Shown here: positions 1 to 64,000 of the stretch, in pieces | Position numbering within the stretch: position 1 is the stretch's first letter | Layout: each line of letters starts with the position of its first letter | NCBI GenBank assembly: GCA_047967505.1 | Contig: CM106538.1 | DNA length: 64,000 nt | Reading direction: 5' to 3' (one strand) | Source: Dipteris shenzhenensis | Taxonomy: Eukaryota | Notes under the pieces: generated by a model | Told to the model about the DNA's origin: nothing | What the model saw: the letters and a program-made list of their open reading frames with translations, nothing else | Databases searched by the model: none | Program-made: the position numbers and the translations under genes

Positions 1-1124
1 GCAGAAAAAGCCAACCATCCCCATTGGCAGAAGTATGCACAAAGCTATGCCAATCGTACAACTTTGCCTGGTCTAACGGCTGATGAATCTGAATCAGATG
101 CAAGTGTCAAACGACGACAACTAGAAAGGTTAGCTGCAGGCTTTATGTTCCCTTTCCAGGATTTCAAGATTTCTATTGATCTTGACACACCAGGAACTCG
201 GTTATGGTTGCACCAAATTGGTTTATTTGAGTATGCACAATTACTATGGGAAGAATGGTTTATTTGAGTATGCACAATTACTATGTTTTTGGTCCTGAAT
301 AGTTCAAATCCTTGCAAAAATCAATGCGTGAGATTCCCCCTGGTGCCGCCTTCTTAACACCCGAATTGGGAGTTCCCCAAAACAGTTGGGTGCTTGATTT
401 GTTGATCTTGTGTGTGCTTAAGACTGAGAAATTAAGGCTGAATATTTGGCTTGATTGTCAGTGTTAGCTTGCACTGGGTCACTATACCAGAATTCAACTC
501 CTTGTTTGGGTGAGATCAAGACTCCTCCTGTACTTGCAATATTGTTAGAGCATTTATATGCATCATCAAAAGCCAAGGTCCACGTGGACTTTATACAAGG
601 ACTAATAGCCAACATCCTATGTGTTCCTACGATCCAAAATCAGCAAAATAAGCAGGTGGGGAGAAGCTAAAACCTCTAGGATAGGGGTGCATTTGAAGAA
701 CATTTTCCCATCTGTTGACCAGTCATTGTCCAAGATGATGACCAGAATCGGTCCAAACCATGACCGGACTTCGTGTAGTACAGACCAAGGACCAACACCG
801 TAACATCGGTGACGGATCTTGGTGATGCAGAGAAGCAAGGCAAAGACATCACGGGTCCCAATTCCCAAGACTGAGGATTTGCAGAGAGTACGCACATGTA
901 TGCTATCCTCCACATGCAAGAGTTATAGCACTGCGCAGTGTAGAAGGTGACGCCGCACAGGAGTTATGGCACCGCCAAGGAGTCAGTGCGGGTGCAGAAG
1001 CCAAATCACTATCGGAGACATTAAGGGCGAGTCCATATCCTCGAGGGGGGATGCCTATCCACCAATTGGGAAAGAGGAGAATCATGGCAGCCAATGGAGA
1101 GATTGCAGTATGGCTGCATCAATC

Positions 1125-2180
1125 TATGAGTCTCCTCTCGAGGTGGGTGTACAAGACTATATGCTGCATATGAAAAAACAATTCCACGGCTCCTGTCCAA
1201 GCATCAAACCTCTCACCACCATCTTACAGAGCAATGCCCTACACTGCAGGTCTAGGTCAATGATATTGAGGCCCCCTTCCCAAGTGGGTAGAATCAGGGT
1301 CTCCCAAGCCACCCTGGCTATGGCATCTATCATGCCATCTAGTCCACTCCACAAAAAGTTCCTTACTGGTCTCTTGAGCTGAGTGATACTAACACTTGAA
1401 TGGCACCAGCAAGAAAAAACAAACCAAGCAGTAGCCAGTAACACCTGGTTGACCACCACGACCCTAGATGCAAGGTCTAGTTTGACCAAATTCCAAAAAA
1501 GGAATTTTCCTCCTTATGCTCTCCAACACAGGAGAAAACTGTTGTGCAGAAGAGATGCCCACACCTACCTGGCACCCCAAATAGCTGACAGAGATACCCC
1601 TTTTAATACAAGTGAAACCAATATTAGCTCCCTTAGTCCGGAGTGTCCTCAGTGTTGATCCAAAAGCCATTGGATTTGTGCCAGTTTATATGTGCCTCTG
1701 CTGCCATGCAAAACAAATCCAATGCTATCCTAAAAGAAGTGAGCTTCTGTGGCGTGGCATCCAAAAAAACTGCCGTATCATTTGGTAGCTCACTGTCCAA
1801 TAGCTCATCTTCTTGTGTCAATGGAAGTCTCAGGTCAACAATATAAGCATGAGATCTAATGTAGATACTCATAGCTTCATCCACAAACAAGAAAAGAAAG
1901 GGGGCTAAAGGACATCCTTGACAGACTGATCTAGAGATCCAAACTTGTCTCACCTAACTCCTCCAATAATTACCTGGCTATGGGCTGATTTATAAAGAGT
2001 AGAGACCCCTCTAATCCAATCATCTGTAGATCCCCCTCTAATCCAATCATCTGTAGATCCGAAATGAAGAAGGGTTTCCTTAAGAAAGCCCCAATCTACC
2101 TTGTCATAGGCTTTCTCGAAGTCCAGGAGTAGAATGGCCAGCCTTTGGCCACTATGCATTGCCCACTCAAAAGCCTCTCA
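1125..2180 (-). mobile_element. Degenerate L1-like LINE family A, reverse-transcriptase region
   Basis: ORF fragments LLLDFEKAYDKVDW, SVCQGCPLAP and LLATAWF..GGLNII are colinear with ORF2 at 36551-39668. There are frameshifts and a ~27-bp tandem duplication near 2005-2060. Confidence 0.9.
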
Positions 2181-2274
2181 AAATGATAAGATGAAGATGA
2201 TTGAAAGCGATAGAGGAAAGCAAAGGTGAGAGTGCAGTATGCTCCCAACACTTGTTGATAAACATAAAGACTTC

Positions 2275-2815
2275 TTTTTTTTTTTTTTTCCATGAAAGAG
2301 ACTTCTATCAAGTAAGAGAAAAAACCCGCAAGAGCAAGCTCAAAGCAGAATACATCATGAAACCATGAGTATAAATAAACCCCTCAAAATGAGGTGGAAA
2401 ACAACCAAGGCTGAGGCTGAAAGTGCCACCTCAACCTTGTAAGAGTCTCAGAGAAGAAAGGAGAATCCTTCCATTCCCTGAAGAACGAAGCCCTCCTAGT
2501 TGAGGCTGCATGGGAGTCTCCTTGCATACTCGTCTATATGGCCATCAAAGTATGTATGGTGTTTGTCCAGATACTAGCCAATGTGTGCGAGGGATGAACT
2601 TGAGTTCCCTCCAATGCTGCCTCTGTGCATCTGGCTCTCCAAATATGCCACGCTGCTATGCTCGCCAGTATCTCCCAAGAGGTATCCACAGAGGCATGTA
2701 CAGCTACAAAAGGAAGGTGTGGTACCACATCCAAAGAACAAGACTCAACCTGAAGACGTCGAATCGAAATGGCCCGAGAAGAGTCAAAGATGAAGACTTT
2801 GCAGATGCAAATTGA
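2275..2815 (-). mobile_element. 5'-truncated LINE family A 3' end with poly(A)
   Basis: T-run at ~2275-2289 followed by sequence very similar to 32934-33430 (ASIAAWHIWRARC). Confidence 0.88.
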
Positions 2816-2960
2816 AGGAAATACTTGAAGATGGAGGGGATACTCGACGGTTCCTCCTCCTTGCGGGAAGGGAAGGGCAAGAAATGAGAGAGGTGGGGCT
2901 ATTCCTGATATGAGCGTGGAGTAAAGGCTTCGAGTGCCCCATGCCAAGCTCTACATGGTG

Positions 2961-3395
2961 TTTTTTTTTGGGCAAAAAAATACTTTTATTAAGTATGAAT
3001 GAAAACCACAGAGCAAGCTCAATTCAAAAGTACATTATGTCAATATAAACATGAGAGAAATCAAAGCTCAAAAAGAGCTAGCAAATAACTAGGGATGAGG
3101 CTGAAAATGCCAAGTCAACCCTGAGACAGAATCAGAGAAGAAAAGAGATCCACTCCAAACTCTGAAGAAAGTGTTCCTCCTAGCAGAGGTTGCTCTCGAT
3201 GACCCTTGCATACTCGCCTATATGACCATCAAGGTATGCATAGTATCAGTCCAAATACTGGCCAATGTTTGAGAGGGGTGAACTTGGAATCCATCCAATG
3301 CCTTTGTACATCTGGCTCTCCGAATATGCCAAGCTGCAATACAAGCTAGAATCTCCCATGATGTCTCTACCGAAGCATGTGCAGCTCTGAAAGAA
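2961..3395 (-). mobile_element. 5'-truncated LINE family A-related 3' end with poly(A)
   Basis: T-run at 2961-2969. The 3' UTR matches the reverse complement of 56230-56311, and a degenerate WEILACIAAWHIRRARC region is present. Confidence 0.82.
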
Positions 3396-3901
3396 GTAAA
3401 AGCAACAGGACCATGACTCTACTAATTGTCAGCAAACCAAAAAATCCCCATCCATAGTTTTTTCCATACGTGACCATACGCATACGTCATACGGGTACGG
3501 AAGTATGATTGGAGTATGGTTCAGCCCTTGGGGCTGAATCATACGTGACCCTAATTTTCAGAAAAATATAGATTGTACACATTTACTTGAGAGAGAACTG
3601 CAAAACTTTCAACTTCAAACTTTTATTGATTTTAAAGTCGTGAATCATGAATCATGATTCATGGAAGAGTGCAGGGACTGGATTCCGTCATCTGATACAT
3701 AGTGATAAACACCAAAACATCATGATCAATCATCCAAGGTAGCAAGTAGTAGATACTAGAAAAGTGAACGAGGCCTGGGCCCTGTAGGCTGCAGGTACTA
3801 CATCAAAGGCAAGCTAGAAAACATCATATAACAAACTGAAAAGGCTGCCAGCCCTGCAGGCTGCCACAGCTAGGAAACAAAACTGAAATGCATCACAACT
3901 G

Positions 3902-5613
3902 ATGAGGCTCAAGCCTCAAGGTGCATCCTCATCTTGTGCCTCATCCTCATCATCATCAGCATCAGTGGCATCCTCCTCCTCCTCCTCATCATCCTCATCC
4001 TCATCACAGTCAATCTCATCTGCCTCGCCATGGGACTCCAAAATACTGGAGCTGCTTGAAGCTGCAGCAACATTCATCCTTCCTGTAACAAGAGGGGATT
4101 GTCTGGCTGGAATCGCCTCTTCTCCCTCTGTAGTCTCTTACAAAGCAAGCAGCCTCTCATCATCCTTCTCCTTGTTGATCATTTCCAAGGTCACTCTTAT
4201 CTTCTCAAATCCCCTTTCCTTGATTTTTGAGATCACTCGTCGCAAATTAGTATGGATGTATATTAATTGTTCTGTATTCTTTGGAAGCAACCTATTTCTT
4301 CTTTTGGTATGTATAAGAGAGAACGTGCTCCAGTTCCTCTCACAAGGAGAAGCACATGTCCCCTGCGAGAGCACTCGAATAGCCAACTGCTGCAAATTTG
4401 GAGTGTGAGCCCCAAATGTCTCCCACCACTTCACCCCTTGGTGCATCCTCTTATCATCCTTCGCAATTGCCCGAGAAAATGTGCCTAACATGGACTTGTA
4501 AACATCAAACTCATCAACTAAGATGCCCTGCCTCTCGACATCATACTTTGTGTACCGCTCAATGACATCCATCCCATCATGCACCTCCTTATCACCATCT
4601 GGATTTTTATCTCTCCAAATAGGATGGAGAACAAAAGCTGCTGCATGTAAAGGAGAGTGCATCATATCCCACCTATTAACACACAAGGCTCTGACATCAG
4701 CCAACTTGGAGGAGTCTATGCCATCTATAGTCTATATCTTCTCCACCATGAGCTCATATACAAGTCCCATGGTAGCCCTTTCCCTATCAGCCAAACGAAG
4801 GATCTTTAGAATAGGTGCACATATCTTCACTATGACTCCTGCTTCCTGCCATAATGAGGCACCCAATACAATGGAAGACACCTGTTGTGCTTTCACAGTG
4901 CGTGATACTTTCTTCCTGCAGTACTCATGACTCACAACCATACGACGCAATCCATTGTAGACTCTATCATCCAACAAGTTTGCTAACACGATAAACATAT
5001 AAGAAAACCGAGTCTGTGCAGGTTTCACTAATTCCTTCTTGCTGAAAGTTCTATATAATGCTAACACAGTGTGCTTCCGAGTATCAAACGTGACAATCAT
5101 GTTGGCATGTGTTAACACTGGCTTCACCCAAGCAAGTTGCCCAATGTCCTCAAACAAGAGGTCAGGGCAATGGCATGTGCATCTAGTATAGAAAATATGA
5201 GGCCACTCCTCCTCTACCAATTTTCCTGCTCGCACATAGTTAGATGCATTATCCATGCACACTTGCACCACATTATCTAGCCCAACATCAACAATGGCAT
5301 CTTTTAATATCTCATAAATGTATTCCCCTAATTTATATTGTCCACTAGTATCCACAGACTTCAAGAAGACTGATCCAAAAATGCATGAGACCATTATATT
5401 AATGATAGGCCTACACCGAGTGTCAGACTAGCCATCACACACTATGTTGCATCCATACTTTCTCCATTTCTCCCGAAACTGCAGCAACTCTTGATCCATG
5501 CATACCACCTCATTTTTCAGCTCCGAAGTGCGCAAGGATTTATAAGATGGAGGCTTAAAGGTAGGCCCAACCTGGCCAATTGCACGGACCATTTCCAGGC
5601 CTAGGACTCCCAT
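3902..5613 (-). pseudogene. hAT transposase pseudogene
   Basis: In-frame stops or frameshifts near 5428, 4732 and 4138. No N-terminal BED finger is visible. Confidence 0.85.
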
Positions 5614-5976
5614 GCCTTGGCCAAGGCTCCCTTTGACACCTTTTGTTTCTTCTATTTTGGTTCATGTGTAGATGCACTTGCACTTGTAGCACCACTCTCC
5701 CAAGCATCTCCCAAATCAGCCACATCTACATCAAGCTCTTCTGCAAATTTATTTTTACTTGCCTTGCTTGCAACCTTCTACAAGTGTCTTCCACATTTTC
5801 AGGAGGGGAGGTGCAAGGGTCAACCCCAAGGCCTGTCAGCCCAAGAAAGTGTGCTCTTATGCGGATAGGTCCTCCATCCCATTGGTGAGGGCAGAACTTG
5901 CATTTACAAGTGCCATTTTCCCAAAGGCTTCAATGTCTCCACAAATTTCCATTCTTCTCCTTTCTTTCTTCCCATC

Positions 5977-5979
<3 letters not shown>

Positions 5980-6029
<50 letters not shown>
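5980..6029. repeat. (GA)n microsatellite
   Basis: Uninterrupted AG run. Confidence 0.97.
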
Positions 6030-6032
<3 letters not shown>

Positions 6033-6439
6033 GAATCCGAATTTCACAATGAGAAGAAACTTCAAGACCCAAGATTCAACAGATAACATGGAAGAGATAA
6101 GAGGGAGTCACCTCGGTCCTCCTTCAATCAAATACTGAATGCTAAGGTCACAAGAGCTCAGAGAATCTCCTCTTGCTGAAGGCCAGGTAGCTGAGAGCTC
6201 AAGGTGGACGATGGACTCTTGTTGTACGGCAAGATCTTGGTACGGCTGGTTGTACAGTAGGATCTTGGTATGGTGGCTAGCATGCTGCCTGGCTGTATGG
6301 AAATTGTACGGCTAGGCTGTAGACTGTAGTATGTACGAAAATGCGTACGGCCACCGGTGGAGCTTGGAGAACTGCGCCTGCTGCCTCGGGAGTCGAATTG
6401 CATACGAATAGCCATACGGGCAGCATCAAAGGCCTCTAA

Positions 6440-6840
6440 TTGGGGGATGGTGGCTTGGTTGACAGAGGGAGGACACGCGTTTCAGATTGATGAGATCTCC
6501 CTAGCCTACCGGATACAGGGTTAGAGCATCCAGAGGATTGCACTCCACGAGACAGTCCCTCCTGACAGCCTAGCTCCTCCTCCTCCTAGGGAGGACAATG
6601 TTTGGGAGGTGGTAGCCAGCATCACGGCTTGGAACATTTGGGTGGCTCATTGTAGTCTTGTGATGGGTGAGCACCCGGTTCCACCCTCACCTACCCTAGT
6701 TGCTATCTGGTAGGATATCATTTACACTCTACGGTCCACCTGGGAGCGTGGGACTCCAGGCTCCAGGGCGACTATCGAGAGGCGTGCTTGTTTCTGCAAG
6801 GCTTGGCCTGCAGGTGTTTTCTACATCTTCACTCCGCGAG
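6440..6840 (+). mobile_element. Old LINE ORF2 C-terminal fragment related to family A
   Basis: Translates to WEVVASITAWNIWVAHC...PTLVAIW*DIIYTL, which resembles WEIIASIAAWHIWRSRC...HTLASIWTDIVHTL. Confidence 0.65.
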
Positions 6841-7210
6841 TGAATCTGTGCCCCCTTCATTAAACCTGCAACCCTAACCGGCTGGAAGGGAACCTCCTAA
6901 AGGATATCATCAGAAGACATATGTAGCCTCCCTCCGATCTAAACATTAAGAACCAGGGCATCCTCATGAGCATCCCACAAAACAATAACCTCTCATTTTA
7001 TAGAAAGAGAGAGAGGGTGGCCTAAATGATAGGCACCTCTCCTACATCAAAGGAGATAACTCCTAAATCAGTGGCACCTCCTCAAGAGGCAACCTTGTAC
7101 TACATCATCACTTGTGTCATGGTCTAGATACCTCATAGCACTAATTCTGCTTCACACAATATCACACACACACACACACACACGCGCACACACACACACA
7201 CACCCACCTA

Positions 7211-7540
7211 TTTTTTTTAAAGTGAAATCTTATATTTATGTGTGGGAAACCTCAAAAGTGGTAAAAACCCACCAATAAGTGTAAGGACAAAATTTACAAG
7301 TAAAACCTCAGAGCAAAAGTCATGAGGCAGTCAAGTAAAAAGTTACATATCAAGCTGGAGGAGGATCAAACACAGCATCCTCCAACTTCAAATCGTTGCT
7401 CTATAAAAACTGATGGAGTGATGTGCCCTTGTGATTCTTCTTGATATAGGCTGATACCTGAAATTTCTAAATCACAGGGTCAAAAACCTGTTGTAACATG
7501 GGATGAAAAGATTCCAGTAAAAAAGGTACTTTTGCATGCT
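7211..7540 (-). mobile_element. ORF1-only retroelement, copy 1 (5'-truncated)
   Basis: T-run at 7211-7218 adjacent to (CA)n at 7163-7204. It shares the 3' UTR (agtgaaatct...cccacca) and ORF end (..FYLTAS*) with copies 2 and 3. Confidence 0.8.
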
Positions 7541-7559
7541 ACTACACACACATACACAC

Positions 7560-9320
7560 TTTTTTTTTTTTAGTGAAATCTTTTATTTTTGTGTGGGATA
7601 CCGCAAAAAAGAGGTAAAAACCCACCAATAAGTACAAATAAAAAATTTACAAGTAAAGCCTTAGAGCAAAAGTCATGAGGCAGCCAAGTAAAAAGTTACA
7701 AGATCAAACTGGAGGAGGATCAAAACAACGTCCTCCAGTTTCAAATTGTTGCTTTGTAAAAATTGATGCAGTGAAGAGACTGCACCATCAATAAAAAGCA
7801 CCTGTTTTTTGCCCTTGTGATTCTTCTTAATATAAGCTAGAAGTCTGAATTTTTGAATCACAGGGTCAAAAACCTGTTGCAACATAGGATGAAAAGACTC
7901 CAGAGAAAAAGAAACCTCTGTATTCCTAAATAGAAAGAGACTCTGGCACAGTCTTCACAGTCATAGGAACGGGATCAATATCTAAACTCTTTGAAGGAGT
8001 ATTGGACGAAAGAGTTGCATGAGATAAATCATGAGTCAGCATGTCAGCTTAGTCGGGATATCAACCTGAGAGAGAGCATGTGAAGCATCCTGTATGATTC
8101 CCTCTGCAAGGGGCACATCCATATCTTGAGGAGAAGAAGGCACATCCATATCTTGACAAGTTGCTCCACCACATCAGTTGAAGAACAGTGGGCATAATAA
8201 AACCCTTTGCCCAGAAAGACAAACGAGGAAATACAATCCGAGCCCACTGCTGCTTCAGCTCACCGACGAAGATGAGTTGTAGAAAGAACTCTGCCCATAA
8301 AGTAGAGACAGACCCCAAACTGTTGAGCTTGTCGAAGACCTAAAACCAGAAGGGCAAAATCCAAAGAACAAACAAAGGGGGAACCCAATGAAGGAACATC
8401 TGTAATAGAGGCTGAACATAACTGGCGCAGAAGATCTAGCTGAAGGGAAGAAGAAGGGCCATCTACGAGATCAAGCTTCGCCGATTTATAAGAGCATGAA
8501 GAAGCCAAAACACCTCGCTTCTGTCGAACAAAGACACGTGCAGGAGGAGACGACGCAGAAGGAGGAGCTGAAACGGAGAAGACAAAAGGAGAATCGGTTG
8601 AAAGACCGGGAGAGGTTGGCTGTTGCAGAGAAAGGACCGGCTATACAAAAGAAATATCCAAAAGCTGTACAGGCAAAGGGTTTCGCACATGGAAAGGCGA
8701 AACAACAGTGTGAAGAGGTACGGATGACCGTACAGCTTGTACGCACAACCGTACAGACTGGATGGACGGTTGTGCAGGTGGTCCAGCATGCAGGCACGGT
8801 ACGGATGAACGCAGAGAAAGAAGCTCAGACGAGGTATAAACACGGTGTTGCAAAACTGGTACGGTAGGTTGCAAGATCTGTACGGAAGACGTACAGGAGG
8901 TCGCAGCTTGGAGTGGCTGGGTAGAGGTAGATTTGCAGAGGGTGTAGGGTCCCATAGAAGAGGGGAGAAAGCTCAAGGAGCCTCTGCTTGCACAAGGCAT
9001 CTGATAATATGTACGAGACTGTACGGGAAAGGCAGGGTTATATAGAGATGTAAAGGTGCTGAAAGTACTGCGTTGTACGGAGGACTGACAGATAAATGTA
9101 CGTACGTACATAAAAGTACAAGGTGAGGGAACTGTACGGGCCTGCGCGTAAGTCTGCACAGGGATTGCGACCCTCTCGTGGCAGCTGGTACGGCCATTCA
9201 GAAGATCCATACGGCGACCGTACGGGCGTACGGACAGAGGGGGAGAGGCCTGCGAGGATATGTTGGCACCTTCGTTCACGACCTCACGCTCTTAGCTAGC
9301 ACCTTCGCTCACCTTCTTTT
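7560..9320 (-). mobile_element. ORF1-only retroelement, copy 2 (internally deleted, GTAC-rich leader)
   Basis: T-run at 7560-7571 after acacacatacacac. ORF remnants SFVFLGKGFYYAHC and QVFDPVIQKFRLLAYIKKNHKGKK...FYLAAS* are present. The 5' end abuts a CT/CA microsatellite. Confidence 0.8.
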
Positions 9321-9451
9321 CTCTCTCACACACACACACACATGCACTCACTTCCTTTTTTTTTTTTGGCCCCCCCCCCCCCCCCCCCCCCCCACACACA
9401 CACCCTCTCTCTCTCTCTCACACACACACCTCTCACACACACACACACACA
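9320..9451. repeat. Compound microsatellite (CT/CA, poly-T, poly-C)
   Basis: Read directly from the sequence. Confidence 0.9.
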
Positions 9452-10799
9452 TTTTTTGGTAAAATCCAGTGTATTTATATTATCATAAATTTACAAGATG
9501 GGAAGTCTCCCACTCACTGACATGAGACTCGAAAAAAGAGCCCAATGGAAAAACTCAAAAACAGGTAGAGAACACTTCAAGGCTAGTGGCATCCAAGTCC
9601 CTTGCAGCAAAACTGTCATATAAGGATTGCTTGAGGGACATTCTGAAGAAAATATATGCCTGAGGAAACTGTTGACCCATCCTAGAATGCAGTCTCTGCG
9701 TCCAAATGGTCCATAGTACCCAAAAGCGAGTCCAGTAAAAGAAGAGGAGGAATGGAGACATCTGAGATGAGAGGCATCCAAACATCCAGAAGAGTTTCCC
9801 AAATCTGATAGAGGGAAACCGAAGCTGCAGCAAATGAGAAACATGAGTGATCAGTATGCGGGATTGTGGGCAAGACCATAATAGGTGAGGAACTGTCTCG
9901 TACTGTTGAGAGCAACGGGGACAGGAAGGGGAAGCAATGCGGCGTGCTGCCAATTTAACCCCAATGGAAAAGGCTCCCACAATACATCTCCAAAAGAAAA
10001 GCCTCTGTTTCAATGGCAATTTGGCTTTCCAGATTTTCATGAGTCGTGATTGCCACCAAGATAAAGGCCTATCCAAATTCCAAAGAGTGTTGGCATGCTT
10101 GTCAATCCATGGCGGTGGAAGAAGAAATCTGTAGACCTTCGAAGAGGTCAGATTGTGCATTGAGAGCGTATGGGTAGAAGGAGGTAAAGAAGTCAAATTC
10201 CAGTCCATTAATCTGTCTTGTGCAAACAGTGGAGGAACTGGAACAAAAGGCTGCAGCATAGCTGAAAGTGTTCTCCAAATGGACCTATGATGCAGGCCCA
10301 AGGAGAATGTCCTGCAAGCTTGTGGAAATGAAAGCATACAACCTTGTTGATCCACAACATCACCAACAAATCTGACGCCCAATTTCATGAGATTGTATGC
10401 TTTAATAGGTGCCTGTAGAGCGAGAGGCAATTCAAACACCTTACTCCAATGGATGCTTTCCAATTGAAAAGAATTACCATGATGAGAAGAAGCACCTGTC
10501 CATTTTGCATATGAGAGAATTCTCTTCCAATCATGAATAAAAGCAGAAGAAACAGGGCAACCAGGAATTTTCCCTTGAAATGTGGACATGACTGCTTCCC
10601 AGTGATCTGTAATCCAATGCCCATATGCATGAGTCGCCATGTTTCCACACATAGCTGCTAACATAATAGCCCATGGCTGTTTTTGCTGAAGAAAATCAGC
10701 AATCATAGTGCTCTTTCGTGCCAACATATGAACCTGGAGATTGAGAATATTCAGCCCCCCATGAGTCTTAGGTGAACAAATGGACTGCATAGGTAGTAG

Positions 10800-10800
<1 letters not shown>
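9452..10800 (-). mobile_element. 5'-truncated LINE family B ORF2 C-terminus (zf-RVT) with poly(A)
   Basis: The open frame 9555-10800 has GGLNILNL and CPRC..YETVPHLLWSC and is homologous to 27489-28895. T-run at 9452-9457. (CA)n lies on both sides. Confidence 0.9.

Positions 10801-10802
<2 letters not shown>

Positions 10803-10837
<35 letters not shown>
10803..10837. repeat. (CA)n microsatellite between two retroelements
   Basis: Pure CA run. Confidence 0.97.
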
Positions 10838-10839
<2 letters not shown>

Positions 10840-10918
10840 TTTTAGTGAAATCTTATATTTCTCTGTGGGAAACTTCAGAAGAGGTGAAAACCCACCATGA
10901 AGTACAAAAGTAAAAAGA

Positions 10919-12208
10919 TTACAAGTAGGCCTTTGGGAAAAACCAGGAGGCTAAGTGAAAGCTAAAACAATAAAAAAGTTTACAAGTCACTAGGGGAGGC
11001 ATCCAGTAGAATATCCTCCACAGTGAGATTGTTTGCTGTTGTAAAGGAACCACATCACCATCAATAAAATGAAGGTGTTTTTTACCCCTGTGATTCTTTT
11101 TAAGATAAGCAGGCACCCAAAATTTTTGAATCATAGGGTCAAAAACTTGTCGCAACCAAGGATGGAAAGTATCCAGGGAAAATGGAGAGGCAGGAGCCAA
11201 ATCTAACAATGGTGTAGCATTTGTATTCAGACCAGCAGTAGCATCCATAGTATCAACCCCAGTCTGAGTATGTTTGGCTTGCAAATCCACATCTGTTGCC
11301 ACTACACAATCATGAACAATATCCAAAGGAGAAAGATCCACTTGCATTTCAATAGAGTGCGTCTCATCAACCGGTAAGGCCTGCTGAGAGTCAATTCCAA
11401 CCAAGGAGGATTGTTGAGCTGAAGAGGACTCTTGAGAATCGGAAGCATTAACACCAGAAGATTGCCATGTTTCAAGCATAAGTGTATCCGGCATTGATAG
11501 AGCCTGAAACGGATTTGACAAAGGAACCGAAAGAGACGATGAAATGATTTCTTTTCCTGGGGGGTGTACCCTTCTCCATTCTTTTCTTGTTGTGCTCAAC
11601 TGTTGCATCTTATCGAAATGGAGAGGAGTAGTAGTCTGAGGAACAACATGAGCAGATTGACATGATTGTGAAGGGCAGCTCTGAGCAAAATGACCAATCT
11701 GTCTACACTTGTAGCACACATTTGGAAAGGAAGAAAAAGATAAGAGAATGCAAAGATGATCATCCAAACCATAATCAATATCCAAACATGAAGGTACGGG
11801 TTGCTCCATATCCCACAAAATACAAATTTGGATATCTCTGCTGAAGACCAAAAAATCCTGCTTCAGAAGATGCAGTACTCTCCCCAAAAGAGCTGCAATA
11901 GAGGATATGTGCAGGAGGAGAGGTACTGGCAAGGCTTTTAAGGTGACCCATGGAAGGTAATAATGAATGAGATTCTGAGCCGGGTCGAAAAGTGGGTCCC
12001 AAGGCATGACATAAGCAAAATATCCACCTCCGTGGACACCTGCCATATTAACTAGCTGATAAACTGTCTCCACATCAACACAATCAGCATAATAAAAACC
12101 CCTGCATAGAAAAACAAAGGAGTTGAATTTATTTGATCCAACGGCTGCTCTGTCGACCATGCACATAGCATAGGTGTTGTCATAACTTGTCCCATAAAGT
12201 AAAGACAA
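10919..12208 (-). CDS. L1-type ORF1-like protein (DUF4283-like region plus CCHC knuckle), frameshifted near both ends
   Basis: RGFYY, VMPWDPLFDP, PWVTLKALP and CYKCRQIGHFAQSCP motifs are typical of plant L1 ORF1. Confidence 0.8.
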   Translation of the reverse strand: MSLLYGTSYDNTYAMCMVDRAAVGSNKFNSFVFLCRGFYYADCVDVETVYQLVNMAGVHGGGYFAYVMPWDPLFDPAQNLIHYYLPWVTLKALPVPLLLHISSIAALLGRVLHLLKQDFLVFSRDIQICILWDMEQPVPSCLDIDYGLDDHLCILLSFSSFPNVCYKCRQIGHFAQSCPSQSCQSAHVVPQTTTPLHFDKMQQLSTTRKEWRRVHPPGKEIISSSLSVPLSNPFQALSMPDTLMLETWQSSGVNASDSQESSSAQQSSLVGIDSQQALPVDETHSIEMQVDLSPLDIVHDCVVATDVDLQAKHTQTGVDTMDATAGLNTNATPLLDLAPASPFSLDTFHPWLRQVFDPMIQKFWVPAYLKKNHRGKKHLHFIDGDVVPLQQQTISLWRIFYWMPPLVTCKLFYCFSFHLASWFFPKAYL

Positions 12209-12778
12209 ATACCGAGTTGTTGTCCCTCAGAAAGACTCTGCAGAAAGGATTTAGAGGAAAGAACCCGGCGCATGGAAGTTGGCAATCAAAGATGGGAGGT
12301 CAACTCAAACACTAAAAAGTTCAGCCCATTGCTTTGAAGAGGCAAGAAAGAGGGGGACCTGAGGAGGTAGAGAAGAGAAGGCAGCTGGTTAGAAGGCAGT
12401 AGAGGCTAGAGCAACAGGGAGACCTGTGGGTTGGAATGCAGCAGGTTAGCAGCTAGGAGGGAGAGAGGGGCCAGCAAGGAGGGATGAGGGAGGTGTGGGG
12501 CTGGAGGTAGAGGGAAGGTCAGTAGAGAAAGGAACTAGCTAGCAGAGAGTGTTGTGGTGAGTAGGGAAGGAGTTAGCTGCAGCAAGGAGCTGTGGGAAGC
12601 AGAGAAGAGGAGTTAGCAGTAGCAAGGAGCTGTGGGTATGCAGAAGAAGGCATGTGGACAGCAGGGGAGCAGGCGGATCAATTAGTGGATGCAGGAAGAC
12701 AGTAGGACTCAGGAGAGCAAGTAGGGGAGTTAGAGGCTGCAGGGAGGCAGCATAAAAGTAGGCAGAGAAGGTTAGCAG

Positions 12779-15345
12779 TGAAGATGCAAGACATGGAATG
12801 GAATGGAAAGGAAAAGCAAGACTAGGAAAGCATAATGGAAATGAAAGTACTTACATGATCAAGAAAGGCATGAGGCTTGATGAAAATGACAATGAAAGTA
12901 CACCTTTATAGGATAGGCACATACACAAATGTATATGGGGTAAGTCCCATAGTGACACATGGCACTCTAGGATATAAAGTAGTATAGTACTACTCTAGAA
13001 CACACTAAAAGTCACTCAAATTGACTCCATTTCCTAACACCCTCCCATGGAGGAAAGGTGAGGGACTATTGGAATGGAACCAAGAATAGAACATGACAAT
13101 GATGGTCATCAAAATTGTGCATGCTGGTCTAGAACTAGACATGGCTCCCACACAATGTCAGAGGCAAGTGAGCATGGCTCAGAGGCTAGTGAGCATAACA
13201 TAGAAATCTCATCTAGCATGGCTCAGAGGCTCATCATGCATGGATGCATGATCAACTTAGAGGTCTAGGAGACCAATGCACCAACAAATAGACCTATCAA
13301 AGCCAAAAACACATGGCTCCCATAGTACATCCCCACCTGGCTCCAAAGACTAATGAAGAGCATGGAGCCACATACCAAAAATATAAAAGAAGTACATCAT
13401 TTTAGGAGGACTATCCAAGGCAGAGGACCTTTAGACTGAACACACATGATTTATTGCATTCATTTTTGGGAAACACCCCCAGGGTAGAGTACCCCAATAT
13501 ATTATGCTTTAGAAAGCAAAATCATGATCTCCGTCATTCTTTAAATGCGGGAGACAGATTGTAAGAGCATGATCGTGTGTCGGCGGGTCATCTTCGTCTG
13601 CATGATCACTAGTGGTGGATGCCACCTAACTGGCATGATCCTTCGATTGTTGTTGAGCAAGCTTTCGGTAACACCTGTCCTCCGTATGACCGAGCTTGTT
13701 GAAGTGCACTTGAATGGCTTGAATGTCTTTCCTCGTGCTGGTGGAGTCGATGGCCTAGGTCTCCATTTGCTGGTGGAGGCAAGTGCTTGTGTAGTATCCG
13801 CTGAATAGGATGGAGATTCTTTGTTGCACGATTCTTTTCAAGCAAAAGAGACACCATATCTTCGAATGTAGTCAATGCAATGCGAAGTACTTCAAGGGCA
13901 TTCTCAAATCCCTTCCATACATGTCATCAAGACAGCCATTTTGTCCTCGTTATCCGGGCAACACTTCAAATTGGAGAGTTGTTGAACTAAAGATTGAATT
14001 TTTGCTATATGCGCACTTCAGACTCTTCCATTTTTCAGAAATACCTTGGAGTTGGTGATCTTGTTACCGAATATATTCTCAAGGCGTGCCCAAATCTCCT
14101 TTGCCTTGGACTTGAAGTCGATGTGATGAATCAATGAATCATCTAGGCAAAGCTCGATGATTGTGATGGCCCTCGAATTGTGTTGGTTCCAAATCTTTCG
14201 TGTTGGAAGCTCCGTTGATGCCTCAAGTGCTTCATCATCTTTCATGGCATCCTAAACATTCTCCTTCATGATAAGGAGTTGCACTTTTGTTTGCCATGTG
14301 GGAAATCCGTCCCCCTTGAATTTGTCCACAAGGAGAGAGTTGGTGGAAAGCGAACCCATAAAGTTGGCAGCTAGGAGAGAGAAGAGTGATGGATAGAATG
14401 AGGGGCACAAGCGAGTTGAGGGAGAAATGGAGGGCTGAGGGAGAAATGGAGGGCTGAGGAAGAAATGGCGGGCAAAAGGAAAAAAAAATGACGGTCTGTA
14501 GGCGAGGAATAAATGGCGGCAGAATACGGGCATCAACTTGCGGACAGCAGCTCCAAGAGAATGTCGGACAGAAGGAGCAAATGGTGAGCTGGAGTAGAGG
14601 TCAAAGATGAAGAGGATGGACAGCTCCACGTTGAGGTGGCTGCATCATGCTTGGGCTGTCAAATCATTGAGCTCGAGAACAAAATTCGCACTTAGAAACA
14701 AATTTCGTCACTTCTTGCAGGGGCTGTAACTTTTCATAGAAAACTCAGATTGCAATGATGTCAAAACGAAATTTGTAGTACTCAAGGTCCTCTACAACTT
14801 TGCTGACGACACAAAGCCATGATTTTGCTTCTAGATCCGGATAGAAGCATCACATCGTCCATAGTTCACAAAAAGATGTAGCTGAAGGAAGGAGAAGAGA
14901 GGTGGCAGATCATGGCGTGAAGAAGAGAACTCTAGATGAAATTGGAGAAGCCATTCCTTCAAGGGGAATGAGGGAGAGAGGCTTTAATGTCCTCAATTTC
15001 TTACCTCAACCTCTTGGAAGATAGTCTAGCTCTGATACCATATGAAGATGCAAGACATGGAATGGAATGGAAAGAAAAAGCAAGCCTAGAAAAGCAAAAT
15101 GGAAATGAAATAATGCGAGAAAGAAATATACAACTAAGCAAAGTACTTACATGATCAAGAAAGGCATGAGGCTTGATGAAAATGACAATGAAAGTACAAT
15201 GCCTTTATAGGATAGAGCCACACACTCTAAGTGTCAAATGTATATGGAATAAGTCCCATAGTGACACATGGCACTCTAGGATATAAAGTAGTATAGTACT
15301 ATAGAACACACTAAAAGTCACTCAAATTGGCTCCATTTCCTAACA
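12779..15345 (-). mobile_element. Internally deleted Ty1/Copia LTR retrotransposon
   Basis: TG...CA LTRs at 12779-13039 and 15043-15345. PBS TGGTATCAGAGC is reverse-complemented at 15029-15040, and a PPT lies next to 13040. TSD AGCAG/AGTAG. A gag remnant (KFKGDGFPTWQTKV..., AKEIWARLENIF) is present, with no intact pol. Confidence 0.9.
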
Positions 15346-15968
15346 AGTAGCTGTGCAATGCAGCAGGGAGCTGGGGGAAAGGGAGAGAGAGGCCTGGAAG
15401 GGGAGTGCAAGGAAGTGAGGGGGAGCAAGGCTGTAGCTCTTGGTTTTTTTTTTGGGGGGGCTTTCTATTCATGGAGGGATTCCAAAAATTAGTGGAGGTC
15501 CAGGTTTTGAGCTCCTTGTTTTTGCCCACGTTCCCTATCTAGCACGTGCATTTCACAGATCCTCTCCATAAATCTACTCATGCTTGCATCTATTGAGTTT
15601 ACTTAAGAAAAGTGACTACTATATTATAATTATGGAATTGATGTGATTTTGTATGCCTCCTATGATAGGAACACAAAAATATATATTGGGGGAGCCACTT
15701 TTTATAGAAGAAGCTACCTTCACTGGATGACTGTTAAGCTTGCAATTTGTTGTATAAGGTTCTTGCATGTTTGAAACACTGAAAATCATAGATAGGCATT
15801 TTGTTTTTCTTTTCTTTTTGCTCATAACCTTGTAATAGTTCTTTTAGCACTCTGGTGTACAATTATACTTGGATATGTATTGTCTTTATCTATCACTCAC
15901 AAGAGCCCAATTCACCTACTGTGATTTTAAATGGATTTACTATTGACCTTTGAATTATACCTTTGTAG

Positions 15969-16034
15969 GTGAGGAACTACAGAACAGATTGGGATTTAGA
16001 AGTTAATGAGCCAGTGGCCGGTAATTACTATCCT
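15969..16034 (+). CDS. Alpha-mannosidase (GH38) internal exon, VRNYRTDWDLEVNEPVAGNYYP
   Basis: Acceptor ctttgtag| and donor |gtaagt. The exon is 66 nt, phase 0-0. The peptide contains the conserved GH38 'PVAGNYYP' motif. Confidence 0.93.
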
Positions 16035-16619
16035 GTAAGTATTAAGAAGAGTCTAAAGTTTGACATGGACATTAGTTTTTTTTCACCACATCATAAAAAA
16101 GGGGGCCCTTTTCATTCTATTTTTGGACCAATATAAAGAAAATAGTACAAGAAAAATAATGGATATCTTTGCAGAAAATATAAAGGTAACCCTATTTTTG
16201 CCAACCTATGGCAACTCAAAGTAGAAAAGGAAGACCAATCCAAAGGAAGGAAGAACTTGTGTAAAAGGGACCATATATAAAAAGCAGCAAGATGAATTTG
16301 CAGATTGTACAAACATAGAACTAAAGCAGCAACCGACTTGCAACAAACCAAATATGACCATGAGGCTGTTACAGCGCTAGCTAATGAAGGCTAGCCAGTG
16401 GCTCACCTGTGGTTCATGAGAGACCCTAGTGGGTGGAGTTAGTGGGTTAGCATGGAAATTCCTAACTGGAGTATTAGATCAGGGTGGAGGTCTAGAAGGT
16501 AATGGAACTTCTATGCTATATGGAGCAGTAGCCTAAAGCAATATATTGGCATGGGGGCTTAGTGTTGAGGACACTGATCAGTACTCACATTGGATCCTAC
16601 TAGAGGCATGGCAATGATT

Positions 16620-19600
16620 GGCAAGCTGGGTCGATGCATCCCTCATGGATGGAGCTTCCATGATGTGGGATGTGGAGGTCTATAGAGCTAGGTCCAGGCC
16701 GTGTATCTTTCCTATGACCTCCAATGATACACTATTTACTACTATCTATTCCTTTCATCGAATCACGGGCAATCACATGCGATGGCATCGTATTTTTCCT
16801 CCCAGCCTCACTTGTAGATTGCATGCACACGAAGATACGTAATTTCTTTTTTTCTTCATGCCTATCCACAAGCCCACAGTTCCCTAGATGGTTCCCTCAT
16901 GCCACATGTCATCATTTTAGACCTTTAACTTGGTACACCATTTACCCCTCTCTTGAGGCACAATTAAAACATTTGCCCCTTCGCATTCTTACACATTTAG
17001 GTGCGCCTAGGCCTGAGCACTCAGAACCACCTAGTCGATGCCAATACACCCTCACCTAGGACCTTGGCAGTTACTTCCCTTGACCATTTAATTTACGCAC
17101 ATGAAATATTACAAAAGTCGGTCATCTAAGAGAAAATGCCCACCGATCTTTCCGTGGTCATGCTATCTCGGCTAGAGCATAACATTCCTTCCCTCTTCAA
17201 GCATCAGCGTCCTCGATGATGAAATATGGGAACACTCTCCGTAACTGGTATACGGATTCCCAGGTAGCTTCTGATAGAGGTAGACCATGCCATGCAACCA
17301 ACACCGTGGGTATCTTCCGATTGCGCACTTGCATTGTTTCTCGGTCCAAGATTCCTGTTGGTTTGCGTCTTGCATTATCCTCTATCTCCTGAAACAAAAC
17401 AACACCTTCGATTAGTGAGTCACCTGTATGCAAAAATTTCTTTAAACGAGAAACATGAAACACTGGGTGCACCTTACACCCCAGTGGTAATTCTAATTTA
17501 TAGGCTACCTTGCCTATTCTCTTTAGAATTAACCATGGCCCACAATATCGAGGTGATAACTTAGCACACTCTCCTGCAGTCAAAGACTTACAGTGCGAAG
17601 GAACTCTGAGAAAAAACTTTTATCCCTACTTAAATTCTCTAGTGGATCGGTTTTCATCCGCATACGCCTTAGCTCTATCCATAGCTTGGCGGATGTTAGC
17701 TCTCGCAAGTGCTAGCATCTCCCGCATCTGAACCACAAAGTTCACGGCACTAGGCACTCATTGAGGTATTCCAACTATAGTTGGATTCGCTGGTCTATAA
17801 CCATAGTTCAGCTCAAATGGACTGAACCCTGTAGAGAAATGTTTTCTATCATTGTAGGCAAACTCTAACAATGGCAACCACTTTTCCCCTGTATGTTGCC
17901 TCAATGACACATATACTCTAAGCATATTCTCTAAAATTTGGTTGATTCTTTCCGTCTGACCATCCGTTTCTGGATTATCCCCACTACTCATTCCCAACTC
18001 AGTCCTTAGTGTCTCAAATACCGCAGTCCAAAAATGATCGGTAAATTTAACATCTCTGTCTGACACTATGGATTTGGGTGATCCATGCAGACGAAATATA
18101 TGTTTAATAAACAAATCCGCCACTTGCAGGGCACTAAGAGATTCTCTAGTTGGAATGAAGTGAGCCATCTTGGTAAGACGATCAACCACCACAAGGATAG
18201 AATCATATCCACCTTGTGTCGCAGGCAGCCCTACAATAAAGTCCATGGAAATGCTCTCCTACTTACTTAGTGGTATCTCCAAGGGCTGTAAAAGTCCGGG
18301 TGGCTTCACCCGCTCTGCCTTACTTACCTGACACGAAAAACGTGTCACATATTCATGAATATGCTTTTTCATCTTTGGCCAAAAGAAATCTCGCTTCATG
18401 AGATCATATGTCTTCTCAACTCTTGGATGTCCCGCACATGGGCTATCATGGGATTGTCGAATGACTCTCTACCTGAGATCATTCTGATTAGGTACTACTA
18501 CCTTGCCATTTCTTTTCAGCATACCATCCCTTATGGCATATCTTGCATAAGTTTGGCCTTTTCTGGATGCCAGGTCATCCTTTTCCCCGGGTTTTAACAC
18601 ATGAGCCTTAGGCCATAGGCTCTGGACGAACTCGTCCACTTTTTGAGATTCTCTAATCTCGGCCATTAAAGCACTCTCTAACACCGTGAAACTCATGTTA
18701 TGCATAATGCGTGACAACGCATCAGCACCTTTATTATCTTTCCCTCTTCGGTACCGGATCATCAGATTAAACTCTTGCATGAGTTCTGCCCACCTAGCTT
18801 GGCGGCCTCTCAAGTCAGGTTGTTTACAAAAATGTTTCAGAGTATCATGATCCACATCCACATAAAACTCTGATCCATACAAATAATGTCTCAATGTTTT
18901 CAAAGCATGGATAACAGCATACAACTCTAATTCATGAGTTGGCCAATTCCGTTGAGAGGGAGAAAGCTTCTTGCTTTCAAAGGCTACTGGCCTTTCCTCT
19001 TGGAGGAGAACTGCTCCTACCGCAATGCCACTTGCATCGATTTCAAGGAAAAACGGTTTCTGGGGATCAACTATTTTTAACACCGGTCCTGAGACCACAT
19101 CTTGTTTTATGGTGTTAAAACTTTCCTGTTGATTCTATCCCCATATAAAAGGTACTTTATCTGAGGTCAAATCAGTCAATGGCGATACTATTTCGGAATA
19201 TCCTTTGATATGCCTTCGATAAAATTGGACAAATCCCAAGAATGATCGCAAAGCGGTCAAACTCTGAGGGATTGGCCAAGTCAGTATTGCAGCCACTTTC
19301 TTTGGATCCATTTCTACCCCCTCTGGAGTAATTATGAATCCTAACTATTCAAGTCTTACCATACACAGTATAGTTTTGTTCTTATTTACATAAAGACTGG
19401 GTTTCCTCAAAGTACTGAACACTATTCTTAAGTGTTCGTGATGCTCAGTAATACTTTTACTGAATACCAGAATATCGTCAATAAAATGTACTACAAACTT
19501 TCCGATATACGGACGTAGTAAATCGTTCATAAGCATGACGAATGTAGCTGGAGCATTGGTAAGTCCAAAGGGCAAAAAACTCATAGTGACCAAACTTGCT

Positions 19601-22180
19601 TCTAAAAGTGGTTTTATGCACATCCTCGGCTCTAATACGGATCTGATGGTAGCCACACTTAAGATCTATCTTACTGAAAATTACGGCCCCATGTAATGCA
19701 TCTAGCAAATCATCGATCCGAGCCATCGGATACCTGTGCTTAATAGTGATATTATTCAGTGCTTTGTAATCTATACAGAGACAAAAAATATCATCTTTCT
19801 TCTTTTTTAATATCACTGGCGAAGCAAAAGGTGAAAAACTGGGTTGTATCTACCCCAGCTTGAGGTATTCTTCCAGTTGTCTTCGCACCTCAGCTTCTTC
19901 TGTAAAGCTTAATCTATAGGGAGGTCTATTTACAGGTTCTGCCCCCGAGATAAGCTCAATTTTATGCTGAACATTCCGCTATGAAGGTAACCCATAAGGT
20001 AACTCATCCCTAAAACAATCAGAGTACTTCTCCGATATCTCTTTAGCCAACTCGGCCATTTCCCCATCTTGGGTAGCCTCAGTGCTAGCCGATGCATCAT
20101 CAATCGACTCTACCGATGCTATACACAGACACAGAAACTCTTTCGGAGTCTTCCGAATTTCCATGGCTGAAATCAATGGTCCTCGAGGTAAATCCTTTTC
20201 ACCTTGCAAAACATATTCTACCCTGTTCATCTTAAACTGGTAAATATGCTTTTTCCAATCAATGGCTGGATTTTTCCAAAAATGCCAAGCCATGCCTAGG
20301 GCTATATCTGTGTGAGCAAGCCTGGTCAACTCAAAGTTCAGCTTCTCAACATAGTTCTGTATTCGAAGTTCCAACTGGGTAACCCTCTGGTCCCATACTT
20401 CAGTTGAACTTCTGTCCGCCATCCTGACCGTATAAGCATAGTCAGACGGACTAGTTTCCAACTTGAGCCTCTTAATAAGCTTCGAGTTAATTACATTGTG
20501 CGTTGACGCTAAGTCAAACAATACAATCACATCATGATTGGCTACTTGCCCTTTCATTTTAATCAACTCGAGCTCATCGAAAACCATATACCCCGTTGGT
20601 GCGGGCTTTGAAAGGATGTTATCGGGTGCACCGCTTACTAACTTAGTAACAGACACACTTAACAACATAGGTACTAACCTCTGAGAAGGTCCTCTGAGAA
20701 GGTCCCGCCAATTGCATCTGCATATGTTTCGCATTGGGACTCTCCTGCATTTCCGTATCGCATTCAGATATTATCATATTGGCCGTGCGACGGTCTTTGT
20801 TTAGTGGACAACCTTTTCACTGATGTCGCTGAAGGTAGCCGAAGCACTGTCCTTTTTTTCTAGCTTTTTCTTTTTGTTCAGGGGTCAACGAGGACTGTGA
20901 CCAAGCTCGGGCTGCCATTGGAGTTATTTTTCTTTTCACCCCAACGGTGGTACTTGTCTTTGCTTGTCCCTCAACCGGCTTCACCAGCTTGGTTTGGCCA
21001 CTTGGCTGCGAGACACTTGTCTTTGAACTCCATTTCCTCTGAAATCCCCCTTTTCTCGGGTACTCATGCTGAGTCCCTGCCTGCACAAACCCACTAGGTC
21101 TGCCTCTGGCATCCTCATAGTTCAGGGCTACTGCAATAGATTCATCTAATGTAGTCACATATTTAGCCCAAACTTCCATTTTAATCTTGTCGTTCAGTCC
21201 ATAAATATAGTCTTTCAACTGAACCGACATAGGGAGAGGGTCTGTTATTTTCATAACACATTCTCTGAACTTGTCAGTGTACTCTGCCATCGACAAATTC
21301 CTCTGGCGAAGGTTTTTGTAAGCATCCCAAGGTCGGGACTCTTCGTCAGGTGGAAGAAAGTGTTTCTTAAATTCAGCCTTAAACCCTTCCCAGGTGGTAT
21401 GGGCAATTTGATCTTTCTGTTGTTTTATCCACCACCTATCCGCTGCCTCAATAAACAGGTGAGTGGTCTCGTGGATTTTCTTTAGATCAGATCTGATTTC
21501 ACAAATGGTGAAGGCTTCTTCCCACTTGTGTAACCAAACCTCGATCACATCAGAACTGCGCTCGGTCATCCGATCAGCGTACTTTTTCGGTCTATAGTTA
21601 GCAATATTAGGTACCTTGACGTTCGCACGTTCCGACGAGTGTATACTGGGCTATGGCTTTGCTGGAGCTTTGCCCTTTTCATTTCTAGATGGTCTAGTCG
21701 ACAAGGCCTGCACCATCTCTCTAATTTCATTTTGACTAGCATTCACTTGAAGCTGCTGGTTCATGATCTGTTGTAAGGCATCTTCTAGTACAAAAATCCT
21801 ACCCATCAAAGTAGGTGTTGTGTGATGGGACACTTGTTGCGTAAATCGTGCTCTAGATTCACCAGGATTTACCCTGGAATCTTGTCCCTCTGCCTCCATT
21901 CTTTCAAAAGGGAAAATATAATTTTTTTTTTCACTTCGAATTTCCCTCTGCTGTACAGGAATAAATCGATTGCAAACTTGAAACTAAAATTTTATATAGA
22001 AGGGGAAAAAATGCCCCCTGGAAGCTCCACGTAATGCAGATATCCCGATTTCCTTTGATGAAGAACAAGGTGACCTTCGGAACAGCTATGGAATCAGCCC
22101 GCTCTTCTCCAGCCTGCTCTCTGTTTCGGAATCAGCCTCAGCGGACGGGCTATTTACGTGACCACATCCCAGATACCAAA
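16620..22180 (-). mobile_element. Degenerate Ty3/Gypsy chromovirus-type LTR retrotransposon
   Basis: Order on the - strand is gag (20817-21899), protease (19979-20734), RT (PFGLTNAPATF, FIDDIL), RNase H (DASGIAVGAVL), integrase (MDFIVGLP, TDGQTERINQ), then SH3/chromodomain (LVAWHGLPLSEATWE). PBS-like TGGTATC near 22172-22178. The PPT is at ~17185-17200 and the 3' LTR starts at 17184, with its far end uncertain. The 5' LTR is missing. Confidence 0.92.
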
Positions 22181-22204
22181 TTACAAGTATGCGGCTGTAC
22201 GTGA

Positions 22205-23352
22205 TCCTGCCTTGAAGAGCATCTCTGCCACCACACCAAACCTCTTGCCAATAACTAAAAGAAGCCAGTGATAAACTGAGGGAAGACCAGGGAACCTGAT
22301 GAAAACAGAAACTCCCTGCTTGTCCTCTTCAACTGGGTCAAATCCCAGTTGAAAAGGAAACAAAAAGATCCTCCTGTAGCCTAGAAGTAGAAACCCGGCC
22401 TGTAGCAGGTCTCTCGTGACATGCGGGGAATCTAGGCACACCTGAAAGAAACCCCGTCCCAACAAACGAACATCCTTGAGGTGGGGGGCGAGGTCCTGAG
22501 GAAGCGTCGACAACATCCAATCTCTAGCTTGTGACTTGGAGGGGTGTGAGCCATGAATGCGTGCGAAGAGAGTCGTGGAACACTCATGTTCGAAATCCTT
22601 TTGCAACTGCTGTAGCTCGTCTTTTGAAAAAGTGACAGTTCTCGCGGCCGGTGTGAGCGGAGACGGATTGACTGAATGGGAACCCATTCGTCAATCGAGG
22701 TGTGTAGGCCGATTCAAACACAAAATAAAAACTCCGTCTGCTTTCCTGAATCCCAGGAGACCCCTATAGGAGAATAGGGGTAATCCAGATGAAGGAGAGG
22801 GTGAAGAAGAAGGGAGAGAGAAGAAAAAAAACCAGGGGGAGACAGCGGGGAGGAGGGAAGAGGAGGGGAGGATAGGGGAGAGGAGTGGAGGATAGGGGGA
22901 GAAGAGGAGTAGAGGAGAGGGGAAGGAGAAGGGAGGAAAAGCAGCAGCACGCTGCAGCGGGGGGAAAGCAGCAGCAGGAGCGGGGGGGGAGCAGCAGGCT
23001 GCAGTGGGGGGGGGAGCAGCAGCAGGGGCGGGGGGGGGAGGAGGCTGCAGCGCAGGGGGGGGACGCTGCAGCGCGGGGGAAGGGGCAGTGCGGGGGAGAG
23101 GGCAGGTAGGAGGGGGCAGCGAGGAGGGAAGGGAGGGGGCAGGCAGGAGGGAGCAGGAGGAGCAGCAGGGAGCGGGGAGAGAGGCAGCAGGGAGCGGGGA
23201 GAGGAGCAGCAGCAGGAGGGAAGGGAGGGGGCAGCGAAGGGGAGCGGGAGGAGCAGCAGGGAGCGGGGGAGCAGCAGTGAGCGGGGAGAGCAGCAGGGAC
23301 CGAGGAGAGCAGCGGTGAGGAGGGGAACTGGAGGAGCGGGGAGCAGCAGCAG
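22205..23352 (-). mobile_element. LINE family A 5' portion (C-rich leader plus ORF1 N-terminus), 3' part lost
   Basis: ORF 22181-22687 (TFSKDELQQL..GSHPSKSQARDWML) matches ORF1 at 35014. The leader resembles 34300-34980. Confidence 0.9.
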
Positions 23353-26345
23353 TTCTAAATTCTTTGGAAGAGCAGCCTTTATCTGTAAAGGCTCTTTGTC
23401 TTGCTCTAGTCTCCCATTTAGCCAGTTTCCTGTGATCATTTAGTTTAAGACAATGTCTAGCCTGGCATAGTGTTGTTTGCTCATGCATGGACAACGAACG
23501 AAGATAGCTGAGTTCAGTGAGGTCTTGACAAGTGAATTTGGCCTGAGCAATGGTTTCCCTCAGAGTCTTCATGTAAGACTTGCCATAAGCTCTAATCACA
23601 ACTTGCATTTTGGAAACAAAAGAATCCCAGGCATCACAATATGAATATGGTTGCGAGAAGACAGAGAATGAGATGCTTCAGTAACCATGGCCTTGAAAGC
23701 AGCCTGTTGCAAATAGCTATTGTTTACGATCAGATGTCACCTTTGTGGCAATCTCTCATTTGACATAGCATGAAAGGATAGCTGCAACCATAGAGGTGCA
23801 TGATCTGAATGCACTAAGGCATAGTCAATCCACATTTTGCATGTAAAATCCCCATTTTGTTGTGGAGCTACACTATACCATCGATCCAGACGTGCCTGAT
23901 AAGAAGAAATGGCATTATGTTGGAAGGTGTATCCAGGTGACAAAGGCTGCAATTCCTTCCAAAGGTCAACCAAATCCAGATGCATCAGTAATTGGGACCA
24001 TGCATGCCTTTCAGGAGTTAACATATGATCATGTCTGGAGGTATTGTCACCCTGTTGTGGAGCATTATTGAAATCCCCACATATGAAGGCATGATATCTC
24101 CATGGATATTGTTGCATGGCATCCCAAATTGCAGTTCTTTCTCTAGAGGATTGAGGTGCATAAATAGAAGCAAATTCAAACACCTCTCCTCGAATAATGC
24201 ATTGAAGAACAAGCCATCTGCCCTTGTTGTCATTTAAAGCAATAACTGGTTGAAGCTCATGTTTGATCAAAAGGACTACCCCTGAGAAAGAGTGCTCCCC
24301 AGCATAGAAAATATCATAACCACAGTAGTGTCCTGTCTTTCTTGCATAGACGTGTTGGTTGTGTTCTTGTAATGCCACTATGTAAGGCTGAAATCTATTG
24401 ATGTACAGCCACACAGATTTCCATTTCCTATTGTCACACAGCCCCTGGACATTGAGTGTAAAACATTTGATATCAGCAGTCATATTTACAGATATTTATA
24501 GTAATATAACAACTATGTACAGCAGCAAAATTCATGATGTCAGCCCTGCATTTCTATCTCAGGGTCAAGGCCTCTCCCCTCAGAAGAAGTAGCCACCTGA
24601 GGAGTAGACAGCAAAGCAGCAACCTCTTCTTCAGGGAAGAGTGTTCTGCTAGCTGTCACTGCAGGCCATGTGATCCCAATTCCTGTATTGACCTCTGGGG
24701 TGTTTCCACTAGAAGACGCACCATTCCAAGTGCGAGGGGGTGGAAGTCTTTGAGCAGAAATAACTTTTCTTGGACTTTGCCATCCATCAGTTGGAGGTTT
24801 GTGTCCTTTTGTCGAGGGTTGAATAGCAGGAGGTGAATGTGAAAAAACATTCCCATTTGAAACCACTAGAGCTTTGCCTTTATCCTGATTTCCAGAAAAC
24901 TATCTACTATCTTTGTTTTTATTTGCAATGGAGGTAGGAGCATCCTTAGTAGGCATTTGAACCGACAAAGTGGCAGGAGGCATTTTATGCTGATTCATTG
25001 GACACTGTGAAGCCATGTGTCCAAATTTTTTGCACTCAAAACAAGCCCCTGCAAATAATCCCCATTTCAGTTTATAAAAAGCACTTCCCATGTCCACATT
25101 ATTCACCGTGACTGAATAAGAGTCCGGTGTGGGATTTTTAGTATCCCAGAGAATGCAAAATCGATTCGAGTTGCCATTAGGCCGTGGTGGGCAGACCACT
25201 TTGCCTAAAGATGCTGCAATTTTAGGCAAGAGTGAGGCCATGCATTGTGAGAAGTCTACAACTTCAACCCAGACCGGGCATCTGTGTCGGATTAAAGCGT
25301 GAAAATCTCTTGTGGGAGACCATGGCAATACATGCACCATTTGCTGCCCAAAATAGAGAGGCGAATGTTCCAAAAGCATTTGTCTGTGTATCTCATCCAC
25401 CGTGATAACCTCAAAAAACCCCCTGGCTGCATAGTGTACTTTGCAAACAAATGAGCCAGCCACTGTGCGAGTCAACCAGTTGCCTATCTTTGTGGCAGGT
25501 GGCATCTGGCCTGGAAAAAATAATATGACTGTAGTTTTAGCATATTCTTTGACTGGATCCACAATTTCATCTACTTCAACCATGAGGCCAACTGAAGGAA
25601 CCAAGTCTTTCCACTCTTTCCTTGTGTCTGCAAATCCTTCATGCATGACATCATAGACCAGTTGGGCCTCAAGAGTATCATGTACCGGGTCATGCTGACC
25701 CTCAGCTTGCTTTTGCTTCTTGCAATGAACCGAACGCTCCTTTTGAAACGTTTTTTCATAGGAATATTTAGCCATAGCTTTGTAAAAAGTGGAACTCAGA
25801 AAGGAGGTACTTGTAAAAGGGTAGTGGAGTAAAAAAACCAGTCCCAAAAAAATGCCCACAGGAAGCCCACAAAGAAGAGAAAAAGAGTATATTTGTAAAG
25901 AGATAGAAGGGAAAGAGGGATGTAGAGGTCGAGAGAAGATAATAACAGTTTTGTAGAGGAAGAAGAGAGAAAAACCAGTAAAAAAACCCAGATGAACTAT
26001 ATTTCAGAGGAAAAAGGAAGATTTTGGCGATGGGAAAGGTGCAGCAGACCCAAAGACTGAAGAGGAGAAAAAACAGGAGCAAAAGCCTTCAAAATCAGCA
26101 CGTGGATGTAGTCCGGAAGCAAAACCCTGCGTGGAAACGATCCAGGAACCGGAGATGGACTGGGAGCAGCAAAACTGTAGCAAGCGGAAATGTCCGTACA
26201 GGCCGTACACCTGTACGGAATCCGTACGGAGCTCGGACGGGCTGTACGGCTGGTGATAAATGCTCCAGATCACTGGTTTTTGGGCTCTGATGCAGCGCAG
26301 CTGGGAGCTGAGGCTCACGGGCTGGTTGCTTGAGGCTCTAGAGCT
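23353..26345 (-). mobile_element. LINE family B 5' portion: leader, ORF1 and APE endonuclease; RT missing
   Basis: ORF1 at 24540-25859 has RGFFEV, VLPWSP and CFECKKFGHMASQCP, with a premature stop at 24900. The EN at 23737-24483 has TLNVQGL, LQEH, IYAP, GDFN, RLDRW and SDHAP. The EN is homologous to 29761-30525. The 5' end abuts CT/CA repeats. Confidence 0.9.
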
Positions 26346-26442
26346 CACACACCTCTCTCTCTCTCTCACACACCACCTCTCTCTCACGCACCTCCCAAAC
26401 ACATACACACACACACACACACACACACTCTCTCTCTCTCTC
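26346..26442. repeat. CT/CA compound microsatellite
   Basis: Read directly from the sequence. Confidence 0.9.
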
Positions 26443-26575
26443 AAGTACCAAGTGCATATGGGATATCCCAAAGTGACACGTGGCACTCACACATGACTCA
26501 CACATGAACTACTACAAGATCTCCTAGTACAACTCACCAACCAAACCACACAGACACACATACACACACACACAC

Positions 26576-27390
26576 TTTTTTTTTTTTGGTAATATCCAGT
26601 GCAATATATTTATATGCTCATAAATTTACATGATGGGAGGTCTCCGAAATGGAGAGTATCTTAAAGAACAGAAACATAAAAAGAAAAGCTCTATGCAAGA
26701 AGCATCCATATCACCCTCATGGCAGGCATCATATAAGGATTGCTGCAATGAGGCTCGGAAAGATTCATATGACTTGTGAATCTGCCGACCCAAGTATGCC
26801 AAATTATGCTCACTCCAGATTGTCCAAAGAGCCCAATATCTCACCCAAGAGAGAAATAGTGAGTATTGAGACAAAGACCTCATAAATCTGCCAAAGAGCC
26901 AGAAATGTTTCCCAAATCTGTGACTCGGGAAACGGAGCCGAAGATAATCTGAAATTCTCCTGAGGAGGATCCTAGAACATGGGCAGTGCCAAAGCAAATG
27001 AAGAACAGTCTCTGAAGGAGCCTGACATCTTAAACATGTGGATGGTGCAATGCGACGTTTAGCAAGTGTGACCCCCACTGACAATGTCCTTGTCATACAT
27101 CTCCAAAGAAAAAGTCTTTGTTTCAATGGCATTTTACACTTCCATAACATCCCGAGATTCTTCCGCCACCATGAGAGGGGCTTCCTTATATGCCACGGGG
27201 AATTAGCATATTGTTGAATCCATGGAGCAGGTTGAAGAAGCCTGTAGGCTTTGATGGAGGTTAAGGCAGGAAGAGGAACAGGATGAGTGCATGTAGCAGA
27301 GGGTTGCAATTGCCAATCCGTAAGCCTGTCTGTGTTAGCCATTGGAGGAACAGGTAAAAAAGAATGTAATAAATCAGCAATTTTCTTCCA
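26576..27390 (-). mobile_element. 5'-truncated LINE family B 3' end
   Basis: T-run at 26576-26587 after (CA)n. zf-RVT ORF at 26626-27342. Highly similar but not identical to 27398-28210. Confidence 0.92.
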
Positions 27391-27397
27391 TACACAC

Positions 27398-30300
27398 TTT
27401 TTTTTTTTGGGTAATATCTAGTGCATATATTTATATGATCATAAATTTACATGATGGGAGGTCTTTAAAATGGAGAGTATCCCAAAGTTCAGAAGCATAA
27501 AAAGAAAAGCTGTATGCAAGAAGCATCCATATCACCCTCATGGCAGGCATCATACAAGGATTGCCACAATGAGGCTCGGAAAGATTCATATGACTTGTGA
27601 ATCTGCCGACCCAAGTATGCCAAATTATGCTCACTCCAGATTGTCCAAAGAGCCCAATATCGCACCCAAGAGAGAAATAGTGAGTATTGAGACAAAGACT
27701 TCATAAATCTGCCAAAGAGCCAGAAATGTTTCCCAAATCTATGACTCGGGAAACGGATCCGAAGATAATCTGAAATTGTCCTGAGGAGGATCTTAGTACA
27801 CGGGCAGTGCCAAAGCAAATGAATAACAGTCTCTGAAGGAGCCTGACATCTTAAACATGTGGATGATGCAATGCGACGTTTAGCAAGTGTGACCTCCACT
27901 GACAATGTACCTGTCATACATCTCCAAAGAAAAAGTCTTTGTTTCAATGGCATTTTACACTTCCATAACATCGTGAGATTCTTCCGCCACCATGAGAGGG
28001 GCTTCCTTATATGCCACAAAGAAATAGCATATTGCTGAATCCATGGAGCAGGGTGAAGAAGCCTATAGGCTTTGATGGAGGTTAAGGTAGGAAGAGGAAC
28101 AGGATGAGTGCATGTAGCAGAGGGTTGCAATTGCCAATCCGTAAGCCTGTCAGTGTCAGCCACAGGAGGAATAGGTAGAAAAGGATGTAATAAATCAGCA
28201 ATTTTCTTCCATATAGACATATGATGCATTCCCAATGCATAGGAAGCAGTGGCTTGAGGAAAAGATAAGACATATCCCCGATCATCTACCACATCATGTA
28301 TGTATCTAATTCCCAATTTCATGAGATTGTAGGCCTGAACAGGTTCCTGTAAAGCTAGCGGAATTGCAAAAATGGCACTCCAATGAATACTTTCTTTCCT
28401 CATTGAGTTTGTCCCCGAGCAACTATCAGGAGCCCATGTGACCTCAGAAAGTACTTGTTTCCAGTCAAGTATCAGAGCAGTAGAGAAAGGACAGCTAGGT
28501 ATCTCCCCTACAAATCTGCCAATGACAACCTCCCAATGATCAATAGTCCAATGACCATAAGCACAAGTCCTCATGTTGACACACATGGATGCTAGCATAC
28601 AAGTCCATGGCTGTTGTTGGCGGAAAAAAGTATGCAGCATAGTCGCCTTCCTTGCAAGCACATGATATCTTATATTGAGGACATTAAGTCCACCATGCAT
28701 CCTAGGAGAGCATACCATTTCCATCTTCATCAGTCTCAATGCTTTCACAGCAGTTTTTGCCCTCCATAACATCTCCATAGCTTGAGACATGAAGGCGGAA
28801 ATATCCCTGGAGGACCAATGTATCAAAGGCAAATAGAACTGGACATAGGACATTACAATGGACTGTACTATTCTGAGCCTGACATGAAGAGGCAAAGTAG
28901 AAATCGTCCAGTATTATAGTTTATGTTGAAGCCTTTGGAAGATCCATTTTAGCTGTTGCTTCCTGGTGATATGCCATCCTATGGGATATCCCAAATGCCT
29001 GACTACATCTTTGGAATGCACCACCTGACCTAGCCAAAGAATAGAATGCCAATCACATTGTGTCAGGGGAAGTAATTTAGATTTGTCAAAATTGACATGC
29101 AATCCATCTGCCAAACCATACAATGAAAGAGTGGTCATAAGCATGTGAACTTCCCGGGGAGAATTCTTTGGCATAAAGAAGGAATCATCAGCATATGCTT
29201 GTGCCAAAAAAGATGCAGCCCCAGGGATTTTAAGACCAGTCATCTGTCCTGTGTTTGTAAGATGATCAAGATACATCAAAAGGGGATGAGTCGCAATGGC
29301 ATAGAAGAGAGCACTAAGAGGGCAGCCCTGCCTAACTGATCGACCCAATGTCCATGACTGAGACAGATGACACCCAAGAATGCACTGAGAAGTAGAGTTA
29401 GAATAAAGCCAGTAAATTGCATTTGCTATCTTGGGACCAAAGCCTAACTTTGTCATGATTTGAGAGATAAAATCCCATTGAACAGTATCAAATGCCTTAG
29501 CAATATCCACCTGCAATATAAGGACATCTTGATGCAAATACTTAGCATATTCAATTGCAGTCAAGGCATTGGAAATATTATCATGGATTTGTCTTCGCGG
29601 CACAAATCCATACTGATGAGGATGAAGTCCCGCATCCAGTATCCTGTGAAGCCTATGCACAATCATTTTGGTAATGAGTTTGTAAACTACAGGCATCAAA
29701 GTAATAGGCCTCCAATCTGACATATTGTCACATAGATGTTTTTAGACATGAGTTTTTCTTTCAAGTAGCATGCAGACCCTGGAAAAAGGCTTTTGATGAG
29801 CAGCCCTTATCCATGAGGGGCTTCATTCTTGCCCTAATCTGCCATTTGTGCAATTTCCTTTGATCATTAACAGTCAATTTAATCCGAGCATGTGAAAGGG
29901 AATCATTTTCTGATTCAGAGAGAGGCCTTAAATGTGAAAATTCAGTCAATTGTTGTGCTGTCCTTTTTGCCCATTTAACCTCATTCCTCCATTTAGTCAT
30001 ATGCCAGTTTCCATACTCCCTAATGACATTCTGTATACGAGAGACAAAACTGTCCCAGGCATAATCCATGTCCTCCTGGGCATGCAAAGGCAAGGGATGA
30101 ATTGCAAGTCTTATCATTTGCTGGAAATAGTGATGTCGGAAATAAACCTGATTAACATGCAATAATCTACTGGAAAGGGGTGGCAAATCATCCAGTGGCA
30201 TACCAAGGTGCAAATTCATCCATAATGGGGCATGATCTGACAAGCCCAATGAGAAATCTATAAGGAGATGAGGGCTAAAATCTGCATATTGTTGTGGGTA

Positions 30301-30525
30301 AAACAAATACCATCTGTGAAGCCTTGCCCATTGTGTAGTAAGTGCATTATGATGAAAAGTATATCCAGGCACTGATCCTTGGAGAAGCAGCCATAAATCT
30401 TCAGCCTGCACAGAAAGAAGCATGCTATCCCATTTCTGCCTTTCCAATAATAGCATATGAGATCTTGAAGTGGTGTTATCTCTTGGCAGAGGGGAATTAT
30501 CAAAATCTCCACAGATGAATGCACA
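27398..30525 (-). mobile_element. 5'-truncated LINE family B ORF2 (partial EN, RT, zf-RVT) with poly(A)
   Basis: Motifs GDFDN, SDHAP, WRPITL, DIAKAFDTV, RQGCPLS, YADD and GGLNVL. An internal deletion lies near 29725-29760. T-run at 27398-27408. The 5' junction falls in (CA)n. Confidence 0.93.
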
Positions 30526-30726
30526 CTTACACACACACACACACATATACATATATATAAATATAGATATACAATATACATATACATACACATACAAATA
30601 CACATATACATGTACATGTACATACATTGATGTATGCATGTATGCATGCATGTATGTATGTATGTATGTATGTATGTATGCATGTATGTATATATGTATA
30701 ATGCATATGTAAACTGATGGAGTCTC

Positions 30727-30763
<37 letters not shown>

Positions 30764-31046
30764 TGAGCAAGCGAGGAGAGGTGGATGTAGAGGGTGGAAT
30801 GCAGGGTGGAGCAGGGGGTCCAGAAGGGTTCAGCGAGAGGCTGTATGCCATCTGTACAATGGTGCAAGTACACACACATATATACATATATATAAGTATA
30901 GATATACATATACATACACATACAAATACACATATACATGTACATGTACATACATGTATGCATGCATGCATGCATGTATGTATGTATGTATGTATGTATG
31001 CATGTATGTATATATGTATAATACATATGTAAACTGATGGAGTCTC

Positions 31047-31085
<39 letters not shown>

Positions 31086-31190
31086 TGAGCGAGCGAGGAG
31101 AGGTGGATGTAGAGGGTGGAATGCAGGGTGGAGCAGGGGGTCCAGAAGGGGTCAGCGAGAGGCTGTATGCCATTTGTACAATGGTGCAAG
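30526..31190. repeat. ~320-bp tandem duplication of a TA/CA/TATG/(GA)n microsatellite cassette
   Basis: Units ~30530-30868 and ~30870-31190 share aactgatggagtctcat(ga)n...gtacaatggtgcaagt. Confidence 0.88.
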
Positions 31191-32067
31191 TCTTCACACG
31201 CAGTACAGACAGTGGGGCTGGAAGGGGGTGGGATGGGGCACTGATGAGGCAAGAAGGGGTGGGAAACAGGGATCAATTGTGTCAAAGCAGGGGGGGGGGA
31301 CCTGAGGGCTGAAAGAATGTGAAATGGGCTGAAGGAGGCAGAGGTAGAGGTAGGCTGAAGGGGAGGCAGACTAGGGAAACAGTGAGGGAGAGTTGGGTTG
31401 GAGACAAGGGATGGAAGGAGGGAGGAGCATGTTCAGGAGCTGGGGAGCTCAAGATCCTTCATCAAAACCCAAAATCCCTTTTATAAGACCCTGTTGGGAA
31501 GCTAAATTCGAATTCTAGCTTTAGTAGCTGCATGTCTTAAGAATGCTTAGCAAGATCTTGAATGAAAACAAAGCATGGAACATTTTACGTGCACTTTGCT
31601 CCTGAAGAGAGTAAGCTATCAAACCTAATAGCAGGTTCCATTCATTGTCTGGAGTCCATCTTACCACGCGGCCTAAAACATGTTTGCTCAATGGCTTGAA
31701 TTGGGATTTCCTTATTAGTAGTAGGAGAAAGGGTGGCATGCCATCTGACCATGAAGTCTACGTTCAAGATGAGAGGGCCCACTATGTCAGATTATTTTGA
31801 CTATTCCAATCGGACCATGATTTTGCTACTTCCGACAATCTAGGTGTGCTTAACTTGTAGTCTGAGACTTTAGAAAAGTGTCCAAGGTGTCTTTTGGTTA
31901 TGTGAAAATTTTACTAAACCCTCTTATCGTCGCAGATCTCAATTTATTGAGCGTGTTAATATGGAAAAAAAAATTAAGGTATAAGACTTTTTGCTGGGTC
32001 CACAATGTTTTTGTTATGTGCCCAAAATCTACTTAATGTTTTGGACCATTCACGTGTCTGTATGCAG

Positions 32068-32180
32068 GTTAACCTTGGAATGGTTATAAAGGATAACACT
32101 ACTGAGTTTTCCGTACTGGTAGACCATGCTGTAGGTGGCTCAAGCATTGGAAGTGGACAGTTGGAGCTCATGCTACACAG
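32068..32180 (+). CDS. Alpha-mannosidase (GH38) internal exon, VNLGMVIKDNTTEFSVLVDHAVGGSSIGSGQLELMLH(R)
   Basis: Acceptor tatgcag| and donor |gt. The exon is 113 nt, phase 0-2. It continues directly from NYYP and has the conserved 'SVLVD.A.GGSS...GQ.ELMLHR' motif. Confidence 0.93.
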
Positions 32181-32292
32181 GTCGATTATGCAACATATCC
32201 TATTGTCAATGTATAATAAGTTCAAATCGCAGGAACTTGGGTTTGCCCCTGTACAATATGGACATCAAAAGATTCATGTATATATGTAACAG

Positions 32293-32377
32293 GCGTTTGC
32301 TGAACGATGATGGGAGGGGAGTGGGTGAAGCTTTGGATGAGGCTGTTTGTTTGGGCAGTAACTGCGAAGGCTTGACT
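32293..32377 (+). CDS. Alpha-mannosidase (GH38) internal exon, (R)RLLNDDGRGVGEALDEAVCLGSNCEGLT
   Basis: Acceptor taacag| and donor |gtaaga. The exon is 85 nt, phase 2-0. It follows a 112-bp intron and has the conserved 'RRLL.DD.RGVGE.L.E' motif. Confidence 0.93.
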
Positions 32378-33029
32378 GTAAGACACTTTTGATACTGTCT
32401 TAAAAAATATTTACTTGAAAATCAGTGGGAAAGAAAGTCAAGATGTCTACATATATGTACTTAAACGATCGTGTGCTGTAGTAGGCCAGATTCACAAACC
32501 GAGACCACCTGCATTATTCCTTGAAGGATGGGTTCGCAGCTTTTGGTCTCCCAAGGTCTAGTAGTCACGACCATCCGTTTCTTAGAAATGGTTGTATTGT
32601 GTTCATTTTTGAAAAGTGTGAGATGGTTACAGAAGTGGTCCACAAAGGAACCTGGACGATTAGGAATCAACCACTATCAGCTCAGCTGTGTGAACCTTCT
32701 TTTAGTCCATACTGTCCTCCTCCGTCCAAAGCCCCTATCTGGGTGAGTTCCCTGACCTTCCGCTTTTTCTTTTTCCTTAAATTGAGACCCTTTGTTCTCC
32801 GCTGGGCCAATTCCTTGGAGTAGAAACAGAGAAGTTTATCAACCCGAGAGGCAACCCCCAAGCTTGTGTCCTGATGTAATTCAAAAGGACATCTCTTGTG
32901 CCCCTGGCCTTGTCCTTTTTTTTTTTTTTTTTTCATGAAAAAGACTTCTATTAAGTAAGAACAAAAACCCGCGAGAGCAAGCTCAAAGCGGAATACATCA
33001 TGAAATCATGAGGATAATAAAAAACCCCC

Positions 33030-34208
33030 TCAGAGTGAGGTGGAAAGAAACCAAGGCTGAGGCTGAAAGTGCCATCTCAACCCTGTAGTAGATTCAGAGA
33101 AGAAAGGAGAATCCTTCCATTCCCTGAAGAAAGAAGCCCTCCTAGCTGAGGCTGCACGGGAGTCCCCCTGCATACCCGTCCATACGGCCATCAGAGTGTG
33201 TACGATGTCTGTCCAGATACTAGCCAATGTGTGCGAGGGATGAACCTGAGTACCCTCCATAGCCTCTGTGCATCTGGATCTCCAGATATGCCAGGCTGCT
33301 ATGCTCGCTATAATCTCCCAAGAAGTATCCACAGAGGCATGTACAGCTGTAAAAGGACGGTGTGGAACCACATCCAACGAGCAGAGCTCAACCCGATGAT
33401 GTCGAACCGAAATGGCCCGGGAGGAGTCAAGTCCCTCATAGAAAACCTGAGGTCCTGTAAGAGAAAGCCAAGCCACCGAGCCCCAAGTCATAAAGAGTGG
33501 GGAATGGGCAAAGTGACTGAAGATCCTAGCTATCCCCATCCAAATCAATCTCGCCTGTCTGCAATCCCATAAGCAATGCTGAATAGACTCCGAAGTAGAA
33601 AGGCAACGAGGGCAAGTAGGGTCGGCTCCGAATCTGGACCTCCAAAGGTTCACTGCAATCCCTCCATGAATAGAAAGCCAAAAGAAGATAGTGATCTTTC
33701 TATTCCTGTGGGATTTCCAGAGCCTCCTCCAGAAGTACCTCTGCTGATCCGCAATAATACCAAAAGTCTCCCAATGAGGAACTCTGGAGGGTCTCCAGCC
33801 TCTACTACTGAGCTGAAATCTCCTGGCATTACTGACCGTGTAACGAAAGAAGGGGATGGTCTTCTCTCGATGCCCCGCGTCAATCCACTCCCACTCTCCG
33901 GGGTCCCACTGTAAATACTTGATGGGAACTCCTCCATAGAGCCAAAGTCTCCAAGACCCGGTGGAGAGTAACTGGGGGTCAGGGTCTAAGAACCACTCTG
34001 AATCTGATCCCTGCATCAAAAGGCCTACGACCCTGATAGGCTGAAAAGCAGACTCAAGCAATATATCATCTGTAGATCTGAGCAATCTGCCACCATCCTG
34101 GACACTGAAAACCAAAGCATCCTCTTGTGCACCTCGGAAGGCTAAGACCTGAAGTGGAACCCCGCCTCTCGAGAAAGTACCTGCCCAAGTGGAGGTAGTG
34201 AGAGGCAT
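33030..34208 (-). CDS. LINE A ORF2 C-terminal part (zf-RVT)
   Basis: Open 392-aa frame with FWRRLW..IFFWL, CPRCLSTSESIQHCLWDC and WHIWRSRC. It ends just before the 3' UTR and poly(A). Confidence 0.88.
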   Translation of the reverse strand: MPLTTSTWAGTFSRGGVPLQVLAFRGAQEDALVFSVQDGGRLLRSTDDILLESAFQPIRVVGLLMQGSDSEWFLDPDPQLLSTGSWRLWLYGGVPIKYLQWDPGEWEWIDAGHREKTIPFFRYTVSNARRFQLSSRGWRPSRVPHWETFGIIADQQRYFWRRLWKSHRNRKITIFFWLSIHGGIAVNLWRSRFGADPTCPRCLSTSESIQHCLWDCRQARLIWMGIARIFSHFAHSPLFMTWGSVAWLSLTGPQVFYEGLDSSRAISVRHHRVELCSLDVVPHRPFTAVHASVDTSWEIIASIAAWHIWRSRCTEAMEGTQVHPSHTLASIWTDIVHTLMAVWTGMQGDSRAASARRASFFREWKDSPFFSESTTGLRWHFQPQPWFLSTSL

Positions 34209-34299
34209 ATCATCTGTGTCGCCCCACCACTTGCACGTTGTTCACCAGAGGGGGAGTCAAGGACGTGACATTGAAACTGCACAGTGGCACTTTGAGCCT

Positions 34300-34960
34300 G
34301 AGCTGCTGCTCCTCCCCGTTCCCCTGCTGCTCCCCCTCCCTCAGCCCGTCTCTCTCCCCCCTCAGCCTGTCCCTAGCCCCTCCCTGCTGCTCCCCCCCCT
34401 CCCCCCCTGCTGCTCCGCCCCCTCCCCCTGCCTGTCCCTCGCTCCCTCCCTCTGTTCCCTGCTTCCGCCCCCTCCCCCCTGCTGTCCCGCCCCCTCTCCC
34501 TGCCTCCGTCCCCTCCCCCCTGCTGCTCCGCCCCCTCTCCCTGCCTCCGCCCCTCCCCCCTGCTGCTCCCCCCTGCCCCCTGCTGTCCCGCTCCCTCTCC
34601 CTGCCCCCGTCCCCTCCCCCCTGCTGCTCCGCCCCCTCTCCCTGCCTCCGCCCCCTCCCCCCTACTGCTCCCCCTCTCCCCCTGCCTCCGCCCCTTCCCC
34701 CCTGCTGCTCTGCTCCCTGCCTCCGCCCCCTCCCCCTTGCTGTCCCGCCCCCTCCCTTGCTGTCCCGCCCCCTCCCTGCTTGCTCTCCCGCCCCCTCTCT
34801 TCCTCTCACTCCTCCCTTTCTTCTCCTCTCCTTTCCCCTCCCTCCCTCTCAGCTTGCCCCTCTCCCCTCTCAGCCCCAGCCCCTCTCCTCCTTCCCTCCC
34901 CTTCCCCCCTGCTTCCTCCTAGCCTCCTTTCCCCTCCCTTGCCCCTCGCAGCTTTTTTGG
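34300..34960 (+). repeat. C-rich degenerate tandem repeat (CCCCCTGCTGCT-like) forming the LINE A leader
   Basis: Almost devoid of A. A homologous tract lies at 22770-23350 on the opposite strand. Confidence 0.9.
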
Positions 34961-35013
34961 AACGGAAGGAGCTTTTTTTTCTCTTCGAGTCGGCCTCCTC
35001 ACCTTGATTGGCG

Positions 35014-36651
35014 ATGGATTCCCCGTCAGCCAATCCTACTCCATCTCCACCGGCCGCGAAAACTATCACTTTCTCTAAAGACGAGTTGCAGCAGCTCAAG
35101 AAGGATGTAGAGATTGAGTGCTCTACCACTTTGCTAGCACGCATCTTCGGGTCTCACCCTTCCAGATCCCAAGCCAGAGACTGGATGCTTGCGGCTCTCC
35201 CCCCAGACCTCGCTCCTCGATTGGTAGATGTTCACCTTCTGGGACGAGGTTTTTTCCAGGTTGTTTTTGACACTCCAGAGGCTGCGAGCACTATGCTCAA
35301 GGCCGAGTTTTTACACCTGGGACACAGGAAGATCTTCTTTGAAGCCTTTCACCTTGGTTTCGACCCAGTTGAGGCAGATAAGAAATTCTTCTCGCTCTTC
35401 ATCAGGTTCCCCGGGCTTCCCCAGGTTTACCATCGACTTCTTTCTGTTATTGGGGAGCATTTTGGCGCAGTTGCTGAGATCCCACCCCTCCCTGGGTTGC
35501 CATTGACTGCAGCAGAGGCAACCAAGGCTGATGGGGTTCCTAGAGTTAGGGTCCTTTGCAAGGATCCTAACCTCGAGATGGACCACGTCATGATACAGCG
35601 CCCGGATGGTTCCTTTTTTCGCCAAAGAGTGGAGATTTCAGGCAGGCAGGACCAGTGCAGGATTTGCAGGACCTCGAGACACTTTGCCAGGGATTGTCCC
35701 AGGAAGAAGAAAAGGCCTAAGAAGGCCTCTGGTACAGCTACCGCCTCAGGGCATCGACAGGGGGGACAGGGGGGGGGATTAGACCCGGCACTTGCCCCTC
35801 GACCTCGGCAGAGGGGTGGTACAGGTCCAGCTCCTGCTCCTCATTCTTCACGTGGCGGTCCTGCTCAGTCAGGTGGTGGTACAGGTCCAGTACCTATTCC
35901 TCGGCCTCATCAGGGGGGTGGTACAGGTCCTGCTCCTCGACCCCCACCTCCCTCAGGCACACACGACGCTTTACAGTGGGTTCCAGTACGTGTGCAGGTC
36001 CCTCCTTCAGTTCACGAGGGTACCTTAGTAGACTCTGCTTCACCTCGAGCTGTCCTTCCTGTCTCACCTTGCACAGTCCGAGACGCTGAAGCTTCGACCT
36101 CCTCCCCAGTTGCAGCTTCTTCCTTAGATCCAGCACTGCCAGATGTTCCTCTTGAGGATGGAGAGATTTCCGCGGCTGGGCAGACACCGGGTAGAGAGCC
36201 TTCCTCACTCCCTCCCTTGGACAGGGGGAAGGGGATAGCTTACACTGTTGATCCTCTTCCCTCACAAGGGATCCTTCGTACTCCGGTGTCTGGATTGCTC
36301 CACAGGAACTCGTTTTCAGCCTTGGCAGAGAGTTCAGATTTCCCAGAGGAGGAGTTTGTGCCCGCTACTTTTGGGGAGCCAGTGGTTGGATTTCCTATTG
36401 ACAGGGCTTCTTCTTCAGGTGCCAGGATTCTTTCCCCTATTGACTTTCTCCACTGGGTTCCTTCCCTCCTTCCAGGAGGTCTTTCCCTGTTGAGGGGTTT
36501 GTTTCCGCCACTAGGTCGGGTAAGGTGTTCCACTCTACATCCTCCCGTCGATGAGGATTATCAGTTGGAGCCTAGGTGGCGTCCCACATCGCCGCCGCAG
36601 ACAGCTGATCCGGGATCAGCTTCATCCAGGTGTTACTGGGGGTCCCATTGA
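35014..36651 (+). CDS. LINE A ORF1 (DUF4283-like plus CCHC knuckle, Pro/Gly-rich tail)
   Basis: LGRGFFQV, FIRFPGLP and CRICRTSRHFARDCP motifs. It overlaps the ORF2 start by ~100 nt, so the true stop may have been altered. Confidence 0.88.
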   Translation: MDSPSANPTPSPPAAKTITFSKDELQQLKKDVEIECSTTLLARIFGSHPSRSQARDWMLAALPPDLAPRLVDVHLLGRGFFQVVFDTPEAASTMLKAEFLHLGHRKIFFEAFHLGFDPVEADKKFFSLFIRFPGLPQVYHRLLSVIGEHFGAVAEIPPLPGLPLTAAEATKADGVPRVRVLCKDPNLEMDHVMIQRPDGSFFRQRVEISGRQDQCRICRTSRHFARDCPRKKKRPKKASGTATASGHRQGGQGGGLDPALAPRPRQRGGTGPAPAPHSSRGGPAQSGGGTGPVPIPRPHQGGGTGPAPRPPPPSGTHDALQWVPVRVQVPPSVHEGTLVDSASPRAVLPVSPCTVRDAEASTSSPVAASSLDPALPDVPLEDGEISAAGQTPGREPSSLPPLDRGKGIAYTVDPLPSQGILRTPVSGLLHRNSFSALAESSDFPEEEFVPATFGEPVVGFPIDRASSSGARILSPIDFLHWVPSLLPGGLSLLRGLFPPLGRVRCSTLHPPVDEDYQLEPRWRPTSPPQTADPGSASSRCYWGSH

Positions 36652-39600
36652 TATATTATTTATTCAAGAGCACAAGCTGGATTATAGAGATTGTGCCAAG
36701 TCAGGCAAGTTACTTTCAGGACATACTTTTTGGTCGCCTGCATTGGGCACTAGGGGAGGCACTTCTATTTCAGTTTCGCAGTCGGTTCTCCCCTTAGTTG
36801 TTGGGCACGGAGTCATTATCCCCTCTAGAGCTCAGTGGATTATTCTCTTGAATGGAGGGCGTAAGGTTGGCTTCCTCAACCTATATGCCTCCAACATTAG
36901 AGGGGAACATGTCCTTATGTGGAAGACTTTGCTCTCCTGGGCCCCCATTGTGGATTCTTGGGTGATTGGAGGTGACTTTAACATGGTCGAGTTACCTTCA
37001 GACAAAAAAGGGGGTAGAGAAGGCGGACTTCACTCTTTGGAGAGAGCAGCTTGGGATGCCTTCCTTTTCCATTTCTGTGGCAGAGATACTTGGTGTGATG
37101 ATGCCTTTCTTATTCAGCCACAGTCCCTCCTGTTCTCTTGGTCGAACAGGAGGCAACAGATGCCTATTCATGCACGCATTGACAGATTTTATGTAGATGA
37201 CTGGGCACTAGACAGAGGTGGATCGGTATGCATTGCTGCGGGGGTTTCCACCTCAGACCATTTTCCTGTTGTTCTGGCTATCTCAGAGCCTCACTTGAGA
37301 GGCCGATCTGCCAGCATCAGGATCCCAGATGCCTTTTACACAGAGGAGGACCTTACAGAGGCAGCCCTACGGGTATGGTTTGCTCATGTCCAGGGAGGGC
37401 AGCCACATCCTTCACATTTAGCCGCTGCCCTCTCTGGTATTAGCGACTTTTACTGCTCAGTTGCTTCTACCAGGAGACGAGATATTCTCAGACGTGAGAT
37501 TGGTGTTCGCCAGCAGTTAGCAGCTTTGCAAAGGGAAGAGCAGAAACGGCCTTCAGATGCTTGGATTCAGGAGCGCCTTGCTGCAGCGAGGGCTCATCTG
37601 CAGTTATTGCTTGATCAGAGAGCAGAGTATGCCTTTCATGCACGGGAGTCCTTCTGGATTCAGATGGGTGGTAGAGTCAATAAACACTTCTTCTCTACTC
37701 TTGGCCCTAGACATAGTAGAGAGAGTGTATCTCAGCTTATTGACTCACATGGGGTTTTACAGACAGAGCCAGATGACGTCTTACGCATAGCTTCAGATTT
37801 CTATGCCACCCTCCTTACTGCTGATCCTGAGACACACGATATAGAGGATGCTAGACAGGCTATTTGGCAGAGTATCCCAGTGTTGGTGAATCCGGATATG
37901 CATGTTCTACTTGACGCACCTTTCACCAACACAGAGTTCAGGACTGCACTTTCAGCCCTTCACAAGGGCAAGTGCCCAGGTTTAGATGGCCTCACCCCGT
38001 CTTTTTTCATTGCATTTTGGGATATGATTGGAGACTATATTACTTCAGCCATGCAGGCCATTTGGGACTCTGGCGAGATGCCTGAATCGCTTACAGAGGG
38101 CCTCATCCACCTTATCCCAAAAGGAGGTAGCAGAAATTTATTGTCCCAGTGGAGGCCTATCACACTTCTGGGGACTTGTTACAAGATTCTGGCCAAGGCT
38201 ATCAGCCTCCGATTGCAGCCACTTCTCCCTGATCTTATCCACGACACTCAGACGGGATTTGTGCATGGCAGAAGTATTTTTTATAACATTTTTTCTTTCT
38301 GGGAAGCTTCAGAGTGGGCCATGCAGAGTGGCCAAAATCTTGCCATTCTACTGTTGGATTTTGAAAAAGCTTATGACAGAGTAGATTGGAGTTTTTTGGA
38401 GGGCACCCTTCTACGCTTTGGATTCACTGATGTTTGGATCAGAGGTGTTTCCTCTTTGTACAGATCAGCCCATAGCCAGGTACTTATTGGTGGGGTAAGG
38501 GGTGAGAGATTTCAGATTTCGAGATCAGTCCGTCAGGGATGCCCCCTTGCTCCTTTCCTTTTTTTATTCGTGGCCGAAGCTATGAGCATCTATGTTAGAT
38601 CTCAAGATGACATCTTTGGGCTGAGACTTCCTATCAGAAGAGAAGAGGAGCTGCTTGACAGTGAGTTGGCTGATGACACAGCGATTTATTTGGATGCCTC
38701 TCCACAGACATTGACTTCTTTCAGGACAACATTGGATTTATTTTGCTTGGCGGCAGGGGCGCAGATAAATTGGCATAAATCCAATGGCTTTTGGATCAGT
38801 GATGAGGACACTCCAGTTTGGGGACTTGACATAGGGTTCACTTGGGTTCAGAGGGGTGTGCCTATCAGGTATTTGGGCTGCCAGGTCGGCTTGGGTATTT
38901 CTACCACGCAGCAGTTTGCTCCCGTGTTGGAGAGCATCAGAAGGAAGCTTCTCTTTTGGAGCTCAGCCAAGCTGGATCTTGCCTCTAGAGTTGTGGTGGT
39001 CAACCAGGTCCTCTTGGCCACGGCCTGGTTTATTTGTTCATGTTGGTGCCGTTCTAGGGACTGCATCATTCAGCTCAGAAGACCGATCAGGAACTTTCTC
39101 TGGAGTGGGCTTGATGGCACAGCAGATGCCTTAGCCAGAGTGGCTTGGGAGACCCTCATCCTCCCTACACAGGATGGGGGTCTCAATATTATTGATCCAG
39201 ATTTACAGTGCAGAGCCTTACTTTGCAAGATAGTGGTGCGAGGACTTATGCCAGGACAAGAACCGTGGAAGGACTTTCTTATCAGCAGCATACAGAGGTG
39301 CACACCTTCCTCAGGAGGAGACTGGATGAGCAGTGTTAGATGGATTTTCACCTCAGCACACCTCAGATCACCTTCTTCCCCTCTCATGGTTGCCATTCTG
39401 AAAGCTTGGGCTAGTTTCAGAAGCTCTCTTCGGAGGATTCCTCCTTCCTCCCGGGAAGAGATTGATAGGCAGCCCATCATGTGGAATGACAGTATTTTAG
39501 ATGATCGTGGCAGACCACTGGGTGCCTCACTCTACATGCAGTGGGCCAGGTGGGAGAGGGGACCTGCTTCTTCTTTGGGATCTTGGAAAGCCTTCCGTAG

Positions 39601-39668
39601 GCTTCCAGAGGAAACCAAGTCAAGGTTGACAGGACATCTCAGAGGGAGTGCAGGGAGGATCTTGCAGA
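36551..39668 (+). CDS. LINE A ORF2 (APE endonuclease plus RT), broken at the inversion breakpoint
   Basis: Motifs IQEHK, GGDFN, RIDRF, SDHFP, CPGLDG, WRPITL, DFEKAYDRV, RQGCPLAP, LADD and YLG. The frame runs on into flanking DNA to 39721. Confidence 0.93.
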
Positions 39669-40778
39669 CTGGCCTGTCCTTTGAGTATGGCAGAAGACAA
39701 TCTTGTTTTGGTTGTAGTTGAGGCTACATTCCATTAGTTGTAGATTAGGAGTGGCCATCAAGTGCCTCAATCCCCGCTAGAGTCTTATCTCAGTTCCAGC
39801 GGTGGATAAGATCAGCGATAGTTATCATGTAAATCTTCAGACTCCCGGGTCTCTATTCGAGCAGTTCCTTTCTCAGAGGTACAGGGGCTCAGGGCATCCG
39901 GATAGGCCGGCTTCAGGGCGGATCACTCGACTTACGATCACATTTTTACACTTAGAGGGATCATTGAGGAGGCCAGACACAGGAGACAGAGAGTATATTG
40001 TTGCTTTGTGGATTTCCGCAAGGCATTTGACACCGTTCCCCGCGCCCAACTCATCAAACGCCTATAGGAGTTAGGCTACGACTCGGTGATTATCTGGGCA
40101 GTAGTAGCTCTCTATGAGCGGGTGACGGGGCAGGTCAGGATTGGCACCAGCTGGAACCCAGAGATCACGAGCACTATCGGAGTCAAACAAGGATGTCCCT
40201 TGTCACCGACTCTATTTGGCCTCTACATCGACGAGCTCGAGACCACCATCAGGACACTCGGAGGTGCAGGCTGCTCTCTTGCGGAGGCTGTTATCCAGAT
40301 TCTCCTTTACGCAGACGATGTAGTACTACTATCCTCTTCTGCTACTGGTCTTCAGTGACACCTAGATGGACTTCAGGTCTTCTGTGATACACATGACTTG
40401 AAGGTCAACCTTGGGAAAACCAAGGTGATGATCTTCAACACTTCCAGACCCGCTATGCATCGAGAGCAGTTCCTCTTCGCCGGTGACCCTGTTGAGATAG
40501 TTGACTCTTACACATACTTGGGCGTTGTCTTCTTAGGCCCGATCTTCACGATGCGCTCGGCGATGCAGGTCAAGATCAATCGGGGATACGCCGCTCTTGC
40601 CAGGCTGGAGCGACAGTGCTACCACTCCCATTGCCAGGACCTGCGGACCAAGTCTCTCCTTTTTGATTCTTTGGTCCGCCCAGCAGGCATGTACGGTAGC
40701 CCTTGGTGGGGAGTCGACCTTTCAGACATAGAGTGGGCTCGAGTCGAGCGCCTACAGATACTAATGTTTGCTCGGATG

Positions 40779-40982
40779 TGTTGGGGTAAAGGCACATTGC
40801 CACCCCTTTTATTAAAGATATGACACCTATGACTGTCTTAAGACAGTCATAGGGTGAAAAACCTAATCCTAATAAAACTTAAGAGTTTGTGGTGTGGCTC
40901 ATCACTTCACACCCGCATCTTGAGTGTCACTCTCTCTCTCACCCTCTCTCTGTTGTTCTTCTCCCTCTGACCTTCCCCTTCA
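40779..40982 (+). repeat. Copia 5' LTR
   Basis: Direct repeat of 46827-47030, followed by the PBS. Confidence 0.96.
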
Positions 40983-42604
40983 ACTGGTATCAGAGCCTCA
41001 CTTCCTCCCTACCCCTGCCTACCTCTCCCTCTACCCCCTCGGGACTTGTGCCCTTTTGGCATTGCGCAAGCAACTAGGGCTGCAGCACGGGACAGCAACG
41101 CGGGGCGGCGAGGTTGTATCGCGGGCAATAGCGCGGGCTGCAGCGGATCTGCGAGCAGGGCAAGGCGGCGCCGAACAGCAACAGCAGCTGCTAGCTGCTA
41201 CAGCTGCGAGCAGGGCAAGGCGGTGCGCACGTACGCGCAAGAAGCGTGGGCGCTGCGCGCAGGCAGCAGCTTGTGATCACGCCATTTCCGTACAGTCGTG
41301 TACGGACGTACGGTCGTCCGTACAACTGTACGGACAGCAGTCGACCGTACCGTACGGATCTCCGTACGGACTGAGGCAAGGGCTGCGTTAGGAATTTCTG
41401 CGTCAGGGAGCTTCATCAGAGATTTGCATTTCGAAAATTTCTTTTTTTTTCTCTTCTTGGATCTGTACCCTGCACAGGTACATCAGGTACTTTGGTACCC
41501 TGCACTAGTACAAAGGTACAGAAAGTACAGCAGGTACATTTTTTTTTGGGAAGAGGAAAGGAGAGAGAGCACTCTGCTCTTCATTCAGGATCATTTTCAG
41601 TTCTCAAAACTGTGTTTTGAAAGTACAGCAAGTACCTTCGTGTCCCTCGTGCTTGAGGTGACTAGTACCACAGTGTGTGGTTGATTGCACAGTTATCTTG
41701 TTTCGGGAAGGTAATGCCTTGATTTTGCAGAGGATTTTTATGCTTTTGCTGAGTGCAAATCTCAGCTTTTGGGTGACATTTTCAAAGGGCTTTTGCCTGG
41801 AAGCTTATGCAGTGTATGCCTTGAGGCAGTGTGGAGCCAGGGAGCCCACATTAGTCTTGTTTCCGCAGTGTACTCAGTGACATTTCTTGCAGGTCACATT
41901 TTGTGTACGACACCTTTTGAAAATCTCAGTTGAGCCACGCTTGGCCAGGGCGCATCGAGTTTACTCGGTCCCTAACTGTCCATCGTTGACAGTGCTCAAA
42001 AGATTTTCTCTTTAGTGTCTGTACGTTGGGATCTGTGTTGTTATTGTGTACACAGGGCTGTTTATGCATTGCATTGTCAGGTGAGTGCCAGGAGAGCGCT
42101 ACATTTTGTATGCTACCTCAGTGTTGAGGTGTTCTTTCACTTGGTACAGGTGTCAAATCAAGGGGCTTTTGCCCAGACTTTGCTTGATAGCACTTGGGTT
42201 ACTGTCAGAGACCTTCAGATGCCTTTTATCCCCTTGGCAGAAGGGTGATTGCTTGGGATTTGTCCCATTTTGCGTTGCAGGTTTGTGACAGGCTGAAGAG
42301 TCTGGAGCTTCTTTTTCAGTGAACAAAACAGTGTATGACAAGTGGTTTATGCATATAAAATCAGTGCAATACCTCATCTAAGGTGGGAGAAGTGATCAGG
42401 ACAGCAGTGTTTTGTGCACGGTACAGTGTGTCAGAAGGTACAGTAACTGGAGGGAATTTTCTGTTTTACTGCAGATTTTTTGACAGTAAAAACAGCACTA
42501 TTGTGAGTGCTCCTGGCTCTTGATAGAGCAGGTTTTTCTGAGAAATCAGAATTTTATTCAGTCTTTTTTGACTTACAGGGAGTCAGGTACTTTCCTTATC
42601 TGAT

Positions 42605-45600
42605 ATGGCATCAGAGGGAAGTGAATCATCAATTCTGAACATAAAGAAGTTGGAAGGGGCACACAATTATGCATTATGGGCAGAACAGTGTTTGAATGTA
42701 CTTCTGCTTAAGAAGATTTGTAAGCCCATAAGGGTGAAGGGTGTCAAGCCATCTGGGATGTCAGATGATGAGTGGGAGGAGCTAGATCTGTCCGCGAGGG
42801 CTGCTATCATGCTTACTCTCAGTGATTCTCTTGTGTACAATGTTCAGGCTGAAAAGACCTCTTATGGTGTATGGCAGAGGCTAGCAAAGTTGTATGCCCA
42901 AAAGAGTTCAGCTAGTAAGGTGTATTGGTTGAAGAAGCTGGTTGATCTTCGCATGAAGGAAGGTAATGAAGGAAGGTACAGCTATGACCTCACACTTGAG
43001 TGAGTTCAATGCCATCTTTACACAGCTGATTGCACAGGGGTTGAACCTTGATGAGGAGTTCAAGGCTACTTTCTTGTTGTGTACCTTTCCTGAGAGTTGG
43101 GACACTTTCAAGACCACCTTGTCTAATTCGAACGTCACTCTTATATATGCTGATGTAGAGAGCTCTCTCCTCATGGAGGAGATGAGCAGGAAAAATAATG
43201 CGGGCAGCAAGTCTTCAAATGCTTTGCAGGTACAGGATAGAGGCAGGACTCAGCAGAAGGGGAGATTTGCTAGTAAGTCCAAATCCCGCAGTCAGTCCCG
43301 TGGCAAAAAGGATATTGAATGCTTTTATTGTGGCAAGAAGGGACATGTGAAGTCTAAGTGCTTCAAGTTTATACGGGATCAGAAAGCCAAGAAGGCTGAA
43401 GCAAAGGATGCAGGCAGTGGAAGCAAAGGCAAAGGCAAGGCCAAGGTAGATGACTTGGATGCAGTGAATGTTGCAGCAGAGGACAGTGACAGTGACAGAC
43501 ATGAGGTATTATGTTCTTCTGCTGTAATTGCACACACATTGGTTATTGATGGCCATGACATGCACATCTGGCTCTTGGATTCAGGTGCTTCTTTTCATGT
43601 TACTCCTCATAAGGAGTGGTTTACTTCTTACACAGGTACTCATGGAGTTGTTCACCTTGGGAACAACTATGCATGTCAGATTGCAGGGATTGGCAGTATA
43701 CAGATAGTATTCCCTGATGGACGGTCATTTATGCTTGATGGTGTTCGCCATGTGCCGCAAATCAAGAAAAATCTGATTAGCACTGGCTTGTTGGATGACA
43801 GTGATTACCACACCACATTTGGGGATTCCAAATGGGTGATTACTGATGGCCAGGTTGTAGTGGCTGAGGGTTATAAGAGTGATACCTTGTACCCTCTTTA
43901 TGTTTCCAGTGTAGGTAATCATGTTGTTGCCATAACCGAGCTGCCAAAGATTTCATTGTGGCATAGCCGGTTGGGACACATGTCCGTTAAAGGAATGCAA
44001 GAACTATCACGTTTGGGTTATCTGCCGTCTCTTTCTTTTTCAGATTTGCCTACTTGTGATCATTGCATATTTGGCAAGCATTCTGTGACTCCTCATAAGA
44101 GGAGAACTCCCCAGAATAGAGCACCGCTTGATCTAGTGCACACTGATTTGTGTGAGATGCCACAGTTATCACTAGGGGGTGCAAAGTATTTTATTACTTT
44201 TATTGATGATGCCACACGTAAAGTGTGGGTCTATTTCTTGAAGCATAAAAGCGATGCCTTAGATGCTTTCAAGAAGTTTGTCGCTCAGGTTGAGAATCGG
44301 ACAGGTCGCAGGCTGAAATGCCTTAGATCCGATAATGGGGTGAGTATGTGTCACATGCTTTTGTGCAGTTTTGCGAAGCTAAGGGCATCAAACAGGAACT
44401 CACAGCCCCTCATAATGCATCTCAAAATTGTGTAAGTGAGCGGATGAATCAAACTATTCAGGAGAAGGTTCGATGTATGTTGTCTTATGCTGCATTGCCC
44501 CATGGCTTTTGGGCAGAAGCCGTGCAAACAGCAGTTCACATTATTAACAGGTCGCCAAACAAGGCTTTGGAGTTGAAAGTGCCAGAGGAGGTGTGGTCTG
44601 GCAAGCCACCCTCATATAAGCACTTGCGTGTGTTTGGCTGCGAGTGCTTTGCTCATATACGCAAAGAACTGCGCACCAAACTGGAGCCAAAGTCTCTCAG
44701 ATGCATCTTCATGGGTTATGGTGACGAAGGTGAAATGGGGTACAGGTTATGGGATCCCGTTAAACGGAAGATTATATGCAGCAATGATGTCATCTTTAAA
44801 GAGGATAGTGTACACAAGGAACCCGTGCAACCTGTGGAATACAGGAGGGTTATTTACGATGATGTTGGACAGCAAAGAATGCCCATTTATATGCAGCAGC
44901 AGGCTGCTGCAGATAGCCCTGTTCAAGAGGGTATACAGGCTGGAAATCAGCCAGATAATTTTGCCAATGATGCACCACTGGATATGCCAGCAGATGGGGC
45001 TGTAGAACAGCCAGATATGGTGGTACAGCCACCCGTCATGCATGACGAACAGGCTGGACAGCAGCCTAATCCGGAACATTTTGTTAGGAGGAGCACCCGT
45101 GTACAACGGCCTCCTGCCAGGTTTGTTCCAGGAGCCAATAATGTGGCTGATTTTATCATGCTGACAGATTGTGGTGAGCCTTCCAGCTTCAAGGAAGCTA
45201 TGGGAAGAACAGAGAAAAGGAAGTGGGAGAAAGCCATGCAATCTGAAATGGACTCCCTACTTCAAAATGATACATGGGACTTGGTGCAGCTACCTGCAGG
45301 CAGAAAGGTTTTGCCATGCAAGTGGGTTTACAAAGTCAAAGTGGATTCAAATGCTTTAGCGAGGTATAAGGCGAGATTGGTTGCCAAGGGATTTAAGCAG
45401 GAGAAGGGCATTGACTTTGATGAGATCTTTTCCCCTGTAGTCAAGATGACTACTTTGAGAGCAGTGTTAGCTCTTGTTGCTCATGAGGACATGGATTTAT
45501 GTCAGATGGATGTGAAGACTGCTTTTCTTCACGGAGATCTCCATGATGAGATCTATATGAGTCAGCCAGAGGGATATGCTGTTAAAGGGAAAGAGCAGCT

Positions 45601-46727
45601 TGTGTGTAAGCTCAAGAGGAGCTTGTATGGACTCAAGCAGGCGCCAAGAGAATGGTACAAGAAGTTTGATGCCTTCATGCAGTCCCAAGGGTATCATAGG
45701 TGTGAGACTGATCATTGTTTGTACACCAAACGGGCAAAGGATGGCAGTTTGATGCTACTCATTCTATATGTGGATGACATGCTGATTGCCAGTAAATCTC
45801 AGCATGAGATTAGTGCTTTAAAGAAACAACTGCATAAGTCTTTTGACATGAAAGACTTGGGTGATGCAAACCATATTCTTGGCATGCGGATTACTCGTGA
45901 CAGGTCCAAGGGACTTTTGTTTCTGTCGCAGAAGGAGTACATTGACAAAGTACTGCAGAGGTTTAAAATGGAGGGGGGGAAGTCTATTAGTACCCCGTTG
46001 CCTCCACATTTAAAACTCAGCAGTAAGGACAGCCCCAGATCAGATGATGATAAGGCTGAAATGGCCAAGGTTCCGTATGCATCTGCAGTTGGTTCTTTGA
46101 TGTATGCCATGGTTGCCACTCGTCCGGATATTGCTTTTGCGGTGGGAGTCATCAGCAGGTATATGGCAAATCCAGGCAAGCGGCACTGGGAAGCAGTGAA
46201 AGGTGTCTTGAGGTATCTCAAGGGTACCAAAGACTTGTGCATATGCTATGGTAGGCAGGATGCATTGGTGCATGGTTTTACAGATTCAGACTATGCAGGG
46301 AATGCAGATAACCGGAAATCTACTACCGGTTATATTTTCACATTTGCAGGAGGTGCTATATCATGGGTGTCTCGGTTGCAGAAATGCGTTGCACTGTCAA
46401 CTACTGAAGCTGAATATGTTGCAGCCACTGAGGCTTGCAAGGAAGCAATATGGCTTACTCGGCTGGTGGGAGATTTGGGCATTACAGGAGATATGCCAAT
46501 TTTGCATTGTGATAGTCAGAGTGCTATCATGTTGGCAAAGAATCCGGTCTTTCATCAAAAGACCAAGCACATAGATGTGAAATATCATTTCATCAGGGAG
46601 GTACTGGAAGACAAGCGACTTGAGCTTGTGAAAGTGCATACTGATGACAATCCTGCAGATTTGCTCACTAAGAGCTTGCCTACAGAGCGGGTTTGCACAT
46701 TGCCGCCACATCATGGGATTAGGATGA
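42605..46727 (+). pseudogene. Copia gag-pol polyprotein with three frameshifts
   Basis: Motifs CFYCGKKGHVKSKC, WLLDSGASFH, WHSRLGH, LRSDNG, YVDDML and TDSDYAG. Frameshifts at 42953-42978 (13-bp duplication), ~44340 (-1 G) and ~46690 (+1 G). Confidence 0.92.
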
Positions 46728-46826
46728 GACCACTCTTATTTTATGGTCTTGTATACAGTAACTGTATATTGCTGTAATTTTTATTCTTTTCTCCCCTTTA
46801 GGCATATTGGCCTTTAGGTGGGAGGT

Positions 46827-47030
46827 TGTTGGGGTAAAGGCACATTGCCACCCCTTTTATTAAAGATATGACACCTATGACTGTCTTAAGACAGTCATAG
46901 GGTGAAAAACCTAATCCTAATAAAACTTAAGAGTTTGTGGTGTGGCTCATCACTTCACACCCGCATCTTGAGTGTCACTCTCTCTCTCACCCTCTCTCTG
47001 TTGTTCTTCTCCCTCTGACCTTCCCCTTCA
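46827..47030 (+). repeat. Copia 3' LTR
   Basis: Direct repeat of 40779-40982, preceded by the PPT. Confidence 0.96.
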
Positions 47031-48075
47031 GGATGATCCGTAGCAAACCATCGGTACCACACCAGATCATTCTAGCAGAGTTCGGCGCCTCACCCCTACA
47101 GCTTGACACAGCTTCATCTACCACATGCGCTCCGGATCTCCCTCGGTCAGTTTAGGGTCTCGTCACACTGATTATGGATCGACAGAGGCTATCCCACGAG
47201 AGGACCGCCTTTGCCCACTTTGCGACTTGCAGGAGATCGAGTCGGAGGAGCACTTTGCTTTCAGATGTCCTATCTATTATGCCATTCGAGGCCGGTACCA
47301 CTGCCTCTTCTGCGACGGATTCGGCCCCCTCGCACACATGCTGCAATTCTCGGATCAGCAATGCCTAGCCGCTTTCTTACATGAGATGACTCGCCACCGA
47401 GATACCTCTCTCCGAGCACGGGGACACGAGCAGCACACACAGCGTGAGGACACCCAGCGGCCTATCACTGATTTCTTCCGGTCACAGGATACCTCTCCTC
47501 AGTCTAGCTGACGACGCGGACGTGAGCGAGAGCCAGAGCCACGACAGTTGCGCGAGCGGACAGACTCACACATCCGGGTCCATGACATCTCGTCTCTGCT
47601 CTCTGTCCGCCCCACCGAGGTTACCGTTGCCCTCATCCACAGGGCCACCCGCCGCTCCCGACGACCGAGCTCGACTAGGCCACGTGACGTCAGAGGCCAA
47701 TCATCTATCGCAGGGTTTTTTCCGACCTCCCATTTGACGGCCCCTCTATGATTGGTCTCTGACAATCACCACTTGCACATATATACTGTATCTCCCCCCT
47801 CTGCCCCATTTTTTGTGCCCCCCCCTTCTTTTTTGTATCATCTGGAGGTAGACACATATTTTTTGTATCAGGACTAGACACACCGTCCTTCATAACCTCT
47901 TTTTTGTAGAAACGGTTGGCTGGCCCGTTTTGAGACCGCCACCGTTATGCTCATTGTATCAGTTATCTTTAGTCTCATAGACCTTCACGGTCTCCCGAAG
48001 ACTTTAATAAACTTTCTTTCTTTCTTTCTTTCTACTACTTTCCAAGCTACCTCAATTGATATAGGCAAGGGGTAT

Positions 48076-51000
48076 TGTGACGCCAAAAATTGATATTTTT
48101 TATTTGGCATTGGTACTGTTTTTTTCTATGTTTGATAAAAGTTTGAGTATCAAGTGATAGCCTAGCGGCTCTCACTTATTTCTATTTTCTAAGATATTGT
48201 ATGGGATTGAGAGGATGAGTGGAATGGATCATTGTAAATACCATATGTATGAATGATAAATACCTTGGTATGGGGTGAGAGTTCTTTGTGTATGGGATAT
48301 TATGGGGTTTTTAGAAAATAGGAAGAGTGAGTCATATAAAGAGGTGGACTCATGTCCATGTGTTTCAATAATATAAGAGAGATCACATGCCAAGCGTGTT
48401 GAAAGCATATGGAGGAGTGTGAAGTCAAGATGAATCCTTCTAGAATTCCTATGTGGAATAAAGAGGATGTGGACATATGAAAAAAAGAGGGTCCCTATGG
48501 GCTCCATGTGGGGAGACTCTTGACTTTCTGAATGTTTTAAGAGTCTTGAGCATCTTTTGATGGGACACATGGCAAGAGTAGCCAAAAAGGACATGGATGG
48601 TGACATACGGGCTTATGTGATTGATGGGGAAAGGAATCTACAGGCAGCGATTGTAAATGGTTGAAGGAAGGTGATAAAATCTCTATAAAACGAGTCCTCT
48701 CCCTTGTTCAACATCTCTTCCATCATTAGGCCTTATGTTGCTTTAGCTCTAGTCTCCTCAAGCCTCTTCCATGAGCCTTCTCTCCCTCTTGTAGATATTC
48801 TCTTATGTAGACTCTTGAGTCCATCTCTCTCCATCTCTCTCTAGTTCATTCTCTCTCTATGAGTAGTCTTGGAGCTTTCGTTCCCTCTTGTACGTATGAA
48901 ACCTCTTCTTCTCTCTTGTGTTTGTAGTATTTTGAGTTGCATTGGAGTGGAGTCTCACTCTATTGGTAATGAAGGTTACTTCAGGTTCTCGCTCTTGAGT
49001 GTCATGAATGCTCCAGACATTTTTCTTCAGTGAACACAGCTAGGACAATTCTTAATGTAGGTTACTTTTGGCCACGCCTCCATAAGGATGTATATGAATG
49101 ATATCGAAGTTATAAAGTATGCCAAAAGTTTGAAAAGTGACAGTTGATTGTTGGCCCCTTGAAACCTATTCGAGCATATGGACCATTTGAGAGATGGGGG
49201 TTGGACTTTGTGGGACCACTCCCTCGCTCATATCAGGGCAAGTATTATTTATTGGTAGCCACAGATTATGCGACTCGGTCGACAGAGGCCAAGGCATGGT
49301 GATATCTAGACGCACCAATGAGTATCGTCTTAAATTCTTCTATGCTCGACCACCTTGATGTGTCACTAGAGAGGATCTGCTGGGGGGGGGGGGGGAAGAT
49401 GTGACGCCAAAAATTAATATTTTTTATTTGGCATTGGTATTATTTTCTTCTATGTTTGATAAGAGTTTGAGTATAAAGTGATAGCCTAGCGGCTCTCACT
49501 TATTTCTATTTTCTAAAATATTGCATGGGATTGAGAGGATGAGTGGAATGGATGATTGTAAATACCATATGTATGAATGATAAATACCTTGGTATGGGGT
49601 GAGAGTTCTTTGTGTATGGAATATTATGGAATTTTTAGGAAATAGGAAGAGTGAGTCATATAAAGAGGTGGGCTCATGTGCATGTGTTCCAATAATATAA
49701 GAGAGATTACATGCCAAGCGTGTGGAAGGCATGTGGAGGAGCGTGGAGTCAGGAGGAATCCTTCTAGAATTCGTATGCGGAATAAGGAGGATGTGGACAT
49801 ATGAAAAAGAGAAATATTTTTAGAGTCTTGAGCGTCTTTTGATGGGACACATGGCAAGAGTAGCCAAAAAGGACATGGATGGTGACATACGGGCTTATGT
49901 GATTGATGGGGAAATGAATCTACAGGCAGCAATTGTAAATGGGTGAAGGAGGGTGACAAAATCTCTATAAAAGGATCCCTCCTTTCCCTTGTTCAACATC
50001 TCTTCCACCATTAGGCCTCATGTTGCTGTAGCTCTAGTCTCCTCAAGCCTCTTCCATGAGCCTTCTCTCCCTCTTGTAGATATTCTCTTATGTAGACTCT
50101 TGAGTCCATTTCTCTCTAGTTCATATTCTCTCTATGAGTAGTCTTGGAGCTTCCGCTCCCTCTTGTACGTATGAAACCTCTTCTTCTCCCTTGTGTTTGT
50201 AGTATTTTGAGTTGCATTGGAGTGGAGCCTCAATCTATTGGTAATGAAGGTCACTTCAGATTCTCTCTCTTGAGTATCTCTTCCCTTTTTGCATTGTTTT
50301 CTCTGTCAAAGTGCTCAAAAGTGTTGTCTATTCGGCTGCTCATTGCGCATACATGGTTTTTCTATTTCCCAAGTCACAAAGGGAGCTCTTCCTTGCCTCT
50401 TAGGTGACCTCTATGGGACTTGGACCGTTGATGAAGTCTAATCATGGAGGTAGTATTCTCCCAAGTTGGCACCAATAGGAGTATGTGTTTTTCATGACAG
50501 TTTGACCCCCTGTCAGTATTTTGCTCATAACTTTTCGCTCGATGGTCTGATTTGAACGAAACTTATATCAGCACGAAGCTCTCTTCAAGGAGCATCATCC
50601 TATGTCTTCAGTTATTGTATTAGATGTCAAACTAAAAATCTATGACTCTCTGTGTGTGACTGTTTCTTTTTCAGACAATTTTTACCCCCGTCTAGTAAAC
50701 TGCCCATATCTTTCCGACCGCTTCTCTGTTTCTTATGAAACTTATATCAGAGCGAAGCCCATTTCAAGGCGCATCTTGATATGTGTTTGAATATTTGATA
50801 TCATGTCTCTACTGAAAGTTATAGGCCTCTGTGTCTAATGACAGTTTACAGAATGTTTTGAGCTAATTGTAAAGGTATCTATGAAGGAGGTGCAATGTTT
50901 CCCCGGAACCTACCCATCCGACCCAATCGACTCCTTCTAACCCCTCGATATATATCAGTTCATGTCATGTTGAACCGCAAGATCTTCTTTCAATAACGTA

Positions 51001-54000
51001 TCGCTCTTCTCTTTGGCGCAGACCGCCGGCTTGTTGAGATTATGGCCTCCGTTAAACCTTTCCTTCTCCCTATGCTTAAGTACTACATCACTTGGGATGT
51101 TACCATCTTCATTCTTATCTAAGGGAGGATAGTATGGTGTGGTCTCTTGGTATAAAAGCTTATTTTTAATGTCCCCTTCCTAGTGATGAATATCTCTATC
51201 ACTCAGTTCGAAAGCAGTAGGAAGTGAAGAGGTGTGTGAAGTTTATCACCCCCAACTTCATGTCACATCTTTTGGTAGATACGTCGAGTACGTTTGATAT
51301 TGGATTCATCCCACCTCACTAAACGGTCTCGGGTGTACTTGATTGCATGTTATGCCTAGTATAGGCATGTGGTTGCTGATGTGATAAAAAAGATGCTTGG
51401 AAGAACTCTGTTAGAAGAGATTGCAGCCCGTTTAAGAGAACTAGAAGATTGTGAATGTGATGCTCAAGCTATTTGCACGGTCATGATGATCATATCCTTT
51501 ATGTGTGCACTCTTGAATATGTTGGTGAATCGGCAACACCGGCAGCGGGCACAATTATAGATTGGAGATTGTTTCATGCACTAGCAGCTTGGTGTGAAGA
51601 AGAGTTGAGTCTTTGGGTAGTTTTTGACTATAACAGTAGAGTGGTGATTCTCAATGCTTTCAACTTCTTTTGCTATGCAAATGATGAAGAGTACAATATC
51701 TTGAAGCTGTTATGTGCACTTTCAATTGTGAGAAGGGTTATTCTTGAATGCATGTATACATAATTTTTTCATGGTGCTGGTTGGTCACTTATTTTTGAAG
51801 ATTTTATTGAGGATCACATTGTGGAGGGTTTTCAATAAGTGGTTATGCATAATAAGTTGGTCTTGGTATACTAAGGCTGTGTGGGATCTTGTTTGGATAT
51901 ATTATTTGGATCTTGGTGTTACCTTTTTGTGTTTCATCATGGTGAATATTCCAATGTTTCAAGGGACTGAAGTGGAAGATCCGGAGTCTTATCTTCAGGA
52001 TTTTGTTTGAGAATGCCGGCTTTCTGGATGGTCCATGAAGGATCGGGTAGAGATTTTTTCTGATTTTCTTAAAGGTGTAGCCTTGAGTTGGCATGAGGCC
52101 TTGCCAGACTCAACGCTTAGATTAGAGGGGTTTTCTCTTTGTAGAGGTTAGCACATAGACAAGTGCTTATCAATGGGGACAAAGGAGAGGGATTTCACAT
52201 TTCTATATCAGTCCGGTAGTGATGCCCTCTTGCCTCTTTCTTGTATTTATTTGTGGCTAAAGCAATGAGCAGCTTGGTGTGAAGAAGAGTTGAGTCTTTG
52301 GGTAGTTTTTGACTATAATAATGGAGTAGTGATTCTTAATGCTTTCAACTCCTTTTGCTATGCAAATGATGAAGAGTACAATATCTTGAAGCTGTTATGT
52401 GCACTTCCAATTTTGACAAGGGTGATTCTTGAATGCATGTATATACAATGTTTTTATGGTGTTGGTTGGTCACTTATTTTTGAAGATTTTATTGAGGATC
52501 GCATTGTGGAGGGTTTTCAACAAGTGGTTGTGCATAATAAGTTGGTCTTCGTATACTAAGGCTCTAGGGGATCTTGTCTGGATCTTGTTTGGGATATTAT
52601 TTGGATCTTGGTGTTTCTTTTTTGTGTTTCATAATGGTGAAGATTCCAGTGTTTCGAGAGACTCAAGGGGAAGACCCGGAGTCTTATCTTCGGGATTTTG
52701 TTCAAGGATGCCAACTCTCTGGATGGTCCATGAAGGACCGAGCGGAGATTTTGTCCGATTTTCTTGAAGGTGTAGCCTTGAGTTGGCATGAGGCCTTGCC
52801 AGACTCTATCAAGGAGGACTGGGACCAAGTGGTGGCTGCAATGAAGCAGAGATTTGGGGAAGTGGAGCTGCCAATTGCGTTGATGTTGCAGTTGGACCGG
52901 TTCTATCAAGGAGAGGGTGAGATGGTCTCTGCGTTGGCAATCTGATATGAAACTTTATGGACAAAGTATGAAAGGACAGCTTTGTGAGCTGTGGCATTTG
53001 CATCATCCGTCCCTCAAAGTCTCGTAGGGATGGAGCTCTTAAAGATGAGCAACCTTTGGAGTCTCGTCTTCGCTCAAAAGTAATGAGTAAAGATTCAACA
53101 ACATATGTGGAGGCACTTCGCATTGCGACCAAGAAGGAAGGCTCTCTAAAGATCAAAAGCGACAGTCGATTCCTGGGTCCTTGAAGCCTATTCCAATATA
53201 TGGACCATTTGGAAGGTGGGGGTTGGACTTTGTGGGACCACTCCCTCGCTCATATCAGGGCAATTTATTGGTAGCCAAAGATTATGCGACTCGATGGACA
53301 GAGGCCAAGGCACGGTGATACTTGGACGCACTAATGAGTATTGCCTTAAATTCTTCTATGCTCGACCACCTTGAGGCCCAGCAGACCCTCTCTATCACTA
53401 GAGAGGATCTGTTGGGGGGGAAAAGATGTGACGCTAAAAATTGATATTTTTTATTTGGCATTGGTATTGTTTTCCTCTATGCTTGATAAGAGTTTGAGTA
53501 TCAAGTGATAGCCTAGCGGCTCTCACTTATTTCTATTTTCTAAAATATTGTATGGGATTGAGAGGATGAGTGGAATGGATCATTGTAAATACCATGTGTA
53601 TGAATTATAAATACCTTGGTATGGGATGAGAGTTATTTGTGTATGGGATATTATGAGATTTTTAGAAAATAGAAAGAGTGAGTCATATAAAGAGGTGGGT
53701 TCATGTCCATGTGTTCCAATAATATAAGAGAGATCACATGCCAAGCGTGTGGAAGGCATGTGGAGGAGTGTGGAGTCGGCACCTAGAGGAGTAGGTGTTT
53801 TTCATGACAGTTTGACCCCCTATTAGTATTTTGCTCATAACTTTTCGCTCAATGGTCCAATTTGAACGAAACTCATATCAGCGCGAAGCTCTCTTCAAGG
53901 AGCATTATCCATATCTCTGTGTGTGACTGTCCAATTTGACTCTATGTGTGTGACTGTTTCTTTTTCAGACAGTTTTTACCTCTGCCTAGTGAACTACCCA

Positions 54001-54558
54001 TATCTTTCCAACCACTTCTCTATTTCTTACGAAACTTATATCAAAGCAAAGCCCATTTCAGGGCGCATCTTGATATGTGTTTGAATATTTGATATCATGT
54101 CTCTATTGAAAGTTATAGGCCTCTGTGTCTAATGACAGTTTACAGAGTATTTTGAGCTAATTGTAAAGGTATCTATGAAGGAGGTGCAATGTTTCCCCGG
54201 AACCTACCCATCCGACCCAATCAGCCCCTTCTAACTCCTCGATATATATCAGTTCATGTCATGTTGAGCTGCAAGATCTTCTTTTAAGAACGTATCACTC
54301 TTCTCTTTGGCGCAGACTGGCTTGTTGAGATTATGGCCTCCGCTGATCGTTTCCTTCTCCCTATGCTTGAGTACAACATCACTTGGGATGTTACCATCTT
54401 CATTCTCATCTAAGGGAGGATAGTATGGTGTAGTCTCTTGGAATAAAAGCTTCTTTTTAATGTCCCTTTCCCAGTGATGAATATCTCTATCACTCAGTTC
54501 GAAAGCAGCAGGAAGTGAAAAGGTGTGTGAAGTTTATTACCCCCAACTTCATGTCACA
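48076..54558 (+). mobile_element. Three-LTR tandem non-autonomous Gypsy-derived element (LARD-like)
   Basis: TGTGAC...GTCACA LTR copies at 48076-~49000 (partial), 49400-51267 and 53427-54558 (internally deleted). G-rich PPTs precede 49400 and 53427. Only gag (GEDPESYL..GVALSWHEAL) and integrase (WGLDFVGPLP) remnants are present. Confidence 0.85.
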
Positions 54559-56655
54559 TTATTCCTCTTCTCACCTTCCTTGAGTGTGGGGATTCTTCGC
54601 ACTCCAGTGTCAAACCTGGTTCATAGGAACTCTTTTTTCATCCTGGGAGATATGGCGGAGATTGTGTTGCCTCTGCAGTTGAGGATGTTGTTATTGGATT
54701 TCCTATCAACAGAGCATCTCCTTTTGCAGGTGTGGGGAGTCTTTCTCTCATGGATTTTCCTTCCCTTGGCAACCTTGGGAGGAGAACTTCTACTCCAGAT
54801 ATTTGTTTCCACCACTAAGTCGGGTAAGGTGTTCCATCCGACTTTCTTCCACCTATGAGAATTGCCAATTGGAACATACAGGGCCTTGATGGTGTGCCAC
54901 ATCGCTGCTGTTGTAGGCAACTGATTCATAATCAACTTCATCCAGGTGTTAATGGGGGTCCATTAAATTTTTTTCTATTCAGGAACACAAATTGGATGCC
55001 AAAGATTGTGCCAAGTCAAGGAAGATGCTTTCTAGTTACACGTTTTAGTCCCCTGCAGTTGGCACTAGGGGAGGTACATGCATTTTAGTTTCGAACTCTC
55101 TTCTCCCCTTGGTTGTTGGACATGGATTCATCATCCCCTCTAGAGGTCAATGAATCCTTCTTTTGATTGGGGGACGTAAGGTAAACTTCCTCAACCTTTA
55201 CGCCCCTAATAATAGAGGGGATCATGTCCTTATGTGGAAGGAGCTTCTCTCTTGGGCCCCCAATCCAGATTCATGGGTTATTAGAGGTGAATTCTACATG
55301 GTGGAGTTGCCCTCCGACAAGAAAGGGGGTAAAGAGGGTGGCATTCACTTCTCAAAGAGAGCAGCCTTCTCGAATGGCTTCCGATTTTGGTTCAGTGGTA
55401 GAGATGCACGGTTTAATGATGCCTTTCACACTCAGCCACAATCACTCTTGTTTTCATGGTTGAACAGGAGGCTAGAGATGCCTATCTATGCACAGATTGG
55501 TAGATTTTATGTTGATGACTGGGCTCTAGGTAGAGGTGGGTCAGTATGCATTTCTACTGGGATATCCACTTCAGATCACTTTCCCATGGTATTGATGATT
55601 TCGGGGCCTTTTGAGAGGATGCTCTGCTAGTATCAAGATTCCAGATTCCTTTAATGGAGAGGAGGACCTCACAGTGGTAGCCTTGTAGGTTTTGATTTCT
55701 CGAATGGAGGGTGGAGTGCCGTCCCCTTTACATGTGACTGCAGCCCCAAGTGGTGTTAGTGATTTTTATCATTTGGTTGCTAGCACTAGGAGACATGACA
55801 TTCTCAGACATGAGATTGGTACTCACTAGCAACTGGCAGCCTTGCTAAGGTATGAGCGGAAAGTATGAGCGGAAATGGCCTACGGATGCTTAGATTCAGG
55901 AGCGCCTTGCTGTAGCAAGTGCTCATCAACAGATATTGCAGCTTGGTATATTTGGAGGGGCAGATGTACGGAGGCGATGGAGGGTTTACAGGTTCACCCT
56001 TCCCAGTCTATGGCCAGTATATGGACTGATACTATACACACGTTGATGGCCATCTGGGCGAGCATGTAGGGTTCCTCCAGAGCAGCTAGAGCCAGGAGAG
56101 ATATTTTTCAAAGTTTGGAGAGGATCTCTGTTCTTCTTTGAGTTTTCTTCAGGGTTGCGGTGGCATTTTCAAGCTCCACCTTGGAATTTTGTTAGCTCTT
56201 TTTAAGCTGTTTTTTCTTTCATGCATGTCATGATGTACTTCTACATTTGAGCTTGCTCTTGTAGATTTCATTCATACTTAATGAAGTAAATCTTTTTGCA
56301 AAAAAAAAAAAGTAGATGCTAACACACAAGCCAAAGATGATGCTAGATATGCTATATTGCAATGTATTTCTATGTTGGTGAAACTGGATATGCGGGTCTC
56401 ACTTGATGCACCTTTCACCAACATAGAGTTTAGAATTGATGTTCTTGCTCTCTATAGGGACAATTGCTCGCGTTCAGATGGGCTTACTCCCTTCTCCTTT
56501 ATTACTTTTTGAGATAATATTAAGGATCACATTACCTTAGCCCTACAAGGCGTTTGGGACTTTGGTGAGATGTCGGACTCACTTATAGGTGGTCTCATTC
56601 ATCTTATTCCAAAAGGGAGTAGCGAAAAATTAGTGTCTCAGTGGAGGTCTCCATA
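54559..56655 (+). mobile_element. Degenerate LINE family A copy (ORF1 end, EN, start of RT region)
   Basis: MRIANWNIQGL, FLNLYAPN, STSDHFP and LIHLIPKG...WR are colinear with 36260-38160. Confidence 0.87.
55935..56311 (+). mobile_element. 5'-truncated LINE A 3' end with poly(A), embedded in the older LINE A copy
   Basis: IAAWYIWRGRCTEAMEG motif and an A-run at ~56300-56311. The older element resumes afterwards. Confidence 0.8.
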
Positions 56656-56659
56656 TGGG

Positions 56660-59190
56660 TTGATGTGGCCAAATAGGAATCCGCATAGAGCAGCAGCAGA
56701 GAGCCAGTAAGGCTCTCAACATCAGAGTATGCGGGATCCCACGCACTGAGGCTACACCGATGGTAGATGCGACTGTGTTCGTGGCCGCTACCCTGGGTGT
56801 GGCTGAGCACATGATAGAGAGGGCTTGGCAGGTGGGGAAAGATCCCAATTGAGAGCAATCCCTGATCATACGGTTTCATGATGCTCAGGCACGACTTTTA
56901 GCTCTACGACGCAGGTTAGTCCTTCGAGATCAGCCAGCGATCTCTATGGATGAGGACCTCACACCTCTACAGGTTGAGGAGAGGCGCTCTTTGCTATAGC
57001 AACGGGATCAGGCCCGGAAAGAGGGGAAGTGGGCAGTGGTACGAGAGAGACGACTTCTTACAGGCCCCTGTAGGGCCCCTGTCCCCTCCCCTACATAAGA
57101 AACCGGGGTCTATGAGACTCAGATATCCGAGACCTTGTCCTGCACCATTTGGAACTGTAATGGTATCTTATGGTCAGAACCAAGGAACTTCTCAGAATAC
57201 TATATAGGCCACGACATAGTCTTTTATACAGAGACACATTAGAGTCCAGAGCGCCCTCTTCCAATAGGTAGCGGATATACATGGGAGTCTGCCTATAGAG
57301 ATGAGACGAGGGGTACATGAGGAGTTCGAGGTTCAGGTGGAGTTGCAGTCCTTTTCAGATCCACACTTCGGGAGACCATTTCAGTAGAGCAGAGAGATAC
57401 ACATTCTAGATTTCTTTGGATCCGGATTCGACACATGGATAGCCGGGATATGCTTGTCGCAGTTTGCTACTTTTCCCTACTTTGCCAGAGATATCCAAGG
57501 TGATGATCAGACATTCCCATTTGCTGCCCTTTATCAGTCCATCGTTGACTTCTCTAGCCACAGAGAAGTCCTCCTAGTGGGGGACTTCAGCGCGAGGACA
57601 AGGGCCCGTCAACTTCAGAGATGATTCCACTCCACTGCCAAATATTGACCTTGAGGAGGTAGGTATGCTACGGGTTTCGGCTTACAGGCGAGGTCCATAT
57701 GCCCTATTAGACCTCGGCAGGATACACGATCTCATTATCTATAATGGTCTTGACAGATGGCCCGCTTCAGGTGGGTTCACATGCTTTTCACATGGGAGGG
57801 GCTCCAGCGTTGTTGATTACATCATGGGATCCCCTGTCTTCACATCTCGCATTATTGACTTCACTGTAGCACCTCTCCCCCCACGGGCTGATCATACATA
57901 CCTTTTCTTTAGCATCTCCACCTCCCTTCGCATAGCATCTTCCACCCCACTTAGTGCTTACTCCACCTACCACGATATACGCTTTGATCGGGATCACTCA
58001 CCTTCTTACTCTGGCCGTCTGCACATACTTCTCGCTTATATTGACTTCATACCCCTTTTAGAGGATCGTGCTGCCCTTGTCACCCGCTCACTACACGAGA
58101 CTGCCATTCACGCTTTCCCCCACACCACCCGCCCACCACCCCCTGGAACTGTACCCTGTAATAGTTGGTACGATGATGAGTTTAAGGCTTTACGCCGTCA
58201 ACTCGGATTTGAAACCAAAGCAGTCTTCCAAGCATGCCAGATATGCTACGCGAATACCGTAGACTAGTACGGAGGAAGAAACTAGACTTCGTTCATCGAA
58301 ACGAGAAGGAGCTACTGAACATTTTGTTTAGTAACAAATCTAAGGACTTATGGCAGAGATTTTTAGAAGGACGGTCCCCTCCGGCACTCACTGACACTCA
58401 GATCTGGTTTGATTATGCATGCACACTTTATGACATCCCAAATCAGTCAGTCCCTAATCTCTCACGCATGCCTTGTTCCACATCGTGCACCCTCTTCACT
58501 AGAGGAGGGGTAAAGGATGCCGTAATGAAACTTCATAATGGCTGAGCAAAGGATCATGAGGGGCTATGCACTGAGTTCATTGCATATGGGATCAACCTCC
58601 TAGCCCCGATCTTAGCAAAGCTTTTTAATGAAGCTGTTTGTTTGGGATTTCCACACTTGGACCATTAACACTATCTCACCCATCCACAAGGCAGGGGATC
58701 CCATGAGCCCGGAGAACTACAGGACCATTATGATTGGACATGTCGTGTCTAAGATTTATGCATCAGTACTTGACTCTGAGGTTAACAAACTTGCAGAGTG
58801 TTGAGGACTTAGAGCAGCAAGACAAGTCGGATTCCGGCGTGATCATGGAGCCATGGACCACATTCTCATGCTCAGATGTATCATCGAGGAGGCGAGATCA
58901 TGGAAGCAGAGGGTTTATTGTTGCTTTGTGGATTTTCGCAAGGCATTTGACACGGTTCCGAGAACCTGCCTCATACGGCGCCTATACGACTTGGGCTATG
59001 ACCAGGAGATCATTTGGGCTGTCATGGCACTTTACGAGAGAGTTTCAGGCAGAGTTCAGGTAGGATCTGGGTGGATAGACAAGATCATGAGCACCATCGG
59101 GGTCAAACAAGGGTGTCCTTCGTCGTCTACTTTGTTTGGCCTCTACATTGACGGAGCTTGAGACAGTGATGCAGACACAGGGGGGTGTAG
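56660..59190 (+). mobile_element. Degenerate RTE/RTEX-like LINE (EN plus RT N-terminal half)
   Basis: Motifs VGDFSART, FTCFSHGRGSSVVDY, NYRTIMI, CCFVDFRKAFDTVPR and GVKQGCP. Same family as 39880. The left boundary is approximate. Confidence 0.82.
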
Positions 59191-60337
59191 GCTCTACTGC
59201 TTTTGTCCATCCAACGTCATCTGCTTTTGCCTAAACCACCTTCACAGCCACCCTCATTCACATTTAAATGAAGTGAACAACACTATCAGAAGGTAAAAGG
59301 CATTCATTCAACGTTCTTGTCTCTATGCCCCTTTACATTCAATTCATACACTGGCCACATTTCCTCCCAAGCCAAACAACCTAAACCACCCAGTGGATTA
59401 CACAGCTCAACACAAGCTCTCCTACTAACTGAGATCAAAGCTCAGAAAACACATCGATGATCCATGAAACATAAATTTTATCTATATGAGTGTACTCCAC
59501 AACTACAACTATTCACTATGCAACACCACTTAAGGCCTTCACACATCTCATATACAAGCTGTTTGCTATCCATGAGCTCTCATCAAAATTCTTTGAGTCT
59601 GGAGTGAACCAAGCTCTCCTCTAATAGCTTGCTATCCTTTGAGTTCATCACAGCCAGTGCTTCATCTTCTTTCCTGCCTTCATATTTATCCACTGAATTG
59701 CCAACAATCCATTGGCAATATTATTTACCACTCACACGCTCCTTATGGACTCATGGAAGTTTGAGCACAGCTCGCCACCCTTGGAGATCTTGATATCCTG
59801 CATGGCAAGGCCTCCTTGCTTGGGCATCTCCCTTGCTTCGTATCAAGTATAGAACCTCACAAGTTATTGATAAAGTATCCAAAATAAGAAACGAGCCACC
59901 AAGTCATCAACCTCCTCCTCTCTTCTCCGTCTGCAAATCTTGCTCAATCATTTCCTTCTTCTATCCAATCCCGAACCCACTTGATTCATGTTTTGCCCTG
60001 CTACACCATCTACATGGTGATACAATGCAAAAGAGCTCCTCTGATTATGAAAGTGAACAAAAAGAAATATCCTCACAGAATCATTTGAGCGTCAAGAATG
60101 TGAAGGCGAACAAGAGATGGACTTTCCTCTCCATGTACCATCCATCGTAGACACCCTCTTTCTCACAAGATAAGGCATTGAGTTTGAGTTTCTAGCAGCA
60201 CTAGCGTAGCATAACTGTTCGTGAGGTGCCCTTCGTGCTTTGCCATCTCCTTCTTCACTAGGTTTTCCAACAGCTCGCTATCCCTGGAGTCCCGAAACAG
60301 CCGAGATTTCTTTGGCTAGTACTTGGCACCCGTCCAG

Positions 60338-61253
60338 CCTGTTTGAGGGGAGGGGTTACTATCCTTCCGGAGGCCGAAGGCCACTGGCATGAGAAGCATG
60401 AGTTTTGCAATGCTCTAATGCAATGGATCATGTAGAGCGTACCGTGCAGTAGTGTGCGAGTGTCGTATGCGATACTGCAGTGAACGACGATGTACGAGTG
60501 CACTATGCTAAATGACAATCACCGGTGAACTCCACAACATAAGCAAAATAAGAAAATCCTACACTGGTGAACAATCCCCATATCGGGAAGAGACGAGAGA
60601 GATGAGAAAGTAACGGAGTTGGCCAATGTACATATCACTGGACGTGTCCCCAGGTCACAAGTCGCAAGTCACAAGAATACACAAGTCGCAAATCACAAGA
60701 ATACACAGGTCTATCCCCATAGTAGACAAAGGGTACACACAAGTCTCTCCACATTCTCTCCTTGGCGAGCTCGTCCCACCGTGATCGCCATAAACTGTTT
60801 GAGGGGAGGGGTTCCTATCCTTCCGGAGGTGTTACGGGAGGCCGAAGGCCACTGGCGTGAGAAGCATGAGTTTTGCAATGCTGTAATGCAATGGATCGTG
60901 CAGAGCGCACCGTGCAGTAGTGTGCGAGTGTCGTATGCTATACTGCAGTGAACGACGACGTACGAGTGCACCGTACGAGTGCACTATGCTAAATGACAAT
61001 CACCGGTGAACTCCACAACATAAGCAAAATAAGAAAATCCTACACTGGTGAACAATCCCCATATTGGGAAGAGACGAGAGAGATGAGAAAGTAACGGAGT
61101 TGGCCAATGTACATATCACTGGACGTGTCCCCAGGTCACAAGTCGCAAGTCACAAGAATACACAAGTCGCAAATCACAAGAATACACAGGTCTATCCCCA
61201 TAGTAGACAAAGGGTACACACAAGTCTCTCCACATTCTCTCCTTGGCGAGCTC
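60338..61253. repeat. ~460-480 bp near-identical tandem duplication with internal CACAAG repeats
   Basis: Units ~60338-60772 and ~60795-61253 share ctgtttgaggggagggg...ttggcgagctc. Confidence 0.9.
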
Positions 61254-61439
61254 ATAGCTCTAGCCTCTATCTCTCCTCACTCTCCTCTCTTTCGCCCCCG
61301 TGCCGAATGCCGAATGCCTCCTTTTCTCTCTCCCTCTGCCTTGGAGGGTCCCTTCTTCGCTGAGAATTCCCCCCCCTTTCTTCCGATTGGTCATCCTCTT
61401 ATCTCCTTAGCTGTTGAGGATAGCCGTTGCGCCACTGTC

Positions 61440-61618
61440 TCTCTTGATGGCTTTGGCGACTTTCTGACTCCCTGACTCGCCAGCCTGATGGTGTAAATTC
61501 TCCATGTGCAGGTGAGCTGGTTCACCGCATCTCTTGATGGCTTCGGCGACTTCCTGACTCCTTGACTCGCGAGCCTGATGGTGTAAATTCTCCATGTGCA
61601 GGTGAGCTGGTTCACCAC
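61440..61618. repeat. ~90-bp tandem duplication
   Basis: tctcttgatggctt...gagctggttcacc occurs twice. Confidence 0.9.
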
Positions 61619-62266
61619 ACCACTGCACCACTGTATCACTGAACCACTGTGTAAATATAAATACTCCTGACTGCTCCATGTGCTAAGCTCACTCTCCATG
61701 TGCGCAGCTCTTGATGAGATCACTTTGGACACGATACTCCTGGTTGACCTGTGGTTGACATGTGTCGACCTGTGGTTGACAGCCTCGGACAGTACTCCTG
61801 GATGAACCCGTGTGATCGCGTGGCTAACTTGTGTTGACACATGGTCAACATGTGGTCAACAAATGTCGTCATGTGGTCAACGCCTGTCGACAGGTGGTCG
61901 TGTGATAAGGTAATAGTTTCCCCCGCCACGATCATTCACCGTCCCGGTGAATAGAAAGGGAGGACGAATCCGTCAAAGAAAAATAAAAATGAATTTACAA
62001 ACCATTGATATGGTGATGGAGTAGGAAAAGGAAAGAGTACAGACCATGTGGTTGGCCGTGGGAGTAATCCAAGATTTGTATTAAGTTGAAACGTGAAAAA
62101 TAAACTGCTGCATGATAAGGGACAGCATGGAAAATTGCAAAAAAAACTGAGTACATCTTGAGGTAAAACACTGATATTTACAGTGAGGGCCAAACAGCTT
62201 GGCAAAATCTAACAGTGCAAAAAAAAACCCAAACACCAACAGCCATGTATCAACCCTTGTATGAGA

Positions 62267-63178
62267 TTACTGAGGGTGGTAAACAGCAGCCTGTTCCTCT
62301 GCCTTCTCCTCTTCCGCCTTCGTATTTGGCTCTGTGGCCTTTTGTGCATCCCTTTGCTCTGGCTCAGTCATAGGTATCTGTGGATGGGGTGCTTCCTCCT
62401 CACACTCAAGCATGTCCATCACATTTCTCAGATTTTCATACTTGTCTTTATATCGGTGGTATCGCCGGTAGTAATGATCCTTTTGCTCTTGCAAGGTGGA
62501 CTGGGAAGTATGGAGGGTGGCCAACTGCATCCGAAGATCTGTGAATTCTTCCTCCATGGATGAACGCTTCTTTTCCAATTCAGCCACTCTGGATTCTGAT
62601 TTTTCTTTGGCAATCTCGGAGGAAGACAAAGACTCTTTTAACTGTGTAATCTCCTGGTGAAATCTGGTCACCTCTGTGACATGCTGGCTGTGCAAAGTTG
62701 CCAGAGCTGCGGCATGTTGGCTGCGTAAAGTTGTCATTGCTGCTTCCCATTCTTGCCTGTGATTATGGAGGCGATCCTCAAGGGCAGCCTTCTGAATATT
62801 CCAAGCGATGACACGCTCATGTATTGCTGAGTCCTTCTCTTTCTGCCACCTTTCCTCCTGTTGTCGAAGTGTCACGCTAGTGGCGCGCTGCTGGGCTGCC
62901 TGTGCTCTCTCGAATTCTAACTTTAAATGTTGCTGTTGAGAGAGGAGCTTATGAGCATAACCTGTGGAATTGAAGACCGCTGTCCCAAGCTGCGTGAAGG
63001 TGTCGTCCATGATACGCTGAGCAAGATGCAGGGACCTTTTCATCCATGCATACCTGTCGCTGTAATTCATCCTGTCTGCCAAATTAATGACGTCCCCCAA
63101 TTCCTCAAACATGTCAGGGAGAACTCCCTCTTCCTCGGTTGACAGGTTTCCTGTAGGTGCCAATTTGTCCAAGTGCAC
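62267..63178 (-). CDS. Coiled-coil-like ORF of unknown function, probably a retrotransposon accessory ORF
   Basis: Open 303-aa E/Q/K/R-rich frame with no recognised domain. It is preceded by the S/T/P-rich ORF 63227-63916, and the two may be one frameshifted ORF. Confidence 0.4.
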   Translation of the reverse strand: MHLDKLAPTGNLSTEEEGVLPDMFEELGDVINLADRMNYSDRYAWMKRSLHLAQRIMDDTFTQLGTAVFNSTGYAHKLLSQQQHLKLEFERAQAAQQRATSVTLRQQEERWQKEKDSAIHERVIAWNIQKAALEDRLHNHRQEWEAAMTTLRSQHAAALATLHSQHVTEVTRFHQEITQLKESLSSSEIAKEKSESRVAELEKKRSSMEEEFTDLRMQLATLHTSQSTLQEQKDHYYRRYHRYKDKYENLRNVMDMLECEEEAPHPQIPMTEPEQRDAQKATEPNTKAEEEKAEEQAAVYHPQ

Positions 63179-64000
63179 AAAACATGTCGGGGCCCTGGAG
63201 ATCTTTTTGTTCTGTGCGAGGCAGTCCTACAAGGGAATGGTGAAGATTTGATTGAGATCCTCCTCTTCCCCACATACTGGTGAGCGTTTTTTGTGAAGGA
63301 CAGATAGTAGTTGGCTGTAATCTTCATTCTGTTTTTCCACCAGGGAAATATTTGAAAGAGGTGGGCCCGATGAAGCAGCTATGTAAGCTGTGAACATATC
63401 ATTCTCATGAAGGGGTGGGCAATCCACAGATTGGGGCAGAATCCCTTCCTCAAATACCTCCTCTGATGCTGAAGTGGCCGATGGAGCATCTCCTCGAGAG
63501 GGGCTCCCACTCCCGTCTCTAGTCCTGTCTCTGTCTGGGGAGGGCGAAATGTGAAGTACACCCTGGGATGACACCTCCTGAGAAAGCCCGTGGGAGTGGG
63601 AGTCGGGTCCCAGGCTAAGATTCAGGTCCAACACTTGGTCCAAAACATGGTCAGAGATCGCCTGAACTGTGGTGATGACTACATCGGTGAAAGTGGTAGG
63701 GAGTGAAGACGAAACATCTGCAGTCCTTCGTAACAATACACCTGTCGAGGAAGTCCCGGGTACAACAGTCGTCGTCACTGGTACAATAGGAGGTGTACCT
63801 GGTGCAATCCCTCCCATTGAAAGTCTGGAGATCGCTGGAGAAGCCTGGACAAGTGTGACTGATGGAGAGGCAAGTCCTGGCACGGGCACGACTGATGGAG
63901 ATACAAGACATGTCACTGATGGTAACCCTATGGCACCGGTAACAGAATATACTGAAGAAGCTCCGGTGCAGACTTCATGAGGTGGCGCTTACCGAGGTGT

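Follow-up and report, generated by a model that had tools for sequence, protein, structure and literature searches.

Retroelements of an L1-type family and an ORF1-only family lie with their poly(A) tails on (CA)n microsatellites in the fern Dipteris shenzhenensis

The window, a 64,000-nt stretch of Dipteris shenzhenensis contig CM106538.1, contains two head-to-tail arrays of poly(A)-tailed elements interspersed with CA-containing tracts (arrays 1 and 2), together with copies of family A, a LINE family that serves as an in-window control (Table 1). Array 1 is made up of one 5′-truncated L1-type LINE (family B, tail at 9452) and three ORF1-only, HAL1-like elements (family C). The preliminary description had treated the four tails of array 1 as one system; the association of poly(A) with CA in it is real, but only the 9452 element is of family B, and those at 7211, 7560 and 10838 share a different 3′ end (75-87% mutually identical), for which reason the assignment of E1, E2 and E4 to family B was rejected. 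The array thus holds two families whose copies are only 62-87% alike, the lower value being that of E3 against B2 (62% DNA, 52% protein identity). The decayed ORF1 remnant of E2 (8169-8325) aligns with the beginning of the E4 ORF1, in which zf-CCHC was found and DUF4283 stayed under the cut-off. A copia-type insertion (12779-15345) interrupts the E4 5′ region, which appears to continue at 15346-15443 and whose 5′ end near 15443 is without CA. The T12-GG-C24 run at 9356-9393, for which we have no explanation, does not lie directly on CA and had not been listed in the preliminary description.

Table 1. Features of the two arrays and of the control element in the 64,000-nt window.
Feature	Coordinates	Strand	Remarks
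(CA)n tract, left edge of array 1	7163-7210		single CG interruption; 8-nt spacer precedes first tail
E1, family C 3′ end and poly(A), 5′-truncated	7211-7541	-	3′ end 87% to E2, 75% to E4
CA linker, E1 5′ junction to E2 tail	7545-7559
E2, family C, decayed ORF1 remnant	7560-9320	-	own 5′ region, ending in CT/CA
Compound CT/CA tract	9321-9451		contains T12-GG-C24 run
E3, family B LINE 3′ part, 5′-truncated	9452-10802	-	zf-RVT in open frame 9558-10790
Perfect (CA)17, E3 5′ junction to E4 tail	10803-10837
E4, family C, ORF1-only	10838-12778	-	ORF1 frame 10922-12226, then tail; no EN/RT
B′, 5′ half of family-B-lineage LINE	23357-26346	-	ORF1, APE endonuclease, linker; 3′ half lost
APE-type endonuclease frame, candidate targeting enzyme	23740-24495	-	all catalytic motifs
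B′ ORF1	24903-25775	-	DUF4283 E 1e-8; zf-CCHC at cut-off
CT/CA tracts around short LTR-like fragment	26346-26575		fragment 26443-26488, 81-83% like copia LTR
B1, family B 3′ end, 5′-truncated	26576-27392	-	then 5-nt CACAC linker (27393-27397)
B2, family B, truncated within EN	27398-30523	-	RT 28917-29741; C-terminal frame 27492-28913
Family A LINE with 5′ inversion	32904-39683		control

In array 2, the 5′ end of B′ leads into CT/CA, and the 5′ junction of B2 passes into TT(AC)8 with no additional tail behind. At 20 of 23 near-fixed sites where B2 differs, B1 agrees with the majority of the reads, and it is therefore not a local duplicate of the decayed B2; a recent local duplication was rejected on this ground, and private changes are present in each of the two. 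Because B′ has lost its 3′ half, and only LTR elements and a fragment of family A separate the arrays, these may both belong to one interrupted or split locus, making the in-window sample less independent than it appears.

All six poly(A) tails of families B and C in the window, seen as T-runs at 7211-7218, 7560-7571, 9452-9457, 10838-10843, 26576-26587 and 27398-27408, lie on (CA)n, as first described. Five abut it directly, four with ACAC and one with CACA before the first T; at the remaining tail CCCACCTA stands between the CA run and the T-run at 7211. The described lack of CA at the family A tails also held, with 0/4 adjacent (2275, 2961, 32916 and 56311(-)), and CA adjoined 0/79 of the remaining T-runs of at least 6 on both strands of the window. 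The loose form of the adjacency test is satisfied at 923 of 128000 positions (0.7%), and families B and C differ from family A with Fisher p = 0.005 in the loose form (6/6 vs 0/4) and 0.048 in the strict form (5/6 vs 0/4); with loci taken as units (2 arrays vs 3 family-A loci), p = 0.10. The 5′ junctions near 9320, 10803, 26346 and 30526 continue into CT/CA, again as reported from the letters alone, and the truncation points 7541, 10802, 27392 and 30523 fall at unrelated element positions, every one leading into CA, at 30523 without any further tail. Target duplications within a dinucleotide run cannot be delimited. The family A control is flanked by a non-repetitive target-site duplication of 14/15 nt (32904-32918 and about 39669-39682), and searches for such a duplication at the family A copies 2275, 2961 and 56311 gave best matches of 6-10 nt. 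The family A tails at 2275 and 2961 share one direction and are separated by 0.7 kb.

The poly(A) sits between element and CA, so that the CA is not a terminal repeat of the element itself. It could still be born with the element, by 3′ transduction, slippage of the reverse transcriptase or untemplated synthesis, in which case no target would have existed beforehand and the arrays would have been built by template jumping or local duplication. In keeping with this, no long empty CA tract occurs within the 64 kb, 190 of the 238 bases in (CA)4+ runs fall inside the arrays, (CA)n repeats end some green-algal L1s (PMC3747384, Table 3), and the private changes in B1 and B2 would be compatible with one tandem event and independent decay thereafter. 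Each of the 10 runs of (CA)5 or longer in the window falls within the arrays, all on the same strand, an observation that also fits elements creating or lengthening CA. However, the sense strand here reads (A)n and then (GT)n, a polarity opposite to that of a (CA)n tail; 5′ truncations, too, are followed by CA, in one case (30526) without an element behind it; and successive families placed beside earlier CA ends would amount to targeting anyway, so we consider this origin unlikely.

A few independent loci in public contigs repeat the CA junction. In run X2, three contigs continue past the family B tail into about (AC)8; their consensus flank, compared by eye, matches no CA flank of the window. 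Another contig leaves the element at 28103 and enters CA-rich sequence, a 5′ junction. Among the 23 of 98 loose-end rows listed, one is a tail row, and one of six right-hand loose ends not explained by element continuation is CA-rich. The target frequency accordingly comprises 6/6 tails in the window and 3/3 contigs of that one tail row, from few independent loci; non-LTR elements have been called target-specific when one target class makes up >20% of flanks (PMC4494074). In three of the public runs, the summed contig depth of the C before the T-run was 69-100% of that of the first T, a ratio that fits most tail-crossing contigs entering CA; since depth does not measure copy number and end effects are uncontrolled, the ratio was not counted. 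Run X11, from a second organism, gave 6 contigs, none at the tail. An exact scan for the conserved family B 3′-end motif gave 0 matches in metagenome contigs and 0 in viral contigs; a protein-guided scan gave none in viral contigs and two loci in metagenome contigs, a decayed fragment (L001) and a distant (23%) L1 (L002), neither showing a tail. Random LINE insertions could also survive passively in one microsatellite-rich, low-recombination cluster, an explanation put forward for the Drosophila elements Waldo-A/B close to CA repeats (PMC3812793), and the window may contain just one such locus. Single-base adjacency, one orientation, the exclusion of family A and the same junction at other loci are all unpredicted by such survival, which we regard as very improbable.

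Given the observed junction sequences, orientation, domain anatomy, high abundance and contrast with family A, targeting of (CA)n by some route is probable. We suggest, with a probability of roughly 0.55, that the ORF2 endonuclease of family B favours (CA)n/(TG)n and cuts the CA strand in such a way that CA flanks the insertion at either end and can serve as a target again. The enzyme would nick mostly after C, and the RNA poly(A) would be reverse-transcribed from the 3′-OH, fixing the orientation with a sense strand of element-(A)n-(GT)n. A second nick within the same tract would leave or duplicate CA on both sides, and the next insertion could reuse the tract to give non-nested, head-to-tail arrays of differing families and ages. 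Of the CA-targeting claim made earlier, the (CA)n association stood, as did the fixed orientation and the difference from family A, and an endonuclease reading CA and the regeneration of the target enter here as proposals. The E4 5′ end without CA, the spacer at the 7211 tail and the closeness of two like-oriented family A tails count against endonuclease targeting, and the abundance of simple repeats in ferns (PMC4607520) counts against a targeting reading.

Alternatively, the endonuclease might be promiscuous, and transcripts reading through the poly(A) into (GU)n might pair with nicked (CA)n and prime there, so that a master copy once landed in GT would have offspring homing to GT. RNA-DNA pairing is a possible extra determinant of integration (PMC1950540), and such guidance would account for the fixed orientation, for a target common to families with unrelated 3′ UTRs and for the short CACAC linker at 27393-27397. 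It is nevertheless rather unlikely, since T-run lengths of 6 to 12 among the copies are as in fresh polyadenylation, though slippage could give the same, and each family and subfamily would require its own read-through master.

Turning to the candidate enzyme itself, the ORF2 domains of family B (Exo_endo_phos, E 3e-10; RVT_1, E 6e-29; zf-RVT, E 3e-11) are spread over separate broken copies, and the window holds no intact family B copy. The B′ endonuclease retains the L1-EN motifs N, E, Y, D-x-N, T, D and H, and its best solved relative is L1-EN; a structure model of low confidence (mean pLDDT 56) confirms the APE fold and says nothing on specificity. No homologues of the endonuclease were found among longer proteins, a weak result because of the word filter. 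Plant L1s likewise have a DUF4283-type ORF1 (PMC5203782) and an APE-RT-zf-RVT ORF2, and 224 of 233 flowering-plant L1 families end in a poly(A) tail (PMC3747384), as family B does; DUF4283/CCHC ORF1, APE-RT-zinc ORF2, poly(A), 5′ truncation and RT grouping were all found in family B. In a quick, midpoint-rooted RT tree without named Tx1 or R1 references, family B falls in an 18-row clade (SH-aLRT 99), the 6 named rows of which come from Adiantum and Ceratopteris, nested in a 76-row clade (SH-aLRT 98) with Riccia, Chara, Closterium and Centaurea; the sole row named as animal (frog, P0078) lies outside this plant clade. Family B is a high-copy, fern-type L1-clade lineage. The proposed comparison with the L1 and Tx1 clades thus places its RT with plant L1s, in a tree from which named Tx1 rows are absent. 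DUF4283 in ORF1, zf-RVT and the plant-L1 neighbours argue against the R1 clade, of which the tree holds no references.

Family C, represented by E4 at 10838-12226, lacks EN and RT and has an ORF1 that leads into a 3′ region and poly(A), a HAL1-like anatomy; its 3′ end is present in three copies (E1, E2 and E4). Its ORF1 resembles that of B′ (27%, E 3e-14) and shows no resemblance to that of family A (E 0.057); no homologues of its residues 1-200 were found, weak evidence again in view of the word filter. The shared target and the ORF1 likeness to B′ suggest that family C may be moved in trans by a partner LINE, with a B-type ORF2 from which it would inherit the target.

The Chlamydomonas element REM1 is said to have a CA/TG target. 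Mino and Waldo reportedly belong to the R1 clade, going by the title of Kojima and Fujiwara 2003. MinoAg1 (AC) and WaldoAg/Fs (ACAY) of insects are, like family B, APE-type non-LTR elements in AC-containing microsatellites (PMC3812793), but these are R1-clade insect elements. The anatomy of family B (DUF4283/CCHC ORF1, EN-RT-zf-RVT, poly(A)) is that of plant L1s, and its neighbours in the tree are L1s of ferns and a liverwort. The Tx1-clade elements Kibi (TC)n and Koshi (TTC)n, together with crocodilian Tx1/SINEU, are L1-group APE elements with microsatellite targets, as family B apparently is; their tandem insertions sandwich the TSD, and non-autonomous passengers share the target, as families B and C apparently do (PMC4494074). 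Tx1 is, however, described as an animal clade with TC, TTC, TTCC and TTTC as targets, not CA (PMC4494074), and the family B RT lies inside a streptophyte-plant clade in the tree without named Tx1. The animal precedents invoked at the outset are documented and, given the grouping with plant L1s, the R1-clade Waldo/Mino and fish Tx1 are analogues rather than shown relatives; for plant L1s, usually regarded as non-specific, no microsatellite target was found in the literature examined. HAL1 (half-L1), a non-autonomous ORF1-only L1 derivative like family C, is described from mammals (PMC5753468), whereas family C comes from a fern, encodes an ORF1 of the DUF4283/CCHC type and apparently targets CA. 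The plant SaTar MULEs, Micron and MuTAnT form microsatellite-targeted, non-nested arrays of unrelated families, as here, but are DNA transposons aimed at (TA)n (PMC5907723); LINE, SINE and non-LTR do not occur as whole words in that paper. The Zepp/ZeppL elements of green algae are targeted green-lineage L1s in tandem arrays of 5′-truncated copies, as here, yet unlike family B they target their own copies (nested) at centromeres and no microsatellite (PMC8226300).

Most descriptions of target-specific APE retrotransposons concern the animal R1 and Tx1 clades (PMC4640811), and the microsatellite habit is of a kind known from Mino, Waldo and Kibi, apparently with an independent origin in plants. 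A plant L1 with a CA target would, if true, be an independent origin of specificity. Simple repeats make up 15.5% in ferns vs 1.2% in seed plants, and LINEs 2.2% vs 0.5% (PMC4607520), an excess to which family B would offer a testable link; fern CA microsatellite markers would often be located at element junctions. More tentatively, a land-plant L1 with an independently evolved (CA)n-specific endonuclease and ORF1-only passengers might form a self-renewing system that duplicates its target and adds to fern simple-repeat and LINE content. Family A, in the same window, behaves as an ordinary plant L1, unlike family B, and the family B enzyme could, if CA-specific, be a natural variant for testing the control of target choice by the hairpin loop, which shapes L1-EN nicking specificity (PMC1950540); between B′ and B2 this loop is conserved, and family A has a different one.

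The tail and junction coordinates of the preliminary description were all confirmed when the sequence was re-checked, and so was its claim that the six tails of the L1-type LINE family B and the ORF1-only family C adjoin CA: 6/6 are CA-adjacent in the loose sense (three CA units at most 16 nt before the T-run) and 5/6 in the strict sense (the three units touching the T-run). As had also been stated, none of the four tails in the window of family A, the control LINE family, is CA-adjacent, nor is any of the 79 other T-runs of at least six in the window, and the background rate of the CA-adjacency criterion is 923/128000 positions. The tail–CA feature is real, with Fisher p values for B/C versus family A tails of 0.005 (loose) and 0.048 (strict), or 0.10 with loci instead of tails as the counting unit; the evidence base for CA targeting comprises one or two window loci and a few contigs.

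Coordinates and make-up of the arrays and the control element
Feature	Position	Strand	Content
Array 1		-	CA, E1, CA, E2, CT/CA tract, E3, (CA)17, E4
E1	7211-7541	-	family C 3′ end
E2	7560-~9320	-	family C; decayed piece of E4-type ORF1 retained
E3	9452-10802	-	family B; LINE 3′ part, zf-RVT
E4	10838-12778	-	family C; ORF1 frame then tail, without endonuclease (EN) or reverse transcriptase (RT)
Copia-type element	12779-15345		LTRs 12779-13039 and 15043-15345
Array 2			B′, CT/CA tracts, B1, CACAC linker, B2, TT(AC)8
B′	23357-26346	-	ORF1, EN, linker; 3′ half lost
Family A copy, tail 32916	32904-39683		5′ inversion; near full-length; ORF2 frame of 1065 aa open

In target-primed reverse transcription, T's are added to the nicked strand, templated by the poly(A) of the RNA. 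Since the extended strand here reads (CA)n and then the T-run, the nick would fall on the CA strand, and after C in the 4/6 tails where C precedes the T-run. A second nick within the same tract would leave CA at the 5′ junction and the site reusable, so that non-nested, one-direction arrays of mixed families could build up. We put the probability that an endonuclease directs insertion to CA at roughly 0.55, the actor probably being an L1 lineage of ferns accompanied by a passenger that has ORF1 only, while guidance by the RNA end is an unlikely explanation of the targeting. The ten runs of (CA)5 or longer in the window are all on the + strand and all within the two arrays. The lack of any long empty CA tract across its 64 kb is the strongest point against pre-existing targets. 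The strongest counterpoint to an element-born CA tail is that CA also follows 5′ truncations, including that at 30526, which has no further tail behind it; we consider this origin slightly less likely still than RNA-end guidance.

The head-to-tail arrangement of four elements described for array 1 stands, with no nesting among them. E3 (62% DNA identity to B2) is a LINE 3′ part, whereas E1, E2 and E4 share a distinct 3′ end (75-87%). Family C is, as far as its sequence indicates, HAL1-like; its ORF1 matches that of B′ at 27% identity (E 3e-14) and shows no match to family A ORF1. The 5′ region of E4, which ends at ~15443 without CA, is split by a copia-type element with a short internal region and a near-perfect 5-nt duplication, as judged by eye. 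Beyond E2 and E4 on their 5′ side lie T12-GG-C24 (9356-9393, in the CT/CA tract) and T10-G7 (15444-15460), runs that may have arisen as ultra-short insertions or by untemplated addition.

The endonuclease that had been ascribed to family B does belong to the B lineage but is part of B′, another subfamily, given that its identical residues number 54/104 to the B2 EN remnant and 50/197 to family A; the L1-EN catalytic motifs are retained in it. As the 3′ half of B′ is missing and the arrays are separated by later insertions only, both may once have formed a single array, which would lower the independence of the sample. In array 2, a short fragment (26443-26488) with 81-83% similarity to the LTR of the copia-type element (12779/15043) lies between CT and CA tracts, and the target tract may have originated inside an LTR. 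A compound AC/ATAT/ATGT/GA microsatellite block with a tandem duplicate (30528-31199; ~345 bp, 92%) adjoins the 5′ junction of B2; after the block comes a purine-rich stretch that bears a weak likeness to the E4 and family A 5′ regions.

In the family A copy whose tail is at 32916, the 3′ part lies on the - strand up to ~34240 and the 5′ part on the + strand from ~34300 to 39668, and the insertion has a 14/15-nt target-site duplication in non-repetitive DNA, a pattern presumably reflecting twin priming by an ordinary L1. Set against the B/C insertions on CA, this indicates that the target differs between two L1 lineages of one region.

Among hits with looked-up names (30 of 150 looked up, 13 named), those closest to the RT and C-terminus of family B are proteins of Adiantum nelumboides (53-61% identity), which points to a fern host. 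An RT phylogeny covering 141 rows was built by quick IQ-TREE with SH-aLRT support only and midpoint rooting, 13 short rows and two lacking an RT hit having been dropped; the composition of family B was flagged as unusual. In this tree family B falls in an 18-row clade (SH-aLRT 99), all six named members of which are from Adiantum or Ceratopteris. It is nested in a clade of 76 rows (98) that also includes Riccia, Chara, Closterium and one angiosperm, and family A is on a separate branch of that larger clade. Of the proposed comparison with L1 and Tx1, the grouping with plant L1s was thus obtained, in a tree holding no Tx1 or R1 reference. The family B/C system would work like Mino, Kibi and Tx1/SINEU, as an analogue of those elements. 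Insect Waldo targets ACAY and Mino AC, Kibi TC and Koshi TTC, according to passages of PMC3812793, which also put forward passive accumulation for Drosophila Waldo, here an improbable account of the CA association. Excerpts of other papers describe algal Penelope-like elements targeting (C)n microsatellites (PMC9977147) and, differing from the present case, plant microsatellite-targeted arrays of DNA transposons on (TA)n (PMC5907723) and algal ZeppL targeting its own copies (PMC8226300); the portion of PMC9387920 consulted has nothing on LINE targets. Full-text literature searches, most hits being judged from their listings, yielded no report of a land-plant microsatellite-targeted LINE, with Repbase, most subscription journals and supplements outside that scope and a database entry possible.

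Part of B2 is present in 20/22 listed public runs (up to 0.21 of B2 words). Four runs aligned to 27300-28110 placed 381, 465, 447 and 6 contigs, with summed depth in the tens of thousands across most of the element in three of them, consistent with family B being high-copy. Among the 23 of 98 loose-end rows listed, one lies at the tail position, where three contigs of run X2 (agreement 0.9) enter ~(AC)8 with a consensus flank different from every listed CA flank of the window, and none has a non-CA flank at the tail. Five of the 11 right-hand ends in these rows are the element's own continuation; one of the remaining six (28103) enters a CA-rich tract. The other five do not, and may represent an insertion nested in the element, a divergent subfamily or a truncation outside CA. 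Support from outside the window is real but small. B1 and B2 mismatch at 44/804 aligned sites. At 23 near-fixed sites, hand-picked among 40 listed of 168 where nearly all reads disagree with B2, B1 carries the letter of the reads in 20 cases, that of B2 in 2 and neither in 1, ruling out that it was copied from a B2 that had decayed beforehand; the pair may stem from two independent insertions or from a single tandem event followed by independent decay.

The window is transposon-rich, with a hAT-type transposase remnant (DUF659), LTR-element frames and several LINEs. A very young copia-type element (40779-47030; 204-nt LTRs 100% identical) sits in a candidate RTE-like LINE remnant, labelled by motifs. 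GTAC/CGTACGG-dense regions near 5′ ends (6220-6420, 8700-9250, 26140-26260, 41280-41380) are common to unrelated elements and are possibly convergent promoter motifs. Two short exon-like stretches at 32000-32400 (+ strand), which may resemble alpha-mannosidase coding sequence, suggest a host gene in or beside which the elements are located, and 48076-54559 contains several direct repeats of 0.4-0.9 kb at 88-94% identity.

Follow-up and report, generated by a model that had tools for sequence, protein, structure and literature searches.

Does a stretch of plant DNA that encodes an L1-type ORF1 protein, ends in an A-run and carries no ORF2 represent a mobile element in its own right, or is it the remains of something larger? 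The question is raised by a locus at 10838-12273 on the minus strand of a 64,000-nt sequence (hereafter the window, meaning the whole stretch analyzed) and by two relatives of it; all three copies lie inside 5 kb in the same orientation. At a probability of roughly 0.5, we favor the explanation that they are three independent insertions of a HAL1-like, ORF1-only non-autonomous L1 derivative of a streptophyte genome, mobilized in trans by (TG)n-specific L1s.

The coding region of copy 3

Copy 3 is the most complete of the three. Its parts and immediate surroundings, with the tools on which each assignment rests, are as follows; the minus strand carries the features of all three copies.

10838-12273, minus strand: copy 3, ORF1-only element, from the ORF1 ATG (12271-12273, frame A) to the A-run
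12274-12773, minus strand: CT-rich stretch 5' of ORF1, possible 5' UTR, cut by an LTR element at ~12774
12052-12285, minus strand: frame A, with the N-terminus 'MRRVLSS...CLYFMGQVMTTPMLCAWS'; the remainder of ORF1 is in the main frame, 10919-12226
11732-12273, minus strand: RRM-like / DUF4283 region of ORF1, two alpha/beta modules (Pfam, tblastn, phmmer, AF2, Foldseek)
11669-11722, minus strand: CCHC zinc knuckle, residues 169-186, CYKCRQIGHFAQSC (Pfam zf-CCHC)
11183-11653, minus strand: S/T/Q/D-rich linker, predicted disordered, with an 'NPFQAL' motif (AF2)
10994-11182, minus strand: C-terminal domain (CTD) of no known family, 'FSLDTFHPWLRQVFDPMIQKFWVPAYLKKNHRGKKHLHFIDG...' (tblastn, dN/dS, AF2)
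10844-10993, minus strand: 3' UTR, with the frame open into it to 10919 (alignments of the copies)
10838-10843, minus strand: closing A-run, 6 nt
10803-10837: (TG)17 on the element strand, both the 3' flank of copy 3 and the 5' flank of the neighboring family B2 fragment

The main frame of copy 3 is open for 435 codons (10919-12226, minus strand). When 10838-12300 was shuffled 1000 times with dinucleotides preserved, the longest open run had a mean length of 104 aa and never exceeded 281, so that none of the shuffles (0/1000) attained 435. A single frameshift, placed near codon 40 of the complete ORF1 by alignment to the proteins P0005/P0006 and to copy 2, divides frame A from the main frame. 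A second, C-terminal frameshift was also considered and was excluded: aligned to P0154 and P0090, copy 3 stays in frame and is short of 4 codons.

The sequence-only reading had described an L1-type ORF1 with a DUF4283-like region and a CCHC knuckle, and this description holds. The knuckle is recognized directly, with Pfam zf-CCHC matching residues 169-186 at E 1.8e-5 and 25 bits (cut-off 20.8). For the region ahead of it, Pfam DUF4283 gives E 1.1e-3 and 19.2 bits, which is under the cut-off of 27.2; support for the assignment is transitive, since copy 3 ORF1 matches P0003 by phmmer (E 6e-22, 35% identity), a protein for which the DUF4283 match reaches E 1.5e-13. By tblastn, residues 39-185 match the ORF1 of a complete L1 elsewhere in the window (24999-25433; 27% identity, E 2e-11), and that ORF1 sits beside an L1 ORF2, in the form of the Exo_endo_phos ORF at 23737-24495 that comes next. 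The AF2 model of copy 3 ORF1 reaches pLDDT 80-94 at residues 20-170, and Foldseek searches with it retrieved tandem RRMs (IMP3 RRM12, E 8.7e-4; HuR RRM1-2, TMt 0.48), two tandem-RRM matches being at E<=1e-3 with prob 1.0. On the strength of this model, the N-terminal region is predicted to adopt an RRM-like fold. The linker that follows the knuckle, ~170 aa, has an AF2 pLDDT below 50 at residues 196-362, and part of it is 37% identical to P0009 over 139 columns.

The segment that closes the protein, ~65 aa long, is its most distinctive part. By tblastn, the CTD of copy 3 matches copies 1 and 2, and the domain recurs in four external fragments (P0009, P0049, P0090, and P0154) that are 41-55% identical. 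These four were the only matches to a CTD profile among 596 candidates from proteins of 51-277 aa (4/596), and no match at E<=0.01 was found among 8000 scored candidates from proteins of 278-2000 aa, the latter being weak evidence. Among the proteins searched, then, the CTD is confined to the three copies of the window and four short external fragments. AF2 predicts a core of helix, three strands, and helix at pLDDT about 85-87 in a model whose mean pLDDT is 65. The profile and structure searches that had been proposed for this segment returned neither a Pfam family (E<=0.1) nor a PDB fold (0 at E<=1e-3), and the Atlas gave no usable match. Comparison by hhalign with the C-terminal part of ORF2 from families B and C yielded probabilities of 0.1-0.2, and a search of metagenome contigs with a CTD pattern produced 68 pattern matches, none of which was confirmed.

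Of the segment originally described as ending in 'FYLAAS*', the conservation stands and the ending does not, as these residues occur only in copy 2, after a 1-nt deletion. Copy 1 and the relatives instead close the conserved stretch with '...LEDVVF(M/D)(S)PP', and a stop follows 0-25 codons on. The four external fragments, together with dN/dS values of 0.12-0.22, show that the CTD is genuinely coding, and we take it to be a real domain of no known family. The evidence supports a focal protein that is a plant-type L1 ORF1p plus an extra coding C-terminal segment.

Outside the window, 11 short external protein fragments with 35-59% identity span the N-terminus, knuckle, linker, and CTD, and one of them, P0154, runs past the CTD into sequence that resembles the 3' UTR of copy 3 read in frame. 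As close relatives, a library of 1.84 billion proteins contains only short and broken fragments and not one full-length gene model. When the 435-aa ORF was compared with proteins of 239-762 aa in a word-indexed search, none of 4935 candidates reached E<=1e-3. The Atlas neighbors, which serve as a lead only, are Streptophyta DUF4283 clusters with scores of 0.87-0.88. The 11 fragments show that a wider family exists beyond the window.

Copies, ends, and target sites

The other two copies, their flanks, and the autonomous-type L1 fragment next to them are listed here.

7163-7207: (TG)n, 3' flank of copy 1
7211-7549, minus strand: copy 1, 5'-truncated within the linker/CTD; A-run 7211-7218, CTD remnant 7356-7532
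7560-9326, minus strand: copy 2, with the architecture of copy 3 and an internal deletion; (TG)n at both ends (7540-7559 and 9327-9342)
Parts of copy 2, minus strand: A-run 7560-7571; 3' UTR; CTD 7715-7921; ORF1 N-terminal remnants 8149-8433
9452-10802, minus strand: family B2, 5'-truncated autonomous-type L1 fragment comprising the C-terminal part of ORF2 with zf-RVT, the 3' UTR, and A6

None of the three copies retains an intact ORF1. Besides its in-frame stop, copy 2 lacks ~620 nt, so that the second RRM-like module, the knuckle, and the linker are gone, while the CTD remnant of copy 1 contains two stops and a 33-nt deletion. Copy 1 stops inside the linker/CTD and has its own A-run and (TG)n flank, which agrees with the earlier suggestion that one copy is 5'-truncated in the manner of a TPRT product. 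Copy 2 has ~980 nt of 5' region; the stretch at 12274-12773 ahead of copy 3 shows no similarity to it, and within the window neither 5' region resembles anything else except an LTR.

The 3' end was said to be common to three diverged copies, and the likeness is indeed well above chance: in blastn, copy 3 is 72.3% identical to copy 2 over 386 nt (E 7e-48) and 67.5% identical to copy 1 over 394 nt (E 2e-29). Over 108 aligned codons of copies 2 and 3, pS is 0.65, pN 0.23, and omega 0.18 (Fisher p 2e-10), and the CTD alone gives omega 0.12-0.22 over the three copy pairs. The proposed dN/dS estimate thus indicates purifying selection, in short segments (33-108 codons) picked by protein-level matches, a choice that biases omega downward.

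The untranslated region is conserved as well. The earlier description of a ~110-nt 3' UTR followed by poly(A) is right as to the presence of both parts; the UTR measures 75-135 nt, its length varying with the stop codon used by the copy in question, and the A-runs are short (8, 12, and 6 nt in copies 1, 2, and 3), with (TG)n after each. Identity of the UTR among the copies is 68-89%, above that of synonymous sites; between copies 2 and 3, 36/130 UTR sites differ compared with 46/71 synonymous sites (p 5e-7). A GUGGG...CCCAC hairpin ~22 nt ahead of the A-run is invariant, and the final 25 nt contain AU-rich, AAUAAA-like words. Only 3 of 31 predicted UTR pairs are changed on both sides in the three sequences, too few to conclude from. 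A scan of 6800-13200 with Rfam and for tRNAs returned only SCARNA7 at 24 bits (cut-off 65) and no tRNA. Three lineages with saturated synonymous divergence end at one identical nucleotide. Protein and UTR were both under constraint while the family diverged.

The sequence-only reading had found no endonuclease or reverse transcriptase, and this is borne out for the local copies. Five EN, RT, and C-terminal ORF2 queries, drawn from the window's own L1s, gave no match at E<=10 in 7150-9350 and 10842-12800. Neither of the two copies that reach ORF1 has EN/RT between ORF1 and the 3' end, and the frame of copy 3 is unbroken from knuckle to CTD. The junction of CTD, stop, UTR, and A-run is colinear in all three copies, with small indels only between copies 2 and 3; the ORF2-less layout is therefore older than the deep divergence of the copies (pS 0.65). 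In all, the window holds three ORF1-only ends and no copy that joins the focal ORF1 to an ORF2. The one L1 of the window with a readable ORF1-ORF2 junction, B3, has by eye a spacer of ~55 nt and no CTD.

Read on the element strand, (TG)n comes after all three focal ends, after 3/3 3' ends of family B, and after 0/2 ends of family C, which upholds the claim that the focal copies and family B have a CA target and an orientation in common (6/6 ends versus 0/2). Of the nine (CA)n loci in the window, six adjoin such ends. Copies 1 and 2 have (TG)n at both ends, and a target-site duplication is unreadable within a microsatellite. The 5' ends differ from copy to copy, and every copy carries an A-run and a (TG)n flank of its own; the three are therefore separate retrotransposition events and not plain tandem duplicates.

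Family B has EN (APE), RT, and zf-RVT and is of the plant L1 type. Its B2 fragment lies between two (TG)n tracts, scores Pfam zf-RVT at E 6e-11, and is 52% identical in amino acids to the B1 copy at 27492-28913; we consider B2 a candidate source lineage of the enzyme. The idea that family B supplies the ORF2 protein gains nothing from the 3' UTRs, in which seven of nine local alignments between the focal copies and family B fall within the range of dinucleotide shuffles and the other two rest on a 12-nt AT-rich match. A 3' end common to the two families, plausible when first aligned, was rejected as evidence on this count; a parent may lie outside the window. In B1 and in B2 the element is 5'-truncated or interrupted ahead of ORF1, and as their ORF1 is absent from the window, the focal ORF1 could belong to either.

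Weighing the explanations

This last point underlies the main rival, which the sequence-only reading had not raised and which fits the same window data, though we consider it unlikely. It holds that the copies are dead by-products of an autonomous parent, an L1 with ORF1, CTD, and ORF2, possibly of the B1/B2 type, whose transcripts were polyadenylated just past ORF1 and then copied in trans. Premature polyadenylation is well known in human L1, and the AAUAAA-like words near the focal 3' ends also speak for such an origin. It would account, too, for the (TG)n target and for purifying selection acting on ORF1 and the 'UTR', the latter then being the inter-ORF spacer, and the deep divergence of the copies would reflect different parent sublineages. 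What the by-product explanation handles poorly is the count of three ORF1-only ends against no ORF1-ORF2 join, the short CTD-less spacer of B3, and the identical end nucleotide in three saturated lineages, for a leaky site would have to be kept long despite its cost to the parent. That no long CTD protein was found is a further, weak, argument against it.

It is quite improbable, in our view, that domesticated host genes encoding DUF4283, CCHC, and CTD gave rise to the copies as paralogues or as processed pseudogenes through occasional retrocopying of their mRNA by family B. DUF4283 and zf-CCHC occur widely among annotated genes and pseudogenes of plants and among conifer transcripts, according to a table of PMC7935947 and to passages of PMC5144951; the Streptophyta clusters of the Atlas lead in the same direction, and selection on the protein is compatible with a host function. 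It would nonetheless be unusual for a host mRNA to leave three retrocopies of diverged origin inside 5 kb, each of them in (TG)n; a 3' UTR conserved beyond synonymous sites and an exactly kept 3' end are typical of a template recognized by reverse transcriptase, and all close relatives in the library are broken fragments. Local duplication of one internally deleted L1, with decay of the duplicates, was named beforehand as an outcome that would tell against the family, and we give it a very slight chance. The position of three copies in a single 5-kb stretch in one orientation speaks for it; the separate A-runs and 5' ends do not, nor do flanks that are non-homologous beyond the microsatellite, the family B fragment and the unrelated 5' region of 1 kb that separate the copies, an omega of 0.18 unlike that of neutral decay, the existence of external relatives, and a copy 3 still open for 435 codons though 28-33% different from the others.

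Under the preferred explanation, an ORF1-only derivative mobilized in trans, the unit would comprise a 5' UTR (~1 kb in copy 2), an ORF of ~450 codons, a 3' UTR that is under constraint, measures 75-135 nt, and has a hairpin at its end, and a short A-run. The product would consist of tandem RRM-like (DUF4283) modules and a CCHC knuckle, joined by a disordered linker to a folded CTD peculiar to the lineage. The element RNA would be bound by its own ORF1p and would serve, in trans, as the reverse-transcription template of the ORF2 protein made by local (TG)n-specific L1s, either family B or a relative. This helper enzyme would nick the (CA)n strand and prime on the A-run, perhaps assisted by read-through (UG)n. 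If the (CA)n strand is nicked as proposed, new copies should land in (TG)n in one orientation, and repeated insertions should build head-to-tail arrays. Self-propagation from ORF2-less master copies, use of the element's own ORF1p, the identity of the helper, and the role of the CTD are all steps that we infer. The claim of a self-propagating family with its own ORF1p fares unevenly: the ORF2-less layout, the selection, and the separate insertions favor it, and the damage to all three local ORF1s and the crowding of the copies into 5 kb go against it.

A bolder version, which we hold to be doubtful, would make this family an ancient plant counterpart of HAL1 and HeT-A, selected since before synonymous sites were saturated. 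Its CTD would capture ORF2p or ORF1p particles of an undescribed (TG)n-specific, APE-type plant L1 clade, and the element would be a parasite with its own RNA chaperone and docking module that uses the safe-haven target of its helper.

Relation to known elements

ORF1-only LINE derivatives are documented in animals, and passages of PMC5786205 name HAL1, HeT-A, and Ag-Sponge. HAL1 of mammals is described, in parts of PMC5753468 and PMC5786205, as a non-autonomous L1 derivative of repeated origin that encodes ORF1p only, carries an A-tail, and needs the ORF2p of L1 in trans. The focal elements likewise encode ORF1p only and have an A-run and no EN/RT, and they would rely on ORF2p in trans. The proteins differ in kind: the focal ORF1p is of plant type I (RRM-like/DUF4283 plus CCHC), whereas that of HAL1 is Transposase_22, and the origin is independent. 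As Pfam finds no Transposase_22 match in copy 3, we regard the family as a functional analogue of HAL1 and not a member of it; the extra CTD of no known family and the insertion into (TG)n set it further apart. HeT-A (Jockey, Drosophila) and Ag-Sponge (CR1, Anopheles) are presented alongside HAL1 in the same source, PMC5786205, as ORF1/Gag-only non-autonomous LINEs with an autonomous partner, and it is suggested there that their proteins multimerize with the partner's. They resemble the focal family in being ORF1-only and partner-dependent, a dependence that is presumed for the latter, but they belong to other LINE clades, live in animals, and, in the case of HeT-A, target telomeres.

Within plants, DUF4283 with zf-CCHC marks the L1 ORF1p in the portion of PMC5203782 that we cite. 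The N-terminal 190 residues of the focal protein are of this same kind, to which it adds a 170-aa linker and a conserved CTD with no ORF2 downstream. No plant case of an ORF1-only LINE derivative was found in the literature, judged by titles and passages. Should the preferred explanation be true, the half-LINE strategy would have evolved convergently in plants and persisted there for long under selection, and many stand-alone plant 'DUF4283/zinc-knuckle genes' may be such elements.

Target choice has parallels as well. Togen is a (TG)n-specific lineage of fish LINEs related to NeSL, and Tx1 and R1 are APE-type target-specific clades, as set out in passages of PMC4640811. A consistent microsatellite, a single orientation, and head-to-tail arrays are common to these and to the copies studied here, whereas the enzyme-bearing family B is of the plant L1 type (APE, RT, zf-RVT) and the focal family is enzyme-free. 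The locus also suggests that some plant L1 lineages target a microsatellite, and it brings to light a small folded domain of no known family whose possible role in trans-mobilization is testable.

Structure and condition of the ORF1-only copies

The sequence-only reading described ORF1-only poly(A) elements here, and these were confirmed on the minus strand. They are listed with family B, a complete, enzyme-bearing L1 family of the window.

7211-~7549, minus strand: copy 1, beginning within the linker/C-terminal segment, directly after the (TG)n 3' of copy 2
7560-9326, minus strand: copy 2, with a ~980-nt 5' region and (TG)n on both sides
10838-12273, minus strand: copy 3, from the ATG (12271-12273) to an A6 run (10838-10843), then (TG)17 at 10803-10837
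9452-10802, 26576-27390, 27398-31044 and 22691-26003, minus strand: family B, with an ORF1 (DUF4283 and CCHC), APE endonuclease, RT and zf-RVT

The main frame of copy 3 (10919-12226, minus strand) has 435 open codons, while the longest open run in dinucleotide shuffles of 10838-12300 (n = 1000) averaged 104 aa and reached at most 281. Using blastn, the 3' end proposed as common to three diverged copies was recovered: the 3'-terminal ~360 nt of copy 3 recurs at 7544-7909 (72.3% over 386 nt, E = 7e-48) and its 3' end at 7173-7526 (67.5% over 394 nt, E = 2e-29). Copy 1 is 5'-truncated; one such copy had been noted.

None of the three copies is intact. Copy 3 carries a single frameshift between "...LCAWS" and "RAAVGS", placed against copy 2 and the external relatives P0005 and P0006; copy 2 has an in-frame stop at that position and a 1-nt deletion near its end, and copy 1 contains two stops and lacks 33 nt. 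The ending FYLAAS plus stop, earlier taken for the C-terminus of the family, comes from copy 2, where the tail is out of frame; this copy keeps the ORF1 N-terminus (8149-8433) and then runs straight into the C-terminal segment, with ~620 nt missing.

The absence of endonuclease (EN) and reverse transcriptase (RT) holds: five ORF2 queries (EN, RT, and C-terminal) from the window L1s, which readily detect one another, gave zero matches at E ≤ 10 in 7150-9350 and 10842-12800. The frame of copy 3 is unbroken from the knuckle through the C-terminal segment, and segment, stop, UTR, and A-run are colinear in all three copies, with small indels only. The ORF2-less state is demonstrated for two local copies only; all close relatives are short fragments on contigs of 0.7-2.4 kb.

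No counterpart of the copy 2 5' region was found upstream of copy 3, so these two copies have unrelated 5' regions. That of copy 2 is rich in GTACGG/CCGTAC words (8650-9250; six direct families and four inverted pairs). An LTR-type element (12774-15345, minus strand) has inserted into the CT-rich sequence that precedes copy 3; it has two ~300-nt repeats (12779-13039 and 15043-15345, 81% identical) and an internal part of only ~2 kb, in which a disrupted gag-like frame includes a zinc knuckle. GA/CT-rich sequence returns at 15354-15422.

ORF1 and its C-terminal domain

Plant L1 ORF1 proteins are described as typically DUF4283 plus zf-CCHC (PMC5203782). In the copy 3 ORF, Pfam places the CCHC knuckle (residues 169-186) above its cut-off (25 vs 20.8 bits) and DUF4283 below (19.2 vs 27.2 bits). 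The ORF1 assignment does have support beyond the weak DUF4283 match. Residues 39-185 match (E = 2e-11) the ORF1 of a complete L1 (24999-25433), where the endonuclease ORF comes next, and exhaustive phmmer against 1.84 billion representatives returned 305 matches at E ≤ 1e-3, among them P0003 (E = 6e-22), an external relative that on its own scores DUF4283 at E = 1.5e-13. The AF2 model (33 sequences) has pLDDT 80-94 over residues 20-170, a part that Foldseek aligns with tandem RRMs (IMP3 RRM12, E = 8.7e-4; HuR RRM1-2, TMt 0.48). The closest Atlas clusters are DUF4283 or zf-CCHC, two of them labelled Streptophyta (scores 0.87-0.88), a lead only.

The C-terminal segment (~65 aa), which follows the knuckle and a predicted disordered linker, is a genuine domain (CTD). 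Four external protein fragments carry it (P0009, P0049, P0090, and P0154; 41-55% identity), P0009 being alignable to the copy 3 linker too, with the conserved pattern F.LEDMHPMLQQVFD..IQKF.LPAYVKK.HKGQK.L.F.DG....L..FL.QQG.KLEDVVFMSSPP. Its dN/dS among window copies is 0.12-0.22 (33-49 codons). AF2 predicts helix, three strands, helix (core pLDDT ~85-87), whether the domain is modelled alone (six sequences, mean pLDDT 65) or within the full-length model. The CTD matched no Pfam family, no PDB fold at E ≤ 1e-3, and no Atlas neighbour, and by profile comparison it was unlike the ORF2 C-termini found in the window L1 families. A docking or multimerising role would be speculation.

Divergence, the (TG)n target, and origin

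The dN/dS check between copies 2 and 3 gave omega 0.18 (pS 0.65, pN 0.23, Fisher p = 2e-10) over 108 alignable codons, that is, two N-terminal pieces and the CTD, a short set chosen by protein similarity, which biases omega downward. In the 3' UTR, these copies differ at 36/130 sites vs 46/71 synonymous sites (p = 5e-7), and copies 1 and 2 at 14/130 vs ~10/20 (p = 1e-4). A hairpin, GUGGG...CCCAC, is invariant ~22 nt upstream of the A-run; three sequences gave nothing useful by way of covariation support. Because synonymous change is saturated while protein and 3' UTR are conserved, the lineages behind the copies split long ago, retaining both throughout, with ORF2 already absent in each.

On the element strand, (TG)n lies 3' of all three focal copies and all three family B 3' ends (9452, 26576, 27398), and of 0/2 ends of family C, the second L1 family (2275-2289, 32916-32933). 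Six of the nine (CA)n loci in the window adjoin such a 3' end, and a seventh is 13 nt from a T12 run. As (TG)n is also found 5' of copies 1 and 2, the B2 fragment, and the short B1 copy, it is the target and not a mere tail. Family B (APE-type EN, RT, zf-RVT) falls into three or more sublineages with only 50-52% protein identity to each other, a divergence that makes the (TG)n specificity old. It has the look of a plant L1 clade, either L1 proper or Tx1-like, that is specific for (TG)n microsatellites and forms head-to-tail arrays.

LINE target choice is set by the LINE's endonuclease. We put at about 0.5 the probability of our preferred reading, in which the focal family is a HAL1-like derivative of L1 that has only ORF1, bears a new C-terminal domain, and is moved by (TG)n-specific L1s. 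Since an enzyme-less family shares an unusual target and orientation, use of the family B enzyme in trans would be the best explanation; the nicked (CA)n strand would prime, judging from short A-runs directly followed by GTGT, and read-through (UG)n may help, as proposed for other target-specific LINEs. The interpretation in the earlier reading is partly supported: target and orientation are shared with family B. The focal 3' UTR, in contrast, is not significantly like that of family B in 7/9 comparisons, and so lacks the signature usual for a LINE and its partner.

A parent L1 with the focal ORF1 plus an ORF2, whose transcripts were polyadenylated just after ORF1, could exist, given that neither the B1 nor the B2 lineage has its ORF1 in the window; we consider it unlikely as the source of the short copies. 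That they are retrocopies of a host gene is less probable still. Local duplication, the tandem origin weighed in the earlier reading, is very improbable, with non-homologous flanks, separate A-runs for each copy, non-neutral divergence, and external relatives all against it.

The focal element works like the ORF1-only non-autonomous LINEs described in animals, namely HAL1 (L1 clade), HeT-A (Jockey clade), and Ag-Sponge (CR1 clade) (PMC5786205, PMC5753468). It does not, however, belong to mammalian HAL1: the ORF1p is of the plant RRM-like/CCHC type, and Pfam found no Transposase_22 in the ORF. For the target, PMC4640811 reports the (TG)n-specific LINE Togen in fish and places APE-type target-specific LINEs in the Tx1 and R1 clades; the relevant portion mentions no plant example of either kind. 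A literature search, made outside Repbase and Dfam, turned up no account of any plant half-L1. Plant annotations nevertheless commonly contain stand-alone DUF4283/zf-CCHC genes, pseudogenes, and transcripts (PMC7935947, PMC5144951), and therefore plant ORF1-only elements may be widespread yet unnamed. We regard the element as of moderate interest for transposon biology.

Other features of families B and C

Between two (CA)n runs just upstream of copy 2 (element strand), the plus strand at 9356-9393 reads T12 GG C24; its "TTTTTTGG" is also the plus-strand reading of family B ends, and the tract may represent a family B insertion with extreme 5' truncation and extra homopolymer. By eye, the ORF1 of the full-length B3 copy has a TAG at ~24900 (24540-24902, minus strand), probably a recent mutation, beyond which a coding-looking S/T/P-rich frame of ~110 codons ends ~55 nt before the ORF2 ATG. 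In or just upstream of the B1 endonuclease region, two alike blocks of (ACATAT)n, (ATGT)n, and (GA)n (30528-30760 and 30874-31082) suggest a duplicated compound microsatellite. In family C the 5' regions (34250-35007, plus strand; 22700-23440, minus strand) are long and CT-rich, consist of tandem repeats, and read as proline/leucine-rich open frames; its 3' ends carry A15-A18 tails outside microsatellites.

Follow-up and report, generated by a model that had tools for sequence, protein, structure and literature searches.

The twin-priming model for L1 insertions with an inverted 5′ part was reportedly put forward by Ostertag and Kazazian in 2001, for human and mouse. According to a recent preprint (bioRxiv 10.1101/2024.08.27.596794), such insertions run from one flank through the inverted 5′ part, the 3′ part and the poly(A) to the other flank, a small deletion or duplication inside them is frequent, and human 5′ inversions are "typically accompanied by a 5′ deletion". 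In 132 of 287 human cases no more than 20 bp separate the two cDNAs, and the inverted cDNA in the human germline has a median length of 751 bp (PMC12016303). Among human 5′-inverted L1 elements, 28 of 605 insertions were without microhomology (PMC2912911). Twin priming is well known in mammals and apparently hardly described in plants; the literature that we searched yielded no plant case. For human L1, the rate of 5′ inversion is put at roughly 18–30%.

Here we describe an L1 copy in a 64,000-nt stretch of contig CM106538.1 of Dipteris shenzhenensis (assembly GCA_047967505.1; hereafter the window), in which the first 5.4 kb are flipped relative to the last 1.3 kb. The last 1.3 kb of this L1-type LINE, with its A-tail, lie on the − strand (32919–34220), back-to-back with the leader, ORF1 and the 5′ portion of ORF2 on the + strand (34221–39668), and these opposed halves of one element have the repeats CTGGCCTTGTCCTTT and CTGGCCTGTCCTTT as their outermost parts. 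A previous sequence-only reading had claimed pieces on opposed strands, and all of them were found in their places with small coordinate corrections only. Its 3′ part at 32916–34215 was rightly assigned to the − strand and ends at 34220, not 34215, and its first ~1040 ORF2 codons on the + strand hold in substance, the number being 1039 from the ATG to the breakpoint. The best explanation of the copy is a young fern-type L1, that is, an L1-clade LINE with an APE endonuclease, a reverse transcriptase, a zf-RVT C-terminus, a poly(A) tail and a 15-nt target-site duplication (TSD). As in plant and fern L1-clade LINEs, the domains follow the order EN, RT, zf-RVT, ORF1 has a tentative DUF4283-like region and a candidate CCHC knuckle, and the tail is poly(A). 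ORF2 has a length of ~1435–1445 aa here versus 1439–1458 aa in the plant and fern L1 relatives, and protein identity to the best database relatives is 47–56%.

The likeness to twin-primed L1 in human and mouse extends to the order of parts (flank, TSD, inverted upstream part, downstream part, poly(A), TSD, flank), to the 3′-most base of the inverted part, which abuts the 5′ TSD, and to cDNAs that meet within 0 to ~29 nt, a TSD of 15 nt and a T-rich cut site. What sets it apart from the human and mouse cases is a fern-like host plant and an L1 of the plant type, with zf-RVT at its C-terminus. The inverted cDNA, at 5448 nt and with leader and ORF1 kept, is also unlike that of human L1, and the 5′ junction is without microhomology, unlike most human cases.

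The two TSD copies, CTGGCCTTGTCCTTT on the left (32904–32918) and CTGGCCTGTCCTTT on the right (39669–39682), were read in the sequence and aligned to each other, giving 14 matches and one 1-nt indel. Their placement is exact. The left copy stands directly before a T-run, into which its last three Ts merge, and the right copy stands directly after 39668, where family homology ends. This single pair brackets both opposed parts, with the poly(A) adjoining the left copy, and the near-perfect, one-indel TSD that had been proposed to bound the whole composite is confirmed by the 14/15 match and this placement. In a control with random 40-mer pairs drawn from the window, which is rich in simple repeats, this score was reached by 1 of 3000 pairs when anchored at the ends and by 62 of 19939 without anchoring. 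An ungapped repeat search did not pair the copies, because they differ by a gap. Under a single event, the two flanks would have met, before the insertion, at one copy of CTGGCC(T)TGTCCTTT.

The 3′ half opens, on the + strand, with a T-run of 18 (32916–32933) followed inward by a 96-nt 3′ UTR (− strand, 32934–33029) that lies between the tail and the stop codon at 33030–33032. Because the target repeat accounts for three of the Ts, we read the A-tail as ~15 A (− strand, 32919–32933) and not 18. The C-terminal 396 codons of ORF2 with their stop (− strand, 33030–34220) were delimited by Pfam, by blastp and by contig pieces from two public runs, X1 and X2, that end at 34220. They form most of a stop-to-stop ORF of 403 codons (− strand, 33030–34241), bounded by an in-frame stop codon at 34242–34244 on the same strand, and the zf-RVT match in this ORF (~33540–33746) scores 34.2 bits against a Pfam cut-off of 27.5.

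The 5′ half begins on the + strand with 79 nt (34221–34299) for which no relative was found. Their similarity to the region upstream of a second leader copy in the window is at chance level (396 of 1000 shuffles reached the score), and Rfam gave no match at E ≤ 1; they are either the true 5′ terminus of the leader or extra nucleotides. The leader, or 5′ UTR (+ strand, 34300–35013), is recognized by its CT-rich tandem repeats (~41 nt, 8.5 copies, 34457–34799; TRF) and by similarity to the second leader-plus-ORF1 copy (23355–22221), to which it is ~68% identical, with homology beginning at 34300. ORF1 (+ strand, 35014–36651) appears in the ORF list with 545 codons from its ATG at 35014, within an open frame spanning 35008–36651. 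It carries a DUF4283 match of 24.5 bits, under the Pfam cut-off of 27.2, and a CX2CX4HX4C knuckle at 35656, a pattern match to a single motif.

Codons 1–1039 of ORF2 plus one base (+ strand, 36551–39668) are open from the ATG at 36551, within a frame spanning 36524–39721, and were placed by Pfam, by blastp and by the end of contig homology at 39668. This part includes Exo_endo_phos (27.8 bits, cut-off 24.5; residues 28–246, ~36605–37261) and RVT_1 (91.4 bits, cut-off 29.6; residues 531–787, ~38114–38884). Past 39668 the frame continues for 17 codons into the flank, to a stop at 39719–39721. Pfam found no zf-RVT in the + strand ORF2 and places this domain on the − strand ORF only, in agreement with the earlier statement that the + strand part stops before any zf-RVT. 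The further claim of a complete ~5.4-kb 5′ segment stands for the full ORF1 and a 793-nt leader, and is weakened at the first 79 nt, which are without a detectable relative. All three frames of the element (547, 1065 and 403 codons) are open, and no interruption has yet befallen the leader, ORF1 or the EN-RT part of this copy. With ORF2 divided over the two strands, the copy would have lacked autonomy from the moment of insertion.

The two ORF2 portions complement each other on the nearest full-length ORF2 proteins, P0001, P0004 and P0005 (the nearest named ones are hypothetical proteins of the fern Adiantum nelumboides). By blastp, the + ORF covers residues 1–1059 of P0001 (1448 aa) and the − ORF residues 1070–1442; the corresponding ranges are 2–1029 and 1044–1428 in P0004, and 1–965 and 980–1359 in P0005. 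Full-length relatives were aligned by the + ORF in 28 of 28 cases and by the − ORF in 26 of 28. On the common scale of a profile of 13 relatives, the + half reaches position 1044 with 5 residues left over and the − half starts at position 1065 with 7 residues before it, leaving ~8 positions uncovered and no overlap. At most ~8–10 codons would thus be absent between the halves, as judged from these alignments.

At the nucleotide level, the two sides of the inversion junction (34220/34221) can be compared with contigs of four public runs. In one contig each of X1 (a side of 152) and X2 (a side of 56), 34220 and 39668 are joined on opposite strands with no letters between the two sides of the joint. 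Read from these contigs, the joint is the uninverted form in another family copy; the X1 contig represents a paralogue and not this locus, because it has at least 10 differences in 152 letters on the 34220 side. A contig of X3 matches the window up to 39668 (15 other letters in 269), after which similarity is wholly lost; contig homology ends at 39668 in all three of these runs. The X3 contig continues with 33 unlike letters that encode, in frame, IEAALPEVWV, similar to IETAIPAEW of the relatives. A direct 39668–34220 join is 1 nt out of frame, because both positions are first codon positions. The X1/X2 joint therefore conflicts with the frames and the X3 contig, and the loss of ORF2 sequence at the junction may lie anywhere from zero to ~29 nt. 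The sequence-only reading had expected adjacent breakpoints with a small gap or overlap, which is what the 34220–39668 joint and the ~8 uncovered profile positions indicate, and the extensive overlap of halves that it had held against itself is absent in profile coordinates. X3 contigs are near-identical to both halves (2 other letters and 1 gap in 303 at 32988–33291; 3 other letters in 212 at 39255–39466) and all three frames are open, which points to a similar age of the halves.

Two other candidate signals at the breakpoints were set aside. The resemblance of the read-through TGLSFEY past 39668 to TAIPAEW of the relatives is attributed to chance, since similarity of the X3 contig ends at 39668. 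Overlapping halves, as a weak inverted similarity between 34120–34143 and 39589–39612 might imply (71% of 24 nt), are not seen in profile coordinates.

We consider a single insertion event, resolved by twin priming, to be very probably the best explanation of this locus. The inverted part is upstream L1 sequence whose ORF2 codon 1040 base (39668) abuts the right TSD copy (39669). The earlier proposal of single-event twin priming in a plant LINE is supported by the matching geometry, the one TSD bracketing the composite, the complementary halves and the adjacent breakpoints, all of which are directly observed. From this geometry, the endonuclease would have nicked the + strand at 5′-CCTTT/GAGT-3′, and the T-rich end would have annealed to the poly(A) and primed a first cDNA, now the + strand from 32919 to 34220. 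The − strand would have been cut 15 nt away, and its freed 3′ end (...GGCCAG-3′) could then have started a second cDNA at an internal site of the same RNA, ORF2 codon 1040, 1.3 kb from the 3′ end. Over a length of 5.4 kb this second cDNA would have crossed ORF1 and the leader and reached the RNA 5′ end or its vicinity, giving the − strand from 39668 to 34221. The first cDNA presumably ended at the internal primer or ~29 nt short of it, the cDNA ends would have been joined at 34220/34221, and gap filling would have produced the 15-nt duplication. Several points count against twin priming, among them the indel in the TSD, the conflict over the junction and the 5′-terminal 79 nt that match no relative. 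In addition, at 39668/39669 the microhomology is 0 nt with either continuation in other copies, which have G (X1/X2 reading) or T (the X3 loose end) next to 39668, compared with C in the target.

A canonical full-length − strand L1 that later underwent a chromosomal inversion of exactly its 5′ 5.4 kb would give a formally identical structure if nothing is absent at the junction, as the X1/X2 joint reads. We regard this history as very unlikely, because one breakpoint would need to hit the precise point where the 5′ TSD copy gives way to the element's first base (~1 in several thousand), with the TSD left outside in direct orientation, and because the breakpoints have no inverted repeats, the nearest pair being 24 nt long, 71% complementary and 56–100 nt away. 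The ~29-nt loss, if real as the frames and the X3 contig suggest, would also go unexplained.

Neither the flank-tail junction nor the 39668/39669 junction is covered in any of the four public runs, which counts against twin priming and would fit a 5.4-kb block flipped by assembly error inside a canonical full-length insertion. The regions of the flank junctions (32462–33023 and 39683 onwards) have little or no cover in all four, no contig skips the whole element, and X4 gave no matches. Two metagenome scans, with window patterns of 24 nt and 23 nt on either side of the junction, gave 0 matches each. The window is without N, no misleading repeat lies at the block ends, and these ends fall, to the exact base, on the element/TSD boundary and on the point where homology breaks off in three runs, all of which makes an assembly error improbable in our judgement, to much the same degree as a later inversion.

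A variant of twin priming that involves a template switch or a second L1 RNA could account for the 79 nt at 34221–34299, which have no relative in the second leader copy. Positions 34285–34303 agree with the sense strand close to the ORF2 end (33056–33074) at 17 of 19 bases, with a score of 28 that is above the 95th percentile (23) of 200 shuffles and below their maximum of 30, and switching variants are known in human tumours, according to the same preprint (bioRxiv 10.1101/2024.08.27.596794). We give this variant equally little credence, since the match stops after 19 nt and scores close to chance, 34221–34299 contains no Rfam family, and a single RNA template is the simplest explanation for cDNAs that meet almost exactly. 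The least credible history is one of two events, a 5′-truncated 1.3-kb − strand L1 beside or inside an older + strand L1 whose 3′ end had been lost, since, common as TE nesting is in the window (e.g. the L1 pieces at 54802–56650 and 6426–6992), the breakpoints of both pieces are neighbours in the uninverted element, the left TSD is repeated right of 39668 and not right of 34220, and a + strand L1 without 3′ end and tail cannot insert alone.

Read as twin priming, the locus is a base-resolved example from outside mammals and suggests that L1-type integration in general has internal priming after second-strand cleavage as one of its outcomes. The length of the inverted cDNA implies that the internally primed reaction can match the canonical one in processivity. 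We tentatively propose, with slightly less than even confidence, that twin priming is a property of L1-clade target-primed reverse transcription in ferns also, and that an internally primed cDNA can be extended for 5.4 kb up to the RNA 5′ end without detectable microhomology, leaving a full-length split element whose promoter, ORF1 and EN-RT are intact and point outward. A single locus is an anecdote, and the value would lie in a genome-wide census. For the annotation of large fern genomes, back-to-back L1 pieces of this kind would be stitched together as one event and not counted as two.

Closer copies of the family (up to ~99%) occur only as contigs of the public runs. Among protein database candidates of 221–706 aa, the − strand ORF had no match at E ≤ 1e-20, and closer family members are therefore absent from that protein collection. 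Searches of the window with blastn, tblastn and the relatives' proteins recovered L1 fragments at 1129–2193, 2275–2787, 2961–3412, 6426–6992, 22221–23355 and 54802–56650, among others, none of which crosses the 39668/34220 point. The 3′ UTR of the inverted element is 87% identical to the 3′ end of the copy at 2275–2787 (blastn, within the window), and two other family copies in the window have A-tails of 15 and 12. The copy at 2275–2787, with its tail of 15 A, also shows by eye an imperfect flanking repeat of ~10–13 nt.

At 32904-39682, a single L1-type LINE is split into two oppositely oriented pieces that lie back to back and are bounded by a short repeat; this composite L1 very probably represents a single retrotransposition event resolved by twin priming, a reading well supported by the sequence. 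The minus-strand part (32919-34220) encodes the C-terminal region of ORF2, within a 403-codon open frame (33030-34241) that has a Pfam zf-RVT match (34.2 bits). Downstream of this frame lie a 96-nt 3' UTR and an A-tail, seen as a run of 18 T on the plus strand (32916-32933). The plus-strand part (34221-39668) begins with a 793-nt leader (34221-35013), followed by ORF1 (ATG at 35014), in which a CCHC knuckle occurs at 35656 and a DUF4283-like match scores under the Pfam cut-off. ORF2 (ATG at 36551) has Pfam endonuclease and reverse-transcriptase matches and no Pfam zf-RVT match. All three frames (ORF1, plus-strand ORF2 and the minus-strand frame) are uninterrupted. The domains were thus found as the sequence-only reading had claimed for a plus strand stopping before zf-RVT, which occurs only in the minus-strand frame. 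That reading had also placed the ORF2 end and poly(A) on the minus strand at 32916-34215; presence and strand hold, but the end is now at 34220.

The nearest database relatives are full-length ORF2 proteins of 1439-1458 aa with 47-56% identity, and the nearest named ones come from the fern Adiantum nelumboides. Among relatives of at least 1350 aa, the plus ORF aligns to 28 of 28 and the minus ORF to 26 of 28. In three unnamed relatives (P0001, P0004 and P0005), the plus ORF covers residues 1-1059, 2-1029 and 1-965, and the minus ORF residues 1070-1442, 1044-1428 and 980-1359, respectively. On an ORF2 profile built from 13 relatives, the plus half extends to position 1044, leaving 5 residues unplaced, and the minus half starts at position 1065 with 7 residues preceding. 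About 8 profile positions lie uncovered between the halves, with zero overlap, which agrees with the complementarity and small gap or overlap expected of them.

Six candidate public sequencing runs each held under half of the sampled words, and four (X1-X4) were compared with the region. One contig each in X1 and X2 joins 34220 to 39668 on opposite strands, with shorter sides of 152 and 56 letters, respectively; judged from sequence, this is the form required of an uninverted family member. Within those 152 letters, the X1 contig shows at least 10 listed differences from the window, and is therefore a paralogue rather than this locus. A 302-letter X3 contig aligns to 39400-39668, differing at 15 letters, and its further 33 letters are unlike the window; no X4 contig was placed on the region. 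Thus, three runs place the end of the plus part at 39668 and two place that of the minus part at 34220, bearing out the proposed adjacency of the breakpoints in family copies. No other L1 copy within the window crosses the 39668/34220 point. Other X3 contigs nearly match the 3' half (32988-33291; 2 differing letters plus 1 gap over 303) and the 5' half (39255-39466; 3 differing letters over 212), so the halves are of similar, young age. Two X1 contigs lose similarity to the window upstream of 34984-34987, which we read as abundant family members with another leader.

Position 34221 is the putative 5' terminus of the element. The leader contains CT-rich tandem repeats on the plus strand (34457-34799; about 8.5 copies of ~41-nt units), a monomer-like 5' UTR architecture. 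The sole other leader copy (23355-22221, ~68% identical) has the same kind of repeats and aligns only from 34300. For the first 79 nt of the inverted part (34221-34299), no relative and no Rfam match was found. A template-switch variant of twin priming could account for these 79 nt, and 34285-34303 agrees at 17 of 19 positions with the sense strand near the end of ORF2 (33056-33074). We regard this source as very doubtful, however, because the match is at chance level: relative to 200 shuffles, its score exceeds the 95th percentile and stays below the maximum.

The flanking repeat copies, CTGGCCTTGTCCTTT (32904-32918) and CTGGCCTGTCCTTT (39669-39682), align with 14 matches and one 1-nt indel and occupy exactly both positions required of a target-site duplication (TSD). 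Among random pairs of 40-mers from the window, which is rich in simple repeats, 1 of 3000 scored as high when anchored at the ends, and 62 of 19939 when unanchored. The near-perfect TSD noted earlier, including its single indel, is retained. A later chromosomal inversion of the 5' part of a canonical insertion and an assembly flip of the 5' block are each highly unlikely, since either would have to break precisely where the TSD meets the first base of the element, with no repeat present at the breakpoints to cause it. Two separate L1 insertions are the least probable explanation of all, contradicted by the TSD placement and by breakpoints that are adjacent in the element.

With the tail-bearing part setting the orientation, the locus reads flank, TSD, inverted upstream part, downstream part, poly(A), TSD and flank, a geometry that, together with the breakpoint adjacency, matches the twin priming proposed from sequence. 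The order of integration events would follow the established model (Ostertag and Kazazian 2001, as described in PMC2912911, PMC12016303 and bioRxiv 10.1101/2024.08.27.596794). A nick would prime on the poly(A) where the reconstructed target plus strand reads CCTTT/GAGT. A second nick would free the minus-strand end ...GGCCAG-3', directly continued by ORF2 antisense from 39668 downwards, presumably the product of internal RNA priming by this second target end. The second cDNA would extend 5448 nt across ORF1 and the leader and the first 1302 nt, the two being joined at 34220/34221.

The X1/X2 joint is printed without letters between its two sides. A direct 39668-34220 join would be 1 nt out of frame, because both are first codon positions. 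In the plus frame, the X3 loose end reads IEAALPEVWV, similar to the IETAIPAEW that relatives show at exactly that place. If 29 nt were missing, the two frames would stay in register; this length would also agree with the ~8 uncovered profile positions and with the 30th loose X3 letter, a G like the first base of the minus part. We tentatively favour a small internal deletion, of ~29 nt, at the junction, with the output omitting letters between pieces of an opposite-strand joint. Both values, 0 and ~29 nt, fall inside the range reported for twin priming.

5' inversion affects 18-30% of human L1 insertions (PMC12016303, PMC2912911), with the two cDNAs at most 20 bp apart in 132 of 287 cases (PMC12016303), compared with 0 to ~29 nt here. 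Human 5'-inverted L1s have TSD lengths resembling those of full-length L1, peaking at 14-16 bp (PMC2912911), and the 15 nt observed here fall inside this peak. Junction deletion or duplication is frequent in human L1 (bioRxiv 10.1101/2024.08.27.596794); here 0 or ~29 nt would be deleted. In contrast to the 5' deletion typical of the human inverted part (bioRxiv 10.1101/2024.08.27.596794) and its median germline length of 751 bp (PMC12016303), the inverted part here spans 5448 nt with ORF1 and leader. Microhomology at the 5' junction is absent in just 28 of 605 human cases (PMC2912911); none is present at 39668/39669. The host is a plant rather than a mammal, and a full-text search, covering few subscription journals and so leaving unpublished status unproven, listed no title on a plant case of twin priming or 5' inversion. 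As a single locus, the composite L1 is of modest interest.

To its left are GH38 alpha-mannosidase-like exons on the plus strand (31978-32379; Glyco_hydro_38C, 33.5 bits), preceded by a ~300-nt direct repeat with 94% identity (30574-30877 and 30902-31199). In X3, one contig omits 32177-32288, a segment with GT..AG ends, and continues past 32379 into letters absent from 31900-40300. The composite L1 is therefore probably within an intron of an expressed GH38-like gene, and X3 may be an RNA run. To the right, an LTR retrotransposon (40779-47030) has identical 204-nt LTRs (40779-40982 and 46827-47030; TG...CA); the element is flanked on both sides by GGATG and appears to have inserted very recently within an older RT fragment (39909-40824). 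Its first LTR is followed by TGGTATCAGAGC, a motif of the tRNA-Met-type primer-binding site of copia-like elements. At 6426-6992, two L1 C-terminal pieces adjoin in opposite orientation (plus 6426-6827, minus 6992-6849); this arrangement is unlike twin priming, the inverted piece being the downstream one, and probably represents two events. A related L1 copy (54802-56650, ~74% identity) is split at 55935-56311 by a nested insertion, another copy's 3' end that terminates in 12 A.

Follow-up and report, generated by a model that had tools for sequence, protein, structure and literature searches.

A locus on contig CM106538.1 of Dipteris shenzhenensis (assembly GCA_047967505.1) is best read, at a probability that we put at about 0.8, as the outcome of a single retrotransposition event in which a plant LINE of the L1 clade was resolved via twin priming on one RNA molecule. 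Along the + strand of the window, i.e. the whole stretch of 64,000 nucleotides that was analysed, the order is flank, target-site duplication, poly(T), the reversed 3′ part of the element, a 68-nt filler, the sense 5′ part and the second copy of the duplication. With the 3′-most base of the inverted 5′ part at the duplication and its 5′ end internal, this order of parts matches what twin priming predicts, and the marks by which a twin-primed L1 is recognized, namely opposite segments diverging from an internal junction, one enclosing duplication and adjacent breakpoints, are found together. The geometry of the locus is probably the signature of twin priming, and its origin probably lies with a single RNA. 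A single twin-priming event in a plant LINE had been proposed in a preliminary description made from the sequence alone, and the order of the parts, the duplication and the adjacency of the breakpoints support that proposal. The mechanism itself was reportedly set out by Ostertag and Kazazian in 2001 for 5′-inverted human L1.

To judge by the nearest public proteins, the element is a land-plant L1-type LINE, since these come from land plants and six of them have all three ORF2 domains. There are 41 matches, at 54% identity or less over the region searched, and they are from the fern Adiantum (one), a liverwort and flowering plants; the six relatives with all three ORF2 domains in one protein are 1432-1458 aa long. 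As for the defining features of the L1 clade, an AP-type endonuclease followed by a reverse transcriptase (RT), a zf-RVT, an upstream ORF1, a poly(A) tail and a target-site duplication were all found, distributed over two segments on opposite strands.

The non-inverted segment, which is the 3′ part, is on the − strand. Its poly(A) tail of 15 A (32919-32933) is part of an 18-T run at 32916-32933, in which 3 T common with the duplication are followed by the 15 T of the tail. Next to it is a 3′UTR of 96 nt (32934-33029) that is 87% identical to the copy at 2275-2787, and the same 3′ terminus, then an A/T run, recurs at three other copies of the family in the window (2275, about 2961 and 56311). 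The C-terminal part of ORF2 occupies 33030-34220, with 396-397 open codons, a stop at 33030-33032 and a zf-RVT domain that Pfam detected in the − strand part only (E 4e-8). Recognition of this piece as the end of ORF2 with poly(A) had been correct; its proposed start at about 34215 is replaced by 34220, the 5′ limit of the segment being set by a contig joint considered below.

The inverted 5′ segment, on the + strand, opens with a C-rich 5′UTR or leader (34289-35013) whose C-rich tandem repeats, of periods 41 and 101, span about 34330-34872. ORF1 (35014-36651) is open for 545 codons from its ATG; its DUF4283 match is weak, at 24.5 bits under the Pfam cut-off of 27.2, and a CX2CX4HX4C (CCHC) knuckle was read by eye. 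Codons 1-1039 of ORF2 (36551-39668) are also open and encode the endonuclease (Exo_endo_phos, E 2.5e-6) and the RT (RVT_1, E 8e-26), with no zf-RVT being found by Pfam in this part. The last L1 base, 39668, abuts the right copy of the duplication; the segment has no tail at its 3′ end, and the ORF2 frame continues for 17 codons into the flank, to 39721. Leader, ORF1 and about 1040 ORF2 codons without a zf-RVT had been reported for this strand, which holds with 1039 codons. The leader had also been taken to lie directly at the junction, and this does not hold: the start of the L1 leader is at 34289-34300, given that the window has just one further leader copy (23355 downward, − strand), which is 67% identical and whose homology sets in at the position corresponding to 34300, and that a contig joint is at 34288. 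The inverted part apparently extends to the 5′ end of the family, and retention of the complete ~5.4-kb 5′ segment, as had been suggested, is what the start of homology in that other leader copy points to.

Both halves are, by all appearances, young, as all three reading frames are open, and contigs near-identical to each of them are available (2 differences in 334 letters for the N part and 2 in 303 for the C part). The copy has probably been inactive since its insertion because the leader, ORF1 and the endonuclease/RT part of ORF2 are severed from the zf-RVT end.

The surroundings are crowded. The window is full of nested and adjoining LINE fragments, with a fragment of DUF4283 in the left flank of the locus and another LINE's RT in its right flank, and tblastx revealed no paralogue spanning both flanks. 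A scan for host genes was made with 81 + strand ORFs, drawn from 129 ORFs of at least 45 codons in the 20-52 kb interval with those within evident transposons excluded; one of the 81 gave a match, to glycosyl hydrolase 38. A convergent pair of fragments at 6438-6992 was considered as a second case and rejected on account of its wrong orientation.

That the two segments are complementary halves of one element, as the preliminary description had it, is borne out by comparison with relatives. All 10 of the full-length or long relatives compared align with the N part ahead of the C part, the two stretches not overlapping, and there is no inverted repeat longer than 18 nt between the two halves. 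Together the 1039 and 397 codons make about 1436, as against 1432-1458 in the full-length relatives. The residues of the relative left between the two ends, a figure extrapolated to the ends of both parts from pairwise local alignments, number 9 for eight of the 10 relatives, 11 for a ninth and 21 for the most distant one. More exact information comes from contigs of three public sequencing runs out of six (X1, X2 and X3), aligned to 31500-40900 at 85% likeness; a fourth run, X4, gave no alignment there. Contigs of other copies of the family join 34220 to 39668 on opposite strands with zero letters between, in X1 with a shorter side of 152 and in X2 with a shorter side of 56; the X1 contig does not match the window at 34172-3 and so is from a different copy. 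In X3, the alignment of one contig (record 22) breaks off at 39668. From the joints, the two breakpoints are direct neighbours in ordinary members of the family, which is the adjacency that had been predicted for 39668 and about 34215, with 34220 as the actual partner. The 9-residue shortfall relative to distant relatives is then a family trait, with no loss having occurred at the inversion, and adjacent breakpoints without loss fit a single RNA template.

The exact join of 39668 to 34220 has a further consequence, in that it sets the two parts of ORF2 one base out of frame. After such a join the endonuclease/RT frame ends ...CAG AGA CAC AGA TGA, one base before the ATG of a 392-codon frame, while joining at 39667 would keep the frame and give I-L-Q-D, to be compared with the I-Q-D of relatives. 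The one-base offset has three candidate explanations, between which no choice is made here: the coordinate may be off by one, the sampled copies may be defective, or the zf-RVT part may be expressed from a second frame.

The target-site duplication has a left copy of 15 nt (32904-32918, CTGGCCTTGTCCTTT), whose last 3 T are indistinguishable from the tail, and a right copy of 14 nt (39669-39682, CTGGCC-TGTCCTTT, i.e. CTGGCCTGTCCTTT) that follows directly on the last L1 base. In alignment the copies agree at 14 of 15 positions and have one indel, the difference being one T that could be due to mutation, to untidy fill-in or to a consensus error in a TT run. The near-perfect pair with one indel that had been noted at 32904 and 39669 is thus present, and it is the only such pair in the window: a search of the whole window, on both strands, for sites that differ from the left 15-mer by an edit distance of 1 or less gave, apart from that copy itself, 39669 only. 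Among 2,000,000 random anchored pairings of 15-mers from the window, 11 were equally alike, and a looser search, permitting 2 mismatches, yielded one unrelated site in the window, with 0.6 expected by chance. Placement of the copies matters more than their likeness in sequence. One copy touches the poly(A) tail and the other the last L1 base of the inverted part, and the single duplication encloses both L1 segments, not either segment alone.

Between the two segments, at the inversion junction, is a filler of 68 nt (34221-34288, + strand) that is not L1 and was overlooked in the preliminary description. In contigs of X1 (side 70) and X3 (side 69), a filler-like stretch, at least 85% like 34219-34288, runs straight into 39988. 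From 39988 onward the sequence is the RT region of a different LINE family (RVT_1 at 40068-40358, with a paralogue at 58793-59194), and filler and RT are both oriented like the L1 5′ part. Bases 34219-34220 fit both neighbours. By blastn-short the filler has no significant match elsewhere in the window, where only chance matches of 11-16 nt were seen, and alignment to either of the other LINE's two copies in the window gave no significant similarity (p 0.25 and 0.06). The source of the filler would be a sequence that elsewhere abuts the RT of the other LINE, and nothing further is claimed for it. That the partner is found 300 bp away in the same window is unremarkable, since the LINE family is common and the analysed stretch happened to contain one copy. 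Sense orientation, as in the filler, is that expected for a template switch, according to passages in PMC13174262.

With regard to microhomology, there are 0 shared bases at the 5′ junction (39668/39669), and at the inversion junction there is an overlap of at most 2 nt in addition to the 68-nt filler. For human 5′-inverted L1, the figures available from PMC2912911 have microhomology absent at the 5′ junction in only 28 of 605 cases (4.6%), so that it is frequent there and not obligatory.

A course of events can be read back, in all its steps, from the insertion product. The endonuclease would have nicked the + strand of the window between ...CCTTT and GAGT...; this predicted nick, CCTTT/GAGT, is compared here with the human preference, from which that of the plant family itself may differ, and its CTTT/G resembles the TTTT/A quoted for human L1 in portions of PMC2837659 and PMC2912911. 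The T-run would then have primed on the poly(A) tail, giving a first-strand cDNA 1.3 kb long that extended to the L1 base now at 34220. While this synthesis was still unfinished, the other strand would have been cut 14-15 nt away, and the 3′ end generated by the second cut would have served as a primer within the same RNA, on the base immediately adjacent, now 39668. That no L1 base is lost fits first-strand cDNA synthesis having ended at the point on this RNA already engaged by the second primer. The second cDNA would have extended 5.4 kb to the 5′ end of the RNA, now at about 34289, and then gained 68 nt copied from the sequence of another LINE. For the latter the simplest source would be a template switch onto sense RNA of that LINE, with 5′ transduction or repair filler being alternatives whose expected appearance is the same. 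Finally, the two cDNA ends would have been joined, possibly via the 2-nt overlap at 34219-34220. Twin priming itself is still termed a proposed model in need of experimental validation in a 2023 review (PMC10760644).

A more ambitious version would have the locus embody two feats of reverse transcription in one event: top-strand priming at the base adjoining the first-strand stop, and a jump from the 5′ end of the L1 RNA onto RNA from an unrelated LINE. Furthermore, were the contig joint exact, normal copies of the family would carry ORF2 in two frames, with the endonuclease/RT frame stopping at a TGA one base before the zf-RVT ATG (TGATATG) and the C-terminal domain being made by termination-reinitiation or frameshifting. 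Taken as a whole this composite is doubtful.

What twin priming on one RNA has to be set against above all is a conventional full-length − strand insertion that was rearranged later. This would take double-strand breaks at two places, in ORF2 and at the 5′ end of the L1, and then repair by end joining in which the 5.4-kb segment was turned round and 68 nt were captured. The final order of parts would be the same, zero L1 loss would likewise be predicted, and the absent microhomology at 39668/39669 would be unproblematic. In plants, repaired breaks often contain filler DNA, which also counts for a later inversion. However, one of the breaks would have had to hit the boundary between L1 5′ end and duplication to the base, an unforced coincidence in a 6.7-kb element, and filler is present at just one of the two rejoined junctions; on these grounds a later inversion is decidedly unlikely. 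Recombination between two inverted L1 copies was also considered, and was rejected as it leaves whole hybrid elements and not split ones.

The two breakpoints in L1 coordinates bear on whether one RNA or two were involved. Twin priming could have taken place on two L1 RNA molecules, one of them primed at its poly(A) tail and the other internally, and ‘dual priming’ has been proposed for human loci in passages of PMC2837659; the absence of microhomology where internal priming would have taken place is also in keeping with this. Breakpoints that are directly neighbouring in L1 coordinates would, though, be unexpected from two molecules, and participation of a second one is very improbable.

Where contig coverage is concerned, the L1 body is covered at a depth typical of an abundant repeat and the unique flanks hardly at all: in all runs the bins 31500-31813 and 32442-32755 are empty and 39664-39977 is near zero, all contigs being from repeats. 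With the flanks so thinly covered, there is also no contig that connects 32918 with 39683, which weighs neither for nor against an empty allele or the assembled order. As the family is abundant and the junctions with unique sequence lack independent read coverage, a misoriented or chimeric join made by the assembler within the repeated element has to be considered. A misjoin, however, would not account for a duplication in contact with the poly(A) tail at one copy and with the truncated end of ORF2 at the other, and two or more coordinated errors would be needed, together with a foreign insert of 68 nt, so the chance of an assembly artefact is very slight. Two independent side-by-side insertions, a 5′-truncated − strand copy and a 3′-truncated + strand copy, might come to mind where nested and neighbouring LINE fragments abound, but are already effectively refuted by the adjacency of the breakpoints in the element and by the single duplication, which encloses both parts and neither alone, quite apart from LINE insertions not being 3′-truncated and the + part being without a tail.

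Twin priming on one RNA, the reading retained, invites comparison with the 5′-inverted L1 of human and chimpanzee. The likeness extends to two opposite segments of one L1 within one duplication, to poly(A) on the non-inverted 3′ part with the 3′-most base of the inverted part abutting the other copy of the duplication, and to breakpoints that neighbour each other in the element. Even the length of the duplication, 14-15 nt, is close to the human peak of 14-16 bp (in the figures seen from PMC2912911). In contrast, the host here is a land plant and the L1 is of plant type, with a zf-RVT tail and a DUF4283-like ORF1 with zinc knuckle; microhomology is absent at the 5′ junction and 68 foreign bases are present at the inversion junction; and the inverted part is apparently complete to the 5′ end, with zero L1 bases lost or doubled.

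The filler brings in a second comparison, with chimeric L1 insertions (U6/L1, U3/L1, 28S/L1 and Alu/L1) that arise by template switching or RNA ligation and in which, from passages in PMC13174262 and PMC6789731, foreign sequence is similarly on the L1 5′ end, in the same orientation and inside the duplication. There the foreign piece is a small RNA, whereas here it is 68 nt linked to the RT region of another LINE, with its RNA origin being a supposition, and it is at the internal junction of a twin-primed insertion. A third is with dual priming and the twin-priming variants that have 5′ poly(T), for which, in the relevant parts of PMC2837659, both target strands serve as primers, as would be the case here. 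Those loci carry a 5′ poly(T), and their non-inverted parts are short or missing; in the present case, by contrast, the second primer would have begun inside ORF2 and there is no second tail.

Twin priming accounts for 18.7% of polymorphic human L1 in the data excerpted from PMC11484939 and for 30.9% of human- and chimpanzee-specific L1 in those from PMC2912911, and PMC12350158 gives further background on human L1. A literature search, judged by titles and abstracts and with subscription journals mostly outside its coverage, yielded nothing on twin priming in plant LINEs. As a mechanism, twin priming is familiar from mammals, and the locus is an unusually clean instance of it in a new lineage.

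For human data it has been noted, in text from PMC11484939, that annotation pipelines split such loci into two elements. The present locus would be expected to be called as two elements also, and counts of ‘full-length’ and ‘3′-truncated’ plant LINEs may suffer the same distortion. In mechanistic terms, the foreign 68 nt may offer a handle on how two cDNAs come to be joined, and the absence of lost bases argues for one RNA template. Twin priming has been deduced almost wholly from mammalian L1, and a plant example that is precise to the base suggests that early second-strand cleavage and top-strand priming belong to the L1 machinery generally and are not a property of mammalian cells.

Contigs from public sequencing runs X1 and X2 indicate that normal copies of the family join position 39668, where the inverted 5′ part of the twin-primed L1 (32904-39682) ends, straight to 34220, where its 3′ part begins on the minus strand. 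When the window's own sequence at 39651-39668 and 34206-34220 is joined directly in this way, the two parts of ORF2 are one base out of frame. In normal copies with this direct joint the first ORF2 frame would then end at a TGA, one base 5′ of the ATG of the frame encoding the zf-RVT (TGATATG). The offset could stem from an off-by-one in the reported joint, from the sampled copies being defective, or from ORF2 being genuinely decoded from two frames.

Another copy of the same family lies at 54802-56650 on the plus strand, where ORF2 codons 1-353 are followed by codons 424-535, being split at 55935-56311 by a 377-bp, 5′-truncated 3′ end of the family that has an A12 tail and the same orientation as its host; some 70 codons of the host are absent at the insert site. 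A different LINE family is represented by two plus-strand copies with an RVT_1 domain and its YADD motif, one at 39873-40823, with the twin-primed L1 immediately upstream of it, and the other at 58793-59194; the two are approximately 70% alike at the protein level, and contigs of their family are plentiful in the sequencing runs. An older LINE on the minus strand, with RVT_1 and zf-RVT separated by one stop, occupies 27489-31432 together with the extended array of short tandem repeats that follows it; in several frames this array translates as YIHT/CMYV repeats. Judged by eye from their translation, the long open frames at 42572-46774 (plus strand) read like a copia-type gag-protease-integrase and are putatively so assigned.

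On the left flank of the insertion, an exon-like stretch at 31978-32392 (plus strand) encodes a glycosyl hydrolase 38 C-terminal domain of the alpha-mannosidase type (E 7e-8), and the twin-primed L1 is about 500 bp downstream of it. A contig from run X3 omits 32177-32288, which has GT..AG ends, and so resembles a spliced transcript; no further exon turned up among the 81 ORFs scanned. Also in this flank is a DUF4283 fragment (32485-32823, plus strand; E 4e-8), probably a relic of the ORF1 of an older L1.

The leader of the twin-primed L1 contains C-rich tandem units (34330-34872, plus strand; periods 41 and 101, with 74-92% matches), and in this it resembles the monomeric promoters of mouse L1. 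A leader of the same make-up is present at 22800-23355, within a minus-strand fragment of a related subfamily (22221-23355; 67-68% identical) that comprises leader and the first 158 codons of ORF1, is nested within an ORF of yet another LINE and ends abruptly at 22221. At 17 of 19 positions the leader start (34285-34303) agrees, read in sense, with the last codons of ORF2 (33061-33079, minus strand). The similarity is marginal: it scores 14, whereas 200 shuffles averaged 10.6 and reached at most 14.5. This resemblance may hint that the start of the leader was derived from the 3′ end of an upstream L1.

Follow-up and report, generated by a model that had tools for sequence, protein, structure and literature searches.

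Two parts of one LINE lie in opposite orientations within a 64,000-nt stretch of DNA from Dipteris shenzhenensis (CM106538.1; hereafter the window, which is free of N), and the 3′ part terminates with a poly(A) tail that adjoins one copy of a target-site duplication (TSD). The question raised by this locus is whether the two parts were deposited by a single retrotransposition event and, if so, how that event came to invert the larger of them. Twin-priming 5′ inversions of mammalian L1 were reportedly set out by Ostertag and Kazazian in 2001, and a sequence-only reading of the present locus had proposed the same route for it. The analysis below identifies the element as a young copy of a plant-type L1-clade LINE, split into back-to-back halves within a single TSD. 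This arrangement is best accounted for, and probably rightly so, by twin priming during one retrotransposition event of such a LINE.

Organization of the split element

The composite has the order flank, TSD, inverted 5′ part of 5.4 kb, filler, 3′ part of 1.3 kb, poly(A), TSD and flank, with the insertion oriented along the − strand of the window. The features are listed in Table 1.

Table 1. Features of the split LINE and its boundaries (positions are those of the window).
Feature	Coordinates	Strand	Length or extent	Remarks
TSD copy at the poly(A) side	32904–32918		15 nt	CTGGCCTTGTCCTTT; last three T merge into the T run
Poly(A) tail	32916–32933	−	T18 on the + strand	15 T outside the TSD
3′ UTR	32934–33029	−	~96 nt	Between ORF2 stop and T run
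ORF2, C-terminal part	33030–34220	−	396 codons + stop	zf-RVT; start at 34219 or 34220
Filler	34219/34220–34288	+	69–70 nt	RT-gene piece of another retroelement family; run-contig joint to 39988
Leader (5′ UTR)	34289–35013	+		C/T-rich; tandem array; homologous leader elsewhere in the window
Tandem array within leader	34457–34799	+	8.5 copies	41-nt unit
ORF1, intact	35014–36651	+	545 aa + stop	DUF4283-like region, CCHC knuckle
ORF2, N-terminal part	36524–39668	+	1048 open codons	Endonuclease + RT; first Met at 36551
TSD copy at the inverted-part side	39669–39682		14 nt	CTGGCCTGTCCTTT; family homology ends at 39668

The − strand has a reading frame open from 34241 down to a stop at 33030–33032, with a zf-RVT domain (E 4.3e-8, above the Pfam cut-off). 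An 87%-identical copy at 2275–2787 stops at the same point, also in a T run, and T-run ends are found in other window copies. The end of ORF2 and its poly(A) tail had previously been placed on the − strand at 32916–34215; both are present there, and only the inner boundary moves, from ~34215 to 34219 or 34220.

On the + strand, the inverted part contains the complete ORF1 together with 725 nt of leader, which is homologous, from ~34300 onwards, to the leader of a second copy at 23355–22688 (− strand). In ORF1, the CCHC knuckle was read directly off the translation and the DUF4283-like match reached 24.5 bits, below the Pfam cut-off of 27.2. The N-terminal part of ORF2 showed Exo_endo_phos (2.5e-6) and RVT_1 (8.3e-26) domains, both above their Pfam cut-offs, and the same profile search gave no zf-RVT over 36524–39668. 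Its frame continues for 17 codons across the TSD and into the flank, up to a stop at 39719–39721. The description of leader, ORF1 and beginning of ORF2 on this strand thus stood with respect to ORF1 and the missing zf-RVT, and was amended from ~1040 to 1048 codons. It is plausible that the inverted 5′ part is complete; the interval 34289–34487 at its leader end was without family contigs in any of the four sequencing runs considered below.

All three reading frames (ORF1, the N-terminal part of ORF2 and the C-terminal part of ORF2) are open, which fits one recent event. Because the inversion separates the RT-bearing portion of ORF2 from the portion with zf-RVT, the copy is predicted to be dead as an autonomous element; ORF1 and the endonuclease-RT frame are nevertheless still open. 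Overall, every part that had been described from the letters of the window was found, with small corrections to the coordinates and the codon count. Other copies of the family, truncated and arranged head to tail, occur elsewhere in the window.

The two halves are complementary and their breakpoints adjoin

If the halves derive from one ORF2, they should occupy successive segments of uninverted relatives. Of 7470 candidate proteins searched, 10 matched at E ≤ 0.001, and both halves were aligned to four of these ten (P0001–P0004), including P0001 (1448 aa) and P0004 (1439 aa), which carry all three ORF2 domains. The N half aligned to residues 1–1059 of P0001, 7–507 of P0002, 1–965 of P0003 and 2–1029 of P0004, and the C half aligned from residues 1070, 528, 980 and 1044, respectively. 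The predicted halves are therefore complementary and without overlap on ORF2 relatives, as had been claimed. The best full-length relatives were only 47–57% identical at the protein level. Among named relatives the nearest is a hypothetical protein from Adiantum nelumboides, a fern (48% identity over 75% of the searched region). A search of shorter proteins gave one match among 299 candidates, P0011, which was 66% identical and ended at residues matching the end of the N half, so that it does not cross the breakpoint. Within the 64-kb window no other copy of the family spanned the breakpoint, and an exact 22-mer from the end of the N half had 0 matches in metagenome contigs.

The position of the breakpoints was examined more closely in Logan contigs of four public runs (X1–X4), aligned to 32400–40200 at 80% likeness so as to admit related copies. 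Of six runs listed, three contain some of this sequence (word shares 0.23, 0.12 and 0.07); in X4 no contig aligned to 32400–40200. Depth was 0 at the unique flank (32661–32921) in all of X1–X4, and the run contigs accordingly speak to related copies only. Six joints were found over the aligned interval, none of them bridging the element from flank to flank. One of them brings 39668 and 34220 together on opposite strands, with neither intervening nor shared letters, in one contig of X1 (shorter side 152) and one contig of X2 (shorter side 56); the two runs come from 2 studies, and the joint represents a single contig per run, from related copies rather than the present locus and with a tool warning attached to likeness below 95%. 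In X1, depth was 0 at 39708–39968, so the 152-letter side of the joint falls to the left of 39668, in ORF2. Depth in the same run was 3.21 at 34227–34487, which is what is expected from a 70-nt piece alone (13.5 × 62/261), so the other side of the joint falls to the left of 34220, in the zf-RVT half. Related contigs are close in sequence to both halves: record 17 (32988–33291), in the C half, differed by 2 letters in 303 and record 5 (37649–37982), in the N half, by 2 letters in 334, each being 99% alike.

As printed, the joint shifts the open frames of the two parts by one base relative to each other, and they agree if the C-terminal part starts at 34219; placement at 80% likeness is too coarse for 1-nt precision between 34219 and 34220. 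On the evidence of these contigs, 39668 and 34220 are neighbours in uninverted relatives, to within about 1 nt. The expectation that the breakpoints, then given as 39668 and ~34215, would be adjacent in the family was thus borne out by contigs of related copies that join 39668 directly to 34220.

Three same-strand joints in the run contigs (33287 to 33626, 33293 to 33433 and 39128 to 39455) are read as deletions in other copies. An opposite-strand joint between 37368 and 38720 was seen in X2 only, at depth 2 and with a side of 44. The sixth joint concerns the filler and is treated below.

A single target-site duplication bounds the composite

The composite as a whole had been described as bounded by one near-perfect direct repeat with a single indel. 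This held: the copies at 32904–32918 and 39669–39682 match at 14 of 15 positions, with one indel between them. The local score of this match was reached by only 4 of 20000 random 25-mer pairs drawn from the window. The match also abuts both ends of the element exactly, one copy lying against the poly(A) and the other beginning where family homology stops. Since family homology stops exactly at 39668, the copy beginning at 39669 is flank and not ORF2. The possibility that this right-hand repeat was ORF2 sequence, providing a 14-nt priming homology, had been hinted at by a BLAST extension to P0001 and was rejected on the divergence of related copies at 39668; a 302-letter contig of X3 (record 24), for example, matches 39400–39668 and is unlike the window beyond that point.

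The first nick site reads CCTTT/GAG on the + strand, the primed strand, and is T-rich (TTT/G), with a TSD of 14–15 nt. The L1 nick-site consensus is TTTT/A according to PMC2837659.

A foreign filler lies at the inversion junction

Between the two halves lies a short piece that had been counted as part of the family leader. This assignment (34219/20–34288) was given up, as run contigs join 34288 to another repeat family. The joint from 34288 to 39988, on the same strand, was found in X1 (side 70) and in X3 (side 69). In another repeat family, therefore, the filler leads without a break into the sequence that starts at 39988 in the window. In X1 the filler piece covers 34219–34288 while the inversion joint is printed at 34220, giving a possible 1-nt overlap. 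Position 39988 falls inside the RT fragment of a different retroelement (39906–40823), with RVT_1 matches at 39906–40064 and 40068–40355 and two in-frame stops. From the contigs and the translation, the joint can be read as in register with the frame that continues into this neighbouring RT.

No second copy of the filler was detected in the window, where matches were ≤16 nt with E ≥ 0.3. An origin of the filler as a segment missing from the RT fragment at 39906–40823 was discarded, as that fragment has its own diverged version of the stretch; a DNA alignment of the two scored 8.0, which is not above shuffles (mean 4.8, sd 2.0, max 13.5). A 17/19 match between 34285–34303 and the reverse complement of 33056–33074 was likewise set aside, being at chance level (E 0.3).

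The sense of the filler is on the + strand, which is the orientation of the adjoining leader and of the inverted part. Template switching or a fused transcript yields such same-orientation attachment, as described in PMC13174262. The filler thus represents either the product of a template switch or a 5′ transduction.

Twin priming and competing explanations

Adjacent breakpoints in related copies and a TSD at the exact end of family homology support the twin-priming interpretation. The course of events may be reconstructed from the layout as follows. The endonuclease would nick the target at CCTTT/GAG (+ strand reading), and the T-rich end would prime on the poly(A) tail. The first cDNA would then span the 3′ UTR and the last 397 codons of ORF2, reaching 34219/20. 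A second-strand nick 14–15 nt away would release a free 3′ end that primes at an internal position of this RNA, 39668, and the second cDNA would copy RT, endonuclease, ORF1 and leader, to or near the 5′ end of the RNA. To this second cDNA would then be added 69–70 nt of RT sequence from a different retroelement, either through a jump of the RT to another RNA once it had reached the 5′ end of the LINE RNA, or through a source transcript that started in an upstream fragment of the other retroelement. Finally, the two cDNA ends would be joined with at most 1 nt of overlap. The stronger form of this scheme, in which three templates were used and the twin-priming cDNA reached the very 5′ end of the LINE RNA before the RT jumped onto unrelated retroelement RNA, is put forward tentatively and seems somewhat less probable than its converse.

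Several points count against twin priming: the junction of TSD and element shows no microhomology (39668/39669, 0 shared letters), the TSD copies differ by one indel, the frames at the printed joint are off by one base, the joints represent one contig per run and related copies, and depth at the unique flank was 0 in all four runs.

The same end product would be expected if a collinear full-length copy had been inserted on the − strand by ordinary target-primed reverse transcription (TPRT) and the block 34220–39668 had been inverted later by breakage and rejoining. This would require one breakpoint to hit the exact boundary between the 5′ end of the element and the TSD, and the open frames leave little time for a second event. 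Furthermore, no inverted repeat that could drive recombination was found at the breakpoints, where the score was 5.0; random pairs averaged 5.59, and 83% of them scored no lower than the breakpoints. This argues against a later recombinational inversion. This course of events is considered unlikely.

An assembly artefact, namely a wrongly oriented join between two members of a high-copy family, is slightly more improbable still. The family is multi-copy and young, with run contigs 99% alike, and these contigs include no independent read across the junctions. A misjoin, however, would account neither for a 14/15 direct repeat placed exactly at the two outer ends, nor for breakpoints that are exact neighbours in the family, nor for a foreign filler of 69–70 nt at the inner junction; the window also has no N.

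Least credible, and very improbable, is an origin from two events or two RNAs, with a 5′-truncated and a 3′-truncated copy side by side or with a second RNA engaged on the second nick by the ‘dual priming’ proposed for L1 (PMC2837659): although truncated family copies do lie head to tail in the window, the + part lacks a poly(A) at its outer end, it breaks off at the base which in uninverted copies comes immediately before the − part, and a single TSD surrounds both. TPRT, moreover, would have had to generate a 3′-truncated copy, which is not among its normal products.

Relation to known systems and significance

Twin priming has been described for mammalian L1 (PMC2837659 and PMC2912911), and the present locus shares with it a single TSD, here of 14–15 nt, that bounds two opposite parts, a sense part that ends in poly(A), an outer end of the inverted part that neighbours the inner end of the sense part, and a T-rich first nick. 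It differs in its host element, which is a plant-type L1-clade LINE, and in the extent of the inverted part: in mammalian L1 that part is usually truncated, whereas here it takes in ORF1 and no less than 725 nt of leader and is untruncated or nearly so. The breakpoints here also lack a deletion or duplication of more than ~1 nt. In human 5′-inverted L1, microhomology is frequent at the junction between TSD and inverted part (PMC2912911). It is not an obligatory feature of twin-priming insertions; at the fern locus the TSD junction has none. A foreign filler sits at the inversion junction.

The filler recalls chimeric L1 insertions (U6/L1 and others) in having non-self sequence attached in the same orientation to the 5′ end of a LINE cDNA (PMC13174262). 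The partner in those chimeras is a small RNA or a first exon, in contrast to the internal RT-gene piece of another retroelement found here, and the present filler differs further from them in lying inside a twin-priming junction.

As in other plant L1-clade LINEs, ORF2 encodes an APE-type endonuclease, RT and zf-RVT, and the element ends in a poly(A) tail. The ORF1 of such LINEs has DUF4283 and a CCHC knuckle; here the CCHC pattern is visible in the translation, and the DUF4283 match is sub-threshold. The element also departs from them in the splitting of ORF2 by the inversion. No description of twin priming in plant LINEs was found in the literature searched, the scope of which lay outside subscription journals.

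No new mechanism is opened by this locus, which is a clean but unsurprising example of twin priming outside mammals. Through its TSD, neighbouring breakpoints and open frames, the case shows the same resolution of TPRT in a plant-type L1, and it provides a search image for counting inverted copies of plant LINEs. It also calls for caution in annotation, as plant LINEs recorded as ‘3′-truncated’ and inverted 3′ ends nearby may be one event. If the three-template reading is true and many such copies are present genome-wide, twin priming and template jumping between elements would be general properties of L1-clade reverse transcription in plants and animals alike, and would supply plant LINEs with new 5′ ends.

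Related LINE copies and leader features

Related copies of the LINE at 32904-39682, whose two halves lie back-to-back inside one target site duplication (TSD), were found elsewhere in the window, together with a tandem array in the leader of its + strand half and coding sequences in both flanks (Table). The 3' end of the studied LINE was 87% identical to that of the copy at 2275-2787. Within the series of three fragments to which this copy belongs, the T runs of the two 5'-truncated 3' ends lie at ~2275 and ~2961. The copy retaining the ORF1 end is split at 55935-56311 by an insert of the same kind and orientation, a 376-nt 5'-truncated 3' end with an A run, and the copy represented by its leader and ORF1 start appears to have inserted into the endonuclease-RT linker of another LINE, upstream of 23355.

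Features of the studied LINE, its flanks and related copies in the window
Feature	Coordinates	Strand	Details
Series of three related fragments	1129-3406	-	two 5'-truncated 3' ends and one ORF2 middle part
ORF2 middle part, third fragment of the series	2192-1130	-	codons 589-933
Leader and ORF1 start of related copy	22220-23700	-	68% aa identity over 156 aa
Glyco_hydro_38C match (alpha-mannosidase C-terminal domain), left flank	31978-32289		E 6.8e-8
Separate DUF4283 frame, left flank	32485-32823		E 4.3e-8
C/T-rich tandem array, leader of studied LINE	34457-34799	+	41-nt unit, 8.5 copies, 74% matches
RT fragment from another retroelement family, right flank	39906-40823		two in-frame stops
Related copy	54562-56650	+	ORF1 end, ORF2 codons 1-362, then 433-544

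A comparable array occurs on the - strand in the leader of a related LINE copy (~22830-23355), and the array of the studied LINE may represent a promoter or leader unit in repeated form. At the 5' end of the studied LINE's leader, a 19-nt stretch (34285-34303) spanning its boundary with the filler, the piece of another retroelement's RT gene at the inversion junction, is complementary at 17 of 19 positions to the last ORF2 codons (33056-33074), so that, in the sense of the element, the end of ORF2 recurs as a direct repeat at the 5' end; the match is at chance level (E 0.3), yet oddly placed.

In the public run X2, a single contig (depth 2, side 44) joined positions 37368 and 38720 on opposite strands, which may reflect another inverted copy or noise.

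Flanks and remaining coding capacity

Given the Glyco_hydro_38C and DUF4283 matches in the left flank, the insertion adjoins a gene exon and a remnant of another LINE's ORF1. On the right, relatives of the RT fragment were multi-copy in the public runs. Beyond the breakpoint at 39668, the endonuclease-RT frame continues for 17 further open codons across the TSD and into the flank before reaching a stop at 39719-39721, so that the locus retains, downstream of its own leader, ORF1 intact and an ORF2 cut short at the C terminus.
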